Assembly: GCA_973895155.1 (NCBI GenBank)
Contig: OZ316896.1
Location: forward strand, 22,897,722-22,961,721
Direction of reading: 5' to 3'
Source: Marsupella aquatica
Taxonomy: Eukaryota; Plantae; Marchantiophyta
DNA: 64,000 bases
Positions 1 to 64,000 of the stretch are shown piece after piece. Within the stretch, counting starts at the first letter, position 1; each line of letters begins with the position of its first letter. A model generated the notes under the pieces. The model ran no database searches and had not been told where the DNA came from. It was given only the letters and a program-made list of their open reading frames with translations. The position numbers were made by a program, and so were the translations under genes.

Positions 1-881
1 CTTCGGTCGTCTTTCTGTTTCTCTCCGGCCATTTATGGTCCATAAATTAGCCAATTTGGGTCCTTGGGGACTTCAAATTGATTCACTCATCCTCCGTCCA
101 CGAGAATTTGGAAAATCGATACTCTTTGGGCTGTGTTCTGTTGATGCTGACGAATGTATTCTTCTTTCTTTCCTATGTCCCTGCCAGGGGAGTTGGAAGG
201 CAATTTGCTGTCCCGCTCTCTGACAGTCCGCAACCCTCAATCGTCGAGTATAGAACTCAGACGTCAGTGCAGGAATTTGATTGTTCTATGGACGGTACTG
301 GAAAATGATGGTCCCATGGACCGAGCCGTGAACCCTGGAACCCCATGGACTGAAATATTTAACGCCTTCACTCATCGACTCCATTCTTGTCTCCAAAATC
401 ATTTCAACAGAAAGTTTGAGTTTCAATATCTCGCTTGATATCCAACAGAATAGGCTCGTCTTGGGGTGGTTAAAAGCAACTGGGAAAGATCTTTCAAACC
501 AGTCTAGTGTCTCCAATTTTCATGAATTATTGAGAAACTTGTGAATTTGTAAAGATCACTCCATCATGTCCACACTTCGGGCTTCCAAATGTTTTCTGAA
601 GCTGCCTTTGACATTTAGTGTCTCCCTCGATATCAAATGGAATCTGATTTGTTGTAATATGCTCGAAACTTATGGGAAAGATATTTCCAATGAGCCTATT
701 ATAGTCAAATTTCATTAAGAATTAAGACACCTAAGACGAGCGTCTAGTATTCTTCCCACATTTCACTCGTCACAATAACCTCCACAGGTTAAAATGTGTG
801 ACTATCATAGGCGAGATCGCAGGTCACAAGTCTGAAGGTACATATGCAACGTAGGATCAATCTGTTGAAACCCAGTCAGAG

Positions 882-920
882 TCCCTCACCGAAATCCCTC
901 ACCGAAATCCCTCACCGAAA
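882..920. repeat. 13-bp tandem repeat (TCCCTCACCGAAA x3)
   Basis: Three consecutive copies read directly from the sequence. Confidence 0.85.
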
Positions 921-3168
921 TTGTAGGGGAGGGAACAAGTTATCAAGAAAATGCTGCGAGGGGAACAGAGAAGCTGAGGAAATCACTTATAGGCGGTGAT
1001 AGTAAGACTGTTGAAGATTTGAAGATCCATCCAACAAAACCAAGGTATTCCGTGAAGGTAAACCTTTTGGGGATGTGGATAATTAGTGTTTGTTGTTTGT
1101 AATGTGCAATTACCAACGAGGCGGGTAGTACTGTGCAAAATGGATGCCAACCAGCATGCAGAGTATCTCAGAAGAAGCGTAAGCCAAACCTTGCATCCAC
1201 TGACGCAAATGTCAAGCCGATCAGGGTTGAGAAAGGGAAGTCCGTGGTCATGGTGTGGAAGACCTTTGAACATTCTGACAAGGGAAAGGCTATGCTGGAG
1301 AGGAGTACGATGAAGAAGATTACAACGGGGATTGGGCCAGTCTTGAAGTCGAATGGGTGCCGAGACGAAGGACAGTCGTCGACCCTATACAAGTGGCATT
1401 GTTGGGCAGATTCCAAAATTGACAAACTGTTTTAAGGTGATGAAATGTATCCACAAATCACATAATTATGAGCCTGTGTGGGGATTTCAAGAGGATAAAA
1501 TGTATAAACATATCATTCGATCATAAACCATTGTGGCCAAGAGATTCATTTGCAGATAGGATGTTTGATAGACAGGGAAGTAAGTTTAATTAATGTCACG
1601 CGAGGATAATACAGATAGGAGATATCTACGTACATGGAAGCTAGATTGGTAAGAGTCAACGATAGCTCCTTATCATCAACGGGCTGTGCTTTTCTGTAAT
1701 GTACAACAATAAAGTTTTCGCTCTGCAGTCAGACAATACCCGCAAGAAATCTCAATTACTTTGACGTTGTTTTCTGCGGAGGATTGTGAATTGCACTTCC
1801 GGAAGTGTAAACTGTCAGTAGTTTGAAAATTGTCGGTCAATCTGAAGTGTACATTTTGAATTGAATGTAGATTGCTGTGCATCGAAATAGAATGTTAATT
1901 GTGTGAACCGAGATGGTGGTTCTGCCAGATAGCAATTCAAACGTTTGTCGACAAAAATTAATAATGAATAAACTTAGGAGACGTGGCCGGGCAGGATGCA
2001 CGGCCAGCCTGGAAACACGAACATGAGTTGCAATGTTGCATTATCCAATTGCATAATCGACCGAAGCATAGCAAACACGGTAACAAGGTTTTACAGAACC
2101 TGGGGTAAATAGCACAATAACAATACCTGAAGTAAATACGATACCCTTGTGGCACAGTGATATCGCCCGTAAGTGGTTTGTTCAGTCATGACACTCAATC
2201 CAAGGGAGCAGTGTGGTAGACATCAAAGCCCGTGGATTTGCATCACAGAGCCTCAACCAAGTTTTAGAAACGTTATTCCATAATATCTAGGATTGACCAG
2301 ATTGTCTGGGAGCAAGAAAAACTAAGCTACGGAAATCCCCTAGTAAGTCTTGGAGGACATATTGCCTGCAAATTACAATCGAGCACAGACGCGCGGCAGC
2401 CTCAGGAGATGAGAAAATGTACAAGAGAGATACGAACGACTCCCTGGCTATTCGGTTCTGCCAATGTCCAGATCCGACAACTCTTTGAAGACGTTTTTCC
2501 CGGATCTTGGGCAATAATTCTGAGAAATGAACTGACGTGCAACACGTCTTTCCTTGAACCTTTTCACCAGAAAGGTTTGTGACTGCTATCTCCATCCTGC
2601 TTAAGCTCTCCAACCTCTCCACATATCTTAGGCAAGAACCAACCCTCACAGGCTTCAATTACTCAACCCGATGTTTCAAGTGAAGTCTTTCCGTGATACA
2701 ACTTTGAGCCAGGTTTTTCCGAGAAGCAACCAACAAGAACCAGATAGAAGATCACACCAAAGATGGATGGTCACCATCAAAGAATCTCATTGTTGACGGC
2801 AGAGTAGCTGCTGAAGAGCGGTAATTTGTGCTGCCCGAGGAACCAGGCCATCCTCCCCTCAAATTAAATAAGAATGTCACCTACCACGAAAATCAGTAAT
2901 AGGTGTGGCACCTAACATTTATTCCCAACTACGAACACTTGTCTCCCCTCTGGACGCTGATTTCATAGCTCCTCTGGGTTTTCAGATCCAGGTTTGTATT
3001 ATGTTGCCTCAACCAATACTAAGCCCTACAATTCAAGATGCTGATGCATAGTCCTTTTCTCTACATATCTAAGAGTCAGCACTTGTGGACTTCGTCTATC
3101 TGATTCATAACTCTACCGTTGATTCAAATCAACATATTCAGCTAGAAAGCCTAATCTTGCTGCCCTGC

Positions 3169-6100
3169 TCATCGCCCTACTGTGACTTTTCGTTTTACCT
3201 TCCTCTTAGCAAAAATATTTGTTGGTTGTCTTTGACTGGACTCCTTGGTTTGACTGAACATTTCCTCAAAGAAGCCAGAAATAACCCCCCTTTTCGGAAT
3301 GACCCATCTCGCAACAGAATCTGGTGATAGCGAAGGTCTGTGGTATGCTTTCGCAAGTCCTTCAGCTTCCAGAGCATATGTTGGTTCATTCAAACCCAGC
3401 CATGAAAGCCGAGAAACATCTCCAACTTGAACATTCAGCATTCTGCACCAGAATTTTAACGACCACAGTCAGATATCTGGATCTCGTTCTTCAGGACTTT
3501 CGGCACCTAAGAGGGTACTGGTAAGTGATACACTGATAAATAGTCACGAGGAATTATGTAAAAACAATCAGATAAACTCTATATGGTGGGCTGCCCAAAA
3601 CTTTATTTCAATGAGAATTAATATCAATACCAAGACAGCTTCATTACAGAAAGTCTATCTTGCGTTTAGACAACTGAAGGTTAACAAGGACGGCTAAACG
3701 AAGAAGCTACTCACCGTAACGCAGTTGAAAAAAATATGACCAATCCGATATTATTCAAGCTCCGCTGCATTAGTTGATCTGCACCATACAATAGCTGATA
3801 TCGAATGTTCCCAGACAATCCCAAGAAGGCACCATAGCTCAGGGCACTTCTGCTAACTGAAGGTAGTGGCACGGTCGTCCTGTAACCAAAAGCCAGGCTC
3901 TTAGTCTTCCTGGCACAAATACCCGTCTTGCATTGATGATCAACTTCTAAAAAACCTCCCAGTTTAGGGATAAGAGTTGAGTAAAGATAGGTGAATTATC
4001 TTCTTGCAAAGTTTGAATTGGCAGCTACTTACTCTTTAGGGCGAGGAACAACCCGAGCAAGTCCAGCACCTGCTACTCCAGTTGCTGCTCCGATGACTCC
4101 AAGTTCCAAAGACTTGTAGAAGAACGTCAAAACTCTTTGGTTCTTGCTGAACTCTCTGAGTGGATAACTTGCGTCAAAACAATGATTAGGAAGCTTTTGT
4201 AAAGCATTCTGCCAATCAAACTTGAAGGTTTGTCCATAAGAACGACTTGGAGAAAGACACCAGACAGCAGCTGCATTGCAGACTGACATGGTCAAGATAT
4301 TAGCTGCAGCAAGACCCCATTCGTCTTTCAACCTGCAAAAGAAGCCAACGGAAGATGTTACCAAAAAGTATGACCAGAAAAAATACAGCGGCAAAAAACC
4401 TTTACTGGCCATGGCAGCGACTAGAAAGATAGCAGTCTAAAATACCTTTCCCCACGATGGTGAACTTCCCACCAAACCCCCAAGCCTATGGTGGTCACTT
4501 GCTCCACTGCAACCTTGTAGAGAAAAGATGGATCTGCAAGTATTCTGCTCGCAAACCCAGATTAGGGTTAAAACTTCTACAGACAAGGATGGGAACAATC
4601 CCCTTATCGAAAAACATACTCGGCCGATTGATTGTCAGAGGGAAATAATACTGGGCGAATCCGAATTAGGTCCCAGATTTGAACTCTACCGGATAATCAG
4701 CATTGATGGTAATTGAGCAAGATCTCACTGGTGCTACATTTTGACAGAGGCACACAGAGAAGAAGGTAACATGCAAACAGTAAATAAACTGCCTTACCGT
4801 CCGATGAGAGCTCTGGATGCAGTGGAAGGAAGGCTTCGTGCTATAGCCCTTGTCATTGTTGGCCTTGCATTGAGAGATATAAACCGCACCACAAGAGCAG
4901 TGCTTATTAAACCCTGCCAAGTAAATGCTCCTAATTAGAACAAAATGCCCCGATAACAAAACGACACTCGGAGAGGGATAAAACATACAGGTTGAAGTCA
5001 GCTTTCCGCTTCAATTGAGGAGTTGCAAATTACTTACCATTTCAACAGCCTGGCGAATTCCTGCTGGCAAACTCCTCATGGTTATGAACCACTCTTGGAG
5101 TACGGCCTCGACAATTTTGCGGTCAAATACCTGATACTAAAGCAGATTAGTCTGCGGTGGAGAGAAAGTCTACACAGTCCTACTCGACACTAGGAGGAGC
5201 AATGTTCCCAGAGAAATTACAATTCGATTCACAAACTCCTCCTCTTTCCAGTAATACATTCAAAGCCGGGAAAACGTGTTTCACTGAAGAAGAATCGTCA
5301 CGACTAGTGTTAAGTTACTGCAACCACCCAAGGAGCAGACAACTCCTGACGGACAACGCTGCAGGAGTGACAGCTTCAAAAGACTCACCTCAGGAACTAA
5401 AACTCGTCGCCCAAAAAGGCCACCGTCCTCGCCGTCATCACCATCATCGTCTTCGCCGAAGTAATCATCGTCATCGCCGTCATCATCACCACCATCGCCA
5501 CCTCCGTGATTGTTCTTATTTCCAATACCTCCGCTGCCACCGCCGTCTTCTAGCTGCGTATCAAGAACAAGGTCACAACACATGCCTTCCAACACGTCTG
5601 AACTCGGCATGTGCCACAACCACACGCCAATTCTCTCGCTTCTGACTAGATTGTAAGCAAATGCAAAATTCTAGCTGAGAGAATTGCTGCCTAGCCCTTT
5701 CTCGTGACGCAAGTGCACAAAGAACACTCACCGGTAGAATGAACGAGACGGAGACGTTTAGGGTTTGTCATGGATCAAAATAAAAATTCACGACCCTCAT
5801 GTGGCAAAATTCGATACTACAGACACTACAGGCTTTTCAAATCCTTCCCAACAGAGCAACCCAGGGTATAAGAGTAAGCTGAAATACCTGAGGAGACGTT
5901 TTAACTTGCGCAGAACTAATATCCAATTTCGATTTTTCCAGGGTAGCCCCGCCAAAGGCGCCATATTCTCTCTTCATTACCACCATGGCGGATTGAATAA
6001 ACAACGAGAGGCCAGGCACGCCTGCCGTGTCCTTCTCGGAAGGGCTTGTAGTCGAGAAACATCTTGCGCCAGCGACCTCTTCCGCGGACAGGAGTCTGCG

Positions 6101-6340
6101 CCGCACTGAGGAAGAGAATTTCCTCTTCTCAAAGCACAACGACCTGGACTTCAAGCCACGAACTGAATCCAAGCTACGCTGCCGATGCTGCTTCAAACGA
6201 GAAGAAGACAACCGCATGCACGCCCTCGGAGGCACCACAGACACCACGACCCCAGAGGAAGAATTGTTTGCCGGCAGAGTAGACAATGGAGAATTCAGTT
6301 GGTCCGCACGAAGCACGGTGCTCATCATCGAGAGAGCCAT
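3169..6340 (-). CDS. Chloroplast DUF3411 / RETICULATA-related family protein (At5g24690-like), 8 exons: 6340-5888, 5553-5389, 5130-5038, 4913-4798, 4544-4446, 4332-4033, 3879-3715, 3442-3169
   Basis: Ser/Arg-rich transit-peptide-like N-terminus; TLEKSKLD; Gly/Asp tract GGGDGGDDDGDDDDYF; FDRKIVEAVLQEW..LPAGIRQAVEMG; ILADPSFLYK; CNAAAVWCLSPSRSYG; LQKLPN; NIRYQLL; basic C-terminus RKVKRKV. All introns are GT-AG and keep the frame. Confidence 0.93.
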
Positions 6341-6699
6341 ATCACTTCCCTCTACCTTTCCGCTCCGTTATTCTCGACCAAAGCTAGGGCTTCTCCCATA
6401 TAAACGTTATTCCGGACCTCCAGACCTCCTCTCCGCCATCCACCTGCGAGTTGCGTCGACCGAAGAGCTCGAGCTTAAATCCTGCGCGCGATCCCGAGCT
6501 CGCCCTCCGCCATCCCCCACACGATAATACCTCGATCCAAACTCTCACTTCTGATACGACACTTTCGATCCGAAGTTCCCGAACTCTCGCTTCTCACGCC
6601 GCTGCTTTCAGCCCCAACATCTACAGTGCTCAAATGATGATAAACCAACTTCTCACTTTCCACCACTAACTTTTCCGCTCCCACTCTTCTGTCACCGCT

Positions 6700-7710
6700 C
6701 CCCTTTATCCTTGGCTGGTTGGGTTCGAACCTTACATGCCTCTTTGCCCCTTTGGTACACTATTCTTACATTTATCTTTACATGTACCTTTGGTATTCTA
6801 TTTTTACCTTTATCCTTACATGTCTCTTCCCTTTTATCCTTGGGTGGTTGGGTTCGAACCTTACATGCCCCTTTGGTACACTATTCTTACAATTATCTTT
6901 ACAATCATGTACCTTTGGTATTCTATTTTTACCTTTATCCTTACATGTCCGCTCCCCTTTATCCTTGGGTGGTTGGGTTCGAACCTTACATACTCCTTTG
7001 GTACACTATTCTTACATTTATCTTTACATGTACCTTTGGTATTCTATTTTTACCCGTATCCTTACATGTCCCTTTGGTACTGTATTTTAACCTTTATCTT
7101 TAAACTCTGGAGACTGAGTTAGAACCTTACATGCCCATTTGGTACATTATGTTTACCTTTATGGTTACATGCCCTGGTACACTATTCTTACCTTTATCCT
7201 TAAACTCCGGTGGCGGTGTTTGAACCCTACATGCCCCTTTCCTACAATCTGCTTTGGACAATGCCCACAGTGGGCATGCGCTTGAACCTTACATGCCCCT
7301 TTAGTACCGTATTCTTACCTTTATCCTTGAACTCCAGTGGGTGCGTTTAAACCTTACGTGCCCCTTTGGTACCGTATTCTTCCCATTATCCTTAACATCC
7401 GGTGGGTGTGTTTGAACCTTACATGCCCCTTTGGTACCGTAATCTCACCTTTATCCTGAAACTCCGGTGGCTGCGTTTGAACCTTACATGCCCCTTTGGT
7501 ACACCATTCTTACCTTCATAATCCTTCAACTCCGGTGGCTGAGTTTGAATCTTACATGCCCCTTTGGTACCACATTCTTGCCTTTTATCCTTTTAAACTC
7601 CGGTGGCTGCGTTCGAACCTTACATGCCTCTTTGGTACGGTCTCCTTTGGATAGTGCCCACCGCAGGCTTGTGTTTGAACCTTACATGCCCCTCTGGTAC
7701 CACATGCTTT
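6700..7710. repeat. Minisatellite array with core GAACCTTACATGCCCCTTTGGTAC; about 12 core copies, ~125-140 bp higher-order units on the left and ~62-69 bp units on the right
   Basis: Core recurs at about 6727, 6856, 6981, 7122, 7222, 7284, 7349, 7414, 7479, 7546, 7615 and 7677; the intervening sequences are homologous to each other. Confidence 0.9.
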
Positions 7711-8402
7711 GGACAATGCTGACCGCCTTGCCCACTGCTAGGGAAGGAACCTTATCCCGGGCAAAGCAAGGGTTTGAGGGTCACTAATTACTAGCTATTA
7801 GGGGGGTCTCAAAAATATGTGCTTTGGACAGTGCATGCTCCCTTGCCTGTGTGCAAGGAAGGAACCGTATTGCTGGCAAAGCGAGCCTTTGAGGGTCAGT
7901 ATGTGTTAGGGGCGTCTAAATCTCTCCTTTCTGCGTCCGGTCATGGTCAAAGACAAATTCCCAAGATCAAAGTGGCGGCCACAAAAATTTGGTCTGCACA
8001 CTCCTTACCAGTGACAAACTGGTACCTTTGGGCCAATTTTTTTCCTCAAACTTGCTCTCTCTGTCAACCGTTCTAAGAAATTTATGTCCCCAATCTAGAC
8101 CAAAATCCAACTTTTGGGCCAACTTAATCCATAGGGTTTCAGGTTTGAGATGGGTTTAACACGCCGGTCAACTGGGCCCCAAAAATTTCAGAATGGTCAT
8201 TGGCAATTCTCAAAGGGCACAAACTATTCTTGAAGGGCGCCGATGCATATTGCGCAAAGCAACTTTTGGTGCGGACAGCGGTGCCGTGCACTGACCACCT
8301 AAGTTACTAAAGGCCACCTTTTGAAGAAACTGCATACTTTTGGTCCGTGACCCGGCATGCAACATTTTGGTCATAGGAAACCTCAGGGAATGAGTCGGTT
8401 TG

Positions 8403-9290
8403 ATTGAGACGCCCTATTGATTATTTGCCTGACCATCTCTTCTTTTTAACACAGTGGGTCACTATCTAGTAGCCCGTCTAGTAGGTGGCTCGAATACGTT
8501 GATTTTTCAGCTTTGAGAGCACCCAGGACTGTCACGCCTACTAGATAGTGACCAAATATGAGTTTCCAATTGTACCATTTTTTAGTGTTCCCAAGTGCCT
8601 TGCGGCCACCCGTGAGGTGCCATTTTTTAATATATAAGACGCCCTGGTGGGGAGTCTCAAACCTTCAGGTTGATCTGCAGAAAAAAAACTTGTCCCAACA
8701 CTACCAATTTCGGTCAGCGGTCACGAGCGTGCGGACAAGCATTTGTGTGTCCGCCATTTTTTCCAGTAAAATGCCCTTGACTAAGGCCAGAGGCAAAACA
8801 AAAAAGATTGAGACGTCCTATTATTTGCCTGACTACCCGTTCCTTTGAAAATACGTACAGCCATAGTGGGTCACTATCTACTAGGGCGTCTCAAACCTTC
8901 AGGTCCACGGAAAAGAACTTTCTTTGGTTTTGGTCTGCAGTCACGAGTGTGTGGACACGCATTTTCATTTCTGCCACTTTTTTCCGGGAAAACATCCTTG
9001 ACCGCGGCCGGAGGCAAAACAAGAAGATTGAGATACCCTATTATTAATTTGTCTAATTACCCATTCCTTTGAACACATTGGGCTAGTATCTAATAAGGAG
9101 TCTCAAATCTCCAGGTCCATGGGGAAAAACTTGTCCTAAAACTACAAGTTTTGGTCTGTGATCACCAATGTGCGGACAAGTATTTTTGTGTCAGTCACTT
9201 TTTTCCAGGAGAACTCCCTTATTGCAGTTGGAAGCACAACAAGAAGACTGAGATGCCCTAATTTTTATTAACCCTTCCGTTCCTATGAAC
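8403..9290. repeat. Degenerate ~220-bp tandem repeat (about 3-4 units) with a 16-bp perfect inverted repeat; probable DNA-transposon remnant
   Basis: TGAGA(C/T)(G/A)(C/T)CCTA..., GTCTCAAA.CT.CAGGT and GTG(C/T)GGACA segments recur near 8405/8650, 8810, 9030 and 9250. GGTCACTATCTAGTAG (8457-8472) pairs with CTACTAGATAGTGACC (8538-8553). Confidence 0.75.
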
Positions 9291-10004
9291 ACGATTACAA
9301 ATAAATCTCGGGGGTCTCACTACATGGATGCCTCCTCATCACCTACGACGTTTTTAGGCCTCGGACCCCCTAAAATGTAAGAAAAAAAATTATTTTTTTG
9401 ACCCCTATAAAATTGGAATATTCTCATAATATTCCAAAATTTTGGTTATAAGGACCCTAATGTTCTTATAAGTCCCAAAATTGGATTTAAAAGACCCTAT
9501 TGTTCTTCTGAGAAAATTCTTAAGTCTTCACTTCAAACCAATAAAATGACCCTATACTTCGTCGCACGTGATATGCCATTTTTGTGGAAGTGAAACCCTC
9601 GAGAAATAAATACAAATAAACCTTGCAAATAATTTTATTTTATTTATAAATCAAGTAAATTGATGATTAGTTCCCACTTGCATGCACCCCACTTTAAATT
9701 TTGCTCAGGAGTCATGTATGGTCTAGAGGCTAGGCTTCACTCTAGGCAGTAGGTTCAGGAAATAGTTTTTGATTGAGATCATATACTCAACAACCTGATA
9801 CCCACTCTTCGAATGTATTAGAGATGAATACAAAATCAAATACTGCAAAAAAAGAATTATGTGCTATTTCCTGTTCATCTTTGCCCCCATCTATGTTTTT
9901 TGTCCACCCTCACTTTTAGTTTTGTCCTCATTGAGAATTATTGTCTAGAGGCTTCACTCTAGACCATAGGCCTGGAAAATAACTTAATTTGCATCCTGCT
10001 GCAT

Positions 10005-10349
10005 TGTTGAGCATCGACGACAATCGCAACGGCAAGCCCATGAACCATCCAACGCACAAGAGTCGACACAGAGAGATACGTGGTTCATCTTCACATTAGG
10101 CTACGTCCACAGGAACACACAAGAGCTTTACTGCACTCTAGGCCGACCGGCCATACCAAGCATCCACAGCACAAGCTCTCTCTATCTCTCAACTAGCTCC
10201 GTAAGAATGAGCCTGAGTTCCTTCTCTCCAAGCAAACACTGCTTGCTTATAGAGTGTGCACAGCATGACTAACCTAACCAAGTCTGCAACTAAGGTTAGC
10301 CTTAACTATGGTACAGTCGTAACTCTAGACCTAAGAGTAAATCCTAACA
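10005..10349 (-). repeat. 3' LTR (345 bp) of the Copia element
   Basis: Matches 25554-25971; TGTT...AACA ends; adjacent to the PPT. Confidence 0.96.
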
Positions 10350-10360
10350 ATCTCCCCCTT
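10350..10360 (-). other. Polypurine tract (AAGGGGGAGAT)
   Basis: Purine run immediately before the 3' LTR on the minus strand. Confidence 0.9.
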
Positions 10361-10540
10361 GACTCTGGTCTAGGGGAGGGTAAAGATTGCACCCTATATG
10401 ATTGCTCAGCGGGAAGTTCTGGAAAGAAAAACCAAACTAGTTTTTCCCTCTTTATACGAGAGTAGACCAGAACTAAGTCGTAGCCTATACAAGGAATGAG
10501 CAATAGCATATCTCAGTATCTACACAAATGTTAAGTAACC

Positions 10541-11312
10541 CTACTTGTGAGACAATTGCAAAACCTGTAACGCATCACGATGTCTAGAAAAACTCTCCAA
10601 AGGAATCACTTTGGTAAAAGCGTTAGTTGGGTTGAGTTTACCGTCAATCTTGACTAGCTCAAACTGATTATCAGACACAGCCTGCCTGATAAAATGGTAC
10701 CTGACGTCGATGTGCTTCACTCTGCTATCCATCACCTGGTTCACAGCAAGGTGGAGCGCACTTTGACTATCACAATGGAGCTTCACATTCCTCTGTGGCA
10801 ATCCCATTTCAGTGATAAGTCTATCTAACCAAATCGTTTCCTTTGCTGCTTCCGTTGCTGCAACATACTCCGCTTTTGTAGTAGACTGAGCAATACAATT
10901 TTGCAGAGTAGACCTCCAACTTATGCATCCACCTCCTAATGTGAACACATAACCTGTTGCTTTTTGTCTCATTCGTAGGACAAAAAGCTGATGACAACTT
11001 GAAGTGTGGAGCCAACGGGGTACTCACTGGCTTACTATCCCCCATGTTGAACCTTGCAATTACTTTCTTTGCATAACTGCTCTACGTCAACCATAGCTTG
11101 CCAGCCTCCAAGTCCCTAGTGATCTCCATACCCAAAATCCTCTTAGCTGGCCCTAAGTCCTTCATCTTAAACTTTGCACTTAGCAATGCCTTGAGCTTAA
11201 CAATCTCAGACCTATCCTTGGCCGCAATAAGCATGTCATCCACATAAAGTACTAAAACAATGAACCCAAAGACAACATTTGTCACCGGTTTAAGATACAC
11301 ACATGGGTCAAA
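10541..11312 (-). pseudogene. Copia pol C-terminal part: RT (FDPCVY, LYVDDMLI, MKDLG) and RNase H (TGYVFT, STTKAEY, CDSQSA, KHIDVRYHFIR)
   Basis: Canonical Copia motifs; in-frame stop near 11082; an apparent internal deletion near 10960 joins PTNETKS directly to the TGYVFT region. Confidence 0.92.
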
Positions 11313-12067
11313 CACTACTACATATTGGCCCCTTTTGCGAAGCTTTTTTTTGATGTCGGGATGGTCTTGCGATGTCATCGACTTCAGATATTTTGTGATC
11401 AAACACGCATCATAATAAACCATGCTCACAGGTTCGCAACATGGTGTTGCGAAGCTAAATACCTCGCAATTTGTTTGAGATCGGATTGAATTCGCAACTC
11501 TTTCAGATACTATTCGTCTCGCAAAGTATTTGTGGATCCGCGACCATCACGACTGCATTTGGATCTCTTTTGTTTCATAATTTAGCGATAATAATGTACT
11601 CAAATATATATTGTGAACCTATTAGCTTCGCACAATATTGTGAAGCATAAATAGTCGCAAGTTACCGAATCCAGTTGATTCGCAAAGTTGAGAACACATT
11701 GGCATCACAATTACCGATGGTGTGTTATTCACAAAGTGTTCAGAAGTTGCTTCTTGACAAGCTTGAAAATGTTTTGCAAAGAGAGTTGTTTGAAAATTTT
11801 GTAGAATGGAAATGTTTGAGAGAGTTTCTTTACAAGATGGAGAATGCATGTGTTTAGGTTACAGCTAGGGTTTTCAAAAAGGTGGCATGCATGAGGATAG
11901 CTTTGGAAACGGCTAAGGTTGCATATATAACAGTGAGATGAAATTTCAAAGTCCAATTAAGTGTTTGTAAAACAAAAGAAGAAAAGTAATATGTTAATAT
12001 AAATAAAACCATGATAGTTAGTTTAGGGTCAAATTCTGGGCCCACAACAAGTTTTACTACTAGTGCA

Positions 12068-15000
12068 TCAAACCTGGTCCTCATCCTCGCCTCCATTTGA
12101 CACAATAATAATGTCAGGTTTTTCCGAGATAATGGAACGGGACCGTGGCACATACGGTATAACAACTGACCACTCTAGGTCTGGTGGGTACGGAATATAG
12201 AAACACTGCTCAAGGTGACTTGGGAATGTAAATGGTTCAGATGTTTGCCAATGAGATGGTTGAAAGCTAGTTGCTGATGTCTTCAGTCGAGTAAACCCAC
12301 ACTCATCAAGAAGTACCGTGCGATTATCACCAACCAGGTGAATTTTGAACCACTTACACTTGAAGACATACTCTTCAAATTTGGAATCGGCATCATAGGA
12401 TATGATCAAGATCTCCTCAATCTTCCCATAGTGAGGCACCACATCTCTGATCACATTAGTGTCATGACGGCTACTTTGTGAATCTTGCATGAACTGCCCT
12501 TGAACTCCACAATCAAAAGTTCTTCCCCTCTTCTCATCAAGGTCAGAAATCCTGAAATGCCTCCCTTGTGTCCACATTGTTGTTCTGGTTTGAACAAGTC
12601 TTAAAGGACCATGAACAATTGTTCGAACCTCAGGAGTCATATCTGGAAAATGTGATACATTCTCACCTTGGGCCACCATAGCATCCAACTGAAGTACTTT
12701 CTCCTTCATATACTCAAGGAACTTTGGAAAGATCCTTGGGCGACGACTCTCCCTCTTTGCATCCTCATAAAACTCTCTCCAATCTTCCATCACATTGCTG
12801 TTACTCAACATGAAAGTACTAACCTGTGTCAACTCCACTGCGGTTAGTAAGCGTGTTTTTTTGCACCTGTTAAACGGTCCTCCTCCACTTCCCTCTCTTC
12901 CATCCAAGTGCGTGGAAAACTAGGATCAATGGTAGCTAAGATGTTACTACAATAAAACATACTCTCAGCTGCCAAGTATCCAGTTGCCATGCTCCCCTCC
13001 ACTCGTGCACGGTTCCGTACATAAGCCTTTAACACGGCCATATACCTTTCCAGCCAATACATCCACCTACAATGCACCGGACCGGCAATGGCAACCTCCC
13101 TCACAAGATGAACGAGAAGATGCACCTGACAATCAAAGAAGGAAGGAGGGAGGGCCTTCTCCAACTTGCATACCACCTCTGCTGCCAATACCTCCATCCG
13201 TGGTATCTCTTCTTCATATATTTCCTTTGAGCATATCCATCTCAACAAAGTGCCCAGTGACCAAAGGGCGTCTTGCACTTCTTCACTCCCCAAACCTATG
13301 ATTGCCACAGGAAGTATATGTTGTAGTAAACGATGATAGTCATGTGTCTTGAGATACATTGGCCATTTATGACTGTCCTCCATCCCAAAAGCCTTACGTA
13401 GATTGGCACCATAGCCTGTAGGAAACTGCATCTGCCCTATGCGTTGTCGAAACTCTCTTCTTTCACCAACACTCAAAACCCATGGAGTTGAAGGACGATG
13501 TTCCATCCCTGTGGATTCATCAACTATTATCCATACATCTGGATGTCGTTCTAGATCCTGGCATGCCTCCCTAAAATTAATGTTCTTTTCCCCATAAAAG
13601 TGCTTGATCAAAGCCTTCCCAACATTTCCCTCTATATGCATGGGGTCTAACAAGTGATGAATCTTCAACTCAGGCCAATAGGGCAAAGTGGCCAGTATAC
13701 CCCACCTTGTCAATCCACTACCATCAAATCCCATGGCATCTTCAGGGTCTGCCACCCTATCAGCTATGGACTTCCAATACGAAAATGTTGTGCGGTCAGG
13801 TATCTCACGCTCATCACCATTGATCATGTCAAAGTCTGAAAACAAAAGGGGGTCAAACCTCATGTGATGCCCAAGTGGAAGAAACTTGGTATGACCAAGG
13901 TAGATTATCTTGTGCAGCCATTTTGAGTACTTGGCCATATCGTGAAGGCTTGGACCACAAGTGGAGCATGCCTTGTACCCCTGAGTTTGGAACCCAGAAA
14001 CAAACCCAAACCCTGCTCACAAAATAACATTCTCAATTAGAGTCAAAGGAATTGAAAAGTTCATGTACATAGAATTAAAGAGGGACTTCCTTCTAAACAA
14101 ACTTGATCTCCAATACATGAAAAAAATACAAATCCATACCACTCACCTGGATAGTCATGCATGGTCCACATAATGATTCCCTTCAATTGGAAGACACGTG
14201 GTAACCCTCCTGTAGTTGTCCGACCATCATATGCCCATACACCCCCCCATAATTTATGGAGTTCCCCAACCAAGAGCGCCAAGTAGGTGTCCATGTTTTT
14301 TACCTTAGATGGACCTGGGATAATCAATGATAGCAATAAGAATCCCTTTTTCATGGACAACCATGGGGGAAGGTTGTAATTCATAACAACCACCGGCCAA
14401 ACCGAAGTAGGGCGCCCTTTCCCTCCAAGGGAGTGTGGGCTTACCCCATCTGATGCCAACCCCAACCTCACATGACGAGGGTCACGTGCAAATTCTGGCC
14501 ATTGTGACTCCACATGCTTGTGAGCAGGGGAATCAACTGGCAACCGCATGACACCGGCCTCTGATCGATGTGTCTTATCCCATACCATCAATTCTGCCAA
14601 GTCAGAACATCGGTACATGTGCAACAATCGAGGAATAATAGGAAACCAACGAACAGCTTTTCTAGGCACCTTTGAGGTCAACATGTTGGTTTCATATCGA
14701 GGCTCTTGACAAATTGGACACTCAGTTGCGCTGGCATTGGTCTCATGATAGAGAATGCAGTCATTCACACAAGCATGAATGATATGGTATTCCATGCCAA
14801 TGGATGATAGAACCCTCTTTGCCTCCTTCCAAGTTCCTGGCAACACATTTTCACTAGGTAACAAGAGATCATGGCAAATTGCAAACAAATCCGATAGTAG
14901 CGCATTGCTTGCCTTGTGTTTTGCTTGAAGATTCATCAATGCCAAGATGACAAATAGTCTATTCAAACGAGCACCCCCATAAATAGGTGTTCTAGCATGT

Positions 15001-16647
15001 GCCTTAGCTTCTTCCCATTGTTTTTGTCCTTCAGGTGTACGTTGAGGCCTTGGATCATGTGCAACATTTGGTGGAGGGTCTCCTTCATTGGGTGGGACAC
15101 CTCCTTCACCACCAATGTCTACACCAAACCAATCTGTCATGAAGTCATCCATGGCTGACTCTTGGTCTTGCATGACCTCATAATCTGTCCGAGGTGCCCC
15201 TTCATCTGGACTGTCATTATCATTGTCACTTGATGAGGAATCTGCTGATGATGTTTCCCCGTCTTGTGGCAAGCCCATTTCTTGATATGTAGCTCTCAAC
15301 CTCCTTGGCAACATATCTTGACTAGGCCGCACATTCTATAGAAAATACAATAAAGTATTCACAATGAAATTAACGCCAAATATAGTAGTGCTCGAAACAT
15401 ATTATTAACAATATAAAAAGAACATGTCATTACAAAACATACGTTCACATACGATGAACGTATAATACATGTCCCTAAAGTAATCCTAATCCCATTCATA
15501 ATGTGTAAACAACTCCTCTCCAACCAGAATGGTCCTATTAGCTACAACTAGACAATGGTCATGATGATATCTCTGCCCATAAGGGGCTGGAGGGGGACCA
15601 TCAACAAAAACCCATTCACAGTTTTTCCTACGCTTAGGCCGGGTCCCCACAGTACTGTTGATGAAACCGGCAATATTCCCACTACGGATGGGATCACCAT
15701 CAATTATACGCTGGTCACAATACTTTCTGGTGCAACCATCAAAAGTATCCATGTCCAATGCATAAGTCTTCCACTCAGGGTGTTGAACAAGGATCATGTT
15801 CCAATGTCTCCTCTTGTAAATGGGTCCACCATACGGGAACAACGTTGGTCCATCTGAAGAGCGCCCTTTTCCACCCATATCATCCACAATAATGTCCTGA
15901 CAAGAGAAAATCCCATACCCATGCCTCTCCCCTAGGGTCGAACTCTTGACAACCCAACGTCTTCCCCAAACTTCTATCTCCTCACCATAGGTTATATCAC
16001 ATGGCAAACCAAGGCACTCCGGATTCCAATCCTTTATGATAGGAACACACTTCCCTGTGAAGGTACAAGGGCCCCATCTACCATCAACCCTACAAGTGTA
16101 CTGATCCACTTCCCCTCTAGGCTGTCTTTTTGACTTTTTTTTCCCTCTTGTAACAATACCGTCACCCTTAATTGTCCCAACACTACCTTGCCCTGCTGCC
16201 ACTAAACGAACAGCTTGTGAAAGTGCCGAGCCTATAGCATCTAGAACTCCTTGTGAGGGAACATAGGGTGTTGGTGTAGTGGGTGTAGGCCTACTGGAAA
16301 CCTATAGGAAGAAATGGAACCAAGTGAGTGTGATGAACCTCCCAAATTTTATTTTATGCTACCTAGCAAGATTTACAAAATAAAATGGAAATCACAGTAA
16401 GTTTACAACTCACCATACGGGATGAAGAAGCTCCCGGTGTAAGACCTCGATGTTGGCCATATCGAGCAATGTGCTCCGCACATACATATGACTTTTGGAC
16501 AACCATCCCCACACATTTTTTACAACCACAAAGTTGGCGTGGTGGACCACTAGGTCGACGTACGGTTGGTTCAGGTTGAGGAGGAGGATGACTTTCTTCA
16601 TCGGAAGAGGAATCTGATGTGGTGGAAGTTGTAGAGGATGAAGACAT
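12068..16647 (-). CDS. CACTA TnpD-type transposase; exons 16647-16414, 15335-14147, 14012-12068, with one frameshift near 12860 (~1120 aa if corrected)
   Basis: N-terminal CxCxxC..C..H transposase-associated motif; IHACVNDCILY..CPIC; Transposase_21 motifs (RLGLASDG, WPVVVMNYNLPPW, WTMHDYPG|..GYKACSTC); DPMHIEGNV; KTHDYH; PPSFFD..HLLVHL; RWMYWLERYM (DUF4218-like); YGKIEEI..FKCKWF..EPF (DUF4216-like). Confidence 0.9.
15486..16301 (-). CDS. SET-domain (lysine methyltransferase-like) terminal exon inside the CACTA transposase intron; predicted 349-aa product when spliced to exon 16647-16414
   Basis: 272 open codons after the acceptor TTCTTCCTATAG. SET motifs in the correct order: HGYGIFS (GxG), PYGG (YxG), DGD..GNIAGFINS (GNxxRFINH equivalent), NCEW, ANRTILVGEELFTHY (ELxxxY). 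Confidence 0.85.
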   Translation of the reverse strand, partial: VSSRPTPTTPTPYVPSQGVLDAIGSALSQAVRLVAAGQGSVGTIKGDGIVTRGKKKSKRQPRGEVDQYTCRVDGRWGPCTFTGKCVPIIKDWNPECLGLPCDITYGEEIEVWGRRWVVKSSTLGERHGYGIFSCQDIIVDDMGGKGRSSDGPTLFPYGGPIYKRRHWNMILVQHPEWKTYALDMDTFDGCTRKYCDQRIIDGDPIRSGNIAGFINSTVGTRPKRRKNCEWVFVDGPPPAPYGQRYHHDHCLVVANRTILVGEELFTHYEWD

Positions 16648-17074
16648 CTGACAAGTATAGCAATTGGAAGGCGATTAGTAAAAACTTCACCAAAACCATC
16701 ATTGATAATCCCTACCTAAACATATTAAAAAGAATTGACAGAAAAATACCTTTATGAGACCCGGGCTTAGCAATGCCTTGACGGATCTTGTGGCTCAAAT
16801 TTCATGAACCAAATCTAGAAGGAGGGGAAAATCTGCCAATATACAATGAATTAAGCCATGCCTTATGGTGAACCAGAAAAAAAAGATGATAGATTGTAAC
16901 CCTCCATATTTACAGCAATGACTAGAAATGCATGAGAAAATGTTATACCTTTCAGATGCCCGGGCTCTCGCAAGGCATTATCATGCATTAGCCAAAACTT
17001 TAAAAAACATGGGGAAGTGCCCTACAACGCCAAAGAGTTTTCCTCTCCATGTTAATGAGATAGACAAAGAAATA

Positions 17075-17930
17075 TAAATAACCCAAACCCTACCCTAAAC
17101 CCAAACCATGAAATGAAACCCTTCATTAAAACCTAACCCAAATCCCTCAATCACCCTAAACCCTTACCCTTATCCTAACCAATACCCAAATCCCTCATTA
17201 AAAATTCAAACCTTTACCCTAAACCCAAACCCCTACCCTAAACCCAAACCATGAAATGAAACCCTTCATTAAAACCTAACCCAAATCCCTCAAGCACCCT
17301 AAACCCTTACCCTTATCCTAACCAATACCCAAATCCCTCATTAAAATTTCAAACCTTTACCCTAAACCCAACCCAAATCCCCCAATTACATATAAAACTC
17401 TTACCCTATCTACACCTTACTTTACCTATATAGGCCAACCCCCACCCCTATAGTTATTCTAAACTTCACCCTAACCCCTAAATTGAGGCCCTTTTTTAAA
17501 ACTTAAGCAAAAATTGTACCCCCTCAATTAGAACCAAATCCAACCCTATATCATGTTACACCCCAACCCAAACACTTACATTAGAAACCCAACCCCTTTA
17601 AAAAAACCACAATTAAACCCCCCAACTAAAAACCAAACCCAATCCCTTTAAAAAACAACCACAATTCAACCCCTCAACTAAAACCAAACCCAACCCCTGT
17701 AATTACTCACAACCTAATGCAAACCTCTACCTTGAACCCTAAGCCAAACCCATTAATTTAAACCCAACCCTTTTATTCCAACCTAACCCAAGTTTTAACC
17801 CCCTTAATTAAACCAAATACTCCTAGATTAAAACCAAATATAAACCTAACCTTTAATTAAACCCAAACCTTTGTTAACTTATATTCTAGTTATCCTTACA
17901 ACCCAAACATCCATTGACACCCCTTCCATG
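17075..17930. repeat. Almost G-free, C/A-rich telomere-like (CCCTAAA/AAACCC) low-complexity tract including a 143-bp tandem duplication (17091 vs 17234)
   Basis: Composition and the duplicated TACCCTAAACCCAAACCATGAAATG... unit are visible directly. Confidence 0.85.
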
Positions 17931-18029
17931 TTAACTTATGGGCAATTAACATACCTTAAATGTCGTTTGACAAACCTTAATAGCCGTTTGACACCCCAAA
18001 GTGTTTTCCAACCCTAAACCGATAAGACC

Positions 18030-18245
18030 TGCCTCGCAAATTATTTCACAAGTTAGAGAATATTTTTGCGAACCTACGACCTTCGCACTTGCTTCGCAAA
18101 AACAGAGGCCGAGAACAATTTTTTGGGTCTTCTGCGGGTTGCGATGGCTTTGCGAAGGGAATAGATTCGGAAGTGCCTCGCAAGTTGCGAGACTATTTGC
18201 GAGGGCGCGGGCTTCACAGTTTCCCATGCGTATGTCATCGCAAAC
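18030..18245. promoter_or_regulatory. Putative bidirectional promoter region of the CACTA with a TCGCAA/TTGCGA motif cluster
   Basis: Lies between the divergent transposase/SET gene (minus) and ORF2 (plus); about 9-10 copies of the subterminal motif in ~215 bp. Confidence 0.5.
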
Positions 18246-18368
18246 CCATTTTTGAACGGCGTAAACATCGGCGGGAGCTTGCATTCGGGCTCATTTCAGT
18301 TTTTGAGCGAGACGAGAAGGGCTGGGGCGCGCGCAACAGTACGAGGGAGACTGTGAGAGAGGGGAGCT

Positions 18369-20420
18369 ATGGCTACCGGTGAGGGGAGTGGAGGGCAAGG
18401 TGGTAGTGGTAGTGGTAGTGGTAGTGGCAATGGGGGAAATCCAGAGAAAGAGAAGAATGCCTGGGCAGACTTAGTGGCCCAACATCTCAGTGCTGCACAA
18501 TTGGGAGAAGTGAATCTCAATTCTCCAGCAGGGCTTGCCTCTTTGAGTGCCATTCTTGGACAGGTTTTGCAAACTGGGATTGTAGCAGGACAAGCTACTA
18601 GAGAGGGGGAGGAGAGGGCCGTAGCTGAAGAGAAGGCTAGAGAGAAAAAAAGGAAGAGAGAGGAAAGAACTAAGTCGGGAGTTGCCTCTCCTCAAGCCCT
18701 AGAGAAGCAGAAGAGAAGAGAGGAGAGAGATTCAATTCGAAAATAGAGGGAGGAGCAACGTCAGAAAGAGGAAGCAAGAAAAAAACTTCCATTCATTGCC
18801 TTGGAGACGAGTGGGACTCCAACTGAGCTAGCATATGCAGGGGCTAAGAGCACAATCAAGCAGATTATCACAAGCAATTTCTCACGAGGCATGCAGTGGG
18901 GGAAGATTGAGAAGGCAGAGCGAAAGAGGGTCATCAACCAAATCAAGGATGCATTTCGCAATGGGCCTGACATAGATGAGCAATGGTTGGCAGATAAGAT
19001 TTCAAATTCTATGTCTCAAATGCGATACCATGACAGGATGAAGATTAGAGCCCACCTGAAAGACTTGAGATCATACAAGAACTTGCGCAGACCCCTCCAC
19101 TTCACCGAGGACATCTGGAATTCGTTTTACAAGATTGAGGTGCAAATTAAGGCAGCTCACGAGTTGGAAGAGTGGAAGGGCAATCTAGATCGAGCCTTGA
19201 AAGCAAAGGAGGCCGGGAAGCTCCCCCTGACCACGACCTGAAGCCACTTGAGCAGAAGGTAGCTGAGATGCAGAAGGTGGCCGACCAGGAGGGAAAGCCA
19301 CCCAAGCGTTTCACAGATGCAGCCAAACGAGTGAAATCCACCCCCAATCCAGTCCACAAGTTGGGTCAAGGCGGGCTCCCCGGCCTCAAGTCACACTTTG
19401 TGAGTGCCTCTTGCTCCTCCCTAACCTCTCTATTCCTTTCAGAGTTGTGCAATGCAAGTGAATGACATCCCCGAAGGTTCTTGCTGTTGTGCATGCTTGC
19501 TTGGTTACTAGTTTAGGGCAACTCTGACACTTAGAATTTCTGGCAAATTTTTAAAAACTCTCGGGAACACAGTTTGCGAAGGTGTTGCGATGCGTATTTG
19601 TTCGCAAACCCCTCGCAAAGTCTATCATAGACTTTTTCCATTTCAATTTTACGATGCCTTTGCGAACAAATGCGCATCGCAAACTCCATCGCAACGCCTT
19701 CGCAAAAAAAGGTGGTTCGCAAGTTGCTATGCTTATAGGTTCGCAAATTTGAATTTTAAATTTTTTTTGGGTCATGTTTAGTAGTTGAGGATTTAGGCGT
19801 CACTTGTGGCTATAGGGTATGCTTAAGGGCAAATTTAACCAATTTTAATTGGTTTTATGCATGGCAGTATCGGAGGTACAAAAGGAAGATATCAAAAAAG
19901 CATATTGAGGTGGCGATAGAGCATGGACGAAAGTACCTCTTTGCGATGGTAGATGCCGAGTTGGCTACTGTAAGTGTCTAAGTGTGAACCATATGATTAG
20001 CATGCGAACATTGTGAGTGACCCTTTATGTCTTGCGGAAACTAATGATATGTAATGGATGCAGGAATCGGATGAGCCTGAGGGGTCGGGTGCTGATGTGA
20101 CCAGTAGTGATGACGATGAGGGGGCTACTCCTGGTACTAGTGGTGCTCGGGGGGGGAGTAGTCGTGAGGTAGGTTCTTCCCACCGTGGTAGTGGTGGTAG
20201 TCGTGTGTCATCAGCACACGTTGATGACCAGGGGGAGGAGGAGGACCCTGAGGATGAGGAGGAGGAGCAGGAGGGGCAGGAGGAGCCAGAGGAGCAGTAG
20301 GAGCAGGAGCAGGAGCGCCGACGGCCATCACGCACCCGTCACCAACAGGATCCCCGGAAGGATAAGGGCAAGAAGCCAGCCAAGAAGCCAACCAAGAGGA
20401 GCCGCAAGAGCCCATTCTAG
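18369..20420 (+). pseudogene. CACTA ORF2 (TnpA-like / Ptta-En-Spm-type accessory protein); exons ~18369-19399, 19868-19969, 20064-20420; disrupted
   Basis: Coiled-coil N-terminus; W..I...ERKRV Myb-like helix; PVHKLGQGG motif resembling Transposase_24 proteins; acidic/basic tail; GT-AG junctions. TAG stops at 18744 and 20298 and a frameshift near 19230. Confidence 0.7.
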
Positions 20421-21208
20421 TTATTTTGTAGAGATACATGCATGAGAGTGACTTGTCATGCCGGAGCTTAGGGTAGGAAGAGGCAGCATAGGTTTAGAAG
20501 GGTAGACCTAGCATCAGATATTTCCCCCCTCTTGTCCATGTATAGGGTTCTTTGAAGCCCTATCATTTTGTTCATGCTTTTCCATTTTATAAAACAACAA
20601 TTTTGCCTTCCACATTGGGTTCCAAGGAAAACCCCTCGCAAATAATGTATTGAATCCTGTGTGATCATAATTTTGCGAACCCTTTAAGAACTCATTCCCA
20701 TCGCACAATATTAACCCCAAGGCGTCGCACTTTTTGAGTCAATTAACTTCAGAACTTCAGATCCAAATATGTCGGGTTTTTGTGATACTTCTAGGATCGC
20801 ACTTTCCTAATCGCAACCGTTCACAAACTTCTGAAATCACCGGTATCGCTCTTTGTCATACAATCCCCATCAAAACAATTGAACCAGTATCAATCGCAAA
20901 TATGATGCGATGGTAAATCCGTCTCAAATATTGACGCCCGCGCGGGACGTGTGCGTGTATGTTTGCAAACCTTATGCGACGTATAATGGATCGCAGAAGT
21001 ATTGAATATTGCGAACCTCTCAGCTTCTCAGTTTGCCATGATGTTGCGATGCCGTTGCGATGGTCCGCGTGCGAAGTTATTAGGTTTGCAAAGTGCGAAG
21101 GGGGTGCGATGCGCGTATGTTCGCAATAGCCAGAATTATGAAAATCAGGGGCTTGTTAGTTGCGATGAGATTGTCTTCGCAAAACCGGCCGATAGTGTTG
21201 TAGTGAAA

Positions 21209-24200
21209 CACACTCCTGTGAAAGTCTTGTGCATGAATCCAATCATCAAACCGCTTATTCCACTATCTTGGTGACTGCTTCAACCCGTACAAGGATCTCA
21301 ACAATCTGCAAACCAAATCCTCTTGCCCTCTCTTCACAAAACCTAGCGGTTGTCTCATGAAGATCACCTCTTCCAAGGTGCCATAGAGAAAGGCTGTGAC
21401 AACATCCATCTGATCTAGCAGCAGACCAAACATTATAACAAGCACACACAATAGCCGTATTGTTGAGTACTTAGCAACTGGTGAGAAGACCTCATTGTAA
21501 TCCACACCTTTTTCCTGTGTGAATCCCTTGGCTACCAACCTAGCCTTGTAGACCTTCGATCCACCTCTCATGGATTGATCCTTTACCTTGTATATCCACT
21601 TGCTGTCCACCACTTGCTGTCCCTCAGGCAGCTTGACAAGCTCCCAAGTTTTGTTGTCCTTCAGTGACTGCATCTCCGTTTGCATTGCTGCAGTCCACTC
21701 CTGCTTCTCCTTAGAAGCACTTGCCTCATGAAATGAAGAAGGTTCCCCTTCTTCTAGTATCAACGCATCACCCTCATCTTTAGTAACAAAATCCTCCTCT
21801 TGCAACTGAGATGAATCAACCCACTGTCCATATCTTGGTGGAGCGCGTACAGTGCGACGAGATGTTCTTCTAGCCGATGACTCCGGTTGATCTGCGTTAG
21901 TTGGTATAGTTTGAAGCTCACCAGCATCCACTTGCTGCTCACCAGCATCCACTTGCTGCTTACCAACATCAACAAACTCCTCTGGTTCCTCTGGCACAGG
22001 AACCAGCTCCATATTTGGAACAACTCTTTCTCTCCGGTCATGGACCTCATGACCAATCTCCCCCTCAACGAGATCCGGGATAGGAGATTTTCCTTTGTCA
22101 GTACGGGAGACCTGAGTATTCTCCCCCTCCTTCAATAATCTGGATTCATTGAAGGAAACATCCCTACTGACAACGAGCTTATAGGCAATAGGATCCCATA
22201 GCCTATAGGCTTTCACACCACTCTGGTATCCAAGAAAAACACATTTCTTGGAGGTAAGATCCAACTTGGTCTTATTCTGCTTTGGTGTGAGAGCATATGC
22301 ATCACTTCCAAAAACTACCAAGCCATGATAGTTTGCTTGCCGCTTATAGCGCATCTCAAACGGCGTTTTGAAATTGATAGCACTAGAAGGAGAAAGATTT
22401 ACCAAATAAGCTGTGGTATTGACAGCTTTTGCCCAAAATTCTTGTGGTAAACCTGATTGGCTCAACATACTCCGTGACCGCTCCAATAGTGTCCGATTGA
22501 GCCTCTTAGCGACACCATTCTGCTGCGGAGTATAAGTTGTGGTGAGATGGCGAGTTATCCCCTGTTCTGAACAGTATTCTTCAAATTCCACTGAAGTGTA
22601 CTCCCCGCCGTTGTCTGACCTCAAACTCTTCACCCTTGTTTCCAAACACTTGACCGTGTTTCCAGTCTGATTCTCCACCTGGGCCTTCCACTTCTTAAAA
22701 ATGGATAAGACATCAGAATTATGCGTCATGAAATAAATCCACACAAATCTTGAGTAATCGTCAATAAATGATACATAGTACAACTTTCCAGAGTGTGAGG
22801 AAGTCGGGGATGGACCCCACACGTCACTATGTATGTACTCAAGAACCGCCTTGGAACGATGTGTTCCAACACCAAAAGCACGACGATGCTACTTTCCAAG
22901 AATGCAATGCTCACAAAACTCTAATTTACAAGATTGCAAATTAGAAATGAGTCCATTTTTCCGTAAGATAGCCAAACCCTTCTCACTCATGTGGCCTAGC
23001 CGTGAATGCCATAGATGAGTCATCTCCTCGTGAGACTTGGTTACATTGGCGTCTCCACATACAGTATTGTCCTGTAACACATACAAATTCTTTTGTCTGC
23101 TCCCCTTCAAGATCACTGTCTCTCCCGACCTGACTTGAAGTTCATCATCAATAACGCTCCATTGATGACCATTTGAATCCAACACACCCAGTGAAATCAG
23201 ATTCTTACGCATGCCAGGTACATACCTGACTCCGGACACTGTGCGCATAGTGCCATCAAACATTTGAATCTTCACAAACCCAATACCCTCAATTTGACAG
23301 GAGTGATCATTTCTCATCAAAACTGAACCGTTTGAAACAGAGTAAGAACTGAAAAACTCTCGAATGTAACAAATGTGAAAAGAGCAAACACAATCAAGAA
23401 TCCACACATCATCTTCTATTCTAGATGACGTGCACAGGGCATACCCCTGGCTTCATAATACATACTCATCATTGAGTAAATCAGCATCTCCATCAGCCCT
23501 AGCCACATTTGCCGATGAAGATTCAGTTGCCTTTCCCTTACAGTCTCGCTTGAAGTGTCCAACCTGGTTGCACTTCCAACATGTCACCTGCCTTCTCTAA
23601 GGGGATTTGTCTTTAGACTTAGATTTGGATTTAGATCTAAACTAGGTTCTATGGTCCCCAGTTGGTCGTTGCATACTCCTCCCACGGTTAACATTGAGGG
23701 CAGCACCAGAGGATGAAGGCTGTGATGTGATGTGCATCTTTTGCTGAAGATCATCACTAAGCAGAGAACTTACCACGTCATTGTATGAAATGGTATCCCT
23801 ATCACAATGCAACAACACCCGTGATAGGGATTGGTAGATGGAGGCAATGAACTGAGAAGCTGCAGAGCCTTCGTCTCATCATTCAAAGTCTCCCCAAGGT
23901 TTTCCAAGTCAACGACCATGTTGTTGAAAGCATCCACATGGTCCTGCAACTTCATACCGGATTCCTTCATCCTGAAACTCATCAGTTTGTAGGAAGTATA
24001 GAGCCGGTTCGACAACTCCTTGCGGTGATACTTGCTCTGCAATTCCACAAATAAGGACATGCAGTCCTTATGTGCACCCAACTGCTTGATGATGGGAGGC
24101 ATGAGATAGAGTGTAACACACCACACTCCTTGCTCCTGCATGCGCTCCCATTGTTTCTCATCAACATCGTCTTCACGAGGGCTTAGCAGTTGGCCCATCC

Positions 24201-24490
24201 CTGAAGCATAGAGCACTCCCTTCACCTACTTCTCCCAAAGCAAGTAGTCAGAGCGCCCATCATACTTTGTCACTTCATACTTGGGTCCCCCAAGCTTGAA
24301 CGTACCCATCTTCTTCTTTGGCACTACTGTGAGCTCCGGTAGTAGAACAGCTTCCTCCCACTCGTCGCACCGGTGATGGTACCGGTGTCACGTGCTCTTC
24401 CTCCTGCTCCTCTCTCTCCACCACAAACCGCCGCGGTGATCCTCGTGCTTCAAGTTCCACGTCTTCAAAAATCTCCTCCGAATCACTCAT
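21209..24490 (-). pseudogene. Copia gag-pol N-terminal part: gag, zinc knuckle (CWKCNQVGHFKRDC), protease (WILDCVCSFHI), pre-integrase (LWHSRLGHMS), integrase (RSDNGGEY, TPQQNGVA), start of RT (KARLVAKGFTQ, QMDVVTAFLYG, SLYGLKQSPR)
   Basis: Motifs found in ORFs 23770-24225, 22889-23407 and 21263-22822; several stops and frameshifts. Confidence 0.93.
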
Positions 24491-24607
24491 ATGAGAAAAA
24501 ATCACGAAAAATAATGTTTTTCACAACTTCTAAAAAAACTCAAAACTAATCACCGCCACGTAGCCCATGAAGCTAGGAGTCCAAGACAGAAAAATTATAC
24601 AAATTTT

Positions 24608-24718
24608 GGTCGCCCTTGGAGCGAAGCTCCTTCTGGTCACTCCGGGTCGCCCTTGGAACGAGGCTCCCCCTGGTCACTCCGGGTCGCCCTTGGAGCGAGG
24701 CTCCCTTTAAGTCGCCCT
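24608..24718. repeat. 37-bp tandem repeat x3 in the Copia 5' leader
   Basis: GGTCGCCCTTGGA(G/A)CGA(A/G)GCTCC at 24608, 24645 and 24682. Confidence 0.85.
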
Positions 24719-25539
24719 CTGAAACCCTATTGCTACAAAAATCTCGCCGCAATTCCCGGACAAAGTTACTATTCACTAACTTGTTGTTTTCCTTGTGCCC
24801 TAGGTCACCGCCGCACCTCACCTCTCCGCGATGCGCTAAATTGCCATAGGAAACACAATTTGCCAACATCCAATGTTGCTTGCTGCCGCCAATTCCACAA
24901 GTAAAAATGATGACCGCCGACGGGAAAATGTTGCCCAATTGCATAGGCACAATCTGCAAGCTCAGTAGAGAAAAAATCTTCCGTCGTGTCACACTCACTC
25001 TGCGTCAAGTGCCAATCCCGAACTCAAAATGACCGTCTTGACGCAATCAAAACATTGAGCCATAGCACTTTGCGTTTCTTCCTCCAAGATGGACGTGACG
25101 ACGAGTAACCCGGTTCAGATGAGAACAAGCTCCATAGCCTGTGAAAAAATCTGAACGTCTCCTTCACTCATCATGACGCACTCGGTAACCATTCGACAGC
25201 AACTCAACTACCAAAATGAACAGCTCACTTTAACCTCCAAAATGAGCTATAACATGTGACGCCTCCCGCACCGCACAACTCAAACCGTTGAAAAAATGAT
25301 CTCTGGTTTCTCCCTCGAAATACCGTCGAACATGAAAAAACTCCAGATCGACGCAAACTTTGATTCCTCCGCACAACGGATACCGATCAGCGAGTTCTAA
25401 CCACCGTTAGAAAGCCCTCTCACTTATCTATCCGTTCAGCCACACACATTCAAGTTTCATGCGATGAAACTCCGAATGTAACACCGACAATGAACGCTGG
25501 AAAACCATCACAAAAAAGACCTCGTCACCTCCCAGGCAT

Positions 25540-25551
25540 GTTCTGATACCA
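25540..25551 (-). other. Primer binding site complementary to initiator tRNA-Met (TGGTATCAGAAC)
   Basis: Two nucleotides inside the 5' LTR; one mismatch to the usual TGGTATCAGAGC. Confidence 0.92.
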
Positions 25552-25553
25552 AT

Positions 25554-25971
25554 TGTTGAGCATCAACGACAATCGCAATGGCAAGCCCATGAACCATCCA
25601 ACACACAAGAGTCGACACAGAGAGATACGTGGTTCACCTCCACATTAGGCTACATCCACGGGAACACACAAGAGCTTTATTGCACTCTAGGCCGACCGGC
25701 CATACCAAGCATCCATAGCACAAGCTCTCTCTATCTCTCAACTAGCTCCGTAAGAATGAGCCTGAGTTCCTTCTCTCCAAGCAAACACTGCTTGCTTATA
25801 GAGTGTGCACAGCATGACTAACCTAACCAAGTCTGCAACTAAGGTTAGCCTTAACTATGGTACAGTTGTAACTCTAGACCTACAGCATGACTAACCTAAC
25901 CAAGTCTGCAACTAAGGTTAGCCTTAACTACGGTACACTCGTAACTCTAGACCTAAGAGTAAATCCTAACA
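25554..25971 (-). repeat. 5' LTR (418 bp) with an internal 73-bp tandem duplication
   Basis: Matches the 3' LTR apart from about 10 transitions and the duplication at 25810-25955. Confidence 0.96.
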
Positions 25972-26711
25972 TGCATAAGTAGGATAGATTATTTTATCTA
26001 CAGTATCTATATCTATTACGGGTCTTATTGGTTGCACTATTGTTACTTTATCTCTTGCAGGTTGCAATAGAGGGGATGACTCAGGTGTATCCAATATTTT
26101 TTGTTGGGCTGAGACAGCTGGTATAAAGTCTCTAGTCAAATTCCTCTTTGTGACTCTCTATGTGGCTTACTCTACAGCACTACTATGCTTTTGTTGGGCA
26201 TTGGCGGTTGGTTTTAGAGCCTCTGGTTAAATTCCTCTTTGTGACCCTCTTATATAGCTTACTTTGCAACTGTATCTACAACTATTATTCAGTCTAAACT
26301 TTATAATAGACTATGATAATAAACCCTAAAGCATGTAACCTCTGAAATAGCATATAGAGGCTTATTTTTTAGGGATAGCTTCCCAACATTGGCCCTATAC
26401 CTTAATACATGGCATAACCTCCATTTTCACAACCCTGACCTCCACGTTTAGTAGAATGCAGCCAGGAGAGAGACCAACCACTACCTCATCTATGTCAAAG
26501 ATTCTACCACATGATCCTGGAAATGCTTAAGATTTTGTACTCGTGATATGACAACAGATCACTTTGGACAGGGTAGAGGTCAAAGGGAGGGAGCCGGAAG
26601 ACTGTTGGTGACTGAATTCACTATGAGGGCTTTTCTAATTTCTGGGCCTCCTAATGATGGGCTACGGTTTTGGGTTTAGAGGTTATTGATACCTAAACTG
26701 CTAAAGGTGCA

Positions 26712-26807
26712 ATAACCCATGGCCTAGTTGGTGGCCATGGCTGTCACTCCCTCGGGCTACTGGGCCTTTGGGGTTATAGCCCATAACCCTTCCAGGCCAT
26801 GGGTTAT
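26712..26807. repeat. Small inverted-repeat (MITE-like) element with 14-bp perfect IR ATAACCCATGGCCT
   Basis: 26712-26725 is the reverse complement of 26794-26807; an internal GGGTTAT/ATAACCC hairpin is also present. Confidence 0.55.
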
Positions 26808-28158
26808 CCTACACTATGTGCTGACAAGGCAATGTAACTTTTATCATCGTATCCATAGCAGGGCCATATCTATTTCCGTGGTCCCAAATTTTAATATGTA
26901 TAATTTTGTTCCAATATTGTGGACTTCTCCCTTTATAAACTTTGGGAGGTTTACAGCTTTTGACAATGGTAGCAAACCCAATTTGCATACACTGTGTCAC
27001 AACCCCACCCATATTTCACTACCCAAGAAATTATTGCCCTGTTGTGCCCTGTTGCATTGTGCCTGAGTGCCTTGCAGGCCACCAATGAGGTGCCATTTTT
27101 TATACAGCTTTTTACTAACCTGTCCCTCAAACTAAAGTATCCCCCAAACAATTTTTGTTTATTTTGCAAAGAAACCGGGAAAGGGCCGGAACGCGCACAA
27201 CCACCCGGGGGCAAAAACTGCCCCGGGTAGGAAGGACCAACAACACCTAATCGATCCAATAATCTGATGCAGCCACCAGGCAATCCCCGAACCCCGCTCA
27301 CCATGAGTCTTCCCCATTCTCTGTCTACCTCTATTATTACAAAGTTTGTTACCAACAAGAGGGTCCTGTTGAACACAGTTAGGACACATGTTGCCCGAGT
27401 GCTCCCAAACAAATTTATTTACTAATCGGATCCCCATTTAGTATATGGGTTCGTACATAAGTTAGTATATGGGTTAGTATATGGGTACGTATATGGGTTA
27501 GTGTTGCCATGACACTAAACACCTAAACCCTAATATGGGTATGGGTTCTGCTCTGGAGAACAACATTATTTGAAGTTGTTTTGCCCTGCAGCAGAGCATG
27601 GGGAGGGAGGCAGATCAACAAGTTAATTTGGGGCCAATAGCGCCTTGCCACATGGCAGCAGAAGGCCCTATGCCAATGAGGACAAAGTAGAGTTATGTCT
27701 GATGAGGCAATTCTAGCCCATATGCAGAATGGAATCAGGTTAGTATAAATAATAATTTGGGGGACATCTTGGTAATTAATTTGGGGGATATCCGAGTAAA
27801 TTCTGTTAGTTAGGTGTTAAAATTTGCTAGATTCTTTGTATGCCATTCACTACTTTCCCACCAAATCATGGACCCCATTTTTCAGAATCTAATGGTAGTC
27901 CTTAACCCTAAGGATATCTGATGGGAAGGATATAGTCCAGGAAAATCTGAAAAAGTATTTTCCTAGCATCTTCTCCCTTAGAGTTTCTGATATGCCACAC
28001 TGGCTAAAAACAAAAACACTTCAAAAGTAGGCTGGTAGGAAGAGTCCCTTCTATACAATTCCACAGATTCCATCACCAATTGCCCTAGTTCCCTGGCAAC
28101 TGATGGCAACTTAACAGGTGGCAACTGAACAGGTTGCTGTTGGAATTGTCAACAAGAC

Positions 28159-28294
28159 AGGCTAGGAACTGAGATAACATAACAGTGCTCTATCAGTGAG
28201 CTACATAATATATATCACACTGCCAAAAGGCTAGGAACTGAGATAACATAATAGTGCTCTATCAGGGAGCTACATATATGTCACACTGCCAAAA
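28159..28294. repeat. ~68-bp tandem duplication upstream of MMS19
   Basis: AGGCTAGGAACTGAGATAACATAA(C/T)AGTGCTCTATCAG..CACACTGCCAAAA occurs twice. Confidence 0.85.
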
Positions 28295-29010
28295 AGACTG
28301 GATAGCCCAACAGATATGATCCCAAGGCCAAAAGAACCCAATAAAGTGGAAATATTATCCCAAAGGCAAGAACCCCATAAAGTGGGGAAGGGAAAAACTC
28401 CACTAAGACCAAAGAGCCCCAACAAGTCGAAGTCAAGTTGTATCCTCCAGAAAGAAAAAAGGAAGAAGCACACTACAGACTAAAAACCTTACTGGGCGGT
28501 GAACTGAAAAGCTCGTGCAGTCTGTAGGTTTCTCGCTCCCCAAAATGCGGCATTGAACTACTCATGCGTATCACAGTTTGCCGAAGAATGTCGTTGCTGG
28601 ACACTAGCTGCATTCCTCGTTATCGCAGAAAAATTCCTTGTGAAAAAATCGTCAGTGCTACTGTCTGGTGACAACTATCTGCCACCGCCTCACTTCCACT
28701 GCACAAGTGATGGTTGAATTAAAATCCGCGCCGGTTGGGATGTTTCTAAAGACATTAGGAGATGTTATGGCGCGAATTCAGGGCCCAAGCGAGGGCTGAT
28801 GGAACAAGAGCCTTCGCGCTGGGTTTTGGTTTCAGCTACAGAAGTAAAATAAAATCGGAGGGTGTCTCTAGATCAATGAATTCATGCCTTGCGACGGTCT
28901 GAACCGAATGGCAGAAGAATTTTCCGAAGAGATTCAGAGATAGAGAGTTGCCTACAGTGTGGACTTTCAGAGGACTCTCCGTAGGAAGGGCTTAGGGTTT
29001 AGCAGAGGCA

Positions 29011-32000
29011 ATGGGTACACGGGAAGGAACGAGCAATTGGATGGCCGATGTGGACATTTATGTGGATCCAGATGCATCCGAGACGAACCAGGTACTACTA
29101 AGTGACCAGTCTCTGTTTATTCGATTCTGTGTTTGGGTGGGTCAGCTGGTACTGTAACTGTAGCAACTGCTGATCAGACAGAAACAGGCTCAGCTTGGCA
29201 AATCAGGAAATGATCAGCTGGAGGTCTTGTAGCTCTGCAGCATATTTCAATGAAGTATCAGTCCATCATTTTGACAGTGGATGAATTGAATTTCAAGTGG
29301 TTTTCTATTTCGATTCAATTCCAGAAATGTATGTGGAGCTGTGCAGGCTGCAAGTCTTGAGGCTATTAGCAAACTGTTGCTGGACAAAAAAATCACCATC
29401 CAAAGCGTTGTATGTATTCTCTTGCGGAACTCTTTTCATATGGATACCAAATGTTGACGGTCGGTTGGTGATGGGATAAGACCTTAGGGGATTCCATTTT
29501 GTTGTTTTGTTCCCACTTATTTGTCTTTCATTTTCCGCTGATTTTTAGATCGAGGTTTGTGGATATAATTTGGTCTCTATAGGTCACTGCAATTGGCAAG
29601 TACCTAACCACAACAGACAACTCAATCCGAGCGAGAGGTATATCTGAGTTCCTCATTTAGTCTGTCTTGCACATCGTACTGGATGCTGCGTTACATCCGA
29701 TTACATTCTTGTTTCCGTTCCAAGATTTTCAAAAATAAAAACATCGTCGCAAGGCAGTCACTGCTGAAAGCTAAATAACGGTTAACGATCTAATTATGTA
29801 CAGGGCTCATCCTATTGGGAGAGTTGCTGGTCAGATTGGCAATGACACCATTAGAAAATACGACAATTCATAGTCTGGCCGCTTTTTTTACTGCAAGACT
29901 TGTAAGTACACTTCCCCAGCTGCTTTGCAGTTTTTCTTAGTTATAGTTGACTGTCACCTTAGACCACCGAAGTGCTCCGTCGTACAAGCTCACTTGATTT
30001 GTTCCCCATTTAAGGCGTAAACCCTTAAGAATATAACCTGGTTTGAATTTAATCGTCAGCCGTACTTTGACAGCGCCTTACTTAATTTCGCAACATTATG
30101 TTTTTTGATTGGAAGGATCAATAATCATTTGGATTACTTGTTCGTATTGCCTGTGCTCTTTTCTCAGGCAGATTGGCACTGTTTGCGAGGAGCTCTAATT
30201 GGTTCCATTGCCCTATTAAAAAGATCCAAACAAGTTGGAAGAGTTGAGGAAAGTGATGTGAAAGACTTGGCCAAGTCCATACTCCAGAGTCTTCACGTGC
30301 AGGCTCTTGGATTAACAGACCGGCTGGTATGGACTTTAGGTCACTAATCTGACGGTTTCAAGTGATGAGCACATCAGCGAAATCTTAGACACCTTTAGGT
30401 TCAATTTGGCCTGCAGAAGTGAACTATATTTCCTGCCTTCTCATGATGCATTGTGGTGCATGCAGATGTCTCTGGAACTCTTTGAATGTCTCTTGAACTT
30501 CCATGGTGCCTCTGTTTTATCCATGGTATTCTCATCACGATCCTTCATGTTCAATGCTATGGAGTAGCAAATGATGCCAGGGAGCTCCAGTTGTGTGGCA
30601 CAGTTGAGGGGCAGTAATATCCTATGTTTCTCTTTGTGAAGCTGTATTTAGCTGCAGAGTAGCATAATCACAGATTCACAAGGTTTTAAATTTTGGTAGA
30701 TTCCGACTTCACAAATTGGGGCTTCTTTGTGTGCGAAACAGGAATATTGAAAGATACATATGTCTCTAGCGCAGCAGCGCATAAGAGACTGGTTGATAGT
30801 GCCATGGTTCTAAAGAATCCAGGCGAAATCACATGAAGTAATGGCTTTCCTGAGAAACACCAATGCTGAAGATTTAGATGAGCTTGACGAACATTAAGTC
30901 GCTCCTCATATTTGCGTTGAGAGGATAATTAAAAAGGGCTGAACTCCGAAGAAATCTGTATTTAAGTCTATTATCACACGATGTTATGGAGGATATTGTG
31001 CCTGGAAAACTAATATTCATGGTGTCAATACATCAAGTAGTTTGTTATGATAGTGTTAGGATAACAAGGTCACCCCATTAATTCTAATTTTCATTGTAAA
31101 CGTCATTAAATCTTGGACAGGAGCCAGGATGGTTCATCGCTATTGTTATAAGTGCCCTGACGAGTCTATGATGCTGTTCTGCAGGGTAGTGACTTAATAT
31201 ATGGAGTTTGTGCTGCTATTGAAGCAGAGAAGGATCCACGTTGCCTTTTGGTGGCCTTTACTCTCGTGACGCACTTGGCTCAACTTTTTCCAGCACCAGA
31301 TGGTCCTCTTGCGGATTGTGCACAGGATCTGTTTGACAGCGTTAGCTGCTATTTCCCCGTCTCTTTCAGTCCGGTATGCCTCGCTTTGACTTCCACTCAT
31401 CCGCAATTCTTTTTCTATGATTATACTCCGGAGCTTGTTTTTGGTATGCGAGAAACAGAGCGGAACTCCGGGATTACTCCACTCTGGTGTCCATGGCTAC
31501 GTGCAGCACTCTGGAGTTGTTAGAGTAACAGACCATCTGTTGAATGCAACAACTGCTGTTATTTTTAGAAGATTATGTTTTCATAATGACAATTCTAGGT
31601 TTGCTTTGATTTACTTGACTGTCTCACATCGCCTTAAGAAGCACATCAAGTGCTACAATAGTATTGTATTGTGGAAAAATATATCAAGTTACAGAATACG
31701 TGAATGCCAACTTAGAAAGCAGGAGTCATAGTCGTTTCTGACCAACGATTTTCTGCAGCCTCCAAACGACACTCGAGGAATCTCAAGAGATGATCTTGCG
31801 GATGCTCTATTGGTCAGTTCCTCTCCTCAGCAATTGCATTTCCGTAATCGAGCTCAAATACACACTTTCGCCCACCAAAGTCACTTACTATCGAAAGCAC
31901 TTATTTCTTTCTGTTTCGTGGTGCAGATGGTTTTCACATCAACACCTTTATTCGCACCTTTCTGCATTCCTGTGCTCCTAGAAAAGCTATCCTCGAGCCT

Positions 32001-35000
32001 TCAGAGGGCAAAGGTTTGGCTTACAATGACCGAACTCAGAATTTTGAAATCTTCTTGACTTCAACATTAGTGATATGGACTTCTTGTTGGTCATTGATCA
32101 TGCTATCGTCTATATTATCTATGTGTTTGATGATTGATCGAGTTCCTCCGTTGCTGCAGCCTTCAACACCTTGTCTTGGTTTTGTTCTGACAAGCTGCTC
32201 TTTTTCGTGTTTATTGTTGTGGTACAGCTGGACTCCTTAAAATATCTGGGCGTGTGCGCCCTTTCTTATGGACCTAAGTTCATATCTGAATATGTGGTTG
32301 CTATTTGGCTAGCTCTCAAGGCAGAGCTTATAGCAACAGCTGACGATGCCCGACAGGATGTTCAAATTCATGATGCAGCATTACTTTGTTTGACACGATG
32401 TGTAGAATCTTTTCAGAAAGAGGTGGAAGAGGGCGGTGACGCTGAGGTCACAAATGCTGGTATACTGAAGTTAATCTGTGAAGATGATTGTGTTGAGGAC
32501 CTTTTGAGGTTTGTCGAGAAAGACCTTACCAGAGAGTCACAGCTTGAAATCAATTCTGGTGGTAGTGTGTTGGAGAATCAAACAGTGTTTGAGCCCGAGG
32601 GTAACATCTTGTGCAGAAGGGCAAAGGAACAGACCCGGTCTACTGGAGAGATCTTGGCTGCTGCGGTGAAGGCTTCTCCTTCCTCGTGTCACATTGTGAC
32701 GGATAACATTTTGAATCGAATTATCTTGGCAGCGGGACTATCTTCTATTGGTCAGACGGAGATATTGACGAAAGGTTCTCCAAGTATTCTAGGGCTGGAT
32801 GTCACAATTCAGATCCTTGAGGGTGCCGCCAGAGTTGCCGAGAGAACAGCCGTTGCGAGGCTATCTTCGTCAACATCTGTGCCAACAAAGCCAATAAGCA
32901 AGAAGTGGCTAGAACCAATTTGTTCAGTAGCTCCAAAGCTGCTTATGGCCTTCAGTCAGATTACTTCGGGTCATATTCCAACTCAGAACCACTCAAAGCT
33001 TGGAGGTAAACTCTTCTTCTCTATGATTGTGACGAAATTCGTGCATCTAGGAAATATTTCCTTAGAAGCGTGTCGTTCTTCATTTCGAAAGTTCTTGAAA
33101 AGACCCAAAGCAAAAAGTTCAGTTGGCCTTAATTTTACATGTGGCAGTGGCTGGTTTGCAGGCTTTGGCATCGTTTCCTGCAGGGTACTCGCCTCTAACT
33201 GAGGAAGAGCTTGAGCAGTTGTTGTCGATCTTGGTGGAGACTTTACTCGATGATACAAATGCTTCAGATCTGAAAGACAGTGCCCTGGAGGCAATCCTCT
33301 CCAGAAGTAACCTGGAGGAGAAAACCGGACCTGTGAAAGAATCTACAATTGTGACCGTCGTGTCTCCCAAACTTCTTCAATCAGTGCAAGAGGCTCAGAC
33401 AATTGCAGCTCTCAAATTGCCGTTGCAGGCTCTTGCAGCTGTATCTGGTACAAGACAAAATGCTCGACAGGCAGCTCTCAAAGGCTTGCGACAAATAATA
33501 GCAGCCAAATTCATAGATGTAGGTTCTCGTGTACGTGATCAAATGACTGCGGAGAACCTGTTAGTCGTTCTTCAACTTTTAGAGTTGCTTTTGTGTTGAT
33601 CTCGGACCTATGCAGATTGTAGGATTCAAACGATAAGGTCGTCGTGAATTGAAAAGGATGGCGCAGTAAATGAATGAAATCTGATTTCTGGTGTTTTGAG
33701 TGATAGCTCCGGGCGGCTGATGATAATGCTTTGGGAAGGATGGTGACAATATTGGACTCCCTGTCTCAAGAGATTATTCCTTTGTAAGTTCTCTCCATAT
33801 GTTGTAATATGTGCCCTTCGTGACATCTCCACTTAAAGCGTAGGTTTTGAGTACCTAGTACTTGATTCGACAGTGTAGTTTGTGAGTTTTTCTGTCTTTC
33901 ACTTCATAGGATTTCCATTGTAGAGCCCGCAATAGTAGTATAATGTACTTTCTTAGAACTGGAACTATCAAAACACGCCTATTTACGAGAAGTGTTGTTA
34001 TTTGAATGTGAAAGCAGTTGTGAAGAGGGAAGCACAGATCAAATGATTGCTTGTGATATAGTTCTGGACATCTGGAGTGCATGTCAAAGTCTATCTCGTA
34101 CAACATTTCAGATTTCTGATGAAGTAAGATTTCGCCCTTTCAGATTTCTAAGGATGAGATTGAGTTCGTATATATTTTTAAAGTTAGAAGTAGGATTTCC
34201 TACTTTCTAAGGATGGATATTGCGTCAGAAGTTTTGTTTTAAGGTATCCACATCGATATCGTGTGAGTATCCTTTATCGTCTGCTGACTAGCTTCCGATC
34301 GTATTTTTACATCTGCTAACCAACGCTGATCGTATTTTGTATTGAAAAATTCCTGGACGGGTCGAGTAGCTTGTGATTGAGGGTTCTGATGAGGAAATTG
34401 TTCTAAGTATTCTCGCTGCCTTGGCAGGTCCTTTCTTCCATAATGGCAGTCAATCGTGTCACCGTACGAACCTGCCCTGTAGGAGCTCAAGAGAAAATTA
34501 TTTCAAGGGCGACAAACGTTGTCTTGGACTCGGACATCAGTAATGTTTTGGTGAACACCTCCGTGAAGCAAGATGATGGGATGCAATACTGGACTACGTA
34601 CAGCACAAAATTTACGGGAGAGAGAGGGTGGCTTGTCGCGCTTGTTGCATCTATTGTTATCGGATTGTTTCCTGCAGTGGCGTTTCCTGAACGTCCTCTG
34701 CTTCTGAAGATTTTTGTAACCACTTCTATCTCAGAAGACAATTGTCTTAAAGCAAGGATTGCAGCTCAGGCCACTGCCTCTCTAATCAACAAGTGGAAGG
34801 ATACATTGAGTGGAGATGGAAGAGCTGCGAGGGAAGTTGACACCCTCGATGAGGCAATCCGACAAGCTGTTGATGAAACTTTGATGCCTGTAATTATCCA
34901 GCATATTAGAGATCATGATTCAAGTGCCACTGTTGTTGTTGACGACAGTGCTCCGAAAGAGTCTACTAATAACAACAAGATTGTGCGAGCTATTCATGCT

Positions 35001-37135
35001 CTGGCCTGGGTTGGGAAGGGATTGGCAATGAGAGGGCACGCACGAGTCTCTGACATTGCAGCAACTCTTTTGGAGTTACTACAATCAGAAGGGATGAAGG
35101 CAGCAGCTGTTACTGATGCACGTGTTGAGCAGATTGACTCTCCCAATCTTGGCTCAGTTGCCCTTGCCCAAGCAGCAGCAGAGAGCATCGGCATTATTGT
35201 TAAGGAACATGCGACATGCTTGAATAAAGTTCACAATGCTGTTATGAGGCCTCTTTTCAAGCAGCGGTTTTTCACAAGCATGCTGCCACCATTGCAAGAA
35301 GCAGTTCGAAGAGCTGGGAATTCTTCCCACAGGTTCTTCTTGTCCCCATGGCTCCTGCTTGATTTTTTGGGGTTTATGAAGATTTTCTTTGCAGAGATCA
35401 ATTGCCATGGATTGGGCTTTGCTAGGCAGTTTGTTTCTTAGTCGTAATAAATTGAGTGTTGATATTAATTGCACTGAATTTAGCTGCCATTCTTATGACG
35501 GACGTAGTTGACAACTTGGGTTACCTTTCTCAACAGGATTTGGTTTTATCGTGCTTTCGGACACCTTCTTTTAGGCACACCACGTACTGCAGTACTTACA
35601 GAGGGCCAGAAGGTTTTCTTCTCACGCTCTTTTTTGTCATTTGCCACAAGCGAGTGTTTGTACCAGGTCCTCTTCAATGTAGTTGGGTTGTGGCGGTGTT
35701 ATGGTGTAGTGGTGTTGTATATGACCGTGCACATATCTGATTCACTTCCTGCACGAGTGCGAAATATGGTTTGCCAGGTTACTGAAGTGAATACATGGCT
35801 TGGTTATTTATGAGTAGTGATATGCAATTTTCCTCCCTCTCACACTGAAATTTTACTGGTTGGTTCATTCACTCTTGCTGATTACGTGTTTTGCTTGTAA
35901 GGTTTTTCCTTTGGTTCTTGAAGGACTGACGACCCTCTGCAATCATCCTGAAGATTCTGATCTCTTACTTTCAACTCTTTTGACTCTATCGTCATTCCTC
36001 ACAGATGAGAATTATGGTGCGTCTGGCTCCCACTAAATTGTCTTATCGAATGCGAGTTATTTGACCTGGAAATGGGCAGCATCAAGTGATAGAAAGTTCT
36101 GTAGAGATATGATTTGGAGCCGAGGTGGTTTTTTTTAAGCTGTGGAGTATTCAAATTACAGTTATTAGCGATCTTCGTTTTGTTCATGCATGCAGGTAGG
36201 AACATTGCCGCCGAGTACGTTCCGGCTATCGTGAAGAGACTGACAGCTTTGGTGCATTATCGGTCTTCTTTGGTAAGTGCTATCCCCGAGGACACAAGCA
36301 GTGTTTATATCCAACTGTCTGACGTATCCTTGGTTATCCTAAACCCTAACCTTGTACTTCCTGTTCGCCCAAATTTTCAAATAAAATGGTGTATCCTGGT
36401 ATGTTGCTGATGAGATTTTCGGAAGCTGATTACGAGGCAGGATACTTGAGAGCATTAACTTGAGCAGTTCTGGGAATCTTTACATTGTCACTCTTACTCT
36501 GGAACCACCTTGCTTTGTATGTAGGTGATACGAGAGACAGCATTGCAATGCTTGGGGGCACTTGTAGGACTTCCCTTCACCCGTGTCTATCCTGAGAAGC
36601 CACAGGTAAAAAGGAGACGTCCAAATATCTGCCATCATTGGTGCAAAAGCTGCTAAGGTGTATTTCGTGTCATTGGCATACAAACTGATCAGTACAATGC
36701 ACAAGCCCAAGGAGTGCAGAATTCAATTATTAGTCTTGTAAGTCCAACGTCAGAAGAACGTAGATGATTGGAAACTGACTTGTTCAGTGTGATCATGCAG
36801 GTAATGAAAGCAATAAGTGCAGCTTTGGATGACCATAAGCGAAGAGTACGCAAAGAGGCTGTGCAATGTCGTCGAGTTTGGTCAGTATCCCTTGTATTTT
36901 TTCTCAAAATGTGCAGTCTCAGTCTTTCATATAGTGAATGAACATGGGACAGAAGGGCTCTTAGTTGCCATTAAAAAGTGTTGTGCGTATGGTAACAAGG
37001 AGCCAGCTCAACATAAAACGATATTTCGTAGAGTCACAGTTTCGAAAGTGGCAGTATGCGATGTAAAAACAACTCGTCCTCTAACCGTTTGCCATGGTTT
37101 CCTTGAACTCTTGCAGGTCTGCCATCTCGTCTTAG
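29011..37135 (+). CDS. MMS19: MMS19/MET18 cytosolic Fe-S assembly targeting factor (HEAT-repeat protein); exons approx. 29011-29091, 29347-29409, 29583-29637, 29804-29901, 30168-30326, 30466-30525, 31185-31373, 31759-31812, 31927-32013, 32228-33005, 33148-33518, 33707-33783, 34018-34123, 34428-35331, 35537-35612, 35902-36016, 36196-36272, 36525-36605, 36801-36880, 37117-37135
   Basis: YLTTTDNSIRARG; ADWHCLRGALIG; EAEKDPRCLL; DLFDSVSCYFP; PFCIPVLLEKLSS; LAWVGKGLAMRGH; RPLFKQRFF; IRETALQCL; ALDDHKRRVRKEAVQCR..W. GT-AG junctions in frame; the middle exons are less certain. Confidence 0.93.
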
Positions 37136-38132
37136 GAATTACAGTAGATTCTGTGGACTCTTGTACAAATATGAGAAAAAACCAGTTTTGCACCAAGTTT
37201 TGCTGCCGATCTGGTAGTGGAAATTCCTCGAATCACCAGCCGATGAAAGTAGCCGAAGTTGTGGTCATCTCCTTCGAGATTGTTAATATTGGAACGTGAT
37301 ATTATGGCACTTTCTCGTTTTGCTCGTTACATGTCACCAGCGCCAGTGATCTCAAACAAAGTCATAGCAGTGCAAGAATTTGGTCATAGCAGTGCAAGAA
37401 ATACACATCTTGAGGGGCTTAATCCTTTTCTTGGATATCTGGGAGTGGATTCATTATCTATCACAAGGATCGCCTCTCTCATTTGGGGAAGTTGCTGAAC
37501 GACTAACACAAAAATACCCATCAGTTTTATAGATCCGCTGACAGTAGAGAAATGTCAAACGTTTTGCAGCATTACTAATGTGGATCCTGAAGTATTCAAG
37601 CTAACGGCCTCAGTTTTGAAAACCGGAAGCAGCGGAAATGTATTGTTTGATATGCGATTGTACGTTTCCTACATTTCCATCTTGGCCAATTTTGGGAATA
37701 AGCCATGGCATGAATATATTGGATCTAACGCTCTCATATGGGACGCAAAGTAACAAACACGTTCTGCTTCATCATTTCTTTCCTGAGCTAGTCTCTATTG
37801 GCTCTCAATCCTTTTGTGCTCACAATGGGAGGCCACAGAAGTCCTCTACTGTAAGCTTGAGCATCACGAGGTTGAGCACCAAAAGAGAGTTCTCAAGGGT
37901 GAATATAGTTGTCAATGTTTATTCATCCCATATATTAATCACTATAATATGGAAATCCATCAAATCTTACGAGCATTCTGTTTACAAAAATTAAAATAGG
38001 GAGGAACGAACTTTGACGATTGCTTGATTAAATATTTTTCGTGACCATCAGATTTGGCAAACTGGCCTACATTTTGTCCCATCTGGTCCTAGCATCTACC
38101 TCTGGACCCTGCTGAGGTATTGTCGCCACAAT

Positions 38133-38470
38133 TGAACCTTGGCTCTCCCTCCCCAATATGGGGTACCAACCCAGCTGCATTTTGCCACAATGTTACCCTT
38201 GCCCTCCCTCCCTGGCACCCCCTCCCTGGCATGCCCACACTCCCTCTGCCACGGGCAGGGGGAGGAGAGAAAGGGGAGGCAATGGAACCCTGGCTCTCCC
38301 TCCCCAATATGTGGTACCAATGCAGTGGCCTTTTGCCTCAATGGTACCCTTGCCCGCCCTCCCTGGCATGCCCACGAGGGAGGCTGGTGTGGGCATGCCA
38401 GGGAGGGGGTTGCCTCAGCCTCCCTCATGCGGGGAGGGAAAGGAGAGAAAAGGGAGGCATAGGAGGGGAC
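38133..38470. repeat. GC-rich ~150-bp direct repeat plus a 19-bp perfect hairpin; probable non-autonomous TE fragment
   Basis: GAACC(T/C)TGGCTCTCCCTCCCCAATATG.GGTACCAA near 38134 and 38285; CCCTCCCTGGCATGCCCAC...GTGGGCATGCCAGGGAGGG at about 38356-38407. Confidence 0.7.
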
Positions 38471-41400
38471 TGAAACTAGAGAGAAAACAGAAAAGGACAA
38501 CTAGTTCAAGGTTCTCTTGGTTAATAGGCTTGATGCTATTCAAAGTTGGAGTGATGACGAGTTGCCCATATATTGGAATAGATTTGAATATGGAGATGAG
38601 AAAACAACAATGTAATAAAGGATTCTGAGTGAATGAAGTGGATTTGAAGGTAAGGAGGATACTAGTCATGTTCATTGAAGACAAAGAGGAATCCTTCATG
38701 GTAATACATCATGCAATATGGTCATTTGGTAAGTTCCTATGTCCATGTAACATTTCGTGTAGTCAATGAATGCAAAATGTTATAGTAGTTGAAGAGCATT
38801 TTATGTTCTTTTGGTAATCCGCTGGCCATAGTTACTGAAGGGTTTTTGATGCTCATTTGGTACTCCTTTATTGCTAGTCCATGCAAAATGCATATTACAA
38901 TAGTTGAAGGGTTTCTTTCTAACCCATGGCTATTTCAAAAAATTTCCAATAAAAAATTCAAACACTTGAAACACTCATATCCAATCGGAACCCATCCAAA
39001 AGTTTAATTCCTTTTACCCTTAAGTTTGTTTGTTTGTTTCAAGTGTTACTTTTAATATTCCATTGTTTTCAGTATAGACTACATTGCTGCAACACAACTT
39101 GTCTTGATTGCAAAGACAAGACAACCAGAACGGAAACACTTATGTAACAACTACACGACTGCAAATCCCAACTTTTTTCACCCTTAGGTCTAGTTATTAC
39201 TGGACAGTATAAAGAAATTGACTTTCCAAAGAGTAATTGCTATTTCATTTCCATTTGTTCCAAAAAATTAAAAACTTTTTTATCAACCAAAGTTAGGGAA
39301 ACTATCAAAGGGCTCAAAAGTTCACCTTGCCTCCATGACACTTTTGTGTCTCAATGACTTCCTTGCCTGGAAGACACACCTTTGCATCAATGACAAATAT
39401 GACGACTCAATAACTTCCTTGTCTTATCTGCAGTTCTTTATTCTACTTGGCATTTTCTATACATACCACGTGCATTGGGCTAGTCAGATAAACTTGAAAT
39501 ACCCAGATAATTCCCTTGTGGGGGGAATATGGAGATAATTCCTTAATATACAGCAATATGAGAAACATAAATACATGCAGCAAGTGCAATTAACTACTTT
39601 GTCACAGACTGCGGGATAGCTCCTAACTCAAATGCACACTAGTGTACTTACTCTCACACAGCTACTATTAATGGCTTTTGCTTTTACTAGCCTGAATACT
39701 TGAATGAGCAAATTTCATAAATAGATGACAAGTATCATTATGCCCATTGCCAGTTCCATGATTACACATCAAAATGTGGCAATATATTGTGTATGTCTCA
39801 GACATTAATTTAGAGAAAATAACAAGATTCGTCATGGTATGTAACCATATTTTGACTTCCATGCTGGCCTGTAGAGGCTTTCGTCTTGACACTAGGCCCT
39901 TAGCCCAACTTTGAATCATTCTTTGATTAAGTACAGTAGATAACTGTAGATAACTGATTCCATCCATCAACAGTGATCTCATATCTCACTGGTTCTCTGA
40001 ATACTGGCATGACTTCAACTTACGGTTTAGAGTAAATTTGTGGTGCCTTCATTGCGCCATAGTATGGGGATAGCGGCAATATATGGCATGAGGCAGCCCA
40101 TTAGTGAAACGTACTGTAGAGGGCTATAATAGAGTTCAGAGAGAAGGATAAACCCCTTCAGACCATATCCTAACAGACAAAGGGGTAGATATATACACGA
40201 CCTGGCATGGCCTGGTCAGGAGCTACAACTGGTCGTTAGAATTTGCAAAACTGTTTAGAATATTTTTTTGCACGGTCGATTCCTTGTCCATCTACAGGGT
40301 TTCCATTCACCTAGACACTATTATAAAAATCCGAACCTGTGTCTTTTTCATGCTAAGTTCTTATTTTATTATGTGAAACTATGGGCCGGATCCAACCCCC
40401 TCTTGTTTTATTGTCGCTCACATCTAACGCTGTGCTTGCTCACCTGCATCCCAAAGGTCATTTATAGGACATGCATCTAGACAAATTGTCCTATGCAGTC
40501 ATCTCTATGCGTTTATTCTGAAGCTTTATTGGCTTTTTCAGTTGGCTGCTCTTAGGGCTTTAGTTCGTTAGTTCTCAGGATTTTTGGCCATTTAGTCTTG
40601 GGTTTTTCTTTTTGTTTTCTCCCCTTGTTGGGATCCTGTCTCCAAATTTGTCACGTTTTGTTTTATATATAGCCTCTTGACACGCTACGAAATAGGCTTG
40701 GATGATACCTTAAAACCTATTTATAACGAGACATTAGGCGTAGCAGAGATAGCTTTCGATGATGCTCGATTTCCCTTTTTGTCTTGAAAATCAAATTCAT
40801 ATATACTCGATGTCCTTGACATGAGATCAGAACGAACGAAGTCATTTTTATTTTCCTGCTCATAATTATATTAGGCAATGCCAAAGCTACTGTTCCTGGC
40901 AACCTACCGTAGATATGTTGTCCTGGTTCAGAATATTTTCGCCTTTTAATCTGCAACATCAGAAATATTCTAATCTTCTCTAACTTCGAAAGCATTGACT
41001 TTTTCAATAAATTAATGGTTTCTTAAGTTATAGTACTGAAATTGGGCAGTATTATCTCTTGCAAAAGTATAGTAATAGTTGAATTGGGCTGTTTTCTGTT
41101 GCTAGCGAAATATCCCTCAGTCGCAAATGCTGCATACAAAAATTGACCAACTGCTGCCTTAGCATGCCTAGCACAGCTGTAGACCCGGGCCCAGCAAGAT
41201 ACTTGTTAAGACGAAAAATCTACGTTAATATGCTTTCAAATTCTATATGAGACAAGAACAATGGTGGATCATCTCCAATTCTTGCGTAATTATCGTGTCA
41301 TATATTGTGGACGGTATCTTGCCAGTTTTGAAATGTTCAGTGTCGTTCTGTTTTTCCTCTCAATTTGTGACTGTATACGGCTAGGGAACCGTTTGCGTCT

Positions 41401-42987
41401 TTGCGAGCTGGGAACCTTGGTGTGCGGTATGAGAATTGACTTCGTCAGGTCTGGCTTACCTGATGTCTTCGCATCGAAGTTTTCGCCCTCACACTTGTTG
41501 GGACTTTGAATCTTGCATCGTTTGGAGATGGCGACTGGTTTGCACTTTGTCATCTGTGCACATGCCAGCTGAAAGTCAGTTGGCAACCTTGGTGTAGATT
41601 CCACTTTTCTTCGAGGAGTTTCAATATTCTGCGTGTAGAGATGGGACTCGTGGGCAAGATCCGACTGCTTTGTCCATATGCCAGCTTCAAGGTCGGCTCG
41701 CAGAATTGAAACGTTTTGGCGACGCAGAACTTGCAGAATCATCATTTGGAAAGCATCCGGCGAAAGTATTCTGGCAGCTCGATTGCGTGCTTGCAAGCTG
41801 CAGAAGTCTATGTGCGAAAAGAGATTGATTGCTCTCCCGAGTCAATACTCTGGCTTGGTGGCCGGCTGGCTTGAGGTACGGACCGAAATTCTCCACTCGC
41901 ATCGACTGCGGTCAATGTCGTGGGGTTTGAATGCGATCGATTCCAGATAGGTTGTTGGAGATTCGAGCCTCTAGAACTGTATCTTGTTTCATATCTTCGA
42001 GTCCTGGTTGCTCGCAGCCGTGCGCTAGAGTTCAATAAACTGTCTCGATTGTATGTACACGTACCTTGAATTCGCGTGTATATAAATATCAGATTGATGC
42101 TGCTAGAGCTTCGCTCGACAGGCACGTACATCCCCTACCAGTCATAGAAGTATCTTTGCACAATTGTATTCTGTTGGATAGAAGGTCTTGAGTTCAGCAT
42201 GAGTGCCGTGGGTTGTGAGTTGAGCTTCTCTGCGTAGCTAGCCATATTTGCTGTCTCTTCACGAATTGATCGGACTTCGCGTTTGGCATCTCCGCCTATC
42301 GACTGGATAGGTTATTCCGAAATATAATAATTGTTTGTTAACTTTGGCTTCTCCGTTTGACTAACTATATATATTCCCCACTAGCTAACTTAAACAATTT
42401 AGCGTCATTTGTGGTCCAGAGGTAGCCTGATTCCCGGCCTCATTTTGGCTGTGCCGTGTTGTACATCTCTTCTATGCTGCATGTGAGTCTCTAAGAATGG
42501 TAGCCGCAAACTTCTTATTGCTTAAAAATCAGCAATCGGTTTTGGGCAAGTACGATAGGAATGTCGGCCAAGCGCAGTGATCAGCTTTGGCGTTCTAGAT
42601 CGAATCCTGGCCAGATTTCTTTGCGATGTAACGCTTGCAGAAGTACATGTAGAAGGCCCCTGTGAGCTCAACTGAGAGACCTTTAATTACGGCGCTGACT
42701 GCCTAATCTTGGCTTGCTTGTCATAGGACTTCCATTCCCACGATTTCCACTCCACGCTTCAGAATCAACGTGCCATTCATGCCGGGCATTCATGCTGGAG
42801 ACCACAATAAATTAAGACCCGGCCAAATCAAAGCCAACTTGTCCAAGGTCGGCATCTCTTTTGTTGTGGAACGCGGGCAGCTACATTATCGATAAGAATT
42901 GCACACGGGAGACAGCCAAAATCAGACCAGGTATTGATCGAAGAGGCAGTTTCTACAGTAGGTCTGGAGGCTAGGAGCGGTAGGATC

Positions 42988-43233
42988 ATGATCGCCATGG
43001 TTGCCGTTATAGGTGCTGTACCGGCCGATGCCCGTGATTCAAGTTACAAGCACCAGCAGCATGTCGATGGATATCATGCTGGAGATCCTGGTGTTGCTGG
43101 ACTGAGTGAGTTCGATAACGATTACAGGCGCCGCGGGCTGAAAGCTGAGGATCTTGAGACGGAGATCGTTAGAGAAAAAACTATGCTGACTGCTGCCTGG
43201 CTTCGACTGAATTTCCATGACTATATGATTCAC
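42988..43233 (+). pseudogene. Class III (secretory) peroxidase exon-1 remnant
   Basis: Signal-peptide-like start, GLS..Y..E.IV, and AAWLRLNFHDYMI (cf. AAxLLRLHFHDCFV), ending at a GTACGT donor; no downstream exons seen. Confidence 0.7.
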
Positions 43234-43920
43234 GTACGTTCTCTCTCTCTCGCGTCCCAGATTTCCAGAAAATAGTTGCAACGAATGTTCTACGACATTG
43301 ATAGTATGTATACGATATATCTTGATATATAATCAGCTCTTGTCATTCGGAATTATGATCCCGAATGGTAAACTTACACGGAAACGATGGCACACTCTCT
43401 TCGCCTGCACTTCCATGACTATTTTAGTTATGTTCTCTCTCCCGTCCCAGAGTTCCAGAAAATAGTTTCAACAAATGTTCTATGATTGGCATTGATAGTG
43501 TATATATTAAGGTAAGATACGATATCCCATCAGCTCCGGCCATTCGGAATCATGTGCCCAAATGGTCAACTCACACAGAAACGATGGAACACTGGCGTCG
43601 CCTGCATTTCCCTGACTACATGGTTCACCCATGTTCTCTATCTCTCGTCGCAGATTTCCAGAAAATAGTTTCAACTACTGTTCTATGACATTGGTGTTAT
43701 ATGAAGGTAAGCTAGAAATGATATATCATCAGCAATCATGTGCCCAAATGGTCAACTCACACAGAAACGATGGAACACTGGCGTCGCCTGCATTTCCATG
43801 ACTACATGGTTCACCCATGTTCTCTATCTCTCGTCGCAGATTTCCAGAAAATAGTTTCAACTACTGTTCTATGACATTGGTGTTATATGAAGGTAAGCTA
43901 GAAATGATATATCATCAGCA
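43195..43920 (+). repeat. ~185-200 bp tandem repeat x4 built from the peroxidase RLHFHD exon end and intron start
   Basis: CG(A/C)CTG(A/C)A(T/C)TTCC(A/C)TGACTA...TTCCAGAAAATAGTT(G/T)CAAC...GTTCTA(C/T)GA near 43203, 43401, 43598 and 43783. Confidence 0.85.
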
Positions 43921-45828
43921 CCAGCCATCCAGAACAGGTACCCGAATGTTAAACTTAGATAGATAGATAGTACACTATATATACTTGGCAAATTATGTTG
44001 ATACGCGTAGTCGGAATGCTGATATCTGTCGGAATCCTGATAGCTGGCAGATTCTATCGAACAATTAGCCCGGTTCTAGATGACTAGATCGAGTGGCTAG
44101 CCTAGTCACTCCAGGACACATTTCAGTTCCAAAGCACACGTAAACGAATTATGAAATCGGTAATATATGGAGCGTATGGGACTCGGAACAAACAAATTCA
44201 ACGGGAGTTAGTCAGATGAAATTTTGGGAGGCTGGAGAGTGAAGTTATCGTCTTTAGAGGCCTTACACAACTAGTATCAAAGCTCGATTCCTAGATCCGT
44301 AACCAACTGCCAGAATAATGTTCGCAGTTCGGGAGGAAATTAATAAGCTTAGTGCCACGATTCCCCTTTTGCCTGCCAATGTGTACCCGATTTGCAATTC
44401 TTATATTTGCAAGCAAGGAGTATGCTGGCTTCGATCATGAGGAACTTTCAGCTCACCTCTCAGCCGTTACGTACAGGAGCTTGAGTGAATGCGGCGAGGG
44501 GTAAAGGTCAGCTTGTCGAATGCAGAGTTTGTGGTGGCAAAAGAGAAGGCTTCATTTGTTGGACTGACTCACTGCTTAAGTGAGAGATTAAAACAAGACC
44601 TTTTATTCGGTGGTACTCCGTTTCAGGAAACCTGAGATTCGACTTTTGCTTAATATGTGATAAGGTACTGTTTGCCGGGACTGTTGGAGAAGGTTTCTTA
44701 CAGACAGGCAGAACCTCTCTCGAAAGAACGAGATGGGCAAGAACGAGATGCTCTGTATCAATCAATTACCTATTCTTCAGATTTGTATGGACACGCTCGA
44801 TTTACCCACTGAAGAATAGTGGACATACACATGGAAATAGTTGTGCAGGACTAGCTCAAACGCTCGCCCATAACGCAAGACAGTGCTGTCTAAAGTTTGC
44901 ATAGATGAGCGGGTGACTCACTTGCAATCTTGCCATAGCTCTCGCCATTATAGCTCAGTCAGGAGCCCTCAGGCATGAATTAATGAGGGAAAAGCGTTGA
45001 TCTGGGAGGACGCGCAAATGCGCAAATGTTGTCTGAACTGATCCTATCATTTCATGGACGGTGGTCTGAGCGCAGTGTATAGTTTCTTTCAAAAGCCATA
45101 ATTACACATCTAGGAGACTGGAATTCGTCTTCCATATACGCATTCTGTATATATCATTCTAATTTTCATTGTGTGACCGATTGTCACTATATGTGAGCAG
45201 AACAGTGGTTTATGTTGGAGTGCTCACAATAGCTATCCTATCTTCCAAGAGGTTGACTGTGATGCGGAGAAGATGAGGCGGGTCAAGATTGAATCTGGCG
45301 TTGAAGGGAAATTTACGTGCACAGTGTGGCATGGCTTCAACAAGTAGCTACCAGGTTACAGCTTGCCTAATTTTGTCTCGTTCGCACTCTCTCCATCACT
45401 TCTCCAAAGTTCTACACGGACTTACTCTAACGTAGTTGAAATCGGTGGCTGGCATAGGGTGTTACTGTGGAGGTTAGATTGTGAACTTCAATTATGTATA
45501 CACACCTTTAGTTATGACAAGTCTTTCATAATTGAAGTCAGAACAATCATGGAAAGTTCTCAGTTTAACAGGCATCAGACCTGCTGAGTAAGTCAACCAG
45601 TATTCGATTTGGCAACCATGACAATATCATCGTGACTGGATTTATCTCTCGTTGACAGAGTTGTAGTTGAATACAGAATTTGAGAAGAATTTCAATCTGA
45701 CTCATTCATTGCATCCCCATAGATTGATCTGCAGAGAAAGTAGATACTGAGTCTCAAATGTGTATCGGCAAACCCAGGACGACAATTTTCATTTTGAAAA
45801 TCGGTCCACTTCATGAGAAGTGTTTTTC

Positions 45829-45928
45829 AAACAACCCATATTTTTATATAAGAAAACGCGCCTGGGCAAGGGGAGGTTCAAACAATCCATATTTTTATAT
45901 ATAAAAACACGCCTGGGCAAGGGGAGGG
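45829..45928. repeat. ~52-bp tandem duplication
   Basis: AAACAA.CCATATTTTTATATA...GCCTGGGCAAGGGGAGGT occurs twice. Confidence 0.8.
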
Positions 45929-48900
45929 TATTATTTGGGGAAGGGCTTCAAAACAATCTATGCCTTTCTTCCATAGTGAGCTAAGACCTTTCTACATGTT
46001 AAGTATCTATTTGCGTGTGATGACAATCATACAATACTTAGAAAAGGTGGGAACACTTGCTGTCATTCTATTTCTTAGGAGGGTTTTTCTGCCTTCACAG
46101 TAGGGGAGATTATTAATTTTAATGCATGGAAGAAGATGGGATTGGGCTTAGGGTTTGTTAACTTAGTTTGCAATCATGGAAATTGGCCCCTAATCGTGTG
46201 TTTTAGTTTGGCCCTGTCCCACATTAGATGATTATTATTCCCACCCCTAACCCAAATCACGTCTCTTCCTCCAGACTTTCGCAACTTCTACCTGCTATTT
46301 CAGCTCTAATTCTAACTAACTCCTCCAATTTATTACCTCCCTTCCCTCTTTTTATTAGTAATGTATTTATTACCTCCCTTCCCTCTATACTTAACTCTTG
46401 GCTTGCCTTTTGTTTTCGACCCTCCTCCCTCTGAATCCACTTTAGCAGTTTGCCAATTAAAGAGAGTCGGGGGCCAAAATGCTTGAATGTGCTAAATTCA
46501 GTTCTATGCAACGTGGCAGGTCCCGCACCAGGTGGCACCCCAACCTTGCCCTAAACTCACTGCCAACCCAAATAGTTACCTCAAAGTGTGCCCTTCTGCC
46601 ACTCGCCCACACCTGTAGCGCATTTGTGTTGGGGGGCATCACTATTGTGTACCAACATTAATATTGTCAATAATATTGTTGGGTCACTGTGGAATAACAT
46701 TAATGCATTTACCCGTGTTGTACGTACACAGAACACAAAGCAGACCAAACTGCAGATAATTTTGTACTTAGACTGACAAGGGTTCCTTTGATGTAGTATA
46801 ATTTTGGCAACATCAGTGAAGCATTCCTCCAAAAACTGGGGATGTATCAGAGGTTTCATTTTTGTATATAGTATAGCAAGTTCATCTTTGAAACAGGACT
46901 TTTTTTGTCTTGTAGTGATACATAATTCATCTAATTTTATGTATGATAAAAGAAGATAGTAAATATAAAATATATGCCAAGAAAATAGTATATGTTAATT
47001 AAGAGAGAGAGATAATACACAAAATCATAAATAGATATGCAAAGAAAAACACATAATAACCAAAAAAATACTGAGGTACTCAAAGGTTGTACACACAAGG
47101 TACAGATTTCATTTGTTTCTAGGTAATGACAATCAACTCAATTCAAACCATAAATTTTGTAAAGAAAATCATTAGGGGAATTTAGTACACCACATGTGCA
47201 CATTATTCAAATCATTTCTCTCACTCTCATGAGAAAAGATTGAAAAGGAATAATCAAACATTAGGGGAGCCAAAATAAATTCAAAATACTCTATTTTAAC
47301 TACAATTAAAAGGGGTCCAAAACATAATTCAAAATCTAATTATAATACAAATAATTCATCTTGTTAAAGGCACATTAAAATCTAAATACTGGACCCAAAA
47401 TCTACATAAGATAAAATATGAAAGTTGGATTCACCATATTGTAGATTGGATATATTGCATTGGCAGTCCTATGAGTAATGCATGGAAACAGCCATATTTT
47501 CCACATTGCAACATTTTTTCTATCTTTAAATTGAGTTCCTTCAATCTAGAGGAAAACAAAGTAAAATCATCAATTTTATCTAACTCAGATAGATAGAAAC
47601 TTTTTCGCTTTCTAACTCCAACATGAAAGAAATGCACATCACTGATACGTACACATATCGGATTTCACATAAAAAACACGAGTTTCAAAAGTAACCTTTT
47701 CCATCCAAAAAGTTGTTAGTGGAAAATACTTTCATTGAAGTTGCCTTAAACTTACTTCAGACTGACACACAAGGGTTCTTACTATCTGGAGCCCCCAATA
47801 ACCTGTGACTTTGGAGGTGGCTTATACCCTAAAATTTAAGAAACTTCTTAAAAATAATTATAGTTCTATATTAATTAATTTAGAGTATTCTTGAAATATT
47901 CTAAATTTTAAGTAGAAATTTATTTAAAAGACTCTAATATTCTTTCACAAACTTTTTTGAAAAGAATCTTGTGTGCATAAGCTGGCTTAGGGGAAAATGC
48001 ACCTAAAAAACACCCAACATTACAAAATGTCATTTCTACGACACCCAGGCAAACAATAATGTTCACCTAAAATATTGGATATACAATTGCATTGACATTA
48101 AAGATTTATTCATCTGACTATGTGCAAAGTGGGAATTTATCAAAATCCAGATGTTTGTCAACTAGAGATACATTTTTTACACTTACAAATCTGGATATAG
48201 CATACTCATCCTGGAACATGAAAAGTTATTTTGTCCTCTAGAAAAAAGTTTAAATTTTTTAGTGAAATACAGGTGATCTATTTTTGGTGGCAAATATAAA
48301 TAGGACATTGATTAGGAAGCCTGACATTGAAAAGGTGTGCACATAAGGTATAAGAATAAAAGTACACATGTAAAGAAAATTAATAATGAACAAGAAAAAT
48401 TTAAGTCTATGGTATTGGGTTCTGCACATACTATACACCAGTAAAGATATTTATATACTTATCTTAGGTAATGACACTCAAATGAATTAAAACCATAAAT
48501 TTAGGACACAAAACCATGAGTTGAACTTAAAGATATGAAGAGTGCATTTTAATTAGATCATTTCTTCTTCACTAAGGGCTAGAACTTCCGTGAGCTTTGT
48601 TAAAGGGTGGATGATCAAAAGTATATCAAAGATTGAAAAATTTGGAGGGGTGCCAGATTAAATTCAAAATCTAAAGTATACAAGGGATGCACCTTGGTAA
48701 GACATATTGAATTCAAATACACAAGAAAAAAAGTTTGAATAAGACAAAATACTGGAAGATGGATTCACCATTATAGCGGTTTCATTCTGGAATCTGGATA
48801 TCAAATGATACTTGCTTGATGTATAAAATAGTGTGTTTGCATCCAAGAGGTTGAAATACTACTACTCATGATGGTGGCCTTACAAGACATGAGGGCTGAG

Positions 48901-51735
48901 GTGGGGGCAGTTGGGACTTTTTCCACCACACTAAAGTGGAGAGAACTTTTTTCTAATTTAAACTCTTTGGAAAATAATGTACTTCAATAAATGTAAATGC
49001 CAAAGTTTGCAAATGTTTGGACCACCTCCTGGATCACCTATGGACTATGGTAGTCTAATCCTACTCCACAACACCACATACTGGGGCCCACTCATTGCCA
49101 TGCCCGAGCCGCCGACATCAGACCTGAATGGGCAGAATGGCTGAATGGGGCCGTTTTTGTACAGCCAATTGCAACCCTTTCCACTCATTACCCAGCCTCC
49201 AAATTTGTTTCGAATGCCGACACCATACCAGGGTGGGGCCTTTCTTGTAAAGCCAATTGCAACCCTTTCCATCATTACAGGGCCCAAATTTGTTCCAAAT
49301 GTAATCTGGGAGGGAGTGAAAAGAGTACAATGGCCCCCCACTCTTGTAAAGCCACTCTGAAAAACTAAATTCAACTGAAAACCATTATGCATATCATGAT
49401 GGGCGCTTTGTACATTCGTTGACTGTACTTTCATTACATCAGCATGTCGTTGCAGTTAGCTATGATTATTTATCTTCACTCTCAAACACTAAAATAATTT
49501 TGTTTTGTGGGTTTTTTTGTGTTTTCTCCGGTGTTTTTTTTAGTGGCTAAAATTTGCCAAATTCCATCTCCTCAAAAATATTTGGCCACTTTTGACTAAA
49601 TTGGTGACTATTTTGCTATCTCATTAGACAGTGTTCACTGAATCCCAAGCCCCATTAGCCACAATCTAATGGTCAGCCTTAAATCTAAGGAGATCTGATG
49701 GTCAAGAAAATAATTGAATAGCGAATCTTTTGAGCATCTTCTCTTTCACATACTGTACATTTGCCACTCTGGGGAAAAAATAAAATCCTTAAAAAATATG
49801 CTGGTTTTCTCCCCCATTGGGTTAGGGATCTTGTCCGGACCCCTAGTTGGGCCAATTATGTGGCAGCTATATGCTATATGGCAGAACACTCCTTGGCTAT
49901 TTTATCGCATTCAAAAATATTTGCAATGTATTTCATGTTAATCTGGTATACTCTATGCCTTTGCCATGTATTATGCTGAATTATTACATTCTTCCAGCCC
50001 CCTTACTTTGTTTAATTCCTTAATTTTTATTAGGTACCTTACACTTTATTTAACATTTTATGGGCATTCGTCATACTTGCATGAGAAGGTTACTCTTCAA
50101 CCAGGTAACGAGGACTCTGTTCATAGATGCAGTGCAGCTCATAATTATGTGTATTGGTTATAAAGTTTACAATACTTAATATGGTTTATGGATCAACATG
50201 GGGATGTGTCACCTAAATAGAGAACCTCCCCAACTTTAGCCAAAAAGTAAAAGGGAACAAAGTCAGCCATACTTCTTTTGAATCACAAAGTATGGTACAT
50301 TTTATAGGCACATTGACTATAATGTATTTTTCTCACCCTATCTTGGCTTTAAAGGTGTGCATTTACTTCAATGACTTTCCTATAATCATTCTGTCAATAC
50401 TTTTGAATACTAGGGCATGATAGCTTGTGTTTCATGGACTAATTGAATAAATAATAGGTGAATCAGATAGAATATATATTTTGTTATGAATAAGTTAAAT
50501 TAGCTCTGTCTTAGAACTTGCCAGCTACATTTGACCCATTTCAATATTGGGTTTCGAATTTTGTGCTTTGGCCACTTTGTTCTTTCACAGTGTATTGTGG
50601 ATATTTGTGTCGATCTTCGTACCTGGCTTTCAGCCGATTCCTCCAATCATTATTTTCTCACTTTGGAGTCCTCCTTCAGTCTTACATTTATCTTGTATGA
50701 GATTGTTGTTGATATTTGAGTATAGACACTCTTCTTTTCAGTTTAGATCAACATATTAACAAGCACCAACTGTATTCCAACACACAGAAGACCAATGGGG
50801 ACAAAGAAAAGAAAACCTGAGGGGCCAGGAAAGACAAAAACAGGAAGCCACATATTAACCCCCAGGCCCAGAATTAAACACCCGAGAAGTAGGTCAAGAC
50901 CTTCGGCCAGAAGTGGTCAAGGGTTTACTCCCCAATAAGTTCAGTAATGGGGAGGCCATGGAACTACAAGCCCTGTTCGAGTTTAGATGGATCCACCTCA
51001 GTTTGCCACACCACTCTGCCTGATTGATCCATGCCATGGGTTAATATGAGCAACAGATCACTCTGACAAGTTGGTCTCATGCCAGGACATGGGTTTTGAG
51101 CTGAGCTTGACTCTATAGTTTCTTTTCACCCTTTTGCACCGTCCATTTCTTGATTTTTAACCAAATGGTTGAAATTGGCAGAATAGCCCATACGGGAGCC
51201 CATATTGGTGGACCCCTGCTGGCTAACTTTAGCAGCGACCCTATGCTTTGGAGTCAACCTGTGCAGAAACAGAATCTATTTAAGGACCAAAAGTGAAAGT
51301 GCTCAGAGTCCACCAAACTTACAAGAAGGTTATCCCAAGCTCCCAAAATCAATACTTACTTAGAAAGTTGGTCCACTCGGTAAATTTCAAATGTCTTTCC
51401 TAGGACCACAATCTCAAATCTGATCTTAAGAGTTTATTCATATCCAGGAATAATATATGCAAAACGATGCTCCAGAAGTACGCTTTATATGTTACTGCTA
51501 AAGGTATGAGTTCAACTAAAGTATTTCTGGGCTCATGCTTAAACCCTAAACCCTAAATACTACCCTTGTTCATTTGATCGTCCTCTTGCAGCTGCATTAG
51601 AAGACCTCAATCCAAGATGTGCTCTAACATCGAAGTGCGACAGCACAATCATGACAATATGTTCACCTGCGTCGCGAAATTTTAGTTTCTACCTCAAATC
51701 GCACACTCCTATCCTCATCTTGACGATCTTGATCA

Positions 51736-52610
51736 CTAGGGTGCAATCTCCACTGCCGCCCCCATCTTTAAAATCTCACGAAACAATGTAACAGAGTCCC
51801 GGATTTGAACGAGCAAGTCACGTTGTCTCTTCGCCTTCGTCTCGGCCAAGTCGAGCTCAATTGCACCAGCTTCCATCTGCTCCTGCAATCTCTCCAAGTT
51901 CGCCTTCAATTTGAGTACGAATTGGTGGAGTGTGGGGAGTACATCGAAATGTGCTGCAAAAAAAGCTTCTGCTTTAGCGCCATCCACTTTGAGTATCTGC
52001 AGCCCATCTTGAAGAGTAGTGCGGTTGTGGACTTTCCCAATCGCCTTCACAAACTGTCGCCTCTGCATCGGCTCCCATCCGCTGTAATCTTGAACGATGA
52101 GAAAGCAGAACGATCCTTCCGCTCTGTCATTGATCAGCCAAACTCTCTCGCTAATTGTGGACATAGCTCTAGTTCGAGCGATATTCAGCACGGGTGTTTC
52201 CGGAGAAAATGCGTTCCTAACCTACTCAATTCCCAGTCCGCCCACACTCTTGCTATCGATTTTGCTTCTTGTCTCCCAAGCTTGCTTCACGAGGCTAGTA
52301 ACACTTTACTCAACTCAATCTCTGCTGCAATGCTAATGTAGTGAAGGTCTGCATATGGGGAATTGCCTGTCGCTGCAATGTGAAAGTTCATCAATAAAAG
52401 GCCGTGCAACTCTCGGAGATCTCAAACATTCCCGGCTCGGAGTGTAGTGTCCTCAACTTCGGTGGTCGTGGAATTTGAACAAATCTCAAATCTGTTGTGC
52501 CTGATCTCGAAAAACTGCGCGAGGATGCGGTCTGCGAGAGTGCGAGTTGCCCGGGGAGTTATGATGCCGCAGATGGGCTGGTGTTGGGAGAATCTCTGCT
52601 TGCTTGCCAT
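51736..52610 (-). pseudogene. Possible decayed gene of unknown family with a coiled-coil C-terminus
   Basis: 151-aa protein-like ORF (51736-52191); the upstream continuation has a stop and a frameshift; family not recognised. Confidence 0.3.
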
Positions 52611-55600
52611 TATCTGGAAGAATGCGAGCCACCTGAGCTACGCATGAACTAATCACAGACAGACGTACAGACAGAGACGAGAGCCACGCGGGGTGTCGAA
52701 GTTTGTAATGTAGAGGGACATACAACAGCCACCTGCCAACAGAAAGAGTAATTTTGACACCACAATGCTGTACCGTCCGCCCAGCCCTCACTTGACTCGC
52801 GATTGGTTCCTCTCAGTCTAGAACAATGAACTCGCGATTGGTTTCTCCCAGCCAGTCTTAAACAATTGCGTAAGCTCAGTTTGTCCGGGACTTTGTCATA
52901 TTGACATGTGTAATCATCCATATCGAGGAAACGTAGTAGTCCAATAAGCTAATACCAAATGGTGTGAATAGATCCTTCTCAACAAGTTTCTTAGGCGCTC
53001 TAACGCTCAAACTAGGTATCCGAAGCGTGCACAAGAAGCTTCGCCCCTCCCAGCTGCCACATGAACATCATAAAATTAGAAACAAATCAACAAAATACTG
53101 GGAATAGACTTCGATCATATATAGCGCAGCTCTAGAAACCATCAGAAGGAGCAAGCTCTGGATCATCTAATATCATGAATAGTGAACCCAGGTCATAAAC
53201 CTCCACAGCCAAAATTAGCATCCCACACGTCTCACGTACTGCAAACTAGTGGCGTCGAATAGAGCACGTAGAAGGCACATCGGACTTCGAGACAGAGTCA
53301 GTACCATGACACATAAGATCGAGACACCTGCTCCATCGTACAATTCTGAAAGGTGGAACCACATGAAAAGCCCAAGTACCATTCATTAGGATCGAGTGGA
53401 CGAATTGATTGACTACTGTTCTCTGAGAGGAGGACGGTTGGTGAACGTACCAATGGATCGCGATGCAAGGTTTCAGGCAATCGATCACTCAGGCGTTCAT
53501 AAGTAGGCATGTCGTCCGATTTGGCCATACACCTTTTCCAAGTCAATTGTTTCGCTGCAGGCGGATTGTAAGATGCAAAGTCAATCAATCAAAGTCTACC
53601 CAATCCTGCAACTGAAGGAAGCGCAGATCATCCTGAGGAGAATAGGAGCCTGGGGGAGAGCCCAGTATGATCAGCTTACAAAGATAAATCCATCCCTCTT
53701 GCCTTGGTGACACCCTCTGTAGCGAGTGTCCGGTCGTTGTCACACGCCGCAACATAATTATCCACCACGAACATCTTCTAATATTGCGTAGTACATTACG
53801 GCTCATAGAAATATCATTTAGTAGTTTTATGAGATGAATGCGCTGTAGCAAGGTGAAGGTAGAAGTTACAATGATGATCTTTGCATGATGGATGCCCGCA
53901 ACCTGAAAGCGCTGTTGGCCTGGAAACTCATCGTTCATTGTGGACGTCCGGCGGGTGGGCGACAATGAAGCAATTTCTATGGACATGAAGCTCTGTCCCA
54001 AGTAACGAAGCTTATGAAAAAATGGATCACAGCCAGATGAAAATACGCGCAAGACAATGCCTGTCAAACAATTCATGAGTTCCATTCTCTGAGGCATTTA
54101 ATACCAATTCAGAGATGGCCCCATGGATCTCAAGTTAACAAGGTAGACAAAGATGAATTTCTACGGTAAATTGAGATTGATAGGCTCATCTCCGGCCGCC
54201 CGAGCTTCACAAGTAGCGACTGTCCAATAAAAATCAACGAAACCTAAGCTATACGCTAAGTCTTCCTGTGAAATATACGCACATATTAATAATTACGTAA
54301 CTTGTTATGCATTTTGTCAAAGTTTCAACTACTACCTCTAAAGTATGGATTCGTTTGAACGATTCTCGGGCCAAAGTGGTCCGTTCGCTGGACGATCCTG
54401 ACGAGGCAATCTCGCAAGTTGCCCATATTTAATACATGTCCAGAATTTTATTGCGATATCTAGATCAGGAACGCGACGAATGAAAATCCACGCCGACTAG
54501 CTAGTGTTCATGAATATACTGTATTTACAAATAAGGATGCCATTCAACTATGGACTTTAAATTAAGCGGAGGTCTCGTAACACTGAGATCAATCAAAGTT
54601 CAACCGACCTTACTATCTATCGTCCTCATTATTCTAGACGTTCATTCATAGATCATTCATCGGAGTTCTTACGTACTTCTCTTCCCATCTCGTCCCTCAA
54701 TTCTTTCGTACTTTCCTTCCCTTCTACCAGTCTCCTGAGTCTCAGTTGAATGGAATGGCATGTACGTCCTGGACATTCCAGTGAAGCTCTGTAGCGAGCT
54801 GTAATTCCTGGATGCATTGGGTCTTAAGTGGCAGAGATGCTTCCTGGCATTCTACAAGTGGGATCTCCCGGGCACACTCAAGCAAAAATAATGCATAATT
54901 GGTCATTCCTCAAGTTAACCTCCGGAACTTCACAACGACAAAGAGATTGATACTGACCTCCAAAATTCTCTGAACTCAACGATCACAGACCTATATGATC
55001 TGCAGAACTCCTTCTTAATTCCCTCTCCATGTATTCAAGGTGTTTCCTGATTCTCCAAGGATAAGCCTTGACAAGGACATTCAATATAGAGGGTTGGGTG
55101 CCCATTGTTGCCGTAATCTAAAATAGTATTTTGGTTTTGGGTTCCAGTTGACGTTAAAAATGTGTTATCTAAAACAACTATCAGAATGATGAAGCCTTCA
55201 TCAGGATTCACAACGGCATAATTTCATTCGGAAAAATAAAGTCCTATTGAGAATAATTGACCATATTGTTCCCTAAAACTACTGAACACAGTTTCTTTCA
55301 TTCTGCTTCTGCGCTACGGAAATTTCCGAATTATTTATCTAGCTATGCGCGGATCTAACTAAACGCTGGACAAAGGCGATCCACACAACAGTGAGCTTGC
55401 AATTGCTCTTGACACAACCTACTGATCTGCTCTAGTTCAAAAATTGTGGATCTAAGATGAAACCTGAAAATGCACGAATCGCGCTTTCGCACTGCCGTAC
55501 AATCGTCGGTAGCTGATAAGTAATAAGGCGCTTGAAGTTAAGGAAACCAGAACAAGAAGTCACATCATTCCAATGTAAGTTATGTCGTTGTCCGTGTAAT

Positions 55601-55805
55601 TTCTGGAGAGATTGCTTTTCTCGCAGAGACGAGACGATCTCGAAATCAAGTTTAAATATATGCTCTAGCATGAGTAGTCCAACTTCTGACCCGCAGAATG
55701 CCCTACAATTCCTGGGATCATGTGAGATATAATTATCAACTCGTCGCTTCCTCGTTTACATCGATTTGAAGTTCGGAAAGTCTACATTCTATGAGTCCTC
55801 GTGGA

Positions 55806-55921
55806 TGCACAGAAAAGTGTCACAAGATTGAGAAACACTCACTTCACTCTACAAAGAATGCAAGTTTTCACATATGATATATGAGCGTTTCTCAGTCCTG
55901 TAACTCATTTCCATGTATGCA
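55806..55921 (-). ncRNA. Candidate miRNA-like hairpin 1
   Basis: ~45-bp imperfect stem; most mismatches become G:U pairs on the minus strand. Confidence 0.45.
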
Positions 55922-55986
55922 AGAAATTTACTTATCTCAATTTTGGCTGAGTTAGTGTACAAAACCTGCATTTTCAATGAGCGTCG

Positions 55987-56110
55987 TGCATGCACGGCAA
56001 AGTGTCACAAGCTTGAGAAACACTCACTCCACTCGATCTACTGATCGGGAGTGCGAGTTTACACACAGCATAAGCGTTTCTCAATCCTGTAACTCATTTC
56101 CATGTATGCA
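55987..56110 (-). ncRNA. Candidate miRNA-like hairpin 2 (tandem paralog of hairpin 1)
   Basis: Arms nearly identical to hairpin 1 while the loop is divergent; ~47-bp stem. Confidence 0.45.
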
Positions 56111-58299
56111 AAATATACATGTCCGAGTTTGCCGGAATTAGCTACAACTGAAGTAATTGGTCAATGCTTGATGCAATCTAATGGACGTGCTCCCAGCTCA
56201 GCACACTTAGTAGTCGTCCGCGTCCCATGGTAGGAGACAAGCTATCGTTGATGGCCTTGGACAGACACCAGGCGACTTACTTCGATTATCTATCAAACGA
56301 ATGAGCGACCTATCAATGTTCAGGGCATATCTCGCTCTTATGTAATCAGCTCACCGGCCAGACTGAGGGCTTCAATTCAGAAGCCGACAGGGTGTAGTTC
56401 TGGCACTCATGAACAGAGACATTTAGCCAACTGGCAGTACACGCGCATGGACACCAAGGGCTGGGCACGACGTTCCGGACATCTATAGGCGGGATGAATC
56501 ATGGCACCAATCATTCGAACTTCAAATTGCAGTGACAAGACACTAAGAACTGTATATATGCAAGCTTGCAATGACCATGTCTAGCACTCATCGATTGCTA
56601 GCTTGTGCTGTTTCAGGAGTAAGTCCCACTTGGTTGAAATCCAAGTGGAATGGTCTAACCTTCTCTGGTGTGGGTGCCGTGGAGACATGATTGTACTCAT
56701 TTGCATTTAGGCAGACAACACAACGATGTCATACAGTTGAAATGGCGTGCAATTACTTACTTCACGTTAAATGGTGGGAGCCAGCCCTCCTTCTGGTTGA
56801 TTAGTGGTTGCGAGCATATTTACATTGCGTCACTTCAGACTTACTGTACAAGAATCCAGCTTTGCTTTAGAACCGAAAGGACATATATAGTATATATCCA
56901 TCCAATCATCATTCTATCAAAATGGAAGGGCGAACTAAGAGTACCTCATCCAGAACAGAGTGGCAGAAATCGGGCAGCTGAGCCCACAGAAGGCTCAAAT
57001 TCGTCTAGTGTGAGCAATGCTTTTTGTGACAAACGAATCAATTAGCACTGGATGCACAATAAGCGTCGTATATTATTTTTTGAAATTGAAAAGCTTTACA
57101 ACAAAGTGACACACGTAATTGAAACTATCATTGGCTATCTGAACAGTCAAATTGTATTAGAATTGATTCAAATGAAATGGGAAGTCTATGGTAAATGCTG
57201 CAGCAAACAGTCTCAAGTAAGAAAACAAGTATGAACACTTACTACGCTCCATAGAGTCGGTGATTGAAGGAGGGCTATCTGAACAGTCAATTTTCGCATC
57301 TTTTCTCGTCCTGTCTCACGCATCATTTTCAATCTATATCACGAATCTCCTGGACATCCAAGTGGGAATGAGGAGGACGAGTGCACGCGCGCAGCTGAGT
57401 AGGACCACGTAACGGACGTACGCTGGCCACCGATGCCGAAACAGCCCAACAACTTACTGTTGCTACGCTTGAAAAAAAATCAGGTGACTCGCTTTAGAAT
57501 AGCTTATAGAAATATCTCCCTTCAGTTGGCTGCGCGTGGTACATGCAATATTATTTCATTGCAAGTAACAGGAATGGCATGCTTCTTAATTTACGATTGT
57601 GGAGCATTAACTTCCTCGCAGGCCAGCGATTTTCAGTTTAGAGCGAAATTCTGAATCTTTTCTTGAATGAATGGAAAATTCTAATGACCGAATATGAACC
57701 CCCAAAGGCTGAGCATACGAATGCCAGCTGGGGTCTAACTGCCGCATCTTTTGGACTCCTTAACTATTTCAGGAGGGCACTTTTGCAAAGGTTGACTACT
57801 TTTCGTGACCAGCATCCAATCTGAATACTTGTCCGGTACATATGCAACATTTTCGTCACGAGGCTGGTCACGAGGACAGGATTTCCGGCTGAGAACGTTG
57901 CTAAAATTCGCCCACTTTCAGAAAGAGATCTTTCGAGTCGTTTTTCCATGCGCCACCAGTTTCATAAGACCTTGCAAGGCTACATGATAATGAGAGCTGC
58001 CCAAAGTCAAAGTCAATCGAAGTACTTTTGTGCTCAGAGTTGCTGAAGAGAGATCGGAGGCAGATTGACCACCACTTTCGTCTTGAATTGGGCGGTAAAT
58101 AAAGCACGAGATGAAGTACAGTGCTCAGGCAGCCAGAGCTGAACATAGTATGACAGGAATTCCGACTGGTGCATTGGTACACCGTGCTCTACAGCTGAGC
58201 TTAGTTACCTACCGTAAGCAAATCTCCGTGCAGCCAAAGGGAATGTCAGGTTTGAGTTTTACTGTCTTCATTCGGCCACAAATTTTCTCCAAATCCGGG

Positions 58300-59000
58300 T
58301 TTCAACATTGAATGAAAGAACTATGTGAGTTCGTCCGGGGACCCAGGCAAATGGCCATGGTGGAGCAAGAGAGTATTTATATTGAACAAAGATTTCAAGT
58401 GCTAATTATACGGAACAAGGTGTAAGCCAAATCAAGAGACTAATTGGGAACATTGGCTCAACTCCCTCACTGGCTGCTCCAGAAGTCAAATGAACTGACA
58501 TTCTGATTTCTGATCTACATATCTTTGATAGGAAGCTCAGGGGTTCGCTTCCAAGAAGACTGTAGAAGTTGAAAGTCGATCAGGTGTAATTGTAGTGCTG
58601 TGATGACGCAGTCTTAGCTAGTACCTGTACTCACTCGACGAACAAGCCCAAAACTTTTGCAGGAGATGTATGTTGCCCATTGCTGCCCGGTATTGTCATC
58701 ATGACAGTTCTTAGAAGGGAAAGGAAATGTGACCTCGTCATCATTACGTGTACAGCCAATGCAAACTAGGAGCTACAGTGGTTCTTCTGTTCTCATCATT
58801 GCAGCATTGCGTGTTAGTATGACCAAAGCAAACTTTGGGGAGGAGCAACAGTGCAAATTCCCTGTTCACGTGCACACGATCTGAGGATGTGGTAGCTGGC
58901 TTGTAGTAAATCTTATTCAGCGTTCTCGTGAAGCTGATTGGGAAAACCTCGATCACTAAGATCTGCATGAATTACACCTTTCTACTGCAAAGCGATGGTG
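58300..59000 (-). pseudogene. Possible highly decayed plant LRR (receptor-like) gene remnant
   Basis: Short LRR-like peptides in broken frames (ELSQCSQLVS, LKSLFNINTLLLHHGHLPG, FPISFTRTL); many stops. Confidence 0.25.
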
Positions 59001-60038
59001 TGCGAACTTCCGGCCCCCAGTTTTTGTTCGACTGTAGATGCTTTTCAGACCAATAATGGGTAGATATCAGGTCGCAGATAATCACTTGAAGTGCTTTCAA
59101 GTCTTCAGGAAAAAAGATGTACACTGTTTACCTTAGTCAGAGTTAGAGCATCCCCACCAGTGCTCTGTAACGGTCCGGAATCGGGATGATTGGCCTCTCC
59201 CAGCCAGGCGACCAAATTTCCACTTCTGCATGGGGACAGGTTCTGTAAACCATATCCAAAGCCATGCAAAAATTGTTTTCTGTGTGCCAGGATGTTGGCC
59301 CAGCCCTGGCAGAACTATTCGCTTGAAGACCACCTCCAAAAACGATTTTAAAAAGTATCAAGAAGTTAATATTTAAAGTCGTGTCAAATGATTGAAAGGA
59401 GATGATTATGAGACGCTTGTTTTGCAATTGAGGTTTGAATGAGCAGATTATTAATTTTGAACAAAAGTTGTAAGCTGCTTTGGAGTGCCGGATTTTTCCT
59501 GCAGGGTTTTTCTTTCAAAGGATGATAGGACGAAAGTTTAGGTTCCGAAATATTCAAAATTAAATAAAAGCCCAAGCCCAAGCCTTCCTATGAGATATGA
59601 TTAGATAAGCCAAGAACGTCCTACAGCATGGAACATATTGCTCTTGTGTGAACATCAAACTTCCCTACGATACAAGAGAGGCATGAGATCTCCATCCAAA
59701 CCTTTAAATCTGGATGCATGGGATCCCAAAATGCATCATTCTATCTATCAAACTGAAGCTCGTTTACTCTACATCCATGATTGTCATCCTTCAGTTGTTA
59801 AAATGTACAATTTTTGTCACCCTTGCAAAGGTTGTAGAATCAATAGCCACTGGAACCAAATTCCCATAGAGAAGCTTCCAGAATGAGCTTGAAAGAATTT
59901 ACGGAATTAGCTTTGTTTCTCAGATTGAATCTATCCGAGCCCAACTGCTTTTCACTAGAGTAAAGATATTGAAAATAGGGGAACAGTAAGTATGTTGGCG
60001 CAAGTACAAGAACAATTTCCCCTAAATCTCCTGAATGC

Positions 60039-60176
60039 AATCTTAAAAGTAATGTTTAACTTACAGTTTCATTTCATAGAATTTCAATCTTAAAAGTAAT
60101 GTTTAACTTACAGTTTCATTTCATAGAAATTTCAATCTTAAAAGTAATGTTTAACTTAAAGTTGCATTTCATAGAA
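60039..60176. repeat. ~46-bp tandem repeat x3
   Basis: AATCTTAAAAGTAATGTTTAACTTA(C/A)AGTT(T/G)CATTTCATAGAA occurs three times. Confidence 0.9.
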
Positions 60177-63100
60177 AGTGGCATGTTTCCCAAATGACCT
60201 GCATGTGGGTGCAATCTGAAGAGCAATGTTAGATACATGTGTTTCAAGTTCATTTCATCTTGATGACAAAAAGGGCATGTTATCCAGATCATGAGAATAT
60301 GGGTGCAATTTGAAGAGCAATCTTACTCTTTCTTCTTGGCAGAAATATCCTAGTCAACCTTTTGGAACTCGTGCAAGACACGTGACTGAATAAACGTGGA
60401 CCTTTCCAGCCTTCACTACAGTGGAGACAGCCCACCTGTGATTATTCATGTTAACCATTCCTGACTGACCATAGTAACGTCTTAACGTTGGGACTTTGGT
60501 TTGGTGTCCAGTTGCTTCCACAAGCTTTGCAAGGGTAAGAAAAATCCTGCAACTCATGTGCACTGGTAATAACTTGATTAGCAATAGTTACTTATGCAAG
60601 TGACTATTTGAGTTTCTCCCAGCCAAAAAGCATTTTCAGTCTACTTTGGCCAGTAGTTTGCTGAGTCCTAGCCAAGACATGTGTTCCCGGCCTATTCCAA
60701 CCTAACAAACACATTTTTCAGGGCGGTTTGCCATTTTAATTTTTTCAGGCTCTCCGAGGGGCTGTCGGGTCTGGAAATTTACTTCCTCCCCATTTCCCAA
60801 ACTTGCCCACATATTTCTCGAGCCCACTATATCTGGAAAGTCGCATTTTTGTGCTATACCCTACTTTTTCTTATCATCTCAATTTTATTTTCAATTTTGC
60901 ATGAACCTATTAGGAGTAGGGTACTTCCAAGTCCTCCTTAGTTACACGTATGCAGAGTATTTGTAATTGAACTGAGAGGCCAGGTTTAGCGACAGAGGAT
61001 GTGATTCAGAAGTTCATTCTGAGCATTCTGTAAAAAGCTTTCTCAACTTGGGACATTGGTTTCAGTGACAATTGCTTCATCCAGCTTTGTAATCTTGAGT
61101 AAAAGAAGTCCTACAACTCATGTCCTTCAGAGGCCTCACCTGCCCCAGACCAGGGTAAATTTATGTTTTTCTTTTTTGTCAGGGTGGCAAATGCTAACCT
61201 GTATATTCCCTATCTACAGTAACTTTCCTATATTATATTGATTTCTAGCTGTTTGATCTCTCTAGGTCTATTAAGGACTACTGTCTATGTTTTGCCAAAA
61301 GTGGTTAAGATTTTAATTTGAGTGAGGTGGAAGCTGGCTAATTAATTTTGGCCACTAAAAACATTGTTGTCCCGGACTATCTGTAGTTGTCAGGGGTGAG
61401 GTTTAGTGACAAGATGACCAGTAGATGGGCCTAGGTCATTTGTGTTCCGTTCCTCAGTCCGATTGGATAGACTAATTAAAGGTCTAGGTCAGGAGGTTGT
61501 AGTTAACTCTACAACAAAGCCACAACTGTTGAATAAGGCGTGACTTGCTTAGTGTCTCATATGAGAGTATGATAATATTATTTTTTATAACCCAAGGTTT
61601 GCATTGTGAACCTAAATTTAGCAGAATATGTTAATCTTTACTCCAGGACCTTAATTGGTTAATGACAAACTAAGTATGAAATAAGGTTAAAGATAAATGT
61701 TGATAGTTACCCAACTGTTACAATAGTTATCAGCTTCAGTAACATTGAATACTAAGGGATCTCAATAATGTTTACCAGTCTTGGATAAATAATCTATATA
61801 AGGATACTTAGACAGTAACAGTGTGAACCTAATTATGCTGGCCAACCATGGTTTAAAGAATGTTTAGTACCAGCTTGGGGCTCACTCCAAGGGAGGCCCC
61901 ACATCATGCGCGAAGCTTTGGGTCATAACTTACAAAAAGGGCCAACCCAGGGGCCAACACAAAGTGCAAATAAGGGAAAGCAAACGAGGTCAACAGTGGA
62001 CAAACACCAAGCCATGAAGCAGAGGCAATACTGAAAATCTAGGATCCGAAAGAGGAATTACAAGAACTAAAGGGAAAAGAACTACCATTGCATTGATAGT
62101 TATAGCGACAGAGACAAGAAACAAGTAAACCAGGAAAAAAAATTCCTGTTTTTAATATGCTGTTACTAGCAAAAAATCACTGTTACCAGCAAAAATGACA
62201 ATTTAAAAATATCTCCTAACAGGTCTCATTTTCCAAAAAAAACTAACAATACAACATGTTGGCTAGCTTTGGATGCTAGCAAAAACAAATTGTAAAAAAA
62301 ATTAAAAACTTTTTTTCTCAAAAATCAAATTTCAAAAAAACAATTCCAAAAAAATTGTCACCCATTTTCCTGTTACCAATTTTCTTCCTGTTACCATTTT
62401 TTTCCTTGTTACCATTTTTTTTCAGTAACCAATCCAATTATTTTCCAATTTAAAAACAAAGCTATTTAATCCCCCTCCCCTTGCCCCCCCACTCTCCCTA
62501 GTATCGAACACACGCATTATTTTGTACCCTTCCCCCACTCACATCTACCTCCTTCCTAAAATGAAGAAGAAGCACCCCATTCCCTCTCTCCTTCCAAAAG
62601 AACCCGTATCTTATGGCCCTTTTCTTTGCCCCATCTTTGCTTTGCAAATGACCAAACTAAGGGCAAACTGAAACAAAAAATAGTAATCTAAGAGAATGAT
62701 GTGACGTTTAGCCAGTTGCACCGGCCATAGGCCCCACAATAGGTTTAAACCACTATTATCCCCAACGCAAAACATGGTGCATTCAGGTTACTACAATTAG
62801 CCAATTATGTTCTTAACATAGTAAGAAAGTGCACTAATTTGTTCTTTAGGGGACAGTGGTGGCTAAAACACACCAATGAAACACCCCAACCCCCAACCCC
62901 CACCCACACCATAACAAGCCCATGCAACAAGACAACCAAGACACATTTCAAACAGATTTCTCCTATTTAATTTCCCCCGGTATTTTCCTTTAATCTTTCT
63001 AAACAAACTTTAAATGATTTGCTCCTAATCCCTCCTCTCTTGTGTCCAAACAGATTTTAAAAAGATTCCTTCCTTTTTCCCTCCTCGTCTCTATGTAGAC

Positions 63101-63720
63101 AAATTGAAAAACATTCTCTCCTATTTCCTCCCCTTTATTATATAAAACATTCCCAAAGAACAAAAGGGCCTAAGTAGCAGGAGACGGGATACCAAAGGGG
63201 GAAAACCCAATAAAGAGAAAGGACCATCATTTATACAGAAAGGAACAAGTTACAAAGTACAATGAAGGCAAAGCAAAAGAGGTCCAAAGAGGACAAACAC
63301 CAAACACTTAAAAAGAGGCAAATGTCCAACCAGTAAGAAACCTAGTTTAATTAATTTTCCTAAATATTTTCCTTTTGATCAACAAGTGAACAAGAAGAAG
63401 AAGAAAGAAAAAAGAAAAAAACAATGAAAAGGAGCTACCACTTCACTAGTGTGATCAACCAATTGTACACAGCTAAGGCAAATATGCAAGACTGAGCTAA
63501 ATAATGGTCCACATCCAGTGTAGTCCCTAAATCTGCAAGTCAGACAGGGATGTCCTGTAAGCCAGGGGGCAAACCTCTGCTGGAGCCAGTGCGGGAGGCA
63601 CACTATCTAGCACCCACCATGAGAGATGGATGTTGGATCGCTTCAACTTGAGTGTATTGTAACGTGACTGATTTGGATGATAAATGGGCATGGTCAAACT
63701 AGATAGCAGAGATCTGCCCA

Positions 63721-63797
63721 TGTCAAAGAAGCCCATCAAAATTATGATGATGAAGCAACTATTTGTCAAAGAAGCCCATCAAAATGATGATGAAGCT
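63721..63797. repeat. ~43-bp tandem duplication
   Basis: TGTCAAAGAAGCCCATCAAAAT..TGATGATGAAGC occurs twice. Confidence 0.75.
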
Positions 63798-64000
63798 GCC
63801 AAAATATCTAAGAGTAAGGGGGATGAAGCTACTAGATAAAGCACATGCAACATATTTTGTCTTTGTTATCTCGTTTGTTATTGCTCCCTGTGAAGCTGCT
63901 GCCCATGCCATTATTGCTGCTATCCCGATGATGTCTTGGCCTAGACTGAGGGTTGGGCACCACAACATCAGCCAAGGTACGTTGGCATGGTATGGACTTA

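Follow-up and report, generated by a model that had tools for sequence, protein, structure and literature searches.

Alternative splicing of a single transposon gene into two proteins, TnpD and TnpA, is documented for En/Spm (PMC13547354; bioRxiv 10.64898/2026.08.24.746577). TnpA-like proteins have been reported from flowering plants only (bioRxiv 10.64898/2026.08.24.746577). Described transposons with genes that act on chromatin or DNA marks include the Phytophthora HarbingerS and SET-bearing MuDR families (Kojima and Jurka 2014, Repbase Reports, as cited in PMC12730594), TET/JBP-bearing fungal transposons, EnSpm among them (PMC12730594), and the VANDAL elements with their VANC proteins (as cited in PMC12730594 and bioRxiv 10.64898/2026.08.24.746577). 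The main text of PMC12730594 does not mention splicing.

The element studied here resembles maize En/Spm and Arabidopsis EN/SPM3, as far as these are described in the sources above, in its CACTA ends, duplication of 3 bp at the target site (TSD), subterminal motif clusters and TnpD domain order. It is likewise predicted to make two proteins from one precursor. The analogy with En/Spm, on which the original prediction had drawn, is partial. The alternative to TnpD would be a SET-fold enzyme, whereas in En/Spm it is the helix-turn-helix protein TnpA; the SET product is predicted to share the N-terminal coding exon of TnpD; and an accessory-type second gene lies separately, head-to-head on the opposite strand. 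With HarbingerS and the SET-bearing MuDR families it would share a cut-and-paste DNA transposon carrying a SET lysine methyltransferase gene. By their description, those families belong to other superfamilies and to an oomycete host, and the transposase found here is of the PF02992 CACTA type, not a Harbinger or MuDR transposase. Exon sharing between SET and transposase is not mentioned in the passage of PMC12730594 on them. The TET/JBP transposons and VANC, as described there, are also element-encoded modifiers with proposed or shown anti-silencing roles, but their chemistry differs. In the literature searched, which excluded Repbase, subscription journals and supplements (including the 962 modelled proteins of the Spm preprint), no CACTA element was described as having an exon for SET.

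The window, a stretch of 64,000 nucleotides from the liverwort Marsupella aquatica, contains a CACTA (En/Spm) DNA transposon, delimited as follows.

11313..21205, no strand assigned: whole CACTA element, 9893 bp, defined by terminal inverted repeats (TIRs), TSD and empty-site contigs
11313..11345, plus strand: left TIR, CACTACTACA..., then TTCGCAA subterminal motifs
21173..21205, minus strand: right TIR, CACTACAACA..., an imperfect match to the left TIR

Both TIRs begin with CACTA (at 11313 and 21205), and the TSD AAA flanks the element at 11310-11312 and 21206-21208. The insertion interrupts a copia element in its reverse-transcriptase region. Contigs of the empty site, with 11309 joined to 21206, were present in all four sequencing runs examined; these runs behave as DNA, their contigs running through introns. 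The subterminal motif TTCGCAA was concentrated in the element, with 19 of the 22 window copies inside it (7.1 expected for the whole window). Despite a frameshift, the TnpD gene carries PF02992, PF13960 and PF13952, as is typical of CACTA elements. It also contains LASDG, CSTCG, DPMH, HDYH and WLERY, which we take to be DDE-region motifs.

The SET/TnpD gene occupies the minus strand. Its predicted layout, in order of transcription, is:

16949..17021, minus strand: predicted non-coding 5' exon A, donor AAG/GTATAA at 16948, 5' boundary tentative
16750..16832, minus strand: predicted non-coding 5' exon B, 83 nt, with one ATG whose frame stops within the exon
16414..16647, minus strand: putatively shared first coding exon (zinc exon), 234 nt, 78 codons, ending ATG/GTGAGT, a phase-0 donor
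16302..16413, minus strand: intron to the proximal (SET) acceptor, 112 nt
15486..16301, minus strand: SET exon, 271 codons and stop, folded core 16112-15489
15336..15485, minus strand: U-rich spacer, 150 nt, between the SET stop and the TnpD exon
14147..15335, minus strand: TnpD exon 2, acceptor TCTATAG/AAT, phase 0, PF02992
14013..14146, minus strand: TnpD intron, 134 nt, phase 1, in the same position in the peat-moss type
12068..14012, minus strand: last TnpD exon, with the end of PF02992, PF13960 and PF13952, and a frameshift at the A-run 12855-12861

The coordinates, phases and in-frame acceptors first proposed for the zinc, SET and TnpD exons were all confirmed in the window sequence. The SET acceptor, CCTATAG/GTT at 16301, is in phase 0 and begins a frame of 816 nt that closes at a TAG of its own; joined to the zinc exon, it gives a predicted product of 349 aa. 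The intron from the zinc exon to the TnpD acceptor at 15335 would measure 1078 nt, and TnpD exon 2 ends CAG/GTGAGT at 14147/14146. In the SET form the spacer is predicted to provide the 3' UTR and poly(A) region; in the TnpD form it would act as 3' splice region. Two corrections apply to the original prediction. The zinc exon is probably not the first exon, as conserved non-coding exons are predicted upstream; the end and donor of exon A align with loci L007, L003 and L029. A TnpD protein of ~1120 aa is not encoded by this copy, whose spliced TnpD stops after 863 aa with the frame broken near 12855-12861. The break at the A-run was absent from most of the contig depth in sequencing run X1 (594/788).

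The zinc exon encodes a Ser/acidic tract followed by C-x-C-x2-C-x13-H-x4-G, the zinc motif of TnpD N-termini. A profile of 83 angiosperm TnpD N-termini, run against 1653 six-frame pieces of the window, had its best match at 16647-16414 (E 0.008, next 0.32), and the profile-profile probability was 88.6%. In the alignment of the motif, the three Cys were kept in 16-17 of 17 bryophyte rows, His in 17/17 and Gly in 15/17; the Cys, His and Gly positions were kept in 40-41 of 41 angiosperm rows. Because of the top profile match and this alignment, we assign the usual N-terminal motif of TnpD to this exon. PF13963, named for it earlier, matched weakly, over profile positions 36-64 of 74, scoring 16.7 bits (E 0.0086) against a gathering score of 27.7; the purpose-built profile supports the assignment. 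The C-x-C-x2-C...H...G pattern of PF13963 aligned with the angiosperm TnpD N-termini, and the Ser/acidic tract replaces the first half of the domain. Among 118 angiosperm TnpD models, 83 have the zinc motif within their first 200 residues. By sequence comparison, no piece of the window other than the Cys/His exon is a good candidate for this motif.

The zinc exon probably splices alternatively, giving either Zn-SET or Zn-TnpD. The near acceptor likely leads to the 349-residue zinc-SET lysine methyltransferase and the far acceptor to a zinc-TnpD transposase. One promoter upstream of about 17020 would drive a precursor with the two non-coding exons. Splicing probably defaults to the near acceptor, 112 nt away, and the SET message would terminate in the 150-nt spacer; on that reading SET would be the major product and the transposase the minor one.

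A single copy alone is weak evidence, because the chance of two in-frame acceptors in one element is about 1 in 9; the support comes from relatives. The comparison comprised 41 metagenome loci found with SET as query. These count as about two independent lineages, because they were SET-queried and are mostly copies of one family. Their dS to the window was 1.15-1.56, with peat-moss-type relatives at about 1.3-1.5. Alignments of introns and spacer between window and loci were no better than the best of 200 shuffles, and the introns have drifted. The donor GT of the zinc exon was kept in 18/18 loci having that exon, the SET acceptor in 15/18 peat-moss-type loci and the TnpD acceptor AG/AAT in 22/24, all in phase 0. 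The distinct lineage L007 also ends AG/AAT, its sequence reaching just 6 bases beyond that AG. Thus the proposed check on acceptors and phases came out positive, with the donor, both acceptors and their phases kept in two further lineages with DNA, and the model of one exon with two partners is well supported by comparative DNA. The near-identical acceptor ends, also pointed out originally, are present here but are not a conserved feature, since the two acceptors of the peat-moss type share only ATAG (TAATAG vs GCATAG). Of the peat-moss-type loci, 24 extend to the TnpD exon, and their spacer measured 136-150 nt; that of L007 was longer. A TIR-like CACTACTATATTTGGC at 15390 was rejected as an inner element end, because it has neither TSD nor subterminal motifs and aligns to CAACTATGCTTGG in the peat-moss spacer.

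Gene models from other bryophytes show parts of the same layout. In models annotated for Calypogeia and Sphagnum, zinc exon and SET are joined, with predicted products of 351 and 343 aa. In at least three families of Riccia sorocarpa, according to gene models alone, a SET piece precedes a TnpD exon of similar start. Separately, the Logan-derived ORF P0177 joins zinc and SET; its source may be RNA or DNA.

It is unlikely that the zinc exon serves SET alone and that TnpD is made from Met 8 of its exon or a later Met, via a message spliced from a non-coding 5' exon to the TnpD acceptor, a start in the spacer or re-initiation. A zinc-less TnpD could be translated, because the window, the peat-moss type and one Riccia family keep Met 8, and in every family a Met precedes the conserved P-L-Y-x-G. 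The conserved non-coding 5' exons would supply other donors, and a direct join of zinc exon and TnpD was absent from the 14 protein clusters retrieved with the zinc exon as query. However, the similarity of the TnpD proteins begins at the AG, ahead of the first Met, with NVRPSQD vs NIRPSED (5/7 identical); the Ser is encoded by AGT in one and TCT in the other. For the 7 codons before Met 8, dN/dS was not low (0.35/0.40), on too few codons. Two Riccia families with a similar exon start have their first Met 62-81 residues into the TnpD exon (gene models alone), and the zinc motif near the start of most angiosperm TnpD models also argues for a transposase that carries it.

SETMAR (Metnase) is a single-copy host gene in which SET and a captured mariner transposase form one fusion. 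Splicing would link SET and transposase here as in SETMAR, but in this case a mobile element has taken up SET, with the two enzymes as predicted alternative products. A SETMAR-like zinc-SET-transposase fusion, made by a donor in the SET exon spliced to the TnpD acceptor, is improbable for this gene. Gene models of this form exist, several from Riccia and one from Sphagnum (P0050, P0049, P0245, P0253, P0200, P0027), P0027 running zinc, SET piece, TnpD. These models leave SET at differing places, often ahead of the catalytic Tyr. Loci extending as far as the SET stop keep it in one position. The window and four loci share no strong in-frame donor inside the SET exon: in the window, none of their shared phase-0 GT sites there scored above 3.5, while the real donors scored 7.8-9.4 (approximate matrix).

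Under alternative splicing of the zinc exon, the near product would be an enzyme. PF00856 matched the SET exon with E 3.4e-5 and 24.7 bits, above the cut-off of 22.4. The core model reached pLDDT 92.8, with a Foldseek E of 7e-7; it was built from 103 sequences, and 30 close sequences had given pLDDT 39. The best structure match by VIA had Z 12.0 and rmsd 2.7 over 124 aligned residues. As modelled, the SET exon product has a SET fold. This fold is common to LegAS4/RomA, SETD8, Set1/MLL, EZH2 and SET7/9, at just 15-26% identity. Relative to those solved domains, the element SET has a family-specific N-terminal extension and inserts, and is without a post-SET or ankyrin region. Scores of the structure matches to H3K4, H3K27, H3K36, H4K20 and SET7/9 enzymes lay within 1 Z unit of one another and so point to neither an origin nor a substrate.

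The active site is largely retained, with the Gly of GxG in 84/86 rows, the Asn that we take to bind the cofactor in 87/99 and the final Tyr in 74/81. The roles of GxG and the catalytic Tyr in SET domains are described in PMC10653858. All three residues are retained among the 103 sequences, at identities down to 22%. SET methyltransferases typically have the His of an N-H-S motif and a post-SET region that closes the cofactor site. Here N-S replaces N-H, with Ser in 93/99 rows, and the protein ends Y-E-W-D, three residues past the catalytic Tyr, so that the post-SET region is absent. These departures, and a proximal acceptor that would pull transcripts away from TnpD, would suit a SET exon that is mainly a splicing decoy limiting the transposase, its product catalytically dead or a neutral passenger. 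We regard this as hardly probable. Across 7 loci the core had dN 0.20-0.23 against dS 1.15-1.50 (dN/dS about 0.15-0.19, 200 codons), values which place it under purifying selection. Retention of the active-site Gly, Asn and Tyr at such low identity also speaks against a decoy, as does the active Legionella enzyme LegAS4, which likewise has no such His (N-F-S in the alignment). LegAS4 was the best sequence-profile match to SET (E 1.3e-7, next 0.0017). The RomA SET domain alone is described as a poor SAM binder (PMC10653858).

An ancestral TnpD gene of bryophytes probably acquired the SET exon by capture into one of its introns. Capture would have given SET its expression and an N-terminus, and left the transposase undestroyed. 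The layout suggests a route to a new transposon gene, in which a terminal exon is dropped in phase into a transposase intron and the first exon is reused. Close-relative searches of phage records, prokaryote genomes and viral contigs found no SET relatives, and a profile of close SET sequences had no match in the PDB. Foldseek matches to giant-virus SETs were no better than those to cellular SETs. Co-descent of SET and TnpD is not concluded, because the deep nodes of both trees are weak; the TnpD tree held 8 SET-linked sequences and 16 of the 118 angiosperm sequences, without SET-less bryophyte CACTA elements.

If the zinc-SET protein is expressed, we see about an even chance that it adds methyl groups to a histone lysine on copies of the element itself and so helps them escape or tune host silencing. 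A non-histone target is possible but distinctly less probable, and binding without catalysis is rather doubtful. VANC and TnpA, the anti-silencing factors known from plant transposons, are DNA-binding proteins and help elements escape or tune silencing by other means. If true, a catalytic chromatin writer carried by a land-plant transposon and kept by purifying selection in mosses and liverworts alike would represent a new counter-silencing route. In lineages where the layout occurs, PRC2 is reported to mark transposons (bioRxiv 2022.10.24.513474; PMC11982613). CACTA elements are listed among the most abundant repeat types of Sphagnum, at 6.8% (PMC9946827), and 360 sequences belong to one zinc-SET cluster, so host chromatin could be broadly affected by the enzyme. 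The fullest version is tentative: an old bryophyte CACTA clade would encode a histone lysine methyltransferase that is active, belongs to a SET family distinct from plant host enzymes and is recruited to the copies by the zinc module, and splice choice would switch between a protective mark and jumping. As first proposed, the shared module may guide the SET protein either to DNA of the element or to the transpososome. A telobox cluster was considered in the shared promoter and rejected, because just 1 exact AAACCCTA is present there.

Head-to-head with the SET/TnpD gene lies a further gene.

18369..19400, plus strand: second gene, Pfam match absent

It is a candidate TnpA-like accessory gene. 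In this copy it is disrupted, with a stop at 18744-18746 and a frameshift near 19222, and it probably continues into an acidic exon near 20050-20300. The gene is conserved, with 12 loci hits, dN of about 0.27 and dS of about 2.

The layout of a CACTA transposon with a SET exon between a zinc (Cys/His) exon and TnpD, the CACTA transposase, is real and conserved. All exons and splice sites of the original prediction (three exons, one donor, two acceptors) were borne out, with phase 0 throughout. The element lies within a copia element:

10003-25882, minus strand: host copia element, with LTRs at 10003-10333 and 25552-25882
11313-21205: CACTA transposon, with CACTAC ends and an AAA duplication on each side
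16949-17021 and 16750-16832, minus strand: predicted non-coding 5' exons, with sequence similarity kept at dS above 1
16647-16414, minus strand: zinc exon, followed by the SET exon (acceptor at 16301) and the TnpD exons (acceptor at 15335)
18369-20300, plus strand: conserved second gene without a Pfam match, in head-to-head orientation to the SET/TnpD gene

The CACTA insertion disrupts the reverse transcriptase of the copia element and, because the copia LTRs differ at 10 of 331 sites, is bounded as fairly recent. Contigs from four DNA runs covered the element at full length, with high summed depth and many variants, and an empty insertion site was present in all four; the element is thus a repeated family. 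Most TTCGCAA motifs of the window (19 of 22) were inside it; they cluster at both element ends, at 18066-18156 just upstream of the second gene, and at 19574-19746 in the intron of that gene. At L021:2449, in a metagenome locus, a TnpD copy is cut off ~60 bases past the last match by a CACTA end like the window's left TIR, possibly an internal deletion derivative.

Pfam identified SET on the second exon and PF02992, PF13960 and PF13952 on the transposase exons, and the PF13963 match expected on the zinc exon was present but weak. The predicted TnpD length of about 1120 aa applies to intact copies, but in this copy a frameshift near 12855 ends the protein after 863 residues. Within one DNA run (X1), 594 of a depth of 788 lacked this frameshift. 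The second gene, also broken here, encodes a helical domain and a coiled stretch rich in Lys and Glu, and may be the bryophyte equivalent of TnpA.

Scanning metagenome contigs with the SET query returned 41 loci, largely of one family, with L007 representing a second. Most translate to proteins like named Sphagnum models, hence "peat-moss type". Among these loci the second gene, the zinc exon, SET and TnpD again follow one another in this order, and TnpD came next after SET in 23 of the 28 reaching the SET end (the remaining five stop within 228 bases). As the original prediction required, acceptors and phase were conserved in other copies: the donor GT in 18/18, the SET acceptor AG in 15/18 and the TnpD acceptor AG|AAT in 22/24. 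At L007 the sequence is AG|AATATG. The exceptions to these counts were single-base changes in mostly decayed loci, judging by stop load. SET exon dS between loci and window was 1.15-1.56, and alignment scores stayed below the best shuffle both for the 150-nt spacer between SET stop and TnpD acceptor (70 vs. 54.6 ± 7.3, best shuffle 80) and for the 112-nt intron 1 (41 vs. 29.6 ± 7.4, best shuffle 50), indicating that splice sites were kept while introns drifted. Four peat-moss-type loci (L011, L013, L029, L031) have an extra ~150-nt intron in the last part of TnpD, near window position 13420, where the window exon is uninterrupted, and additional coding sequence near the TnpD C-terminus.

The zinc exon resembles the N-terminus of TnpD itself. 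A profile of 83 angiosperm TnpD N-termini (those with CPCxxC among 118 hits) ranked it first of 1653 six-frame window pieces (E 0.008; next 0.32). The reverse profile matched 70 of the 118 angiosperm TnpD proteins, with the best match on the Cys motif in all 65 matched proteins having one. Comparison of the two profiles by hhalign gave a probability of 88.6%; three Cys, one His and one Gly align between bryophyte zinc exons and angiosperm TnpD. The zinc motif was not found in the window's TnpD exons, so a normally built TnpD requires the zinc exon. The zinc module may have a targeting role, or may do no more than let translation start and keep the N-terminus stable.

TnpD similarity starts directly at the acceptor AG (NVRPSQDM in the window, NIRPSEDM in the peat-moss type). 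Before the Met of this exon, 15 of 21 bases and 5 of 7 residues are identical, with Ser kept via AGT/TCT; dN/dS values were 0.35/0.40 for these seven codons, too few to weigh, and 0.14/0.52 for the first 22. Against splicing of the zinc exon to TnpD stand the conservation of Met 8 in three lineages and the lack of a direct zinc-TnpD join among 14 clusters of protein models; both would agree with translation of TnpD from its own exon, bypassing the zinc exon, which we consider improbable. Riccia sorocarpa models have zinc, SET and TnpD pieces in matching order in at least three families, whose TnpD parts begin alike (NVPDIEMLPRRL; GFDPPEVEAFSRR; DNVFPDIRAF). The first Met of the latter two families comes 62-81 residues into the TnpD part, as would be expected if a coding exon further upstream were spliced to it. 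The SET-TnpD joins in these models vary in position, which looks like predictor behaviour. Phase-0 GT sites that the window's SET exon shares with four loci reached no more than 3.5 on an approximate, self-made matrix, on which real donors scored 7.8-9.4. In the window, no ATG of the upstream 83-nt exon starts a frame that stays open. The zinc exon donor is the simplest source for the TnpD acceptor.

Alternative splicing to zinc-SET or zinc-TnpD is the likely reading. One precursor would be spliced from the zinc exon donor to either acceptor. The near choice, 112 nt on, would yield zinc-SET (349 aa), with polyadenylation probably in the U-rich 150-nt spacer; the far choice, 1078 nt on, would yield zinc-TnpD (about 1120 aa in intact copies). 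Of the two acceptors, the near one probably serves as the default, so that the enzyme would be kept high and the transposase low. At least two non-coding 5' exons are conserved across lineages, which points to a single promoter upstream of about 17020. Both have a AGCCCGGG motif a little before the donor and are possibly regulatory. A stretch of ~800 bp in the shared promoter region (17080-17900) consists of degenerate GGGTTT/GGGTTTAG repeats, with a 143-bp tandem duplication; copies of the peat-moss type have a far shorter repeat region.

Searching 1.84 billion representatives with a profile gave 129 SET relatives. The nearest SET relatives belong to Calypogeia fissa, a liverwort (66%), and to Sphagnum (63%), which makes a bryophyte host likely. 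Named relatives were from Riccia, Calypogeia and Sphagnum (10 of 30 clusters looked up have a species name); some of the others may sit in other elements. Nine proteins (P0233, P0239, P0041 from Calypogeia, P0227, P0232, P0240, P0241, P0286, P0290) are distant family members with other N-termini, and may belong to other transposon types or hosts. In a TnpD tree, the branch between the 8 SET-linked and the 16 angiosperm sequences had 100% ultrafast bootstrap support. dN/dS was about 0.15-0.19 for the SET core, which is thus under purifying selection, and about 0.10 for the TnpD core.

The predicted SET core model (pLDDT 92.8) matched SET domains in Foldseek (E 7e-7) and VIA (best Z 12.0, rmsd 2.7, 124 aligned; the top 50 span about 1 Z). 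By sequence profile, the nearest solved chain was LegAS4 (E 1.3e-7; EZH2 0.0017), which hints at a non-plant origin. The family keeps the motifs GxG, Y/F-x-G, N-x-x-G-Y/F-I-N-S and G-D/E-E-L-x-x-x-Y. Two positions before the last Tyr, the family has small or aliphatic residues (A 20, T 17, V 12, C 11, I 10 of 81), which under the F/Y-switch rule would permit di- or trimethylation. In the family alignment the Asn is not followed by His, and a post-SET region is lacking, so the enzyme may need a partner, as RomA does (PMC10653858). VANC, TnpA and transposon TET genes suggest by analogy that the SET protein would most likely act on a histone at copies of its own element; that the protein is an active histone writer acting on the element itself is, as a whole, a tentative proposal.

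The layout joins two known themes. Maize Spm and Arabidopsis EN/SPM3 are established cases in which alternative splicing yields TnpD and TnpA, according to PMC13547354 and bioRxiv 10.64898/2026.08.24.746577, and Phytophthora HarbingerS and MuDR elements carry SET genes, as cited in PMC12730594. No description of a SET exon in a CACTA element was found in the open literature, as distinct from Repbase, subscription journals and supplements.

Elsewhere in the window are exons of a host MMS19-like gene (32138-35441, plus strand; PF14500 weak, PF12460 E 2e-26) and tandem repeat arrays at 6695-7709 (unit of about 130 bp) and 43197-43976 (unit of about 200 bp).

Follow-up and report, generated by a model that had tools for sequence, protein, structure and literature searches.

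Does a transposon of a land plant possess its own chromatin-modifying enzyme and, if so, how would such an enzyme be made and what would it do for the element? This question arises from a stretch of 64,000 nucleotides of the liverwort Marsupella aquatica (assembly GCA_973895155.1, contig OZ316896.1, positions 22,897,722 to 22,961,721), hereafter called the window, whose own numbering is used for all coordinates. A previous, sequence-only reading had noticed that a CACTA transposon in the window seems to carry a gene with a SET domain of the histone methyltransferase type. On the comparisons described here, we regard this SET domain as a real, selected and old cargo of bryophyte CACTA elements.

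The CACTA element and its insertion site

The element (11313..21205; 9,893 bp, ~9.9 kb) starts with CACTA at both ends (CACTA...TAGTG, in inverted repeats) and encloses the SET frame (16301-15486, minus strand), which had been placed inside the TIRs from the start. The TIR at the 3′ end of the transposase (11313..11341, plus strand) shares 27 of its 29 bases with the end of a Sphagnum-type locus (L021), and the TIR at the ORF2 end (21177..21205, minus strand) matches the opposite one imperfectly, with an indel. A 3-bp target duplication, AAA, is found at 11310-11312 and 21206-21208. The target was the RT region of a Copia LTR element (10003..25971, minus strand), whose RT frame is open again once the element and one AAA are deleted; the empty-site joint, 11309-21206, is present in contigs of all four public sequencing runs. 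Because the Copia LTRs are ~97% identical (333/344 aligned), the CACTA insertion is young, and judging from this copy the family seems to have been recently active in its Marsupella host. A Tnp2-type transposase, a second ORF, subterminal motifs, CACTA termini and a 3-bp target duplication, the features from which CACTA/EnSpm membership is decided (criteria as given in PMC4158355), are all present. A CACTAG at 12065 was also considered as an element end and was rejected since it has no partner end. Near the element lies an MMS19 gene (29011-36884), which in the one exon searched is 71% identical to that of Calypogeia fissa and 41% to that of Riccia.

The subterminal motif is TCGCAA, with 41 copies in the element against 2.7 expected and a maximum of 8 in 200 shuffles. 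Thirty-eight of these copies fall into four non-coding clusters, two of them subterminal (11335..11685, 9 copies; 20636..21182, 10 copies), one upstream of ORF2 (18034..18243, 9 copies) and one within a predicted ORF2 intron (19574..19746, 10 copies), and none lies in SET or transposase DNA. The motif also recurs in a related locus, L028 (17 copies versus 1.7 expected). Enrichment of telomere boxes between the genes was not found (1 copy).

On the minus strand, transposase exon 2 (14147..15335) encodes Transposase_21 (PF02992, E 3.8e-39), and exon 3 (12068..14012) encodes the rest of this domain, DUF4218 and DUF4216, with one frameshift in an A-run near 12855. Transposase_21 and DUF4218 exceed the Pfam cut-off, and DUF4216 scores 29.3 against a cut-off of 30.6. 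By inspection, the change of frame between 14146 and 14013 is a GT-AG intron and not a lesion. ORF2 (18369..20420, plus strand; predicted exons 18369-19399, 19868-19969 and 20064-20420) diverges from exon 1 of the transposase. In the window copy it is interrupted by stops at 18744 and 20298 and by a frameshift near 19222; its dN/dS is 0.17, and it is conserved in 8 of the 14 loci having 2.5 kb of upstream sequence. Searches with pieces of ORF2 gave no Pfam or Atlas match; ORF2 possibly encodes a DNA-binding protein like TnpA, a type of regulator marked by a tandem helix-turn-helix domain. The sequence-only reading had drawn attention to the SET frame being intact beside a broken ORF2 and a broken transposase. 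The lesions are real, but the intactness is no evidence, as four lesions placed at random would leave SET lesion-free with P ~0.44. At the transposase frameshift, contigs of all four public runs carry one extra base, and those of three of the four do so at the ORF2 frameshift; therefore, related copies exist without some of the lesions of the window copy. In run X1, which possibly has the same source as the window and is not independent evidence, seven long contigs show 22 differences from the window copy in ~4,060 bases, and one that spans exon 1 and the 5′ part of SET shows 2 in 631.

The SET domain: predicted fold and active site

The SET frame, first counted as 272 codons, holds 271 codons and a TAG. 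Its motifs follow one another as GYG (residue 128), PYGG (156), GNIAGFINS (208), NCEW (227) and GEELFTHY (261), and then E-W-D and the stop, so that both the order of motifs and the stop three residues past the terminal Tyr, as originally described, are seen in the frame. Pfam SET (PF00856) is passed narrowly, the frame scoring 24.7 bits (E 3.4e-5) where the cut-off lies at 22.4. Sequence searches of the PDB with the single sequence or with 26 rows found no SET, and the 96-row profile alone did; SET clusters were also among the matches of the Atlas search. The depth of the alignment mattered likewise for the AlphaFold model, which for residues 63-271 reached a pLDDT of 90.7 and a pTM of 0.86 with 96 sequences, compared with a fold of pLDDT only 38.7 with 26. 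The top Foldseek matches of the predicted fold are SET8, MLL1 and G9a (E 3e-7 to 2e-6). In VIA-align, Set1 (Z 12.1, rmsd 2.6, 124 aligned), PRC2 (12.0, 2.5, 133) and SET8 (11.4, 2.4, 124) are followed by SET7/9 and EZH2 (both Z 11.2), PRDM (10.9) and SETMAR (8.2). Hence, the two comparisons that the first reading had proposed, with the Pfam SET model and with known structures, both return SET: the predicted fold resembles that of histone methyltransferases (Z ~12) and shows no preference for any one family. The top matches are tied at 17-25% identity, and enzymes acting on H3K4, H3K27, H4K20 and H3K14 lie within ~1 Z of each other. Since they are tied, neither the substrate nor the sign of the mark is readable from the fold.

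The SET classes of plants are marked by class-specific flanking domains. Those of the host classes E(z), Ash, Trx and Su(var), namely CXC, AWS, pre-SET, post-SET and SRA, are absent from the frame, in which Pfam finds SET only. The ten Cys of the frame are scattered, and CxCx2-4C after the catalytic Tyr occurs in 0 of the 84 family rows having that Tyr, in agreement with the initial observation that there are no pre-SET or post-SET Cys clusters. As modelled, this SET domain fits none of the host classes that we could recognise. SET8, LegAS4/RomA and viral SET proteins similarly have a SET core without Cys-rich pre- and post-SET zinc clusters, but they are only 14-25% identical to it and no close viral or bacterial relative was found. 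Indeed, in scans that reach close relatives only, none of 52 candidates from viruses and one of 30 from prokaryotes passed, and the latter (L041) was not a SET on inspection.

Is the domain likely to be an enzyme? Active-site residues, placed by sequence alignment and not by atom superposition, include the GxG (G128/G130), Y157 of motif II, the SAM-binding N215 and the catalytic Y268. Across the 96-row alignment, conservation is 85/86 for G130, 90/90 for Y/F157, 89/96 for N215, 95/95 for N227, 87/88 for E263 and 84/86 for Y268. The His of the NH motif is replaced by Ser (NS) in 93 of 96 rows, so the domain departs from the canonical form at this residue. The Phe/Tyr-switch position is Thr here and Thr, Ala, Cys, Val, Ile, Ser or Gly in 84/86 rows. 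In yeast Set1, the Asn, the catalytic Tyr and the +2 aromatic residue are required for activity, the His-to-Ala (H1017A) and switch Tyr-to-Val/Ala mutants stay active, and His-to-Ala and switch-to-Val lead to more trimethylation (PMC3585878); here, the corresponding positions hold Asn, Tyr, Trp, Ser and Thr. LegAS4/RomA, ranked first in the sequence search of the PDB (E 2e-7), is also without the motif His and is an active enzyme that trimethylates H3K14 (PMC10653858). By this analogy, the loss of His would lower canonical membership more than likely activity. The tail behind the SET core has three residues here and in 26/84 rows, ranging from 2 to 20 or more across the family; post-SET sequence normally helps to form the peptide groove and cofactor pocket, and a very short one has been tied to inactive PRDM constructs (PMC3178901). 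Weighing these residues, we consider the SET domain probably catalytically active. If so, a histone tail would be its rather likely substrate, with several methyls added because the switch position is a small residue.

Relatives, splice layout and selection

A word-indexed search returned 41 related proteins, of which those bearing an organism name belong to Calypogeia fissa and five Sphagnum species, and a profile search of 1.84 billion representatives returned 128 at E up to 0.001, of which 44 were inspected. Among 30 proteins looked up, those with an organism name belong to Riccia sorocarpa and Calypogeia; only some of the homologues have been located within transposons. The layout of the element recurs in forty metagenome loci. 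The transposase stands behind SET in 21 of the 24 loci with at least 400 nt downstream, the three misses being 3′-truncated SETs, and exon 1 stands ahead of SET in 16/16. Since 39 of the 40 loci match Sphagnum-named proteins at 84-100% and thus form one Sphagnum-type family, counts over loci are not independent. The association reaches further: the exon-1 motif is found on SET proteins named Calypogeia, Sphagnum and Riccia, including a distant Riccia protein (P0048), and transposase sequence occurs in 5 of 200 proteins (P0027, P0095, P0123, P0126 and P0128; 3 named Riccia, 1 Sphagnum). Together, these occurrences imply that the link between SET and transposase is old.

How would the SET domain be expressed? 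On the minus strand, exon 1 (16414..16647) holds an ATG, a Ser-rich leader, a CxCxxC..C..H zinc motif that is Transpos_assoc-like (Pfam PF13963, E 0.0086, 16.7 bits, under the cut-off of 27.7) and a phase-0 GT donor at 16413. Its dN/dS is 0.14-0.23, and the donor GT occupies an equal position in 16/16 loci. A predicted GT-AG intron of 112 nt (16302..16413, minus strand) leads to the SET acceptor, whose AG is kept in 22/25 loci. The SET exon (15486..16301, minus strand) consists of a linker with a basic patch (residues 52-62), an N-terminal extension, the SET core, the three-residue tail and the stop, which lies at the matching codon in 27/28 loci. Behind it, an AT-rich spacer of 150 nt (15336..15485, minus strand) ends in the phase-0 acceptor of transposase exon 2; this spacer measures 143-153 nt in 23/24 loci and keeps its AG in 22/24, though its sequence is only ~52% alike. 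A single donor can thus be paired with two acceptors, all of them phase-0, and the reading frame is kept across either join.

In the SET exon, Met first occurs at residue 142, past the GxG, and none of the ATGs upstream reads into the SET frame without a stop. Hence, the whole SET domain needs exon 1, and the idea that SET is a free-standing gene of its own has to be abandoned: the frame is an exon. Conversely, since the SET exon closes with a stop, a transposase carrying the exon-1 domain must skip SET. From these signals exon 1 is predicted to be common to SET and transposase, and a single transcript would likely give either a zinc-finger-SET protein or the transposase through alternative acceptors. 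Expression of SET by splicing from exon 1 seems to us highly probable. An in-frame common exon with alternative splice sites, as in the TnpA/TnpD type of arrangement, is thus found at the level of splice signals. Longer fused proteins did not appear in the word-indexed search, though the HMM search brought up gene models in which parts of SET and transposase are combined. Their junctions differ, and within the SET exon no strong phase-0 donor stands out as conserved, so we read these models as prediction artefacts and not as evidence of a fusion.

Against the 17 of 17 full-core loci, the dN/dS of the SET core is 0.15 (bootstrap 0.08-0.23) and 0.19 (0.12-0.28), near that of the transposase (0.11-0.16, against 8/8 loci). 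Within the Sphagnum-type copies, pooled pN/pS amounts to 0.79, and lesions break 15 of the 22 long SET copies. We interpret low dN/dS across lineages together with near-neutral copies as the mark of a gene on which selection acts at transposition of the element, and not of a host gene or a neutral capture. SET is in this respect a standing, selected part of the family, in support of the sequence-only reading, with the transposase behind it in most loci. We also had to weigh whether a piece of a host gene was picked up as a neutral Pack-CACTA fragment, or whether a domesticated host gene merely lies in the element, given that CACTA elements are reported to capture host exons and that the Sphagnum-type copies differ almost neutrally. 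The upper bounds on dN/dS, the equal layout in liverworts and mosses and the lack of a canonical host SET among the 41 homologues and the inspected part of the 128 speak against this, and a gene selected through transposition is expected to decay neutrally in individual copies yet to stay constrained from one family to the next; we judge such an origin most improbable.

Trees were built from 75 rows (the 96 minus 23 short rows plus 2 added), with no host SET outgroup. In them, one clade of 20 rows (100/99) unites the window SET with Calypogeia P0001 and the Sphagnum family, and the Riccia sequences lie far away from it. Between the window and Sphagnum-type copies, coding DNA is 70-77% alike and dS is ~1.3 (range 0.9-2.4), with synonymous sites not clearly saturated, a divergence that appears close for a liverwort and a moss. 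Horizontal transfer between liverworts and peat mosses is possible; old paralogous families with slow rates could also account for the closeness.

Possible roles of a transposon-borne SET domain

SETMAR, a domesticated host gene made of a host SET and a mariner transposase, also has a SET joined to transposase sequence; here, by contrast, the SET moves with a mobile element and would have only the N-terminal zinc motif in common with the transposase. Is a transposon-borne SET new? The sequence-only reading knew of no SET-bearing CACTA family in plants, and this holds in part: the literature searched, to which Repbase and subscription journals were external, yielded neither a SET-bearing CACTA of a land plant nor a case of a SET exon lying within a transposase gene, and the available portions of PMC11982613, PMC11906373 and PMC5725981 make no mention of the former, but a SET domain has been published in PAG2, an accessory gene of red-algal Plavaka elements of the EnSpm/CACTA superfamily (bioRxiv 10.1101/2025.02.11.637652). 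In both cases an element of this superfamily has long carried a SET, and for PAG2 a chromatin role is proposed. Compared by description, PAG2 stands as a gene apart, joined to an N6-adenine DNA methylase and belonging to a cassette of three genes, whereas the land-plant element has a bare SET exon inside a plant-type (Transposase_21) transposase gene, and Pfam found no N6-methylase or Harbinger transposase domain on the SET, transposase and ORF2 frames scanned. SET methyltransferase genes have also been described in the DNA transposon families HarbingerS and MuDR of Phytophthora (PMC12730594) and in Helitrons (bioRxiv 10.1101/2025.02.11.637652); these belong to other superfamilies and hosts, and the accessible accounts mention no first exon common with the transposase. 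A transposon-borne SET is thus a known kind of cargo, and the splice layout in a bryophyte CACTA is what is distinctive.

A parallel in layout is En/Spm. Arabidopsis Spm1 and Spm3 belong to the same superfamily, have clusters with a TCGCAA core and derive two proteins, transposase and regulator, from a single locus through alternative splicing, of which the splice signals are seen here; Arabidopsis Spm TnpA is described as coming from alternative splicing or from a separate gene (bioRxiv 10.64898/2026.08.24.746577). Their second product binds DNA through a helix-turn-helix and recruits DNA demethylases of the host, whereas the second product here would be an enzyme, with a separate ORF2 besides. 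The same source calls TnpA-like proteins restricted to flowering plants. VANC of VANDAL is likewise a transposon-encoded factor thought to act on the chromatin of its own copies, but it belongs to the MuDR superfamily and is described without a SET domain.

What would the SET product do? Starting from the element ends, the SET sequence match, the conserved gene order with its splice signals and the purifying selection, all of them observed, and from the predicted fold, we propose that one promoter would drive a transcript in which exon 1 is spliced either to SET, ending in the 150-nt spacer, or past SET to the transposase. The zinc-finger-SET protein, whose basic patch could serve as a nuclear signal, would reach element copies through the zinc motif common with the transposase or through ORF2 at the TCGCAA clusters, would methylate a lysine there in a SAM-dependent manner, probably on a histone, and the mark would probably act against host silencing. 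Such a division of functions has a precedent in Arabidopsis Spm, in which alternative splicing separates them and TnpA-Spm1, for its anti-silencing function, is directed to YCCTCGCAA clusters (bioRxiv 10.64898/2026.08.24.746577). Recruitment by the zinc motif or by ORF2 has in our view an even chance of being right; the exon-1 match under the Pfam cut-off and the lack of a family match for ORF2 count against this step. An anti-silencing effect is moderately favoured over self-damping. The whole chain, from a splice-made zinc-finger-SET that methylates chromatin at element copies to escape from host silencing, is tentative and falls somewhat short of an even chance. The three-residue tail, the NS in place of NH, the tied fold matches, the 3 of 24 loci without transposase and the 15 of 22 broken copies count against it.

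Other functions of SET would fit part of the same evidence. An active methyltransferase might act on a non-histone substrate, such as its own transposase, ORF2 or a host silencing protein, and so tune transposition. That SET would have its N-terminus in common with the transposase, that SET enzymes have non-histone targets (PMC10653858) and that no host histone-methyltransferase family is favoured are all in line with this; nevertheless, nearly all top structural neighbours are histone enzymes, even if these dominate the PDB, and comparable transposon cargo has been read as chromatin-directed, which leaves a non-histone substrate with a minor share of the probability. The active site bears on a further alternative, a dead or weak SET that would serve as a reader or decoy, binding a histone tail or a PRC2/SUVH partner and blocking host methylation. 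Near-invariance of the GxG, the Asn and the catalytic Tyr down to ~25% identity, as expected for kept catalysis, and the activity of Set1 His-to-Ala (PMC3585878) weaken this alternative, which draws on the short tail and the His-to-Ser change and on the PRDM domains among the fold matches (Z 10.9), several of them inactive as isolated constructs (PMC3178901). We hold it to be unlikely.

Finally, SET might be an active writer of a repressive mark of the H3K27 or H3K9 type, which would damp the element or silence host defence genes. PRC2/EZH2 are tied for the best fold match (Z 12.0 and 11.2), bryophyte transposable elements carry H3K27me3 or H3K9 marks (bioRxiv 10.1101/2022.10.24.513474), and splicing to SET would cost transposase, as a built-in brake would. 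Yet Set1/COMPASS scores equally (Z 12.1) and the Spm and VANDAL accessory proteins reported as tested are anti-silencing, so a repressive writer also appears improbable to us. In the most ambitious form of the preferred anti-silencing reading, a histone methyltransferase of the bryophyte CACTA elements themselves would arise by splicing in place of the transposase and would write a mark overriding PRC2/H3K9 silencing, within an old and diverse SET family that perhaps moved horizontally; this full version we regard as doubtful.

The plant anti-silencing factors tested so far, TnpA and VANC, are described as DNA-binding proteins that lean on host enzymes. An element-owned writer of lysine methylation, if true, would be a different way to fight silencing, in a plant group whose transposable elements bear H3K27me3 besides H3K9 marks (bioRxiv 10.1101/2022.10.24.513474). 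The small size of the protein, its confident predicted fold and the seemingly recent activity of the element make the role of a transposon-borne SET testable in Marchantia or Physcomitrium, and epigenome editing could also profit from a plant methyltransferase that is compact and possibly retargetable. In the gene sets of bryophytes, such SET exons likely appear as host 'SET domain-containing proteins'. If the anti-silencing reading is true, land plants would harbour a chromatin writer owned by a transposon.

Surroundings of the CACTA insertion

The CACTA element is inserted within a Copia element (10003-25971) whose LTRs are 97% identical. One of these LTRs carries a 73-bp duplication, and the gag-pol region is interrupted by stops. 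Elsewhere in the window, the multi-exon MMS19 gene (29011-36884) has its nearest named match in Calypogeia fissa, and an exon of a RETICULATA-related gene occupies 4029-4436 on the minus strand. Three tandem arrays bear no annotation (6695-7710, units of about 38-68 bp; 8700-9220, 220-bp units; 43190-43912, 186-200-bp units), and a GC-rich inverted repeat at 38196-38410 has perfect 24-nt arms with 146 nt between them.

Non-coding stretches and CpG content

TCGCAA clusters lie at 11335-11685, 18034-18243, 19574-19746 and 20636-21182, and are reminiscent of Arabidopsis TnpA-Spm1, since the core of its target motif, YCCTCGCAA, recurs in them. CpG observed/expected is 0.9-1.1 at both ends of the element, that is, not depleted; the coding parts are depleted (0.33-0.37). 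Between transposase exon 1 and ORF2, positions 17078-17900 consist of degenerate, C-rich telomere-like repeats including a 143-bp tandem duplication; there is no enrichment of exact telo-boxes.

Relatives of the element and of its SET

Among the homologous proteins, P0109 and P0113 (both from Calypogeia), together with P0102, P0115, P0116, P0160, P0164 and P0167, are remote relatives within the SET family of the element, and their N-termini differ. A contig from run X1, a public sequencing run that may itself be the source of the window, aligns at 15156-15528 with the 3′-terminal part of SET as well as with exon 2 of the transposase, the letters in between being different, which hints at a second, diverged SET-CACTA subfamily within the same organism.

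Compared with Sphagnum-type copies from metagenomes (L021, L028 and L014), the element (11313-21205) shows 70-77% DNA identity and a dS of about 1.3; at one terminus, 27 of 29 bases are alike in the element and L021. Such nearness is unexpected for what is probably a leafy-liverwort host, and the element may have been transferred horizontally between bog bryophytes.
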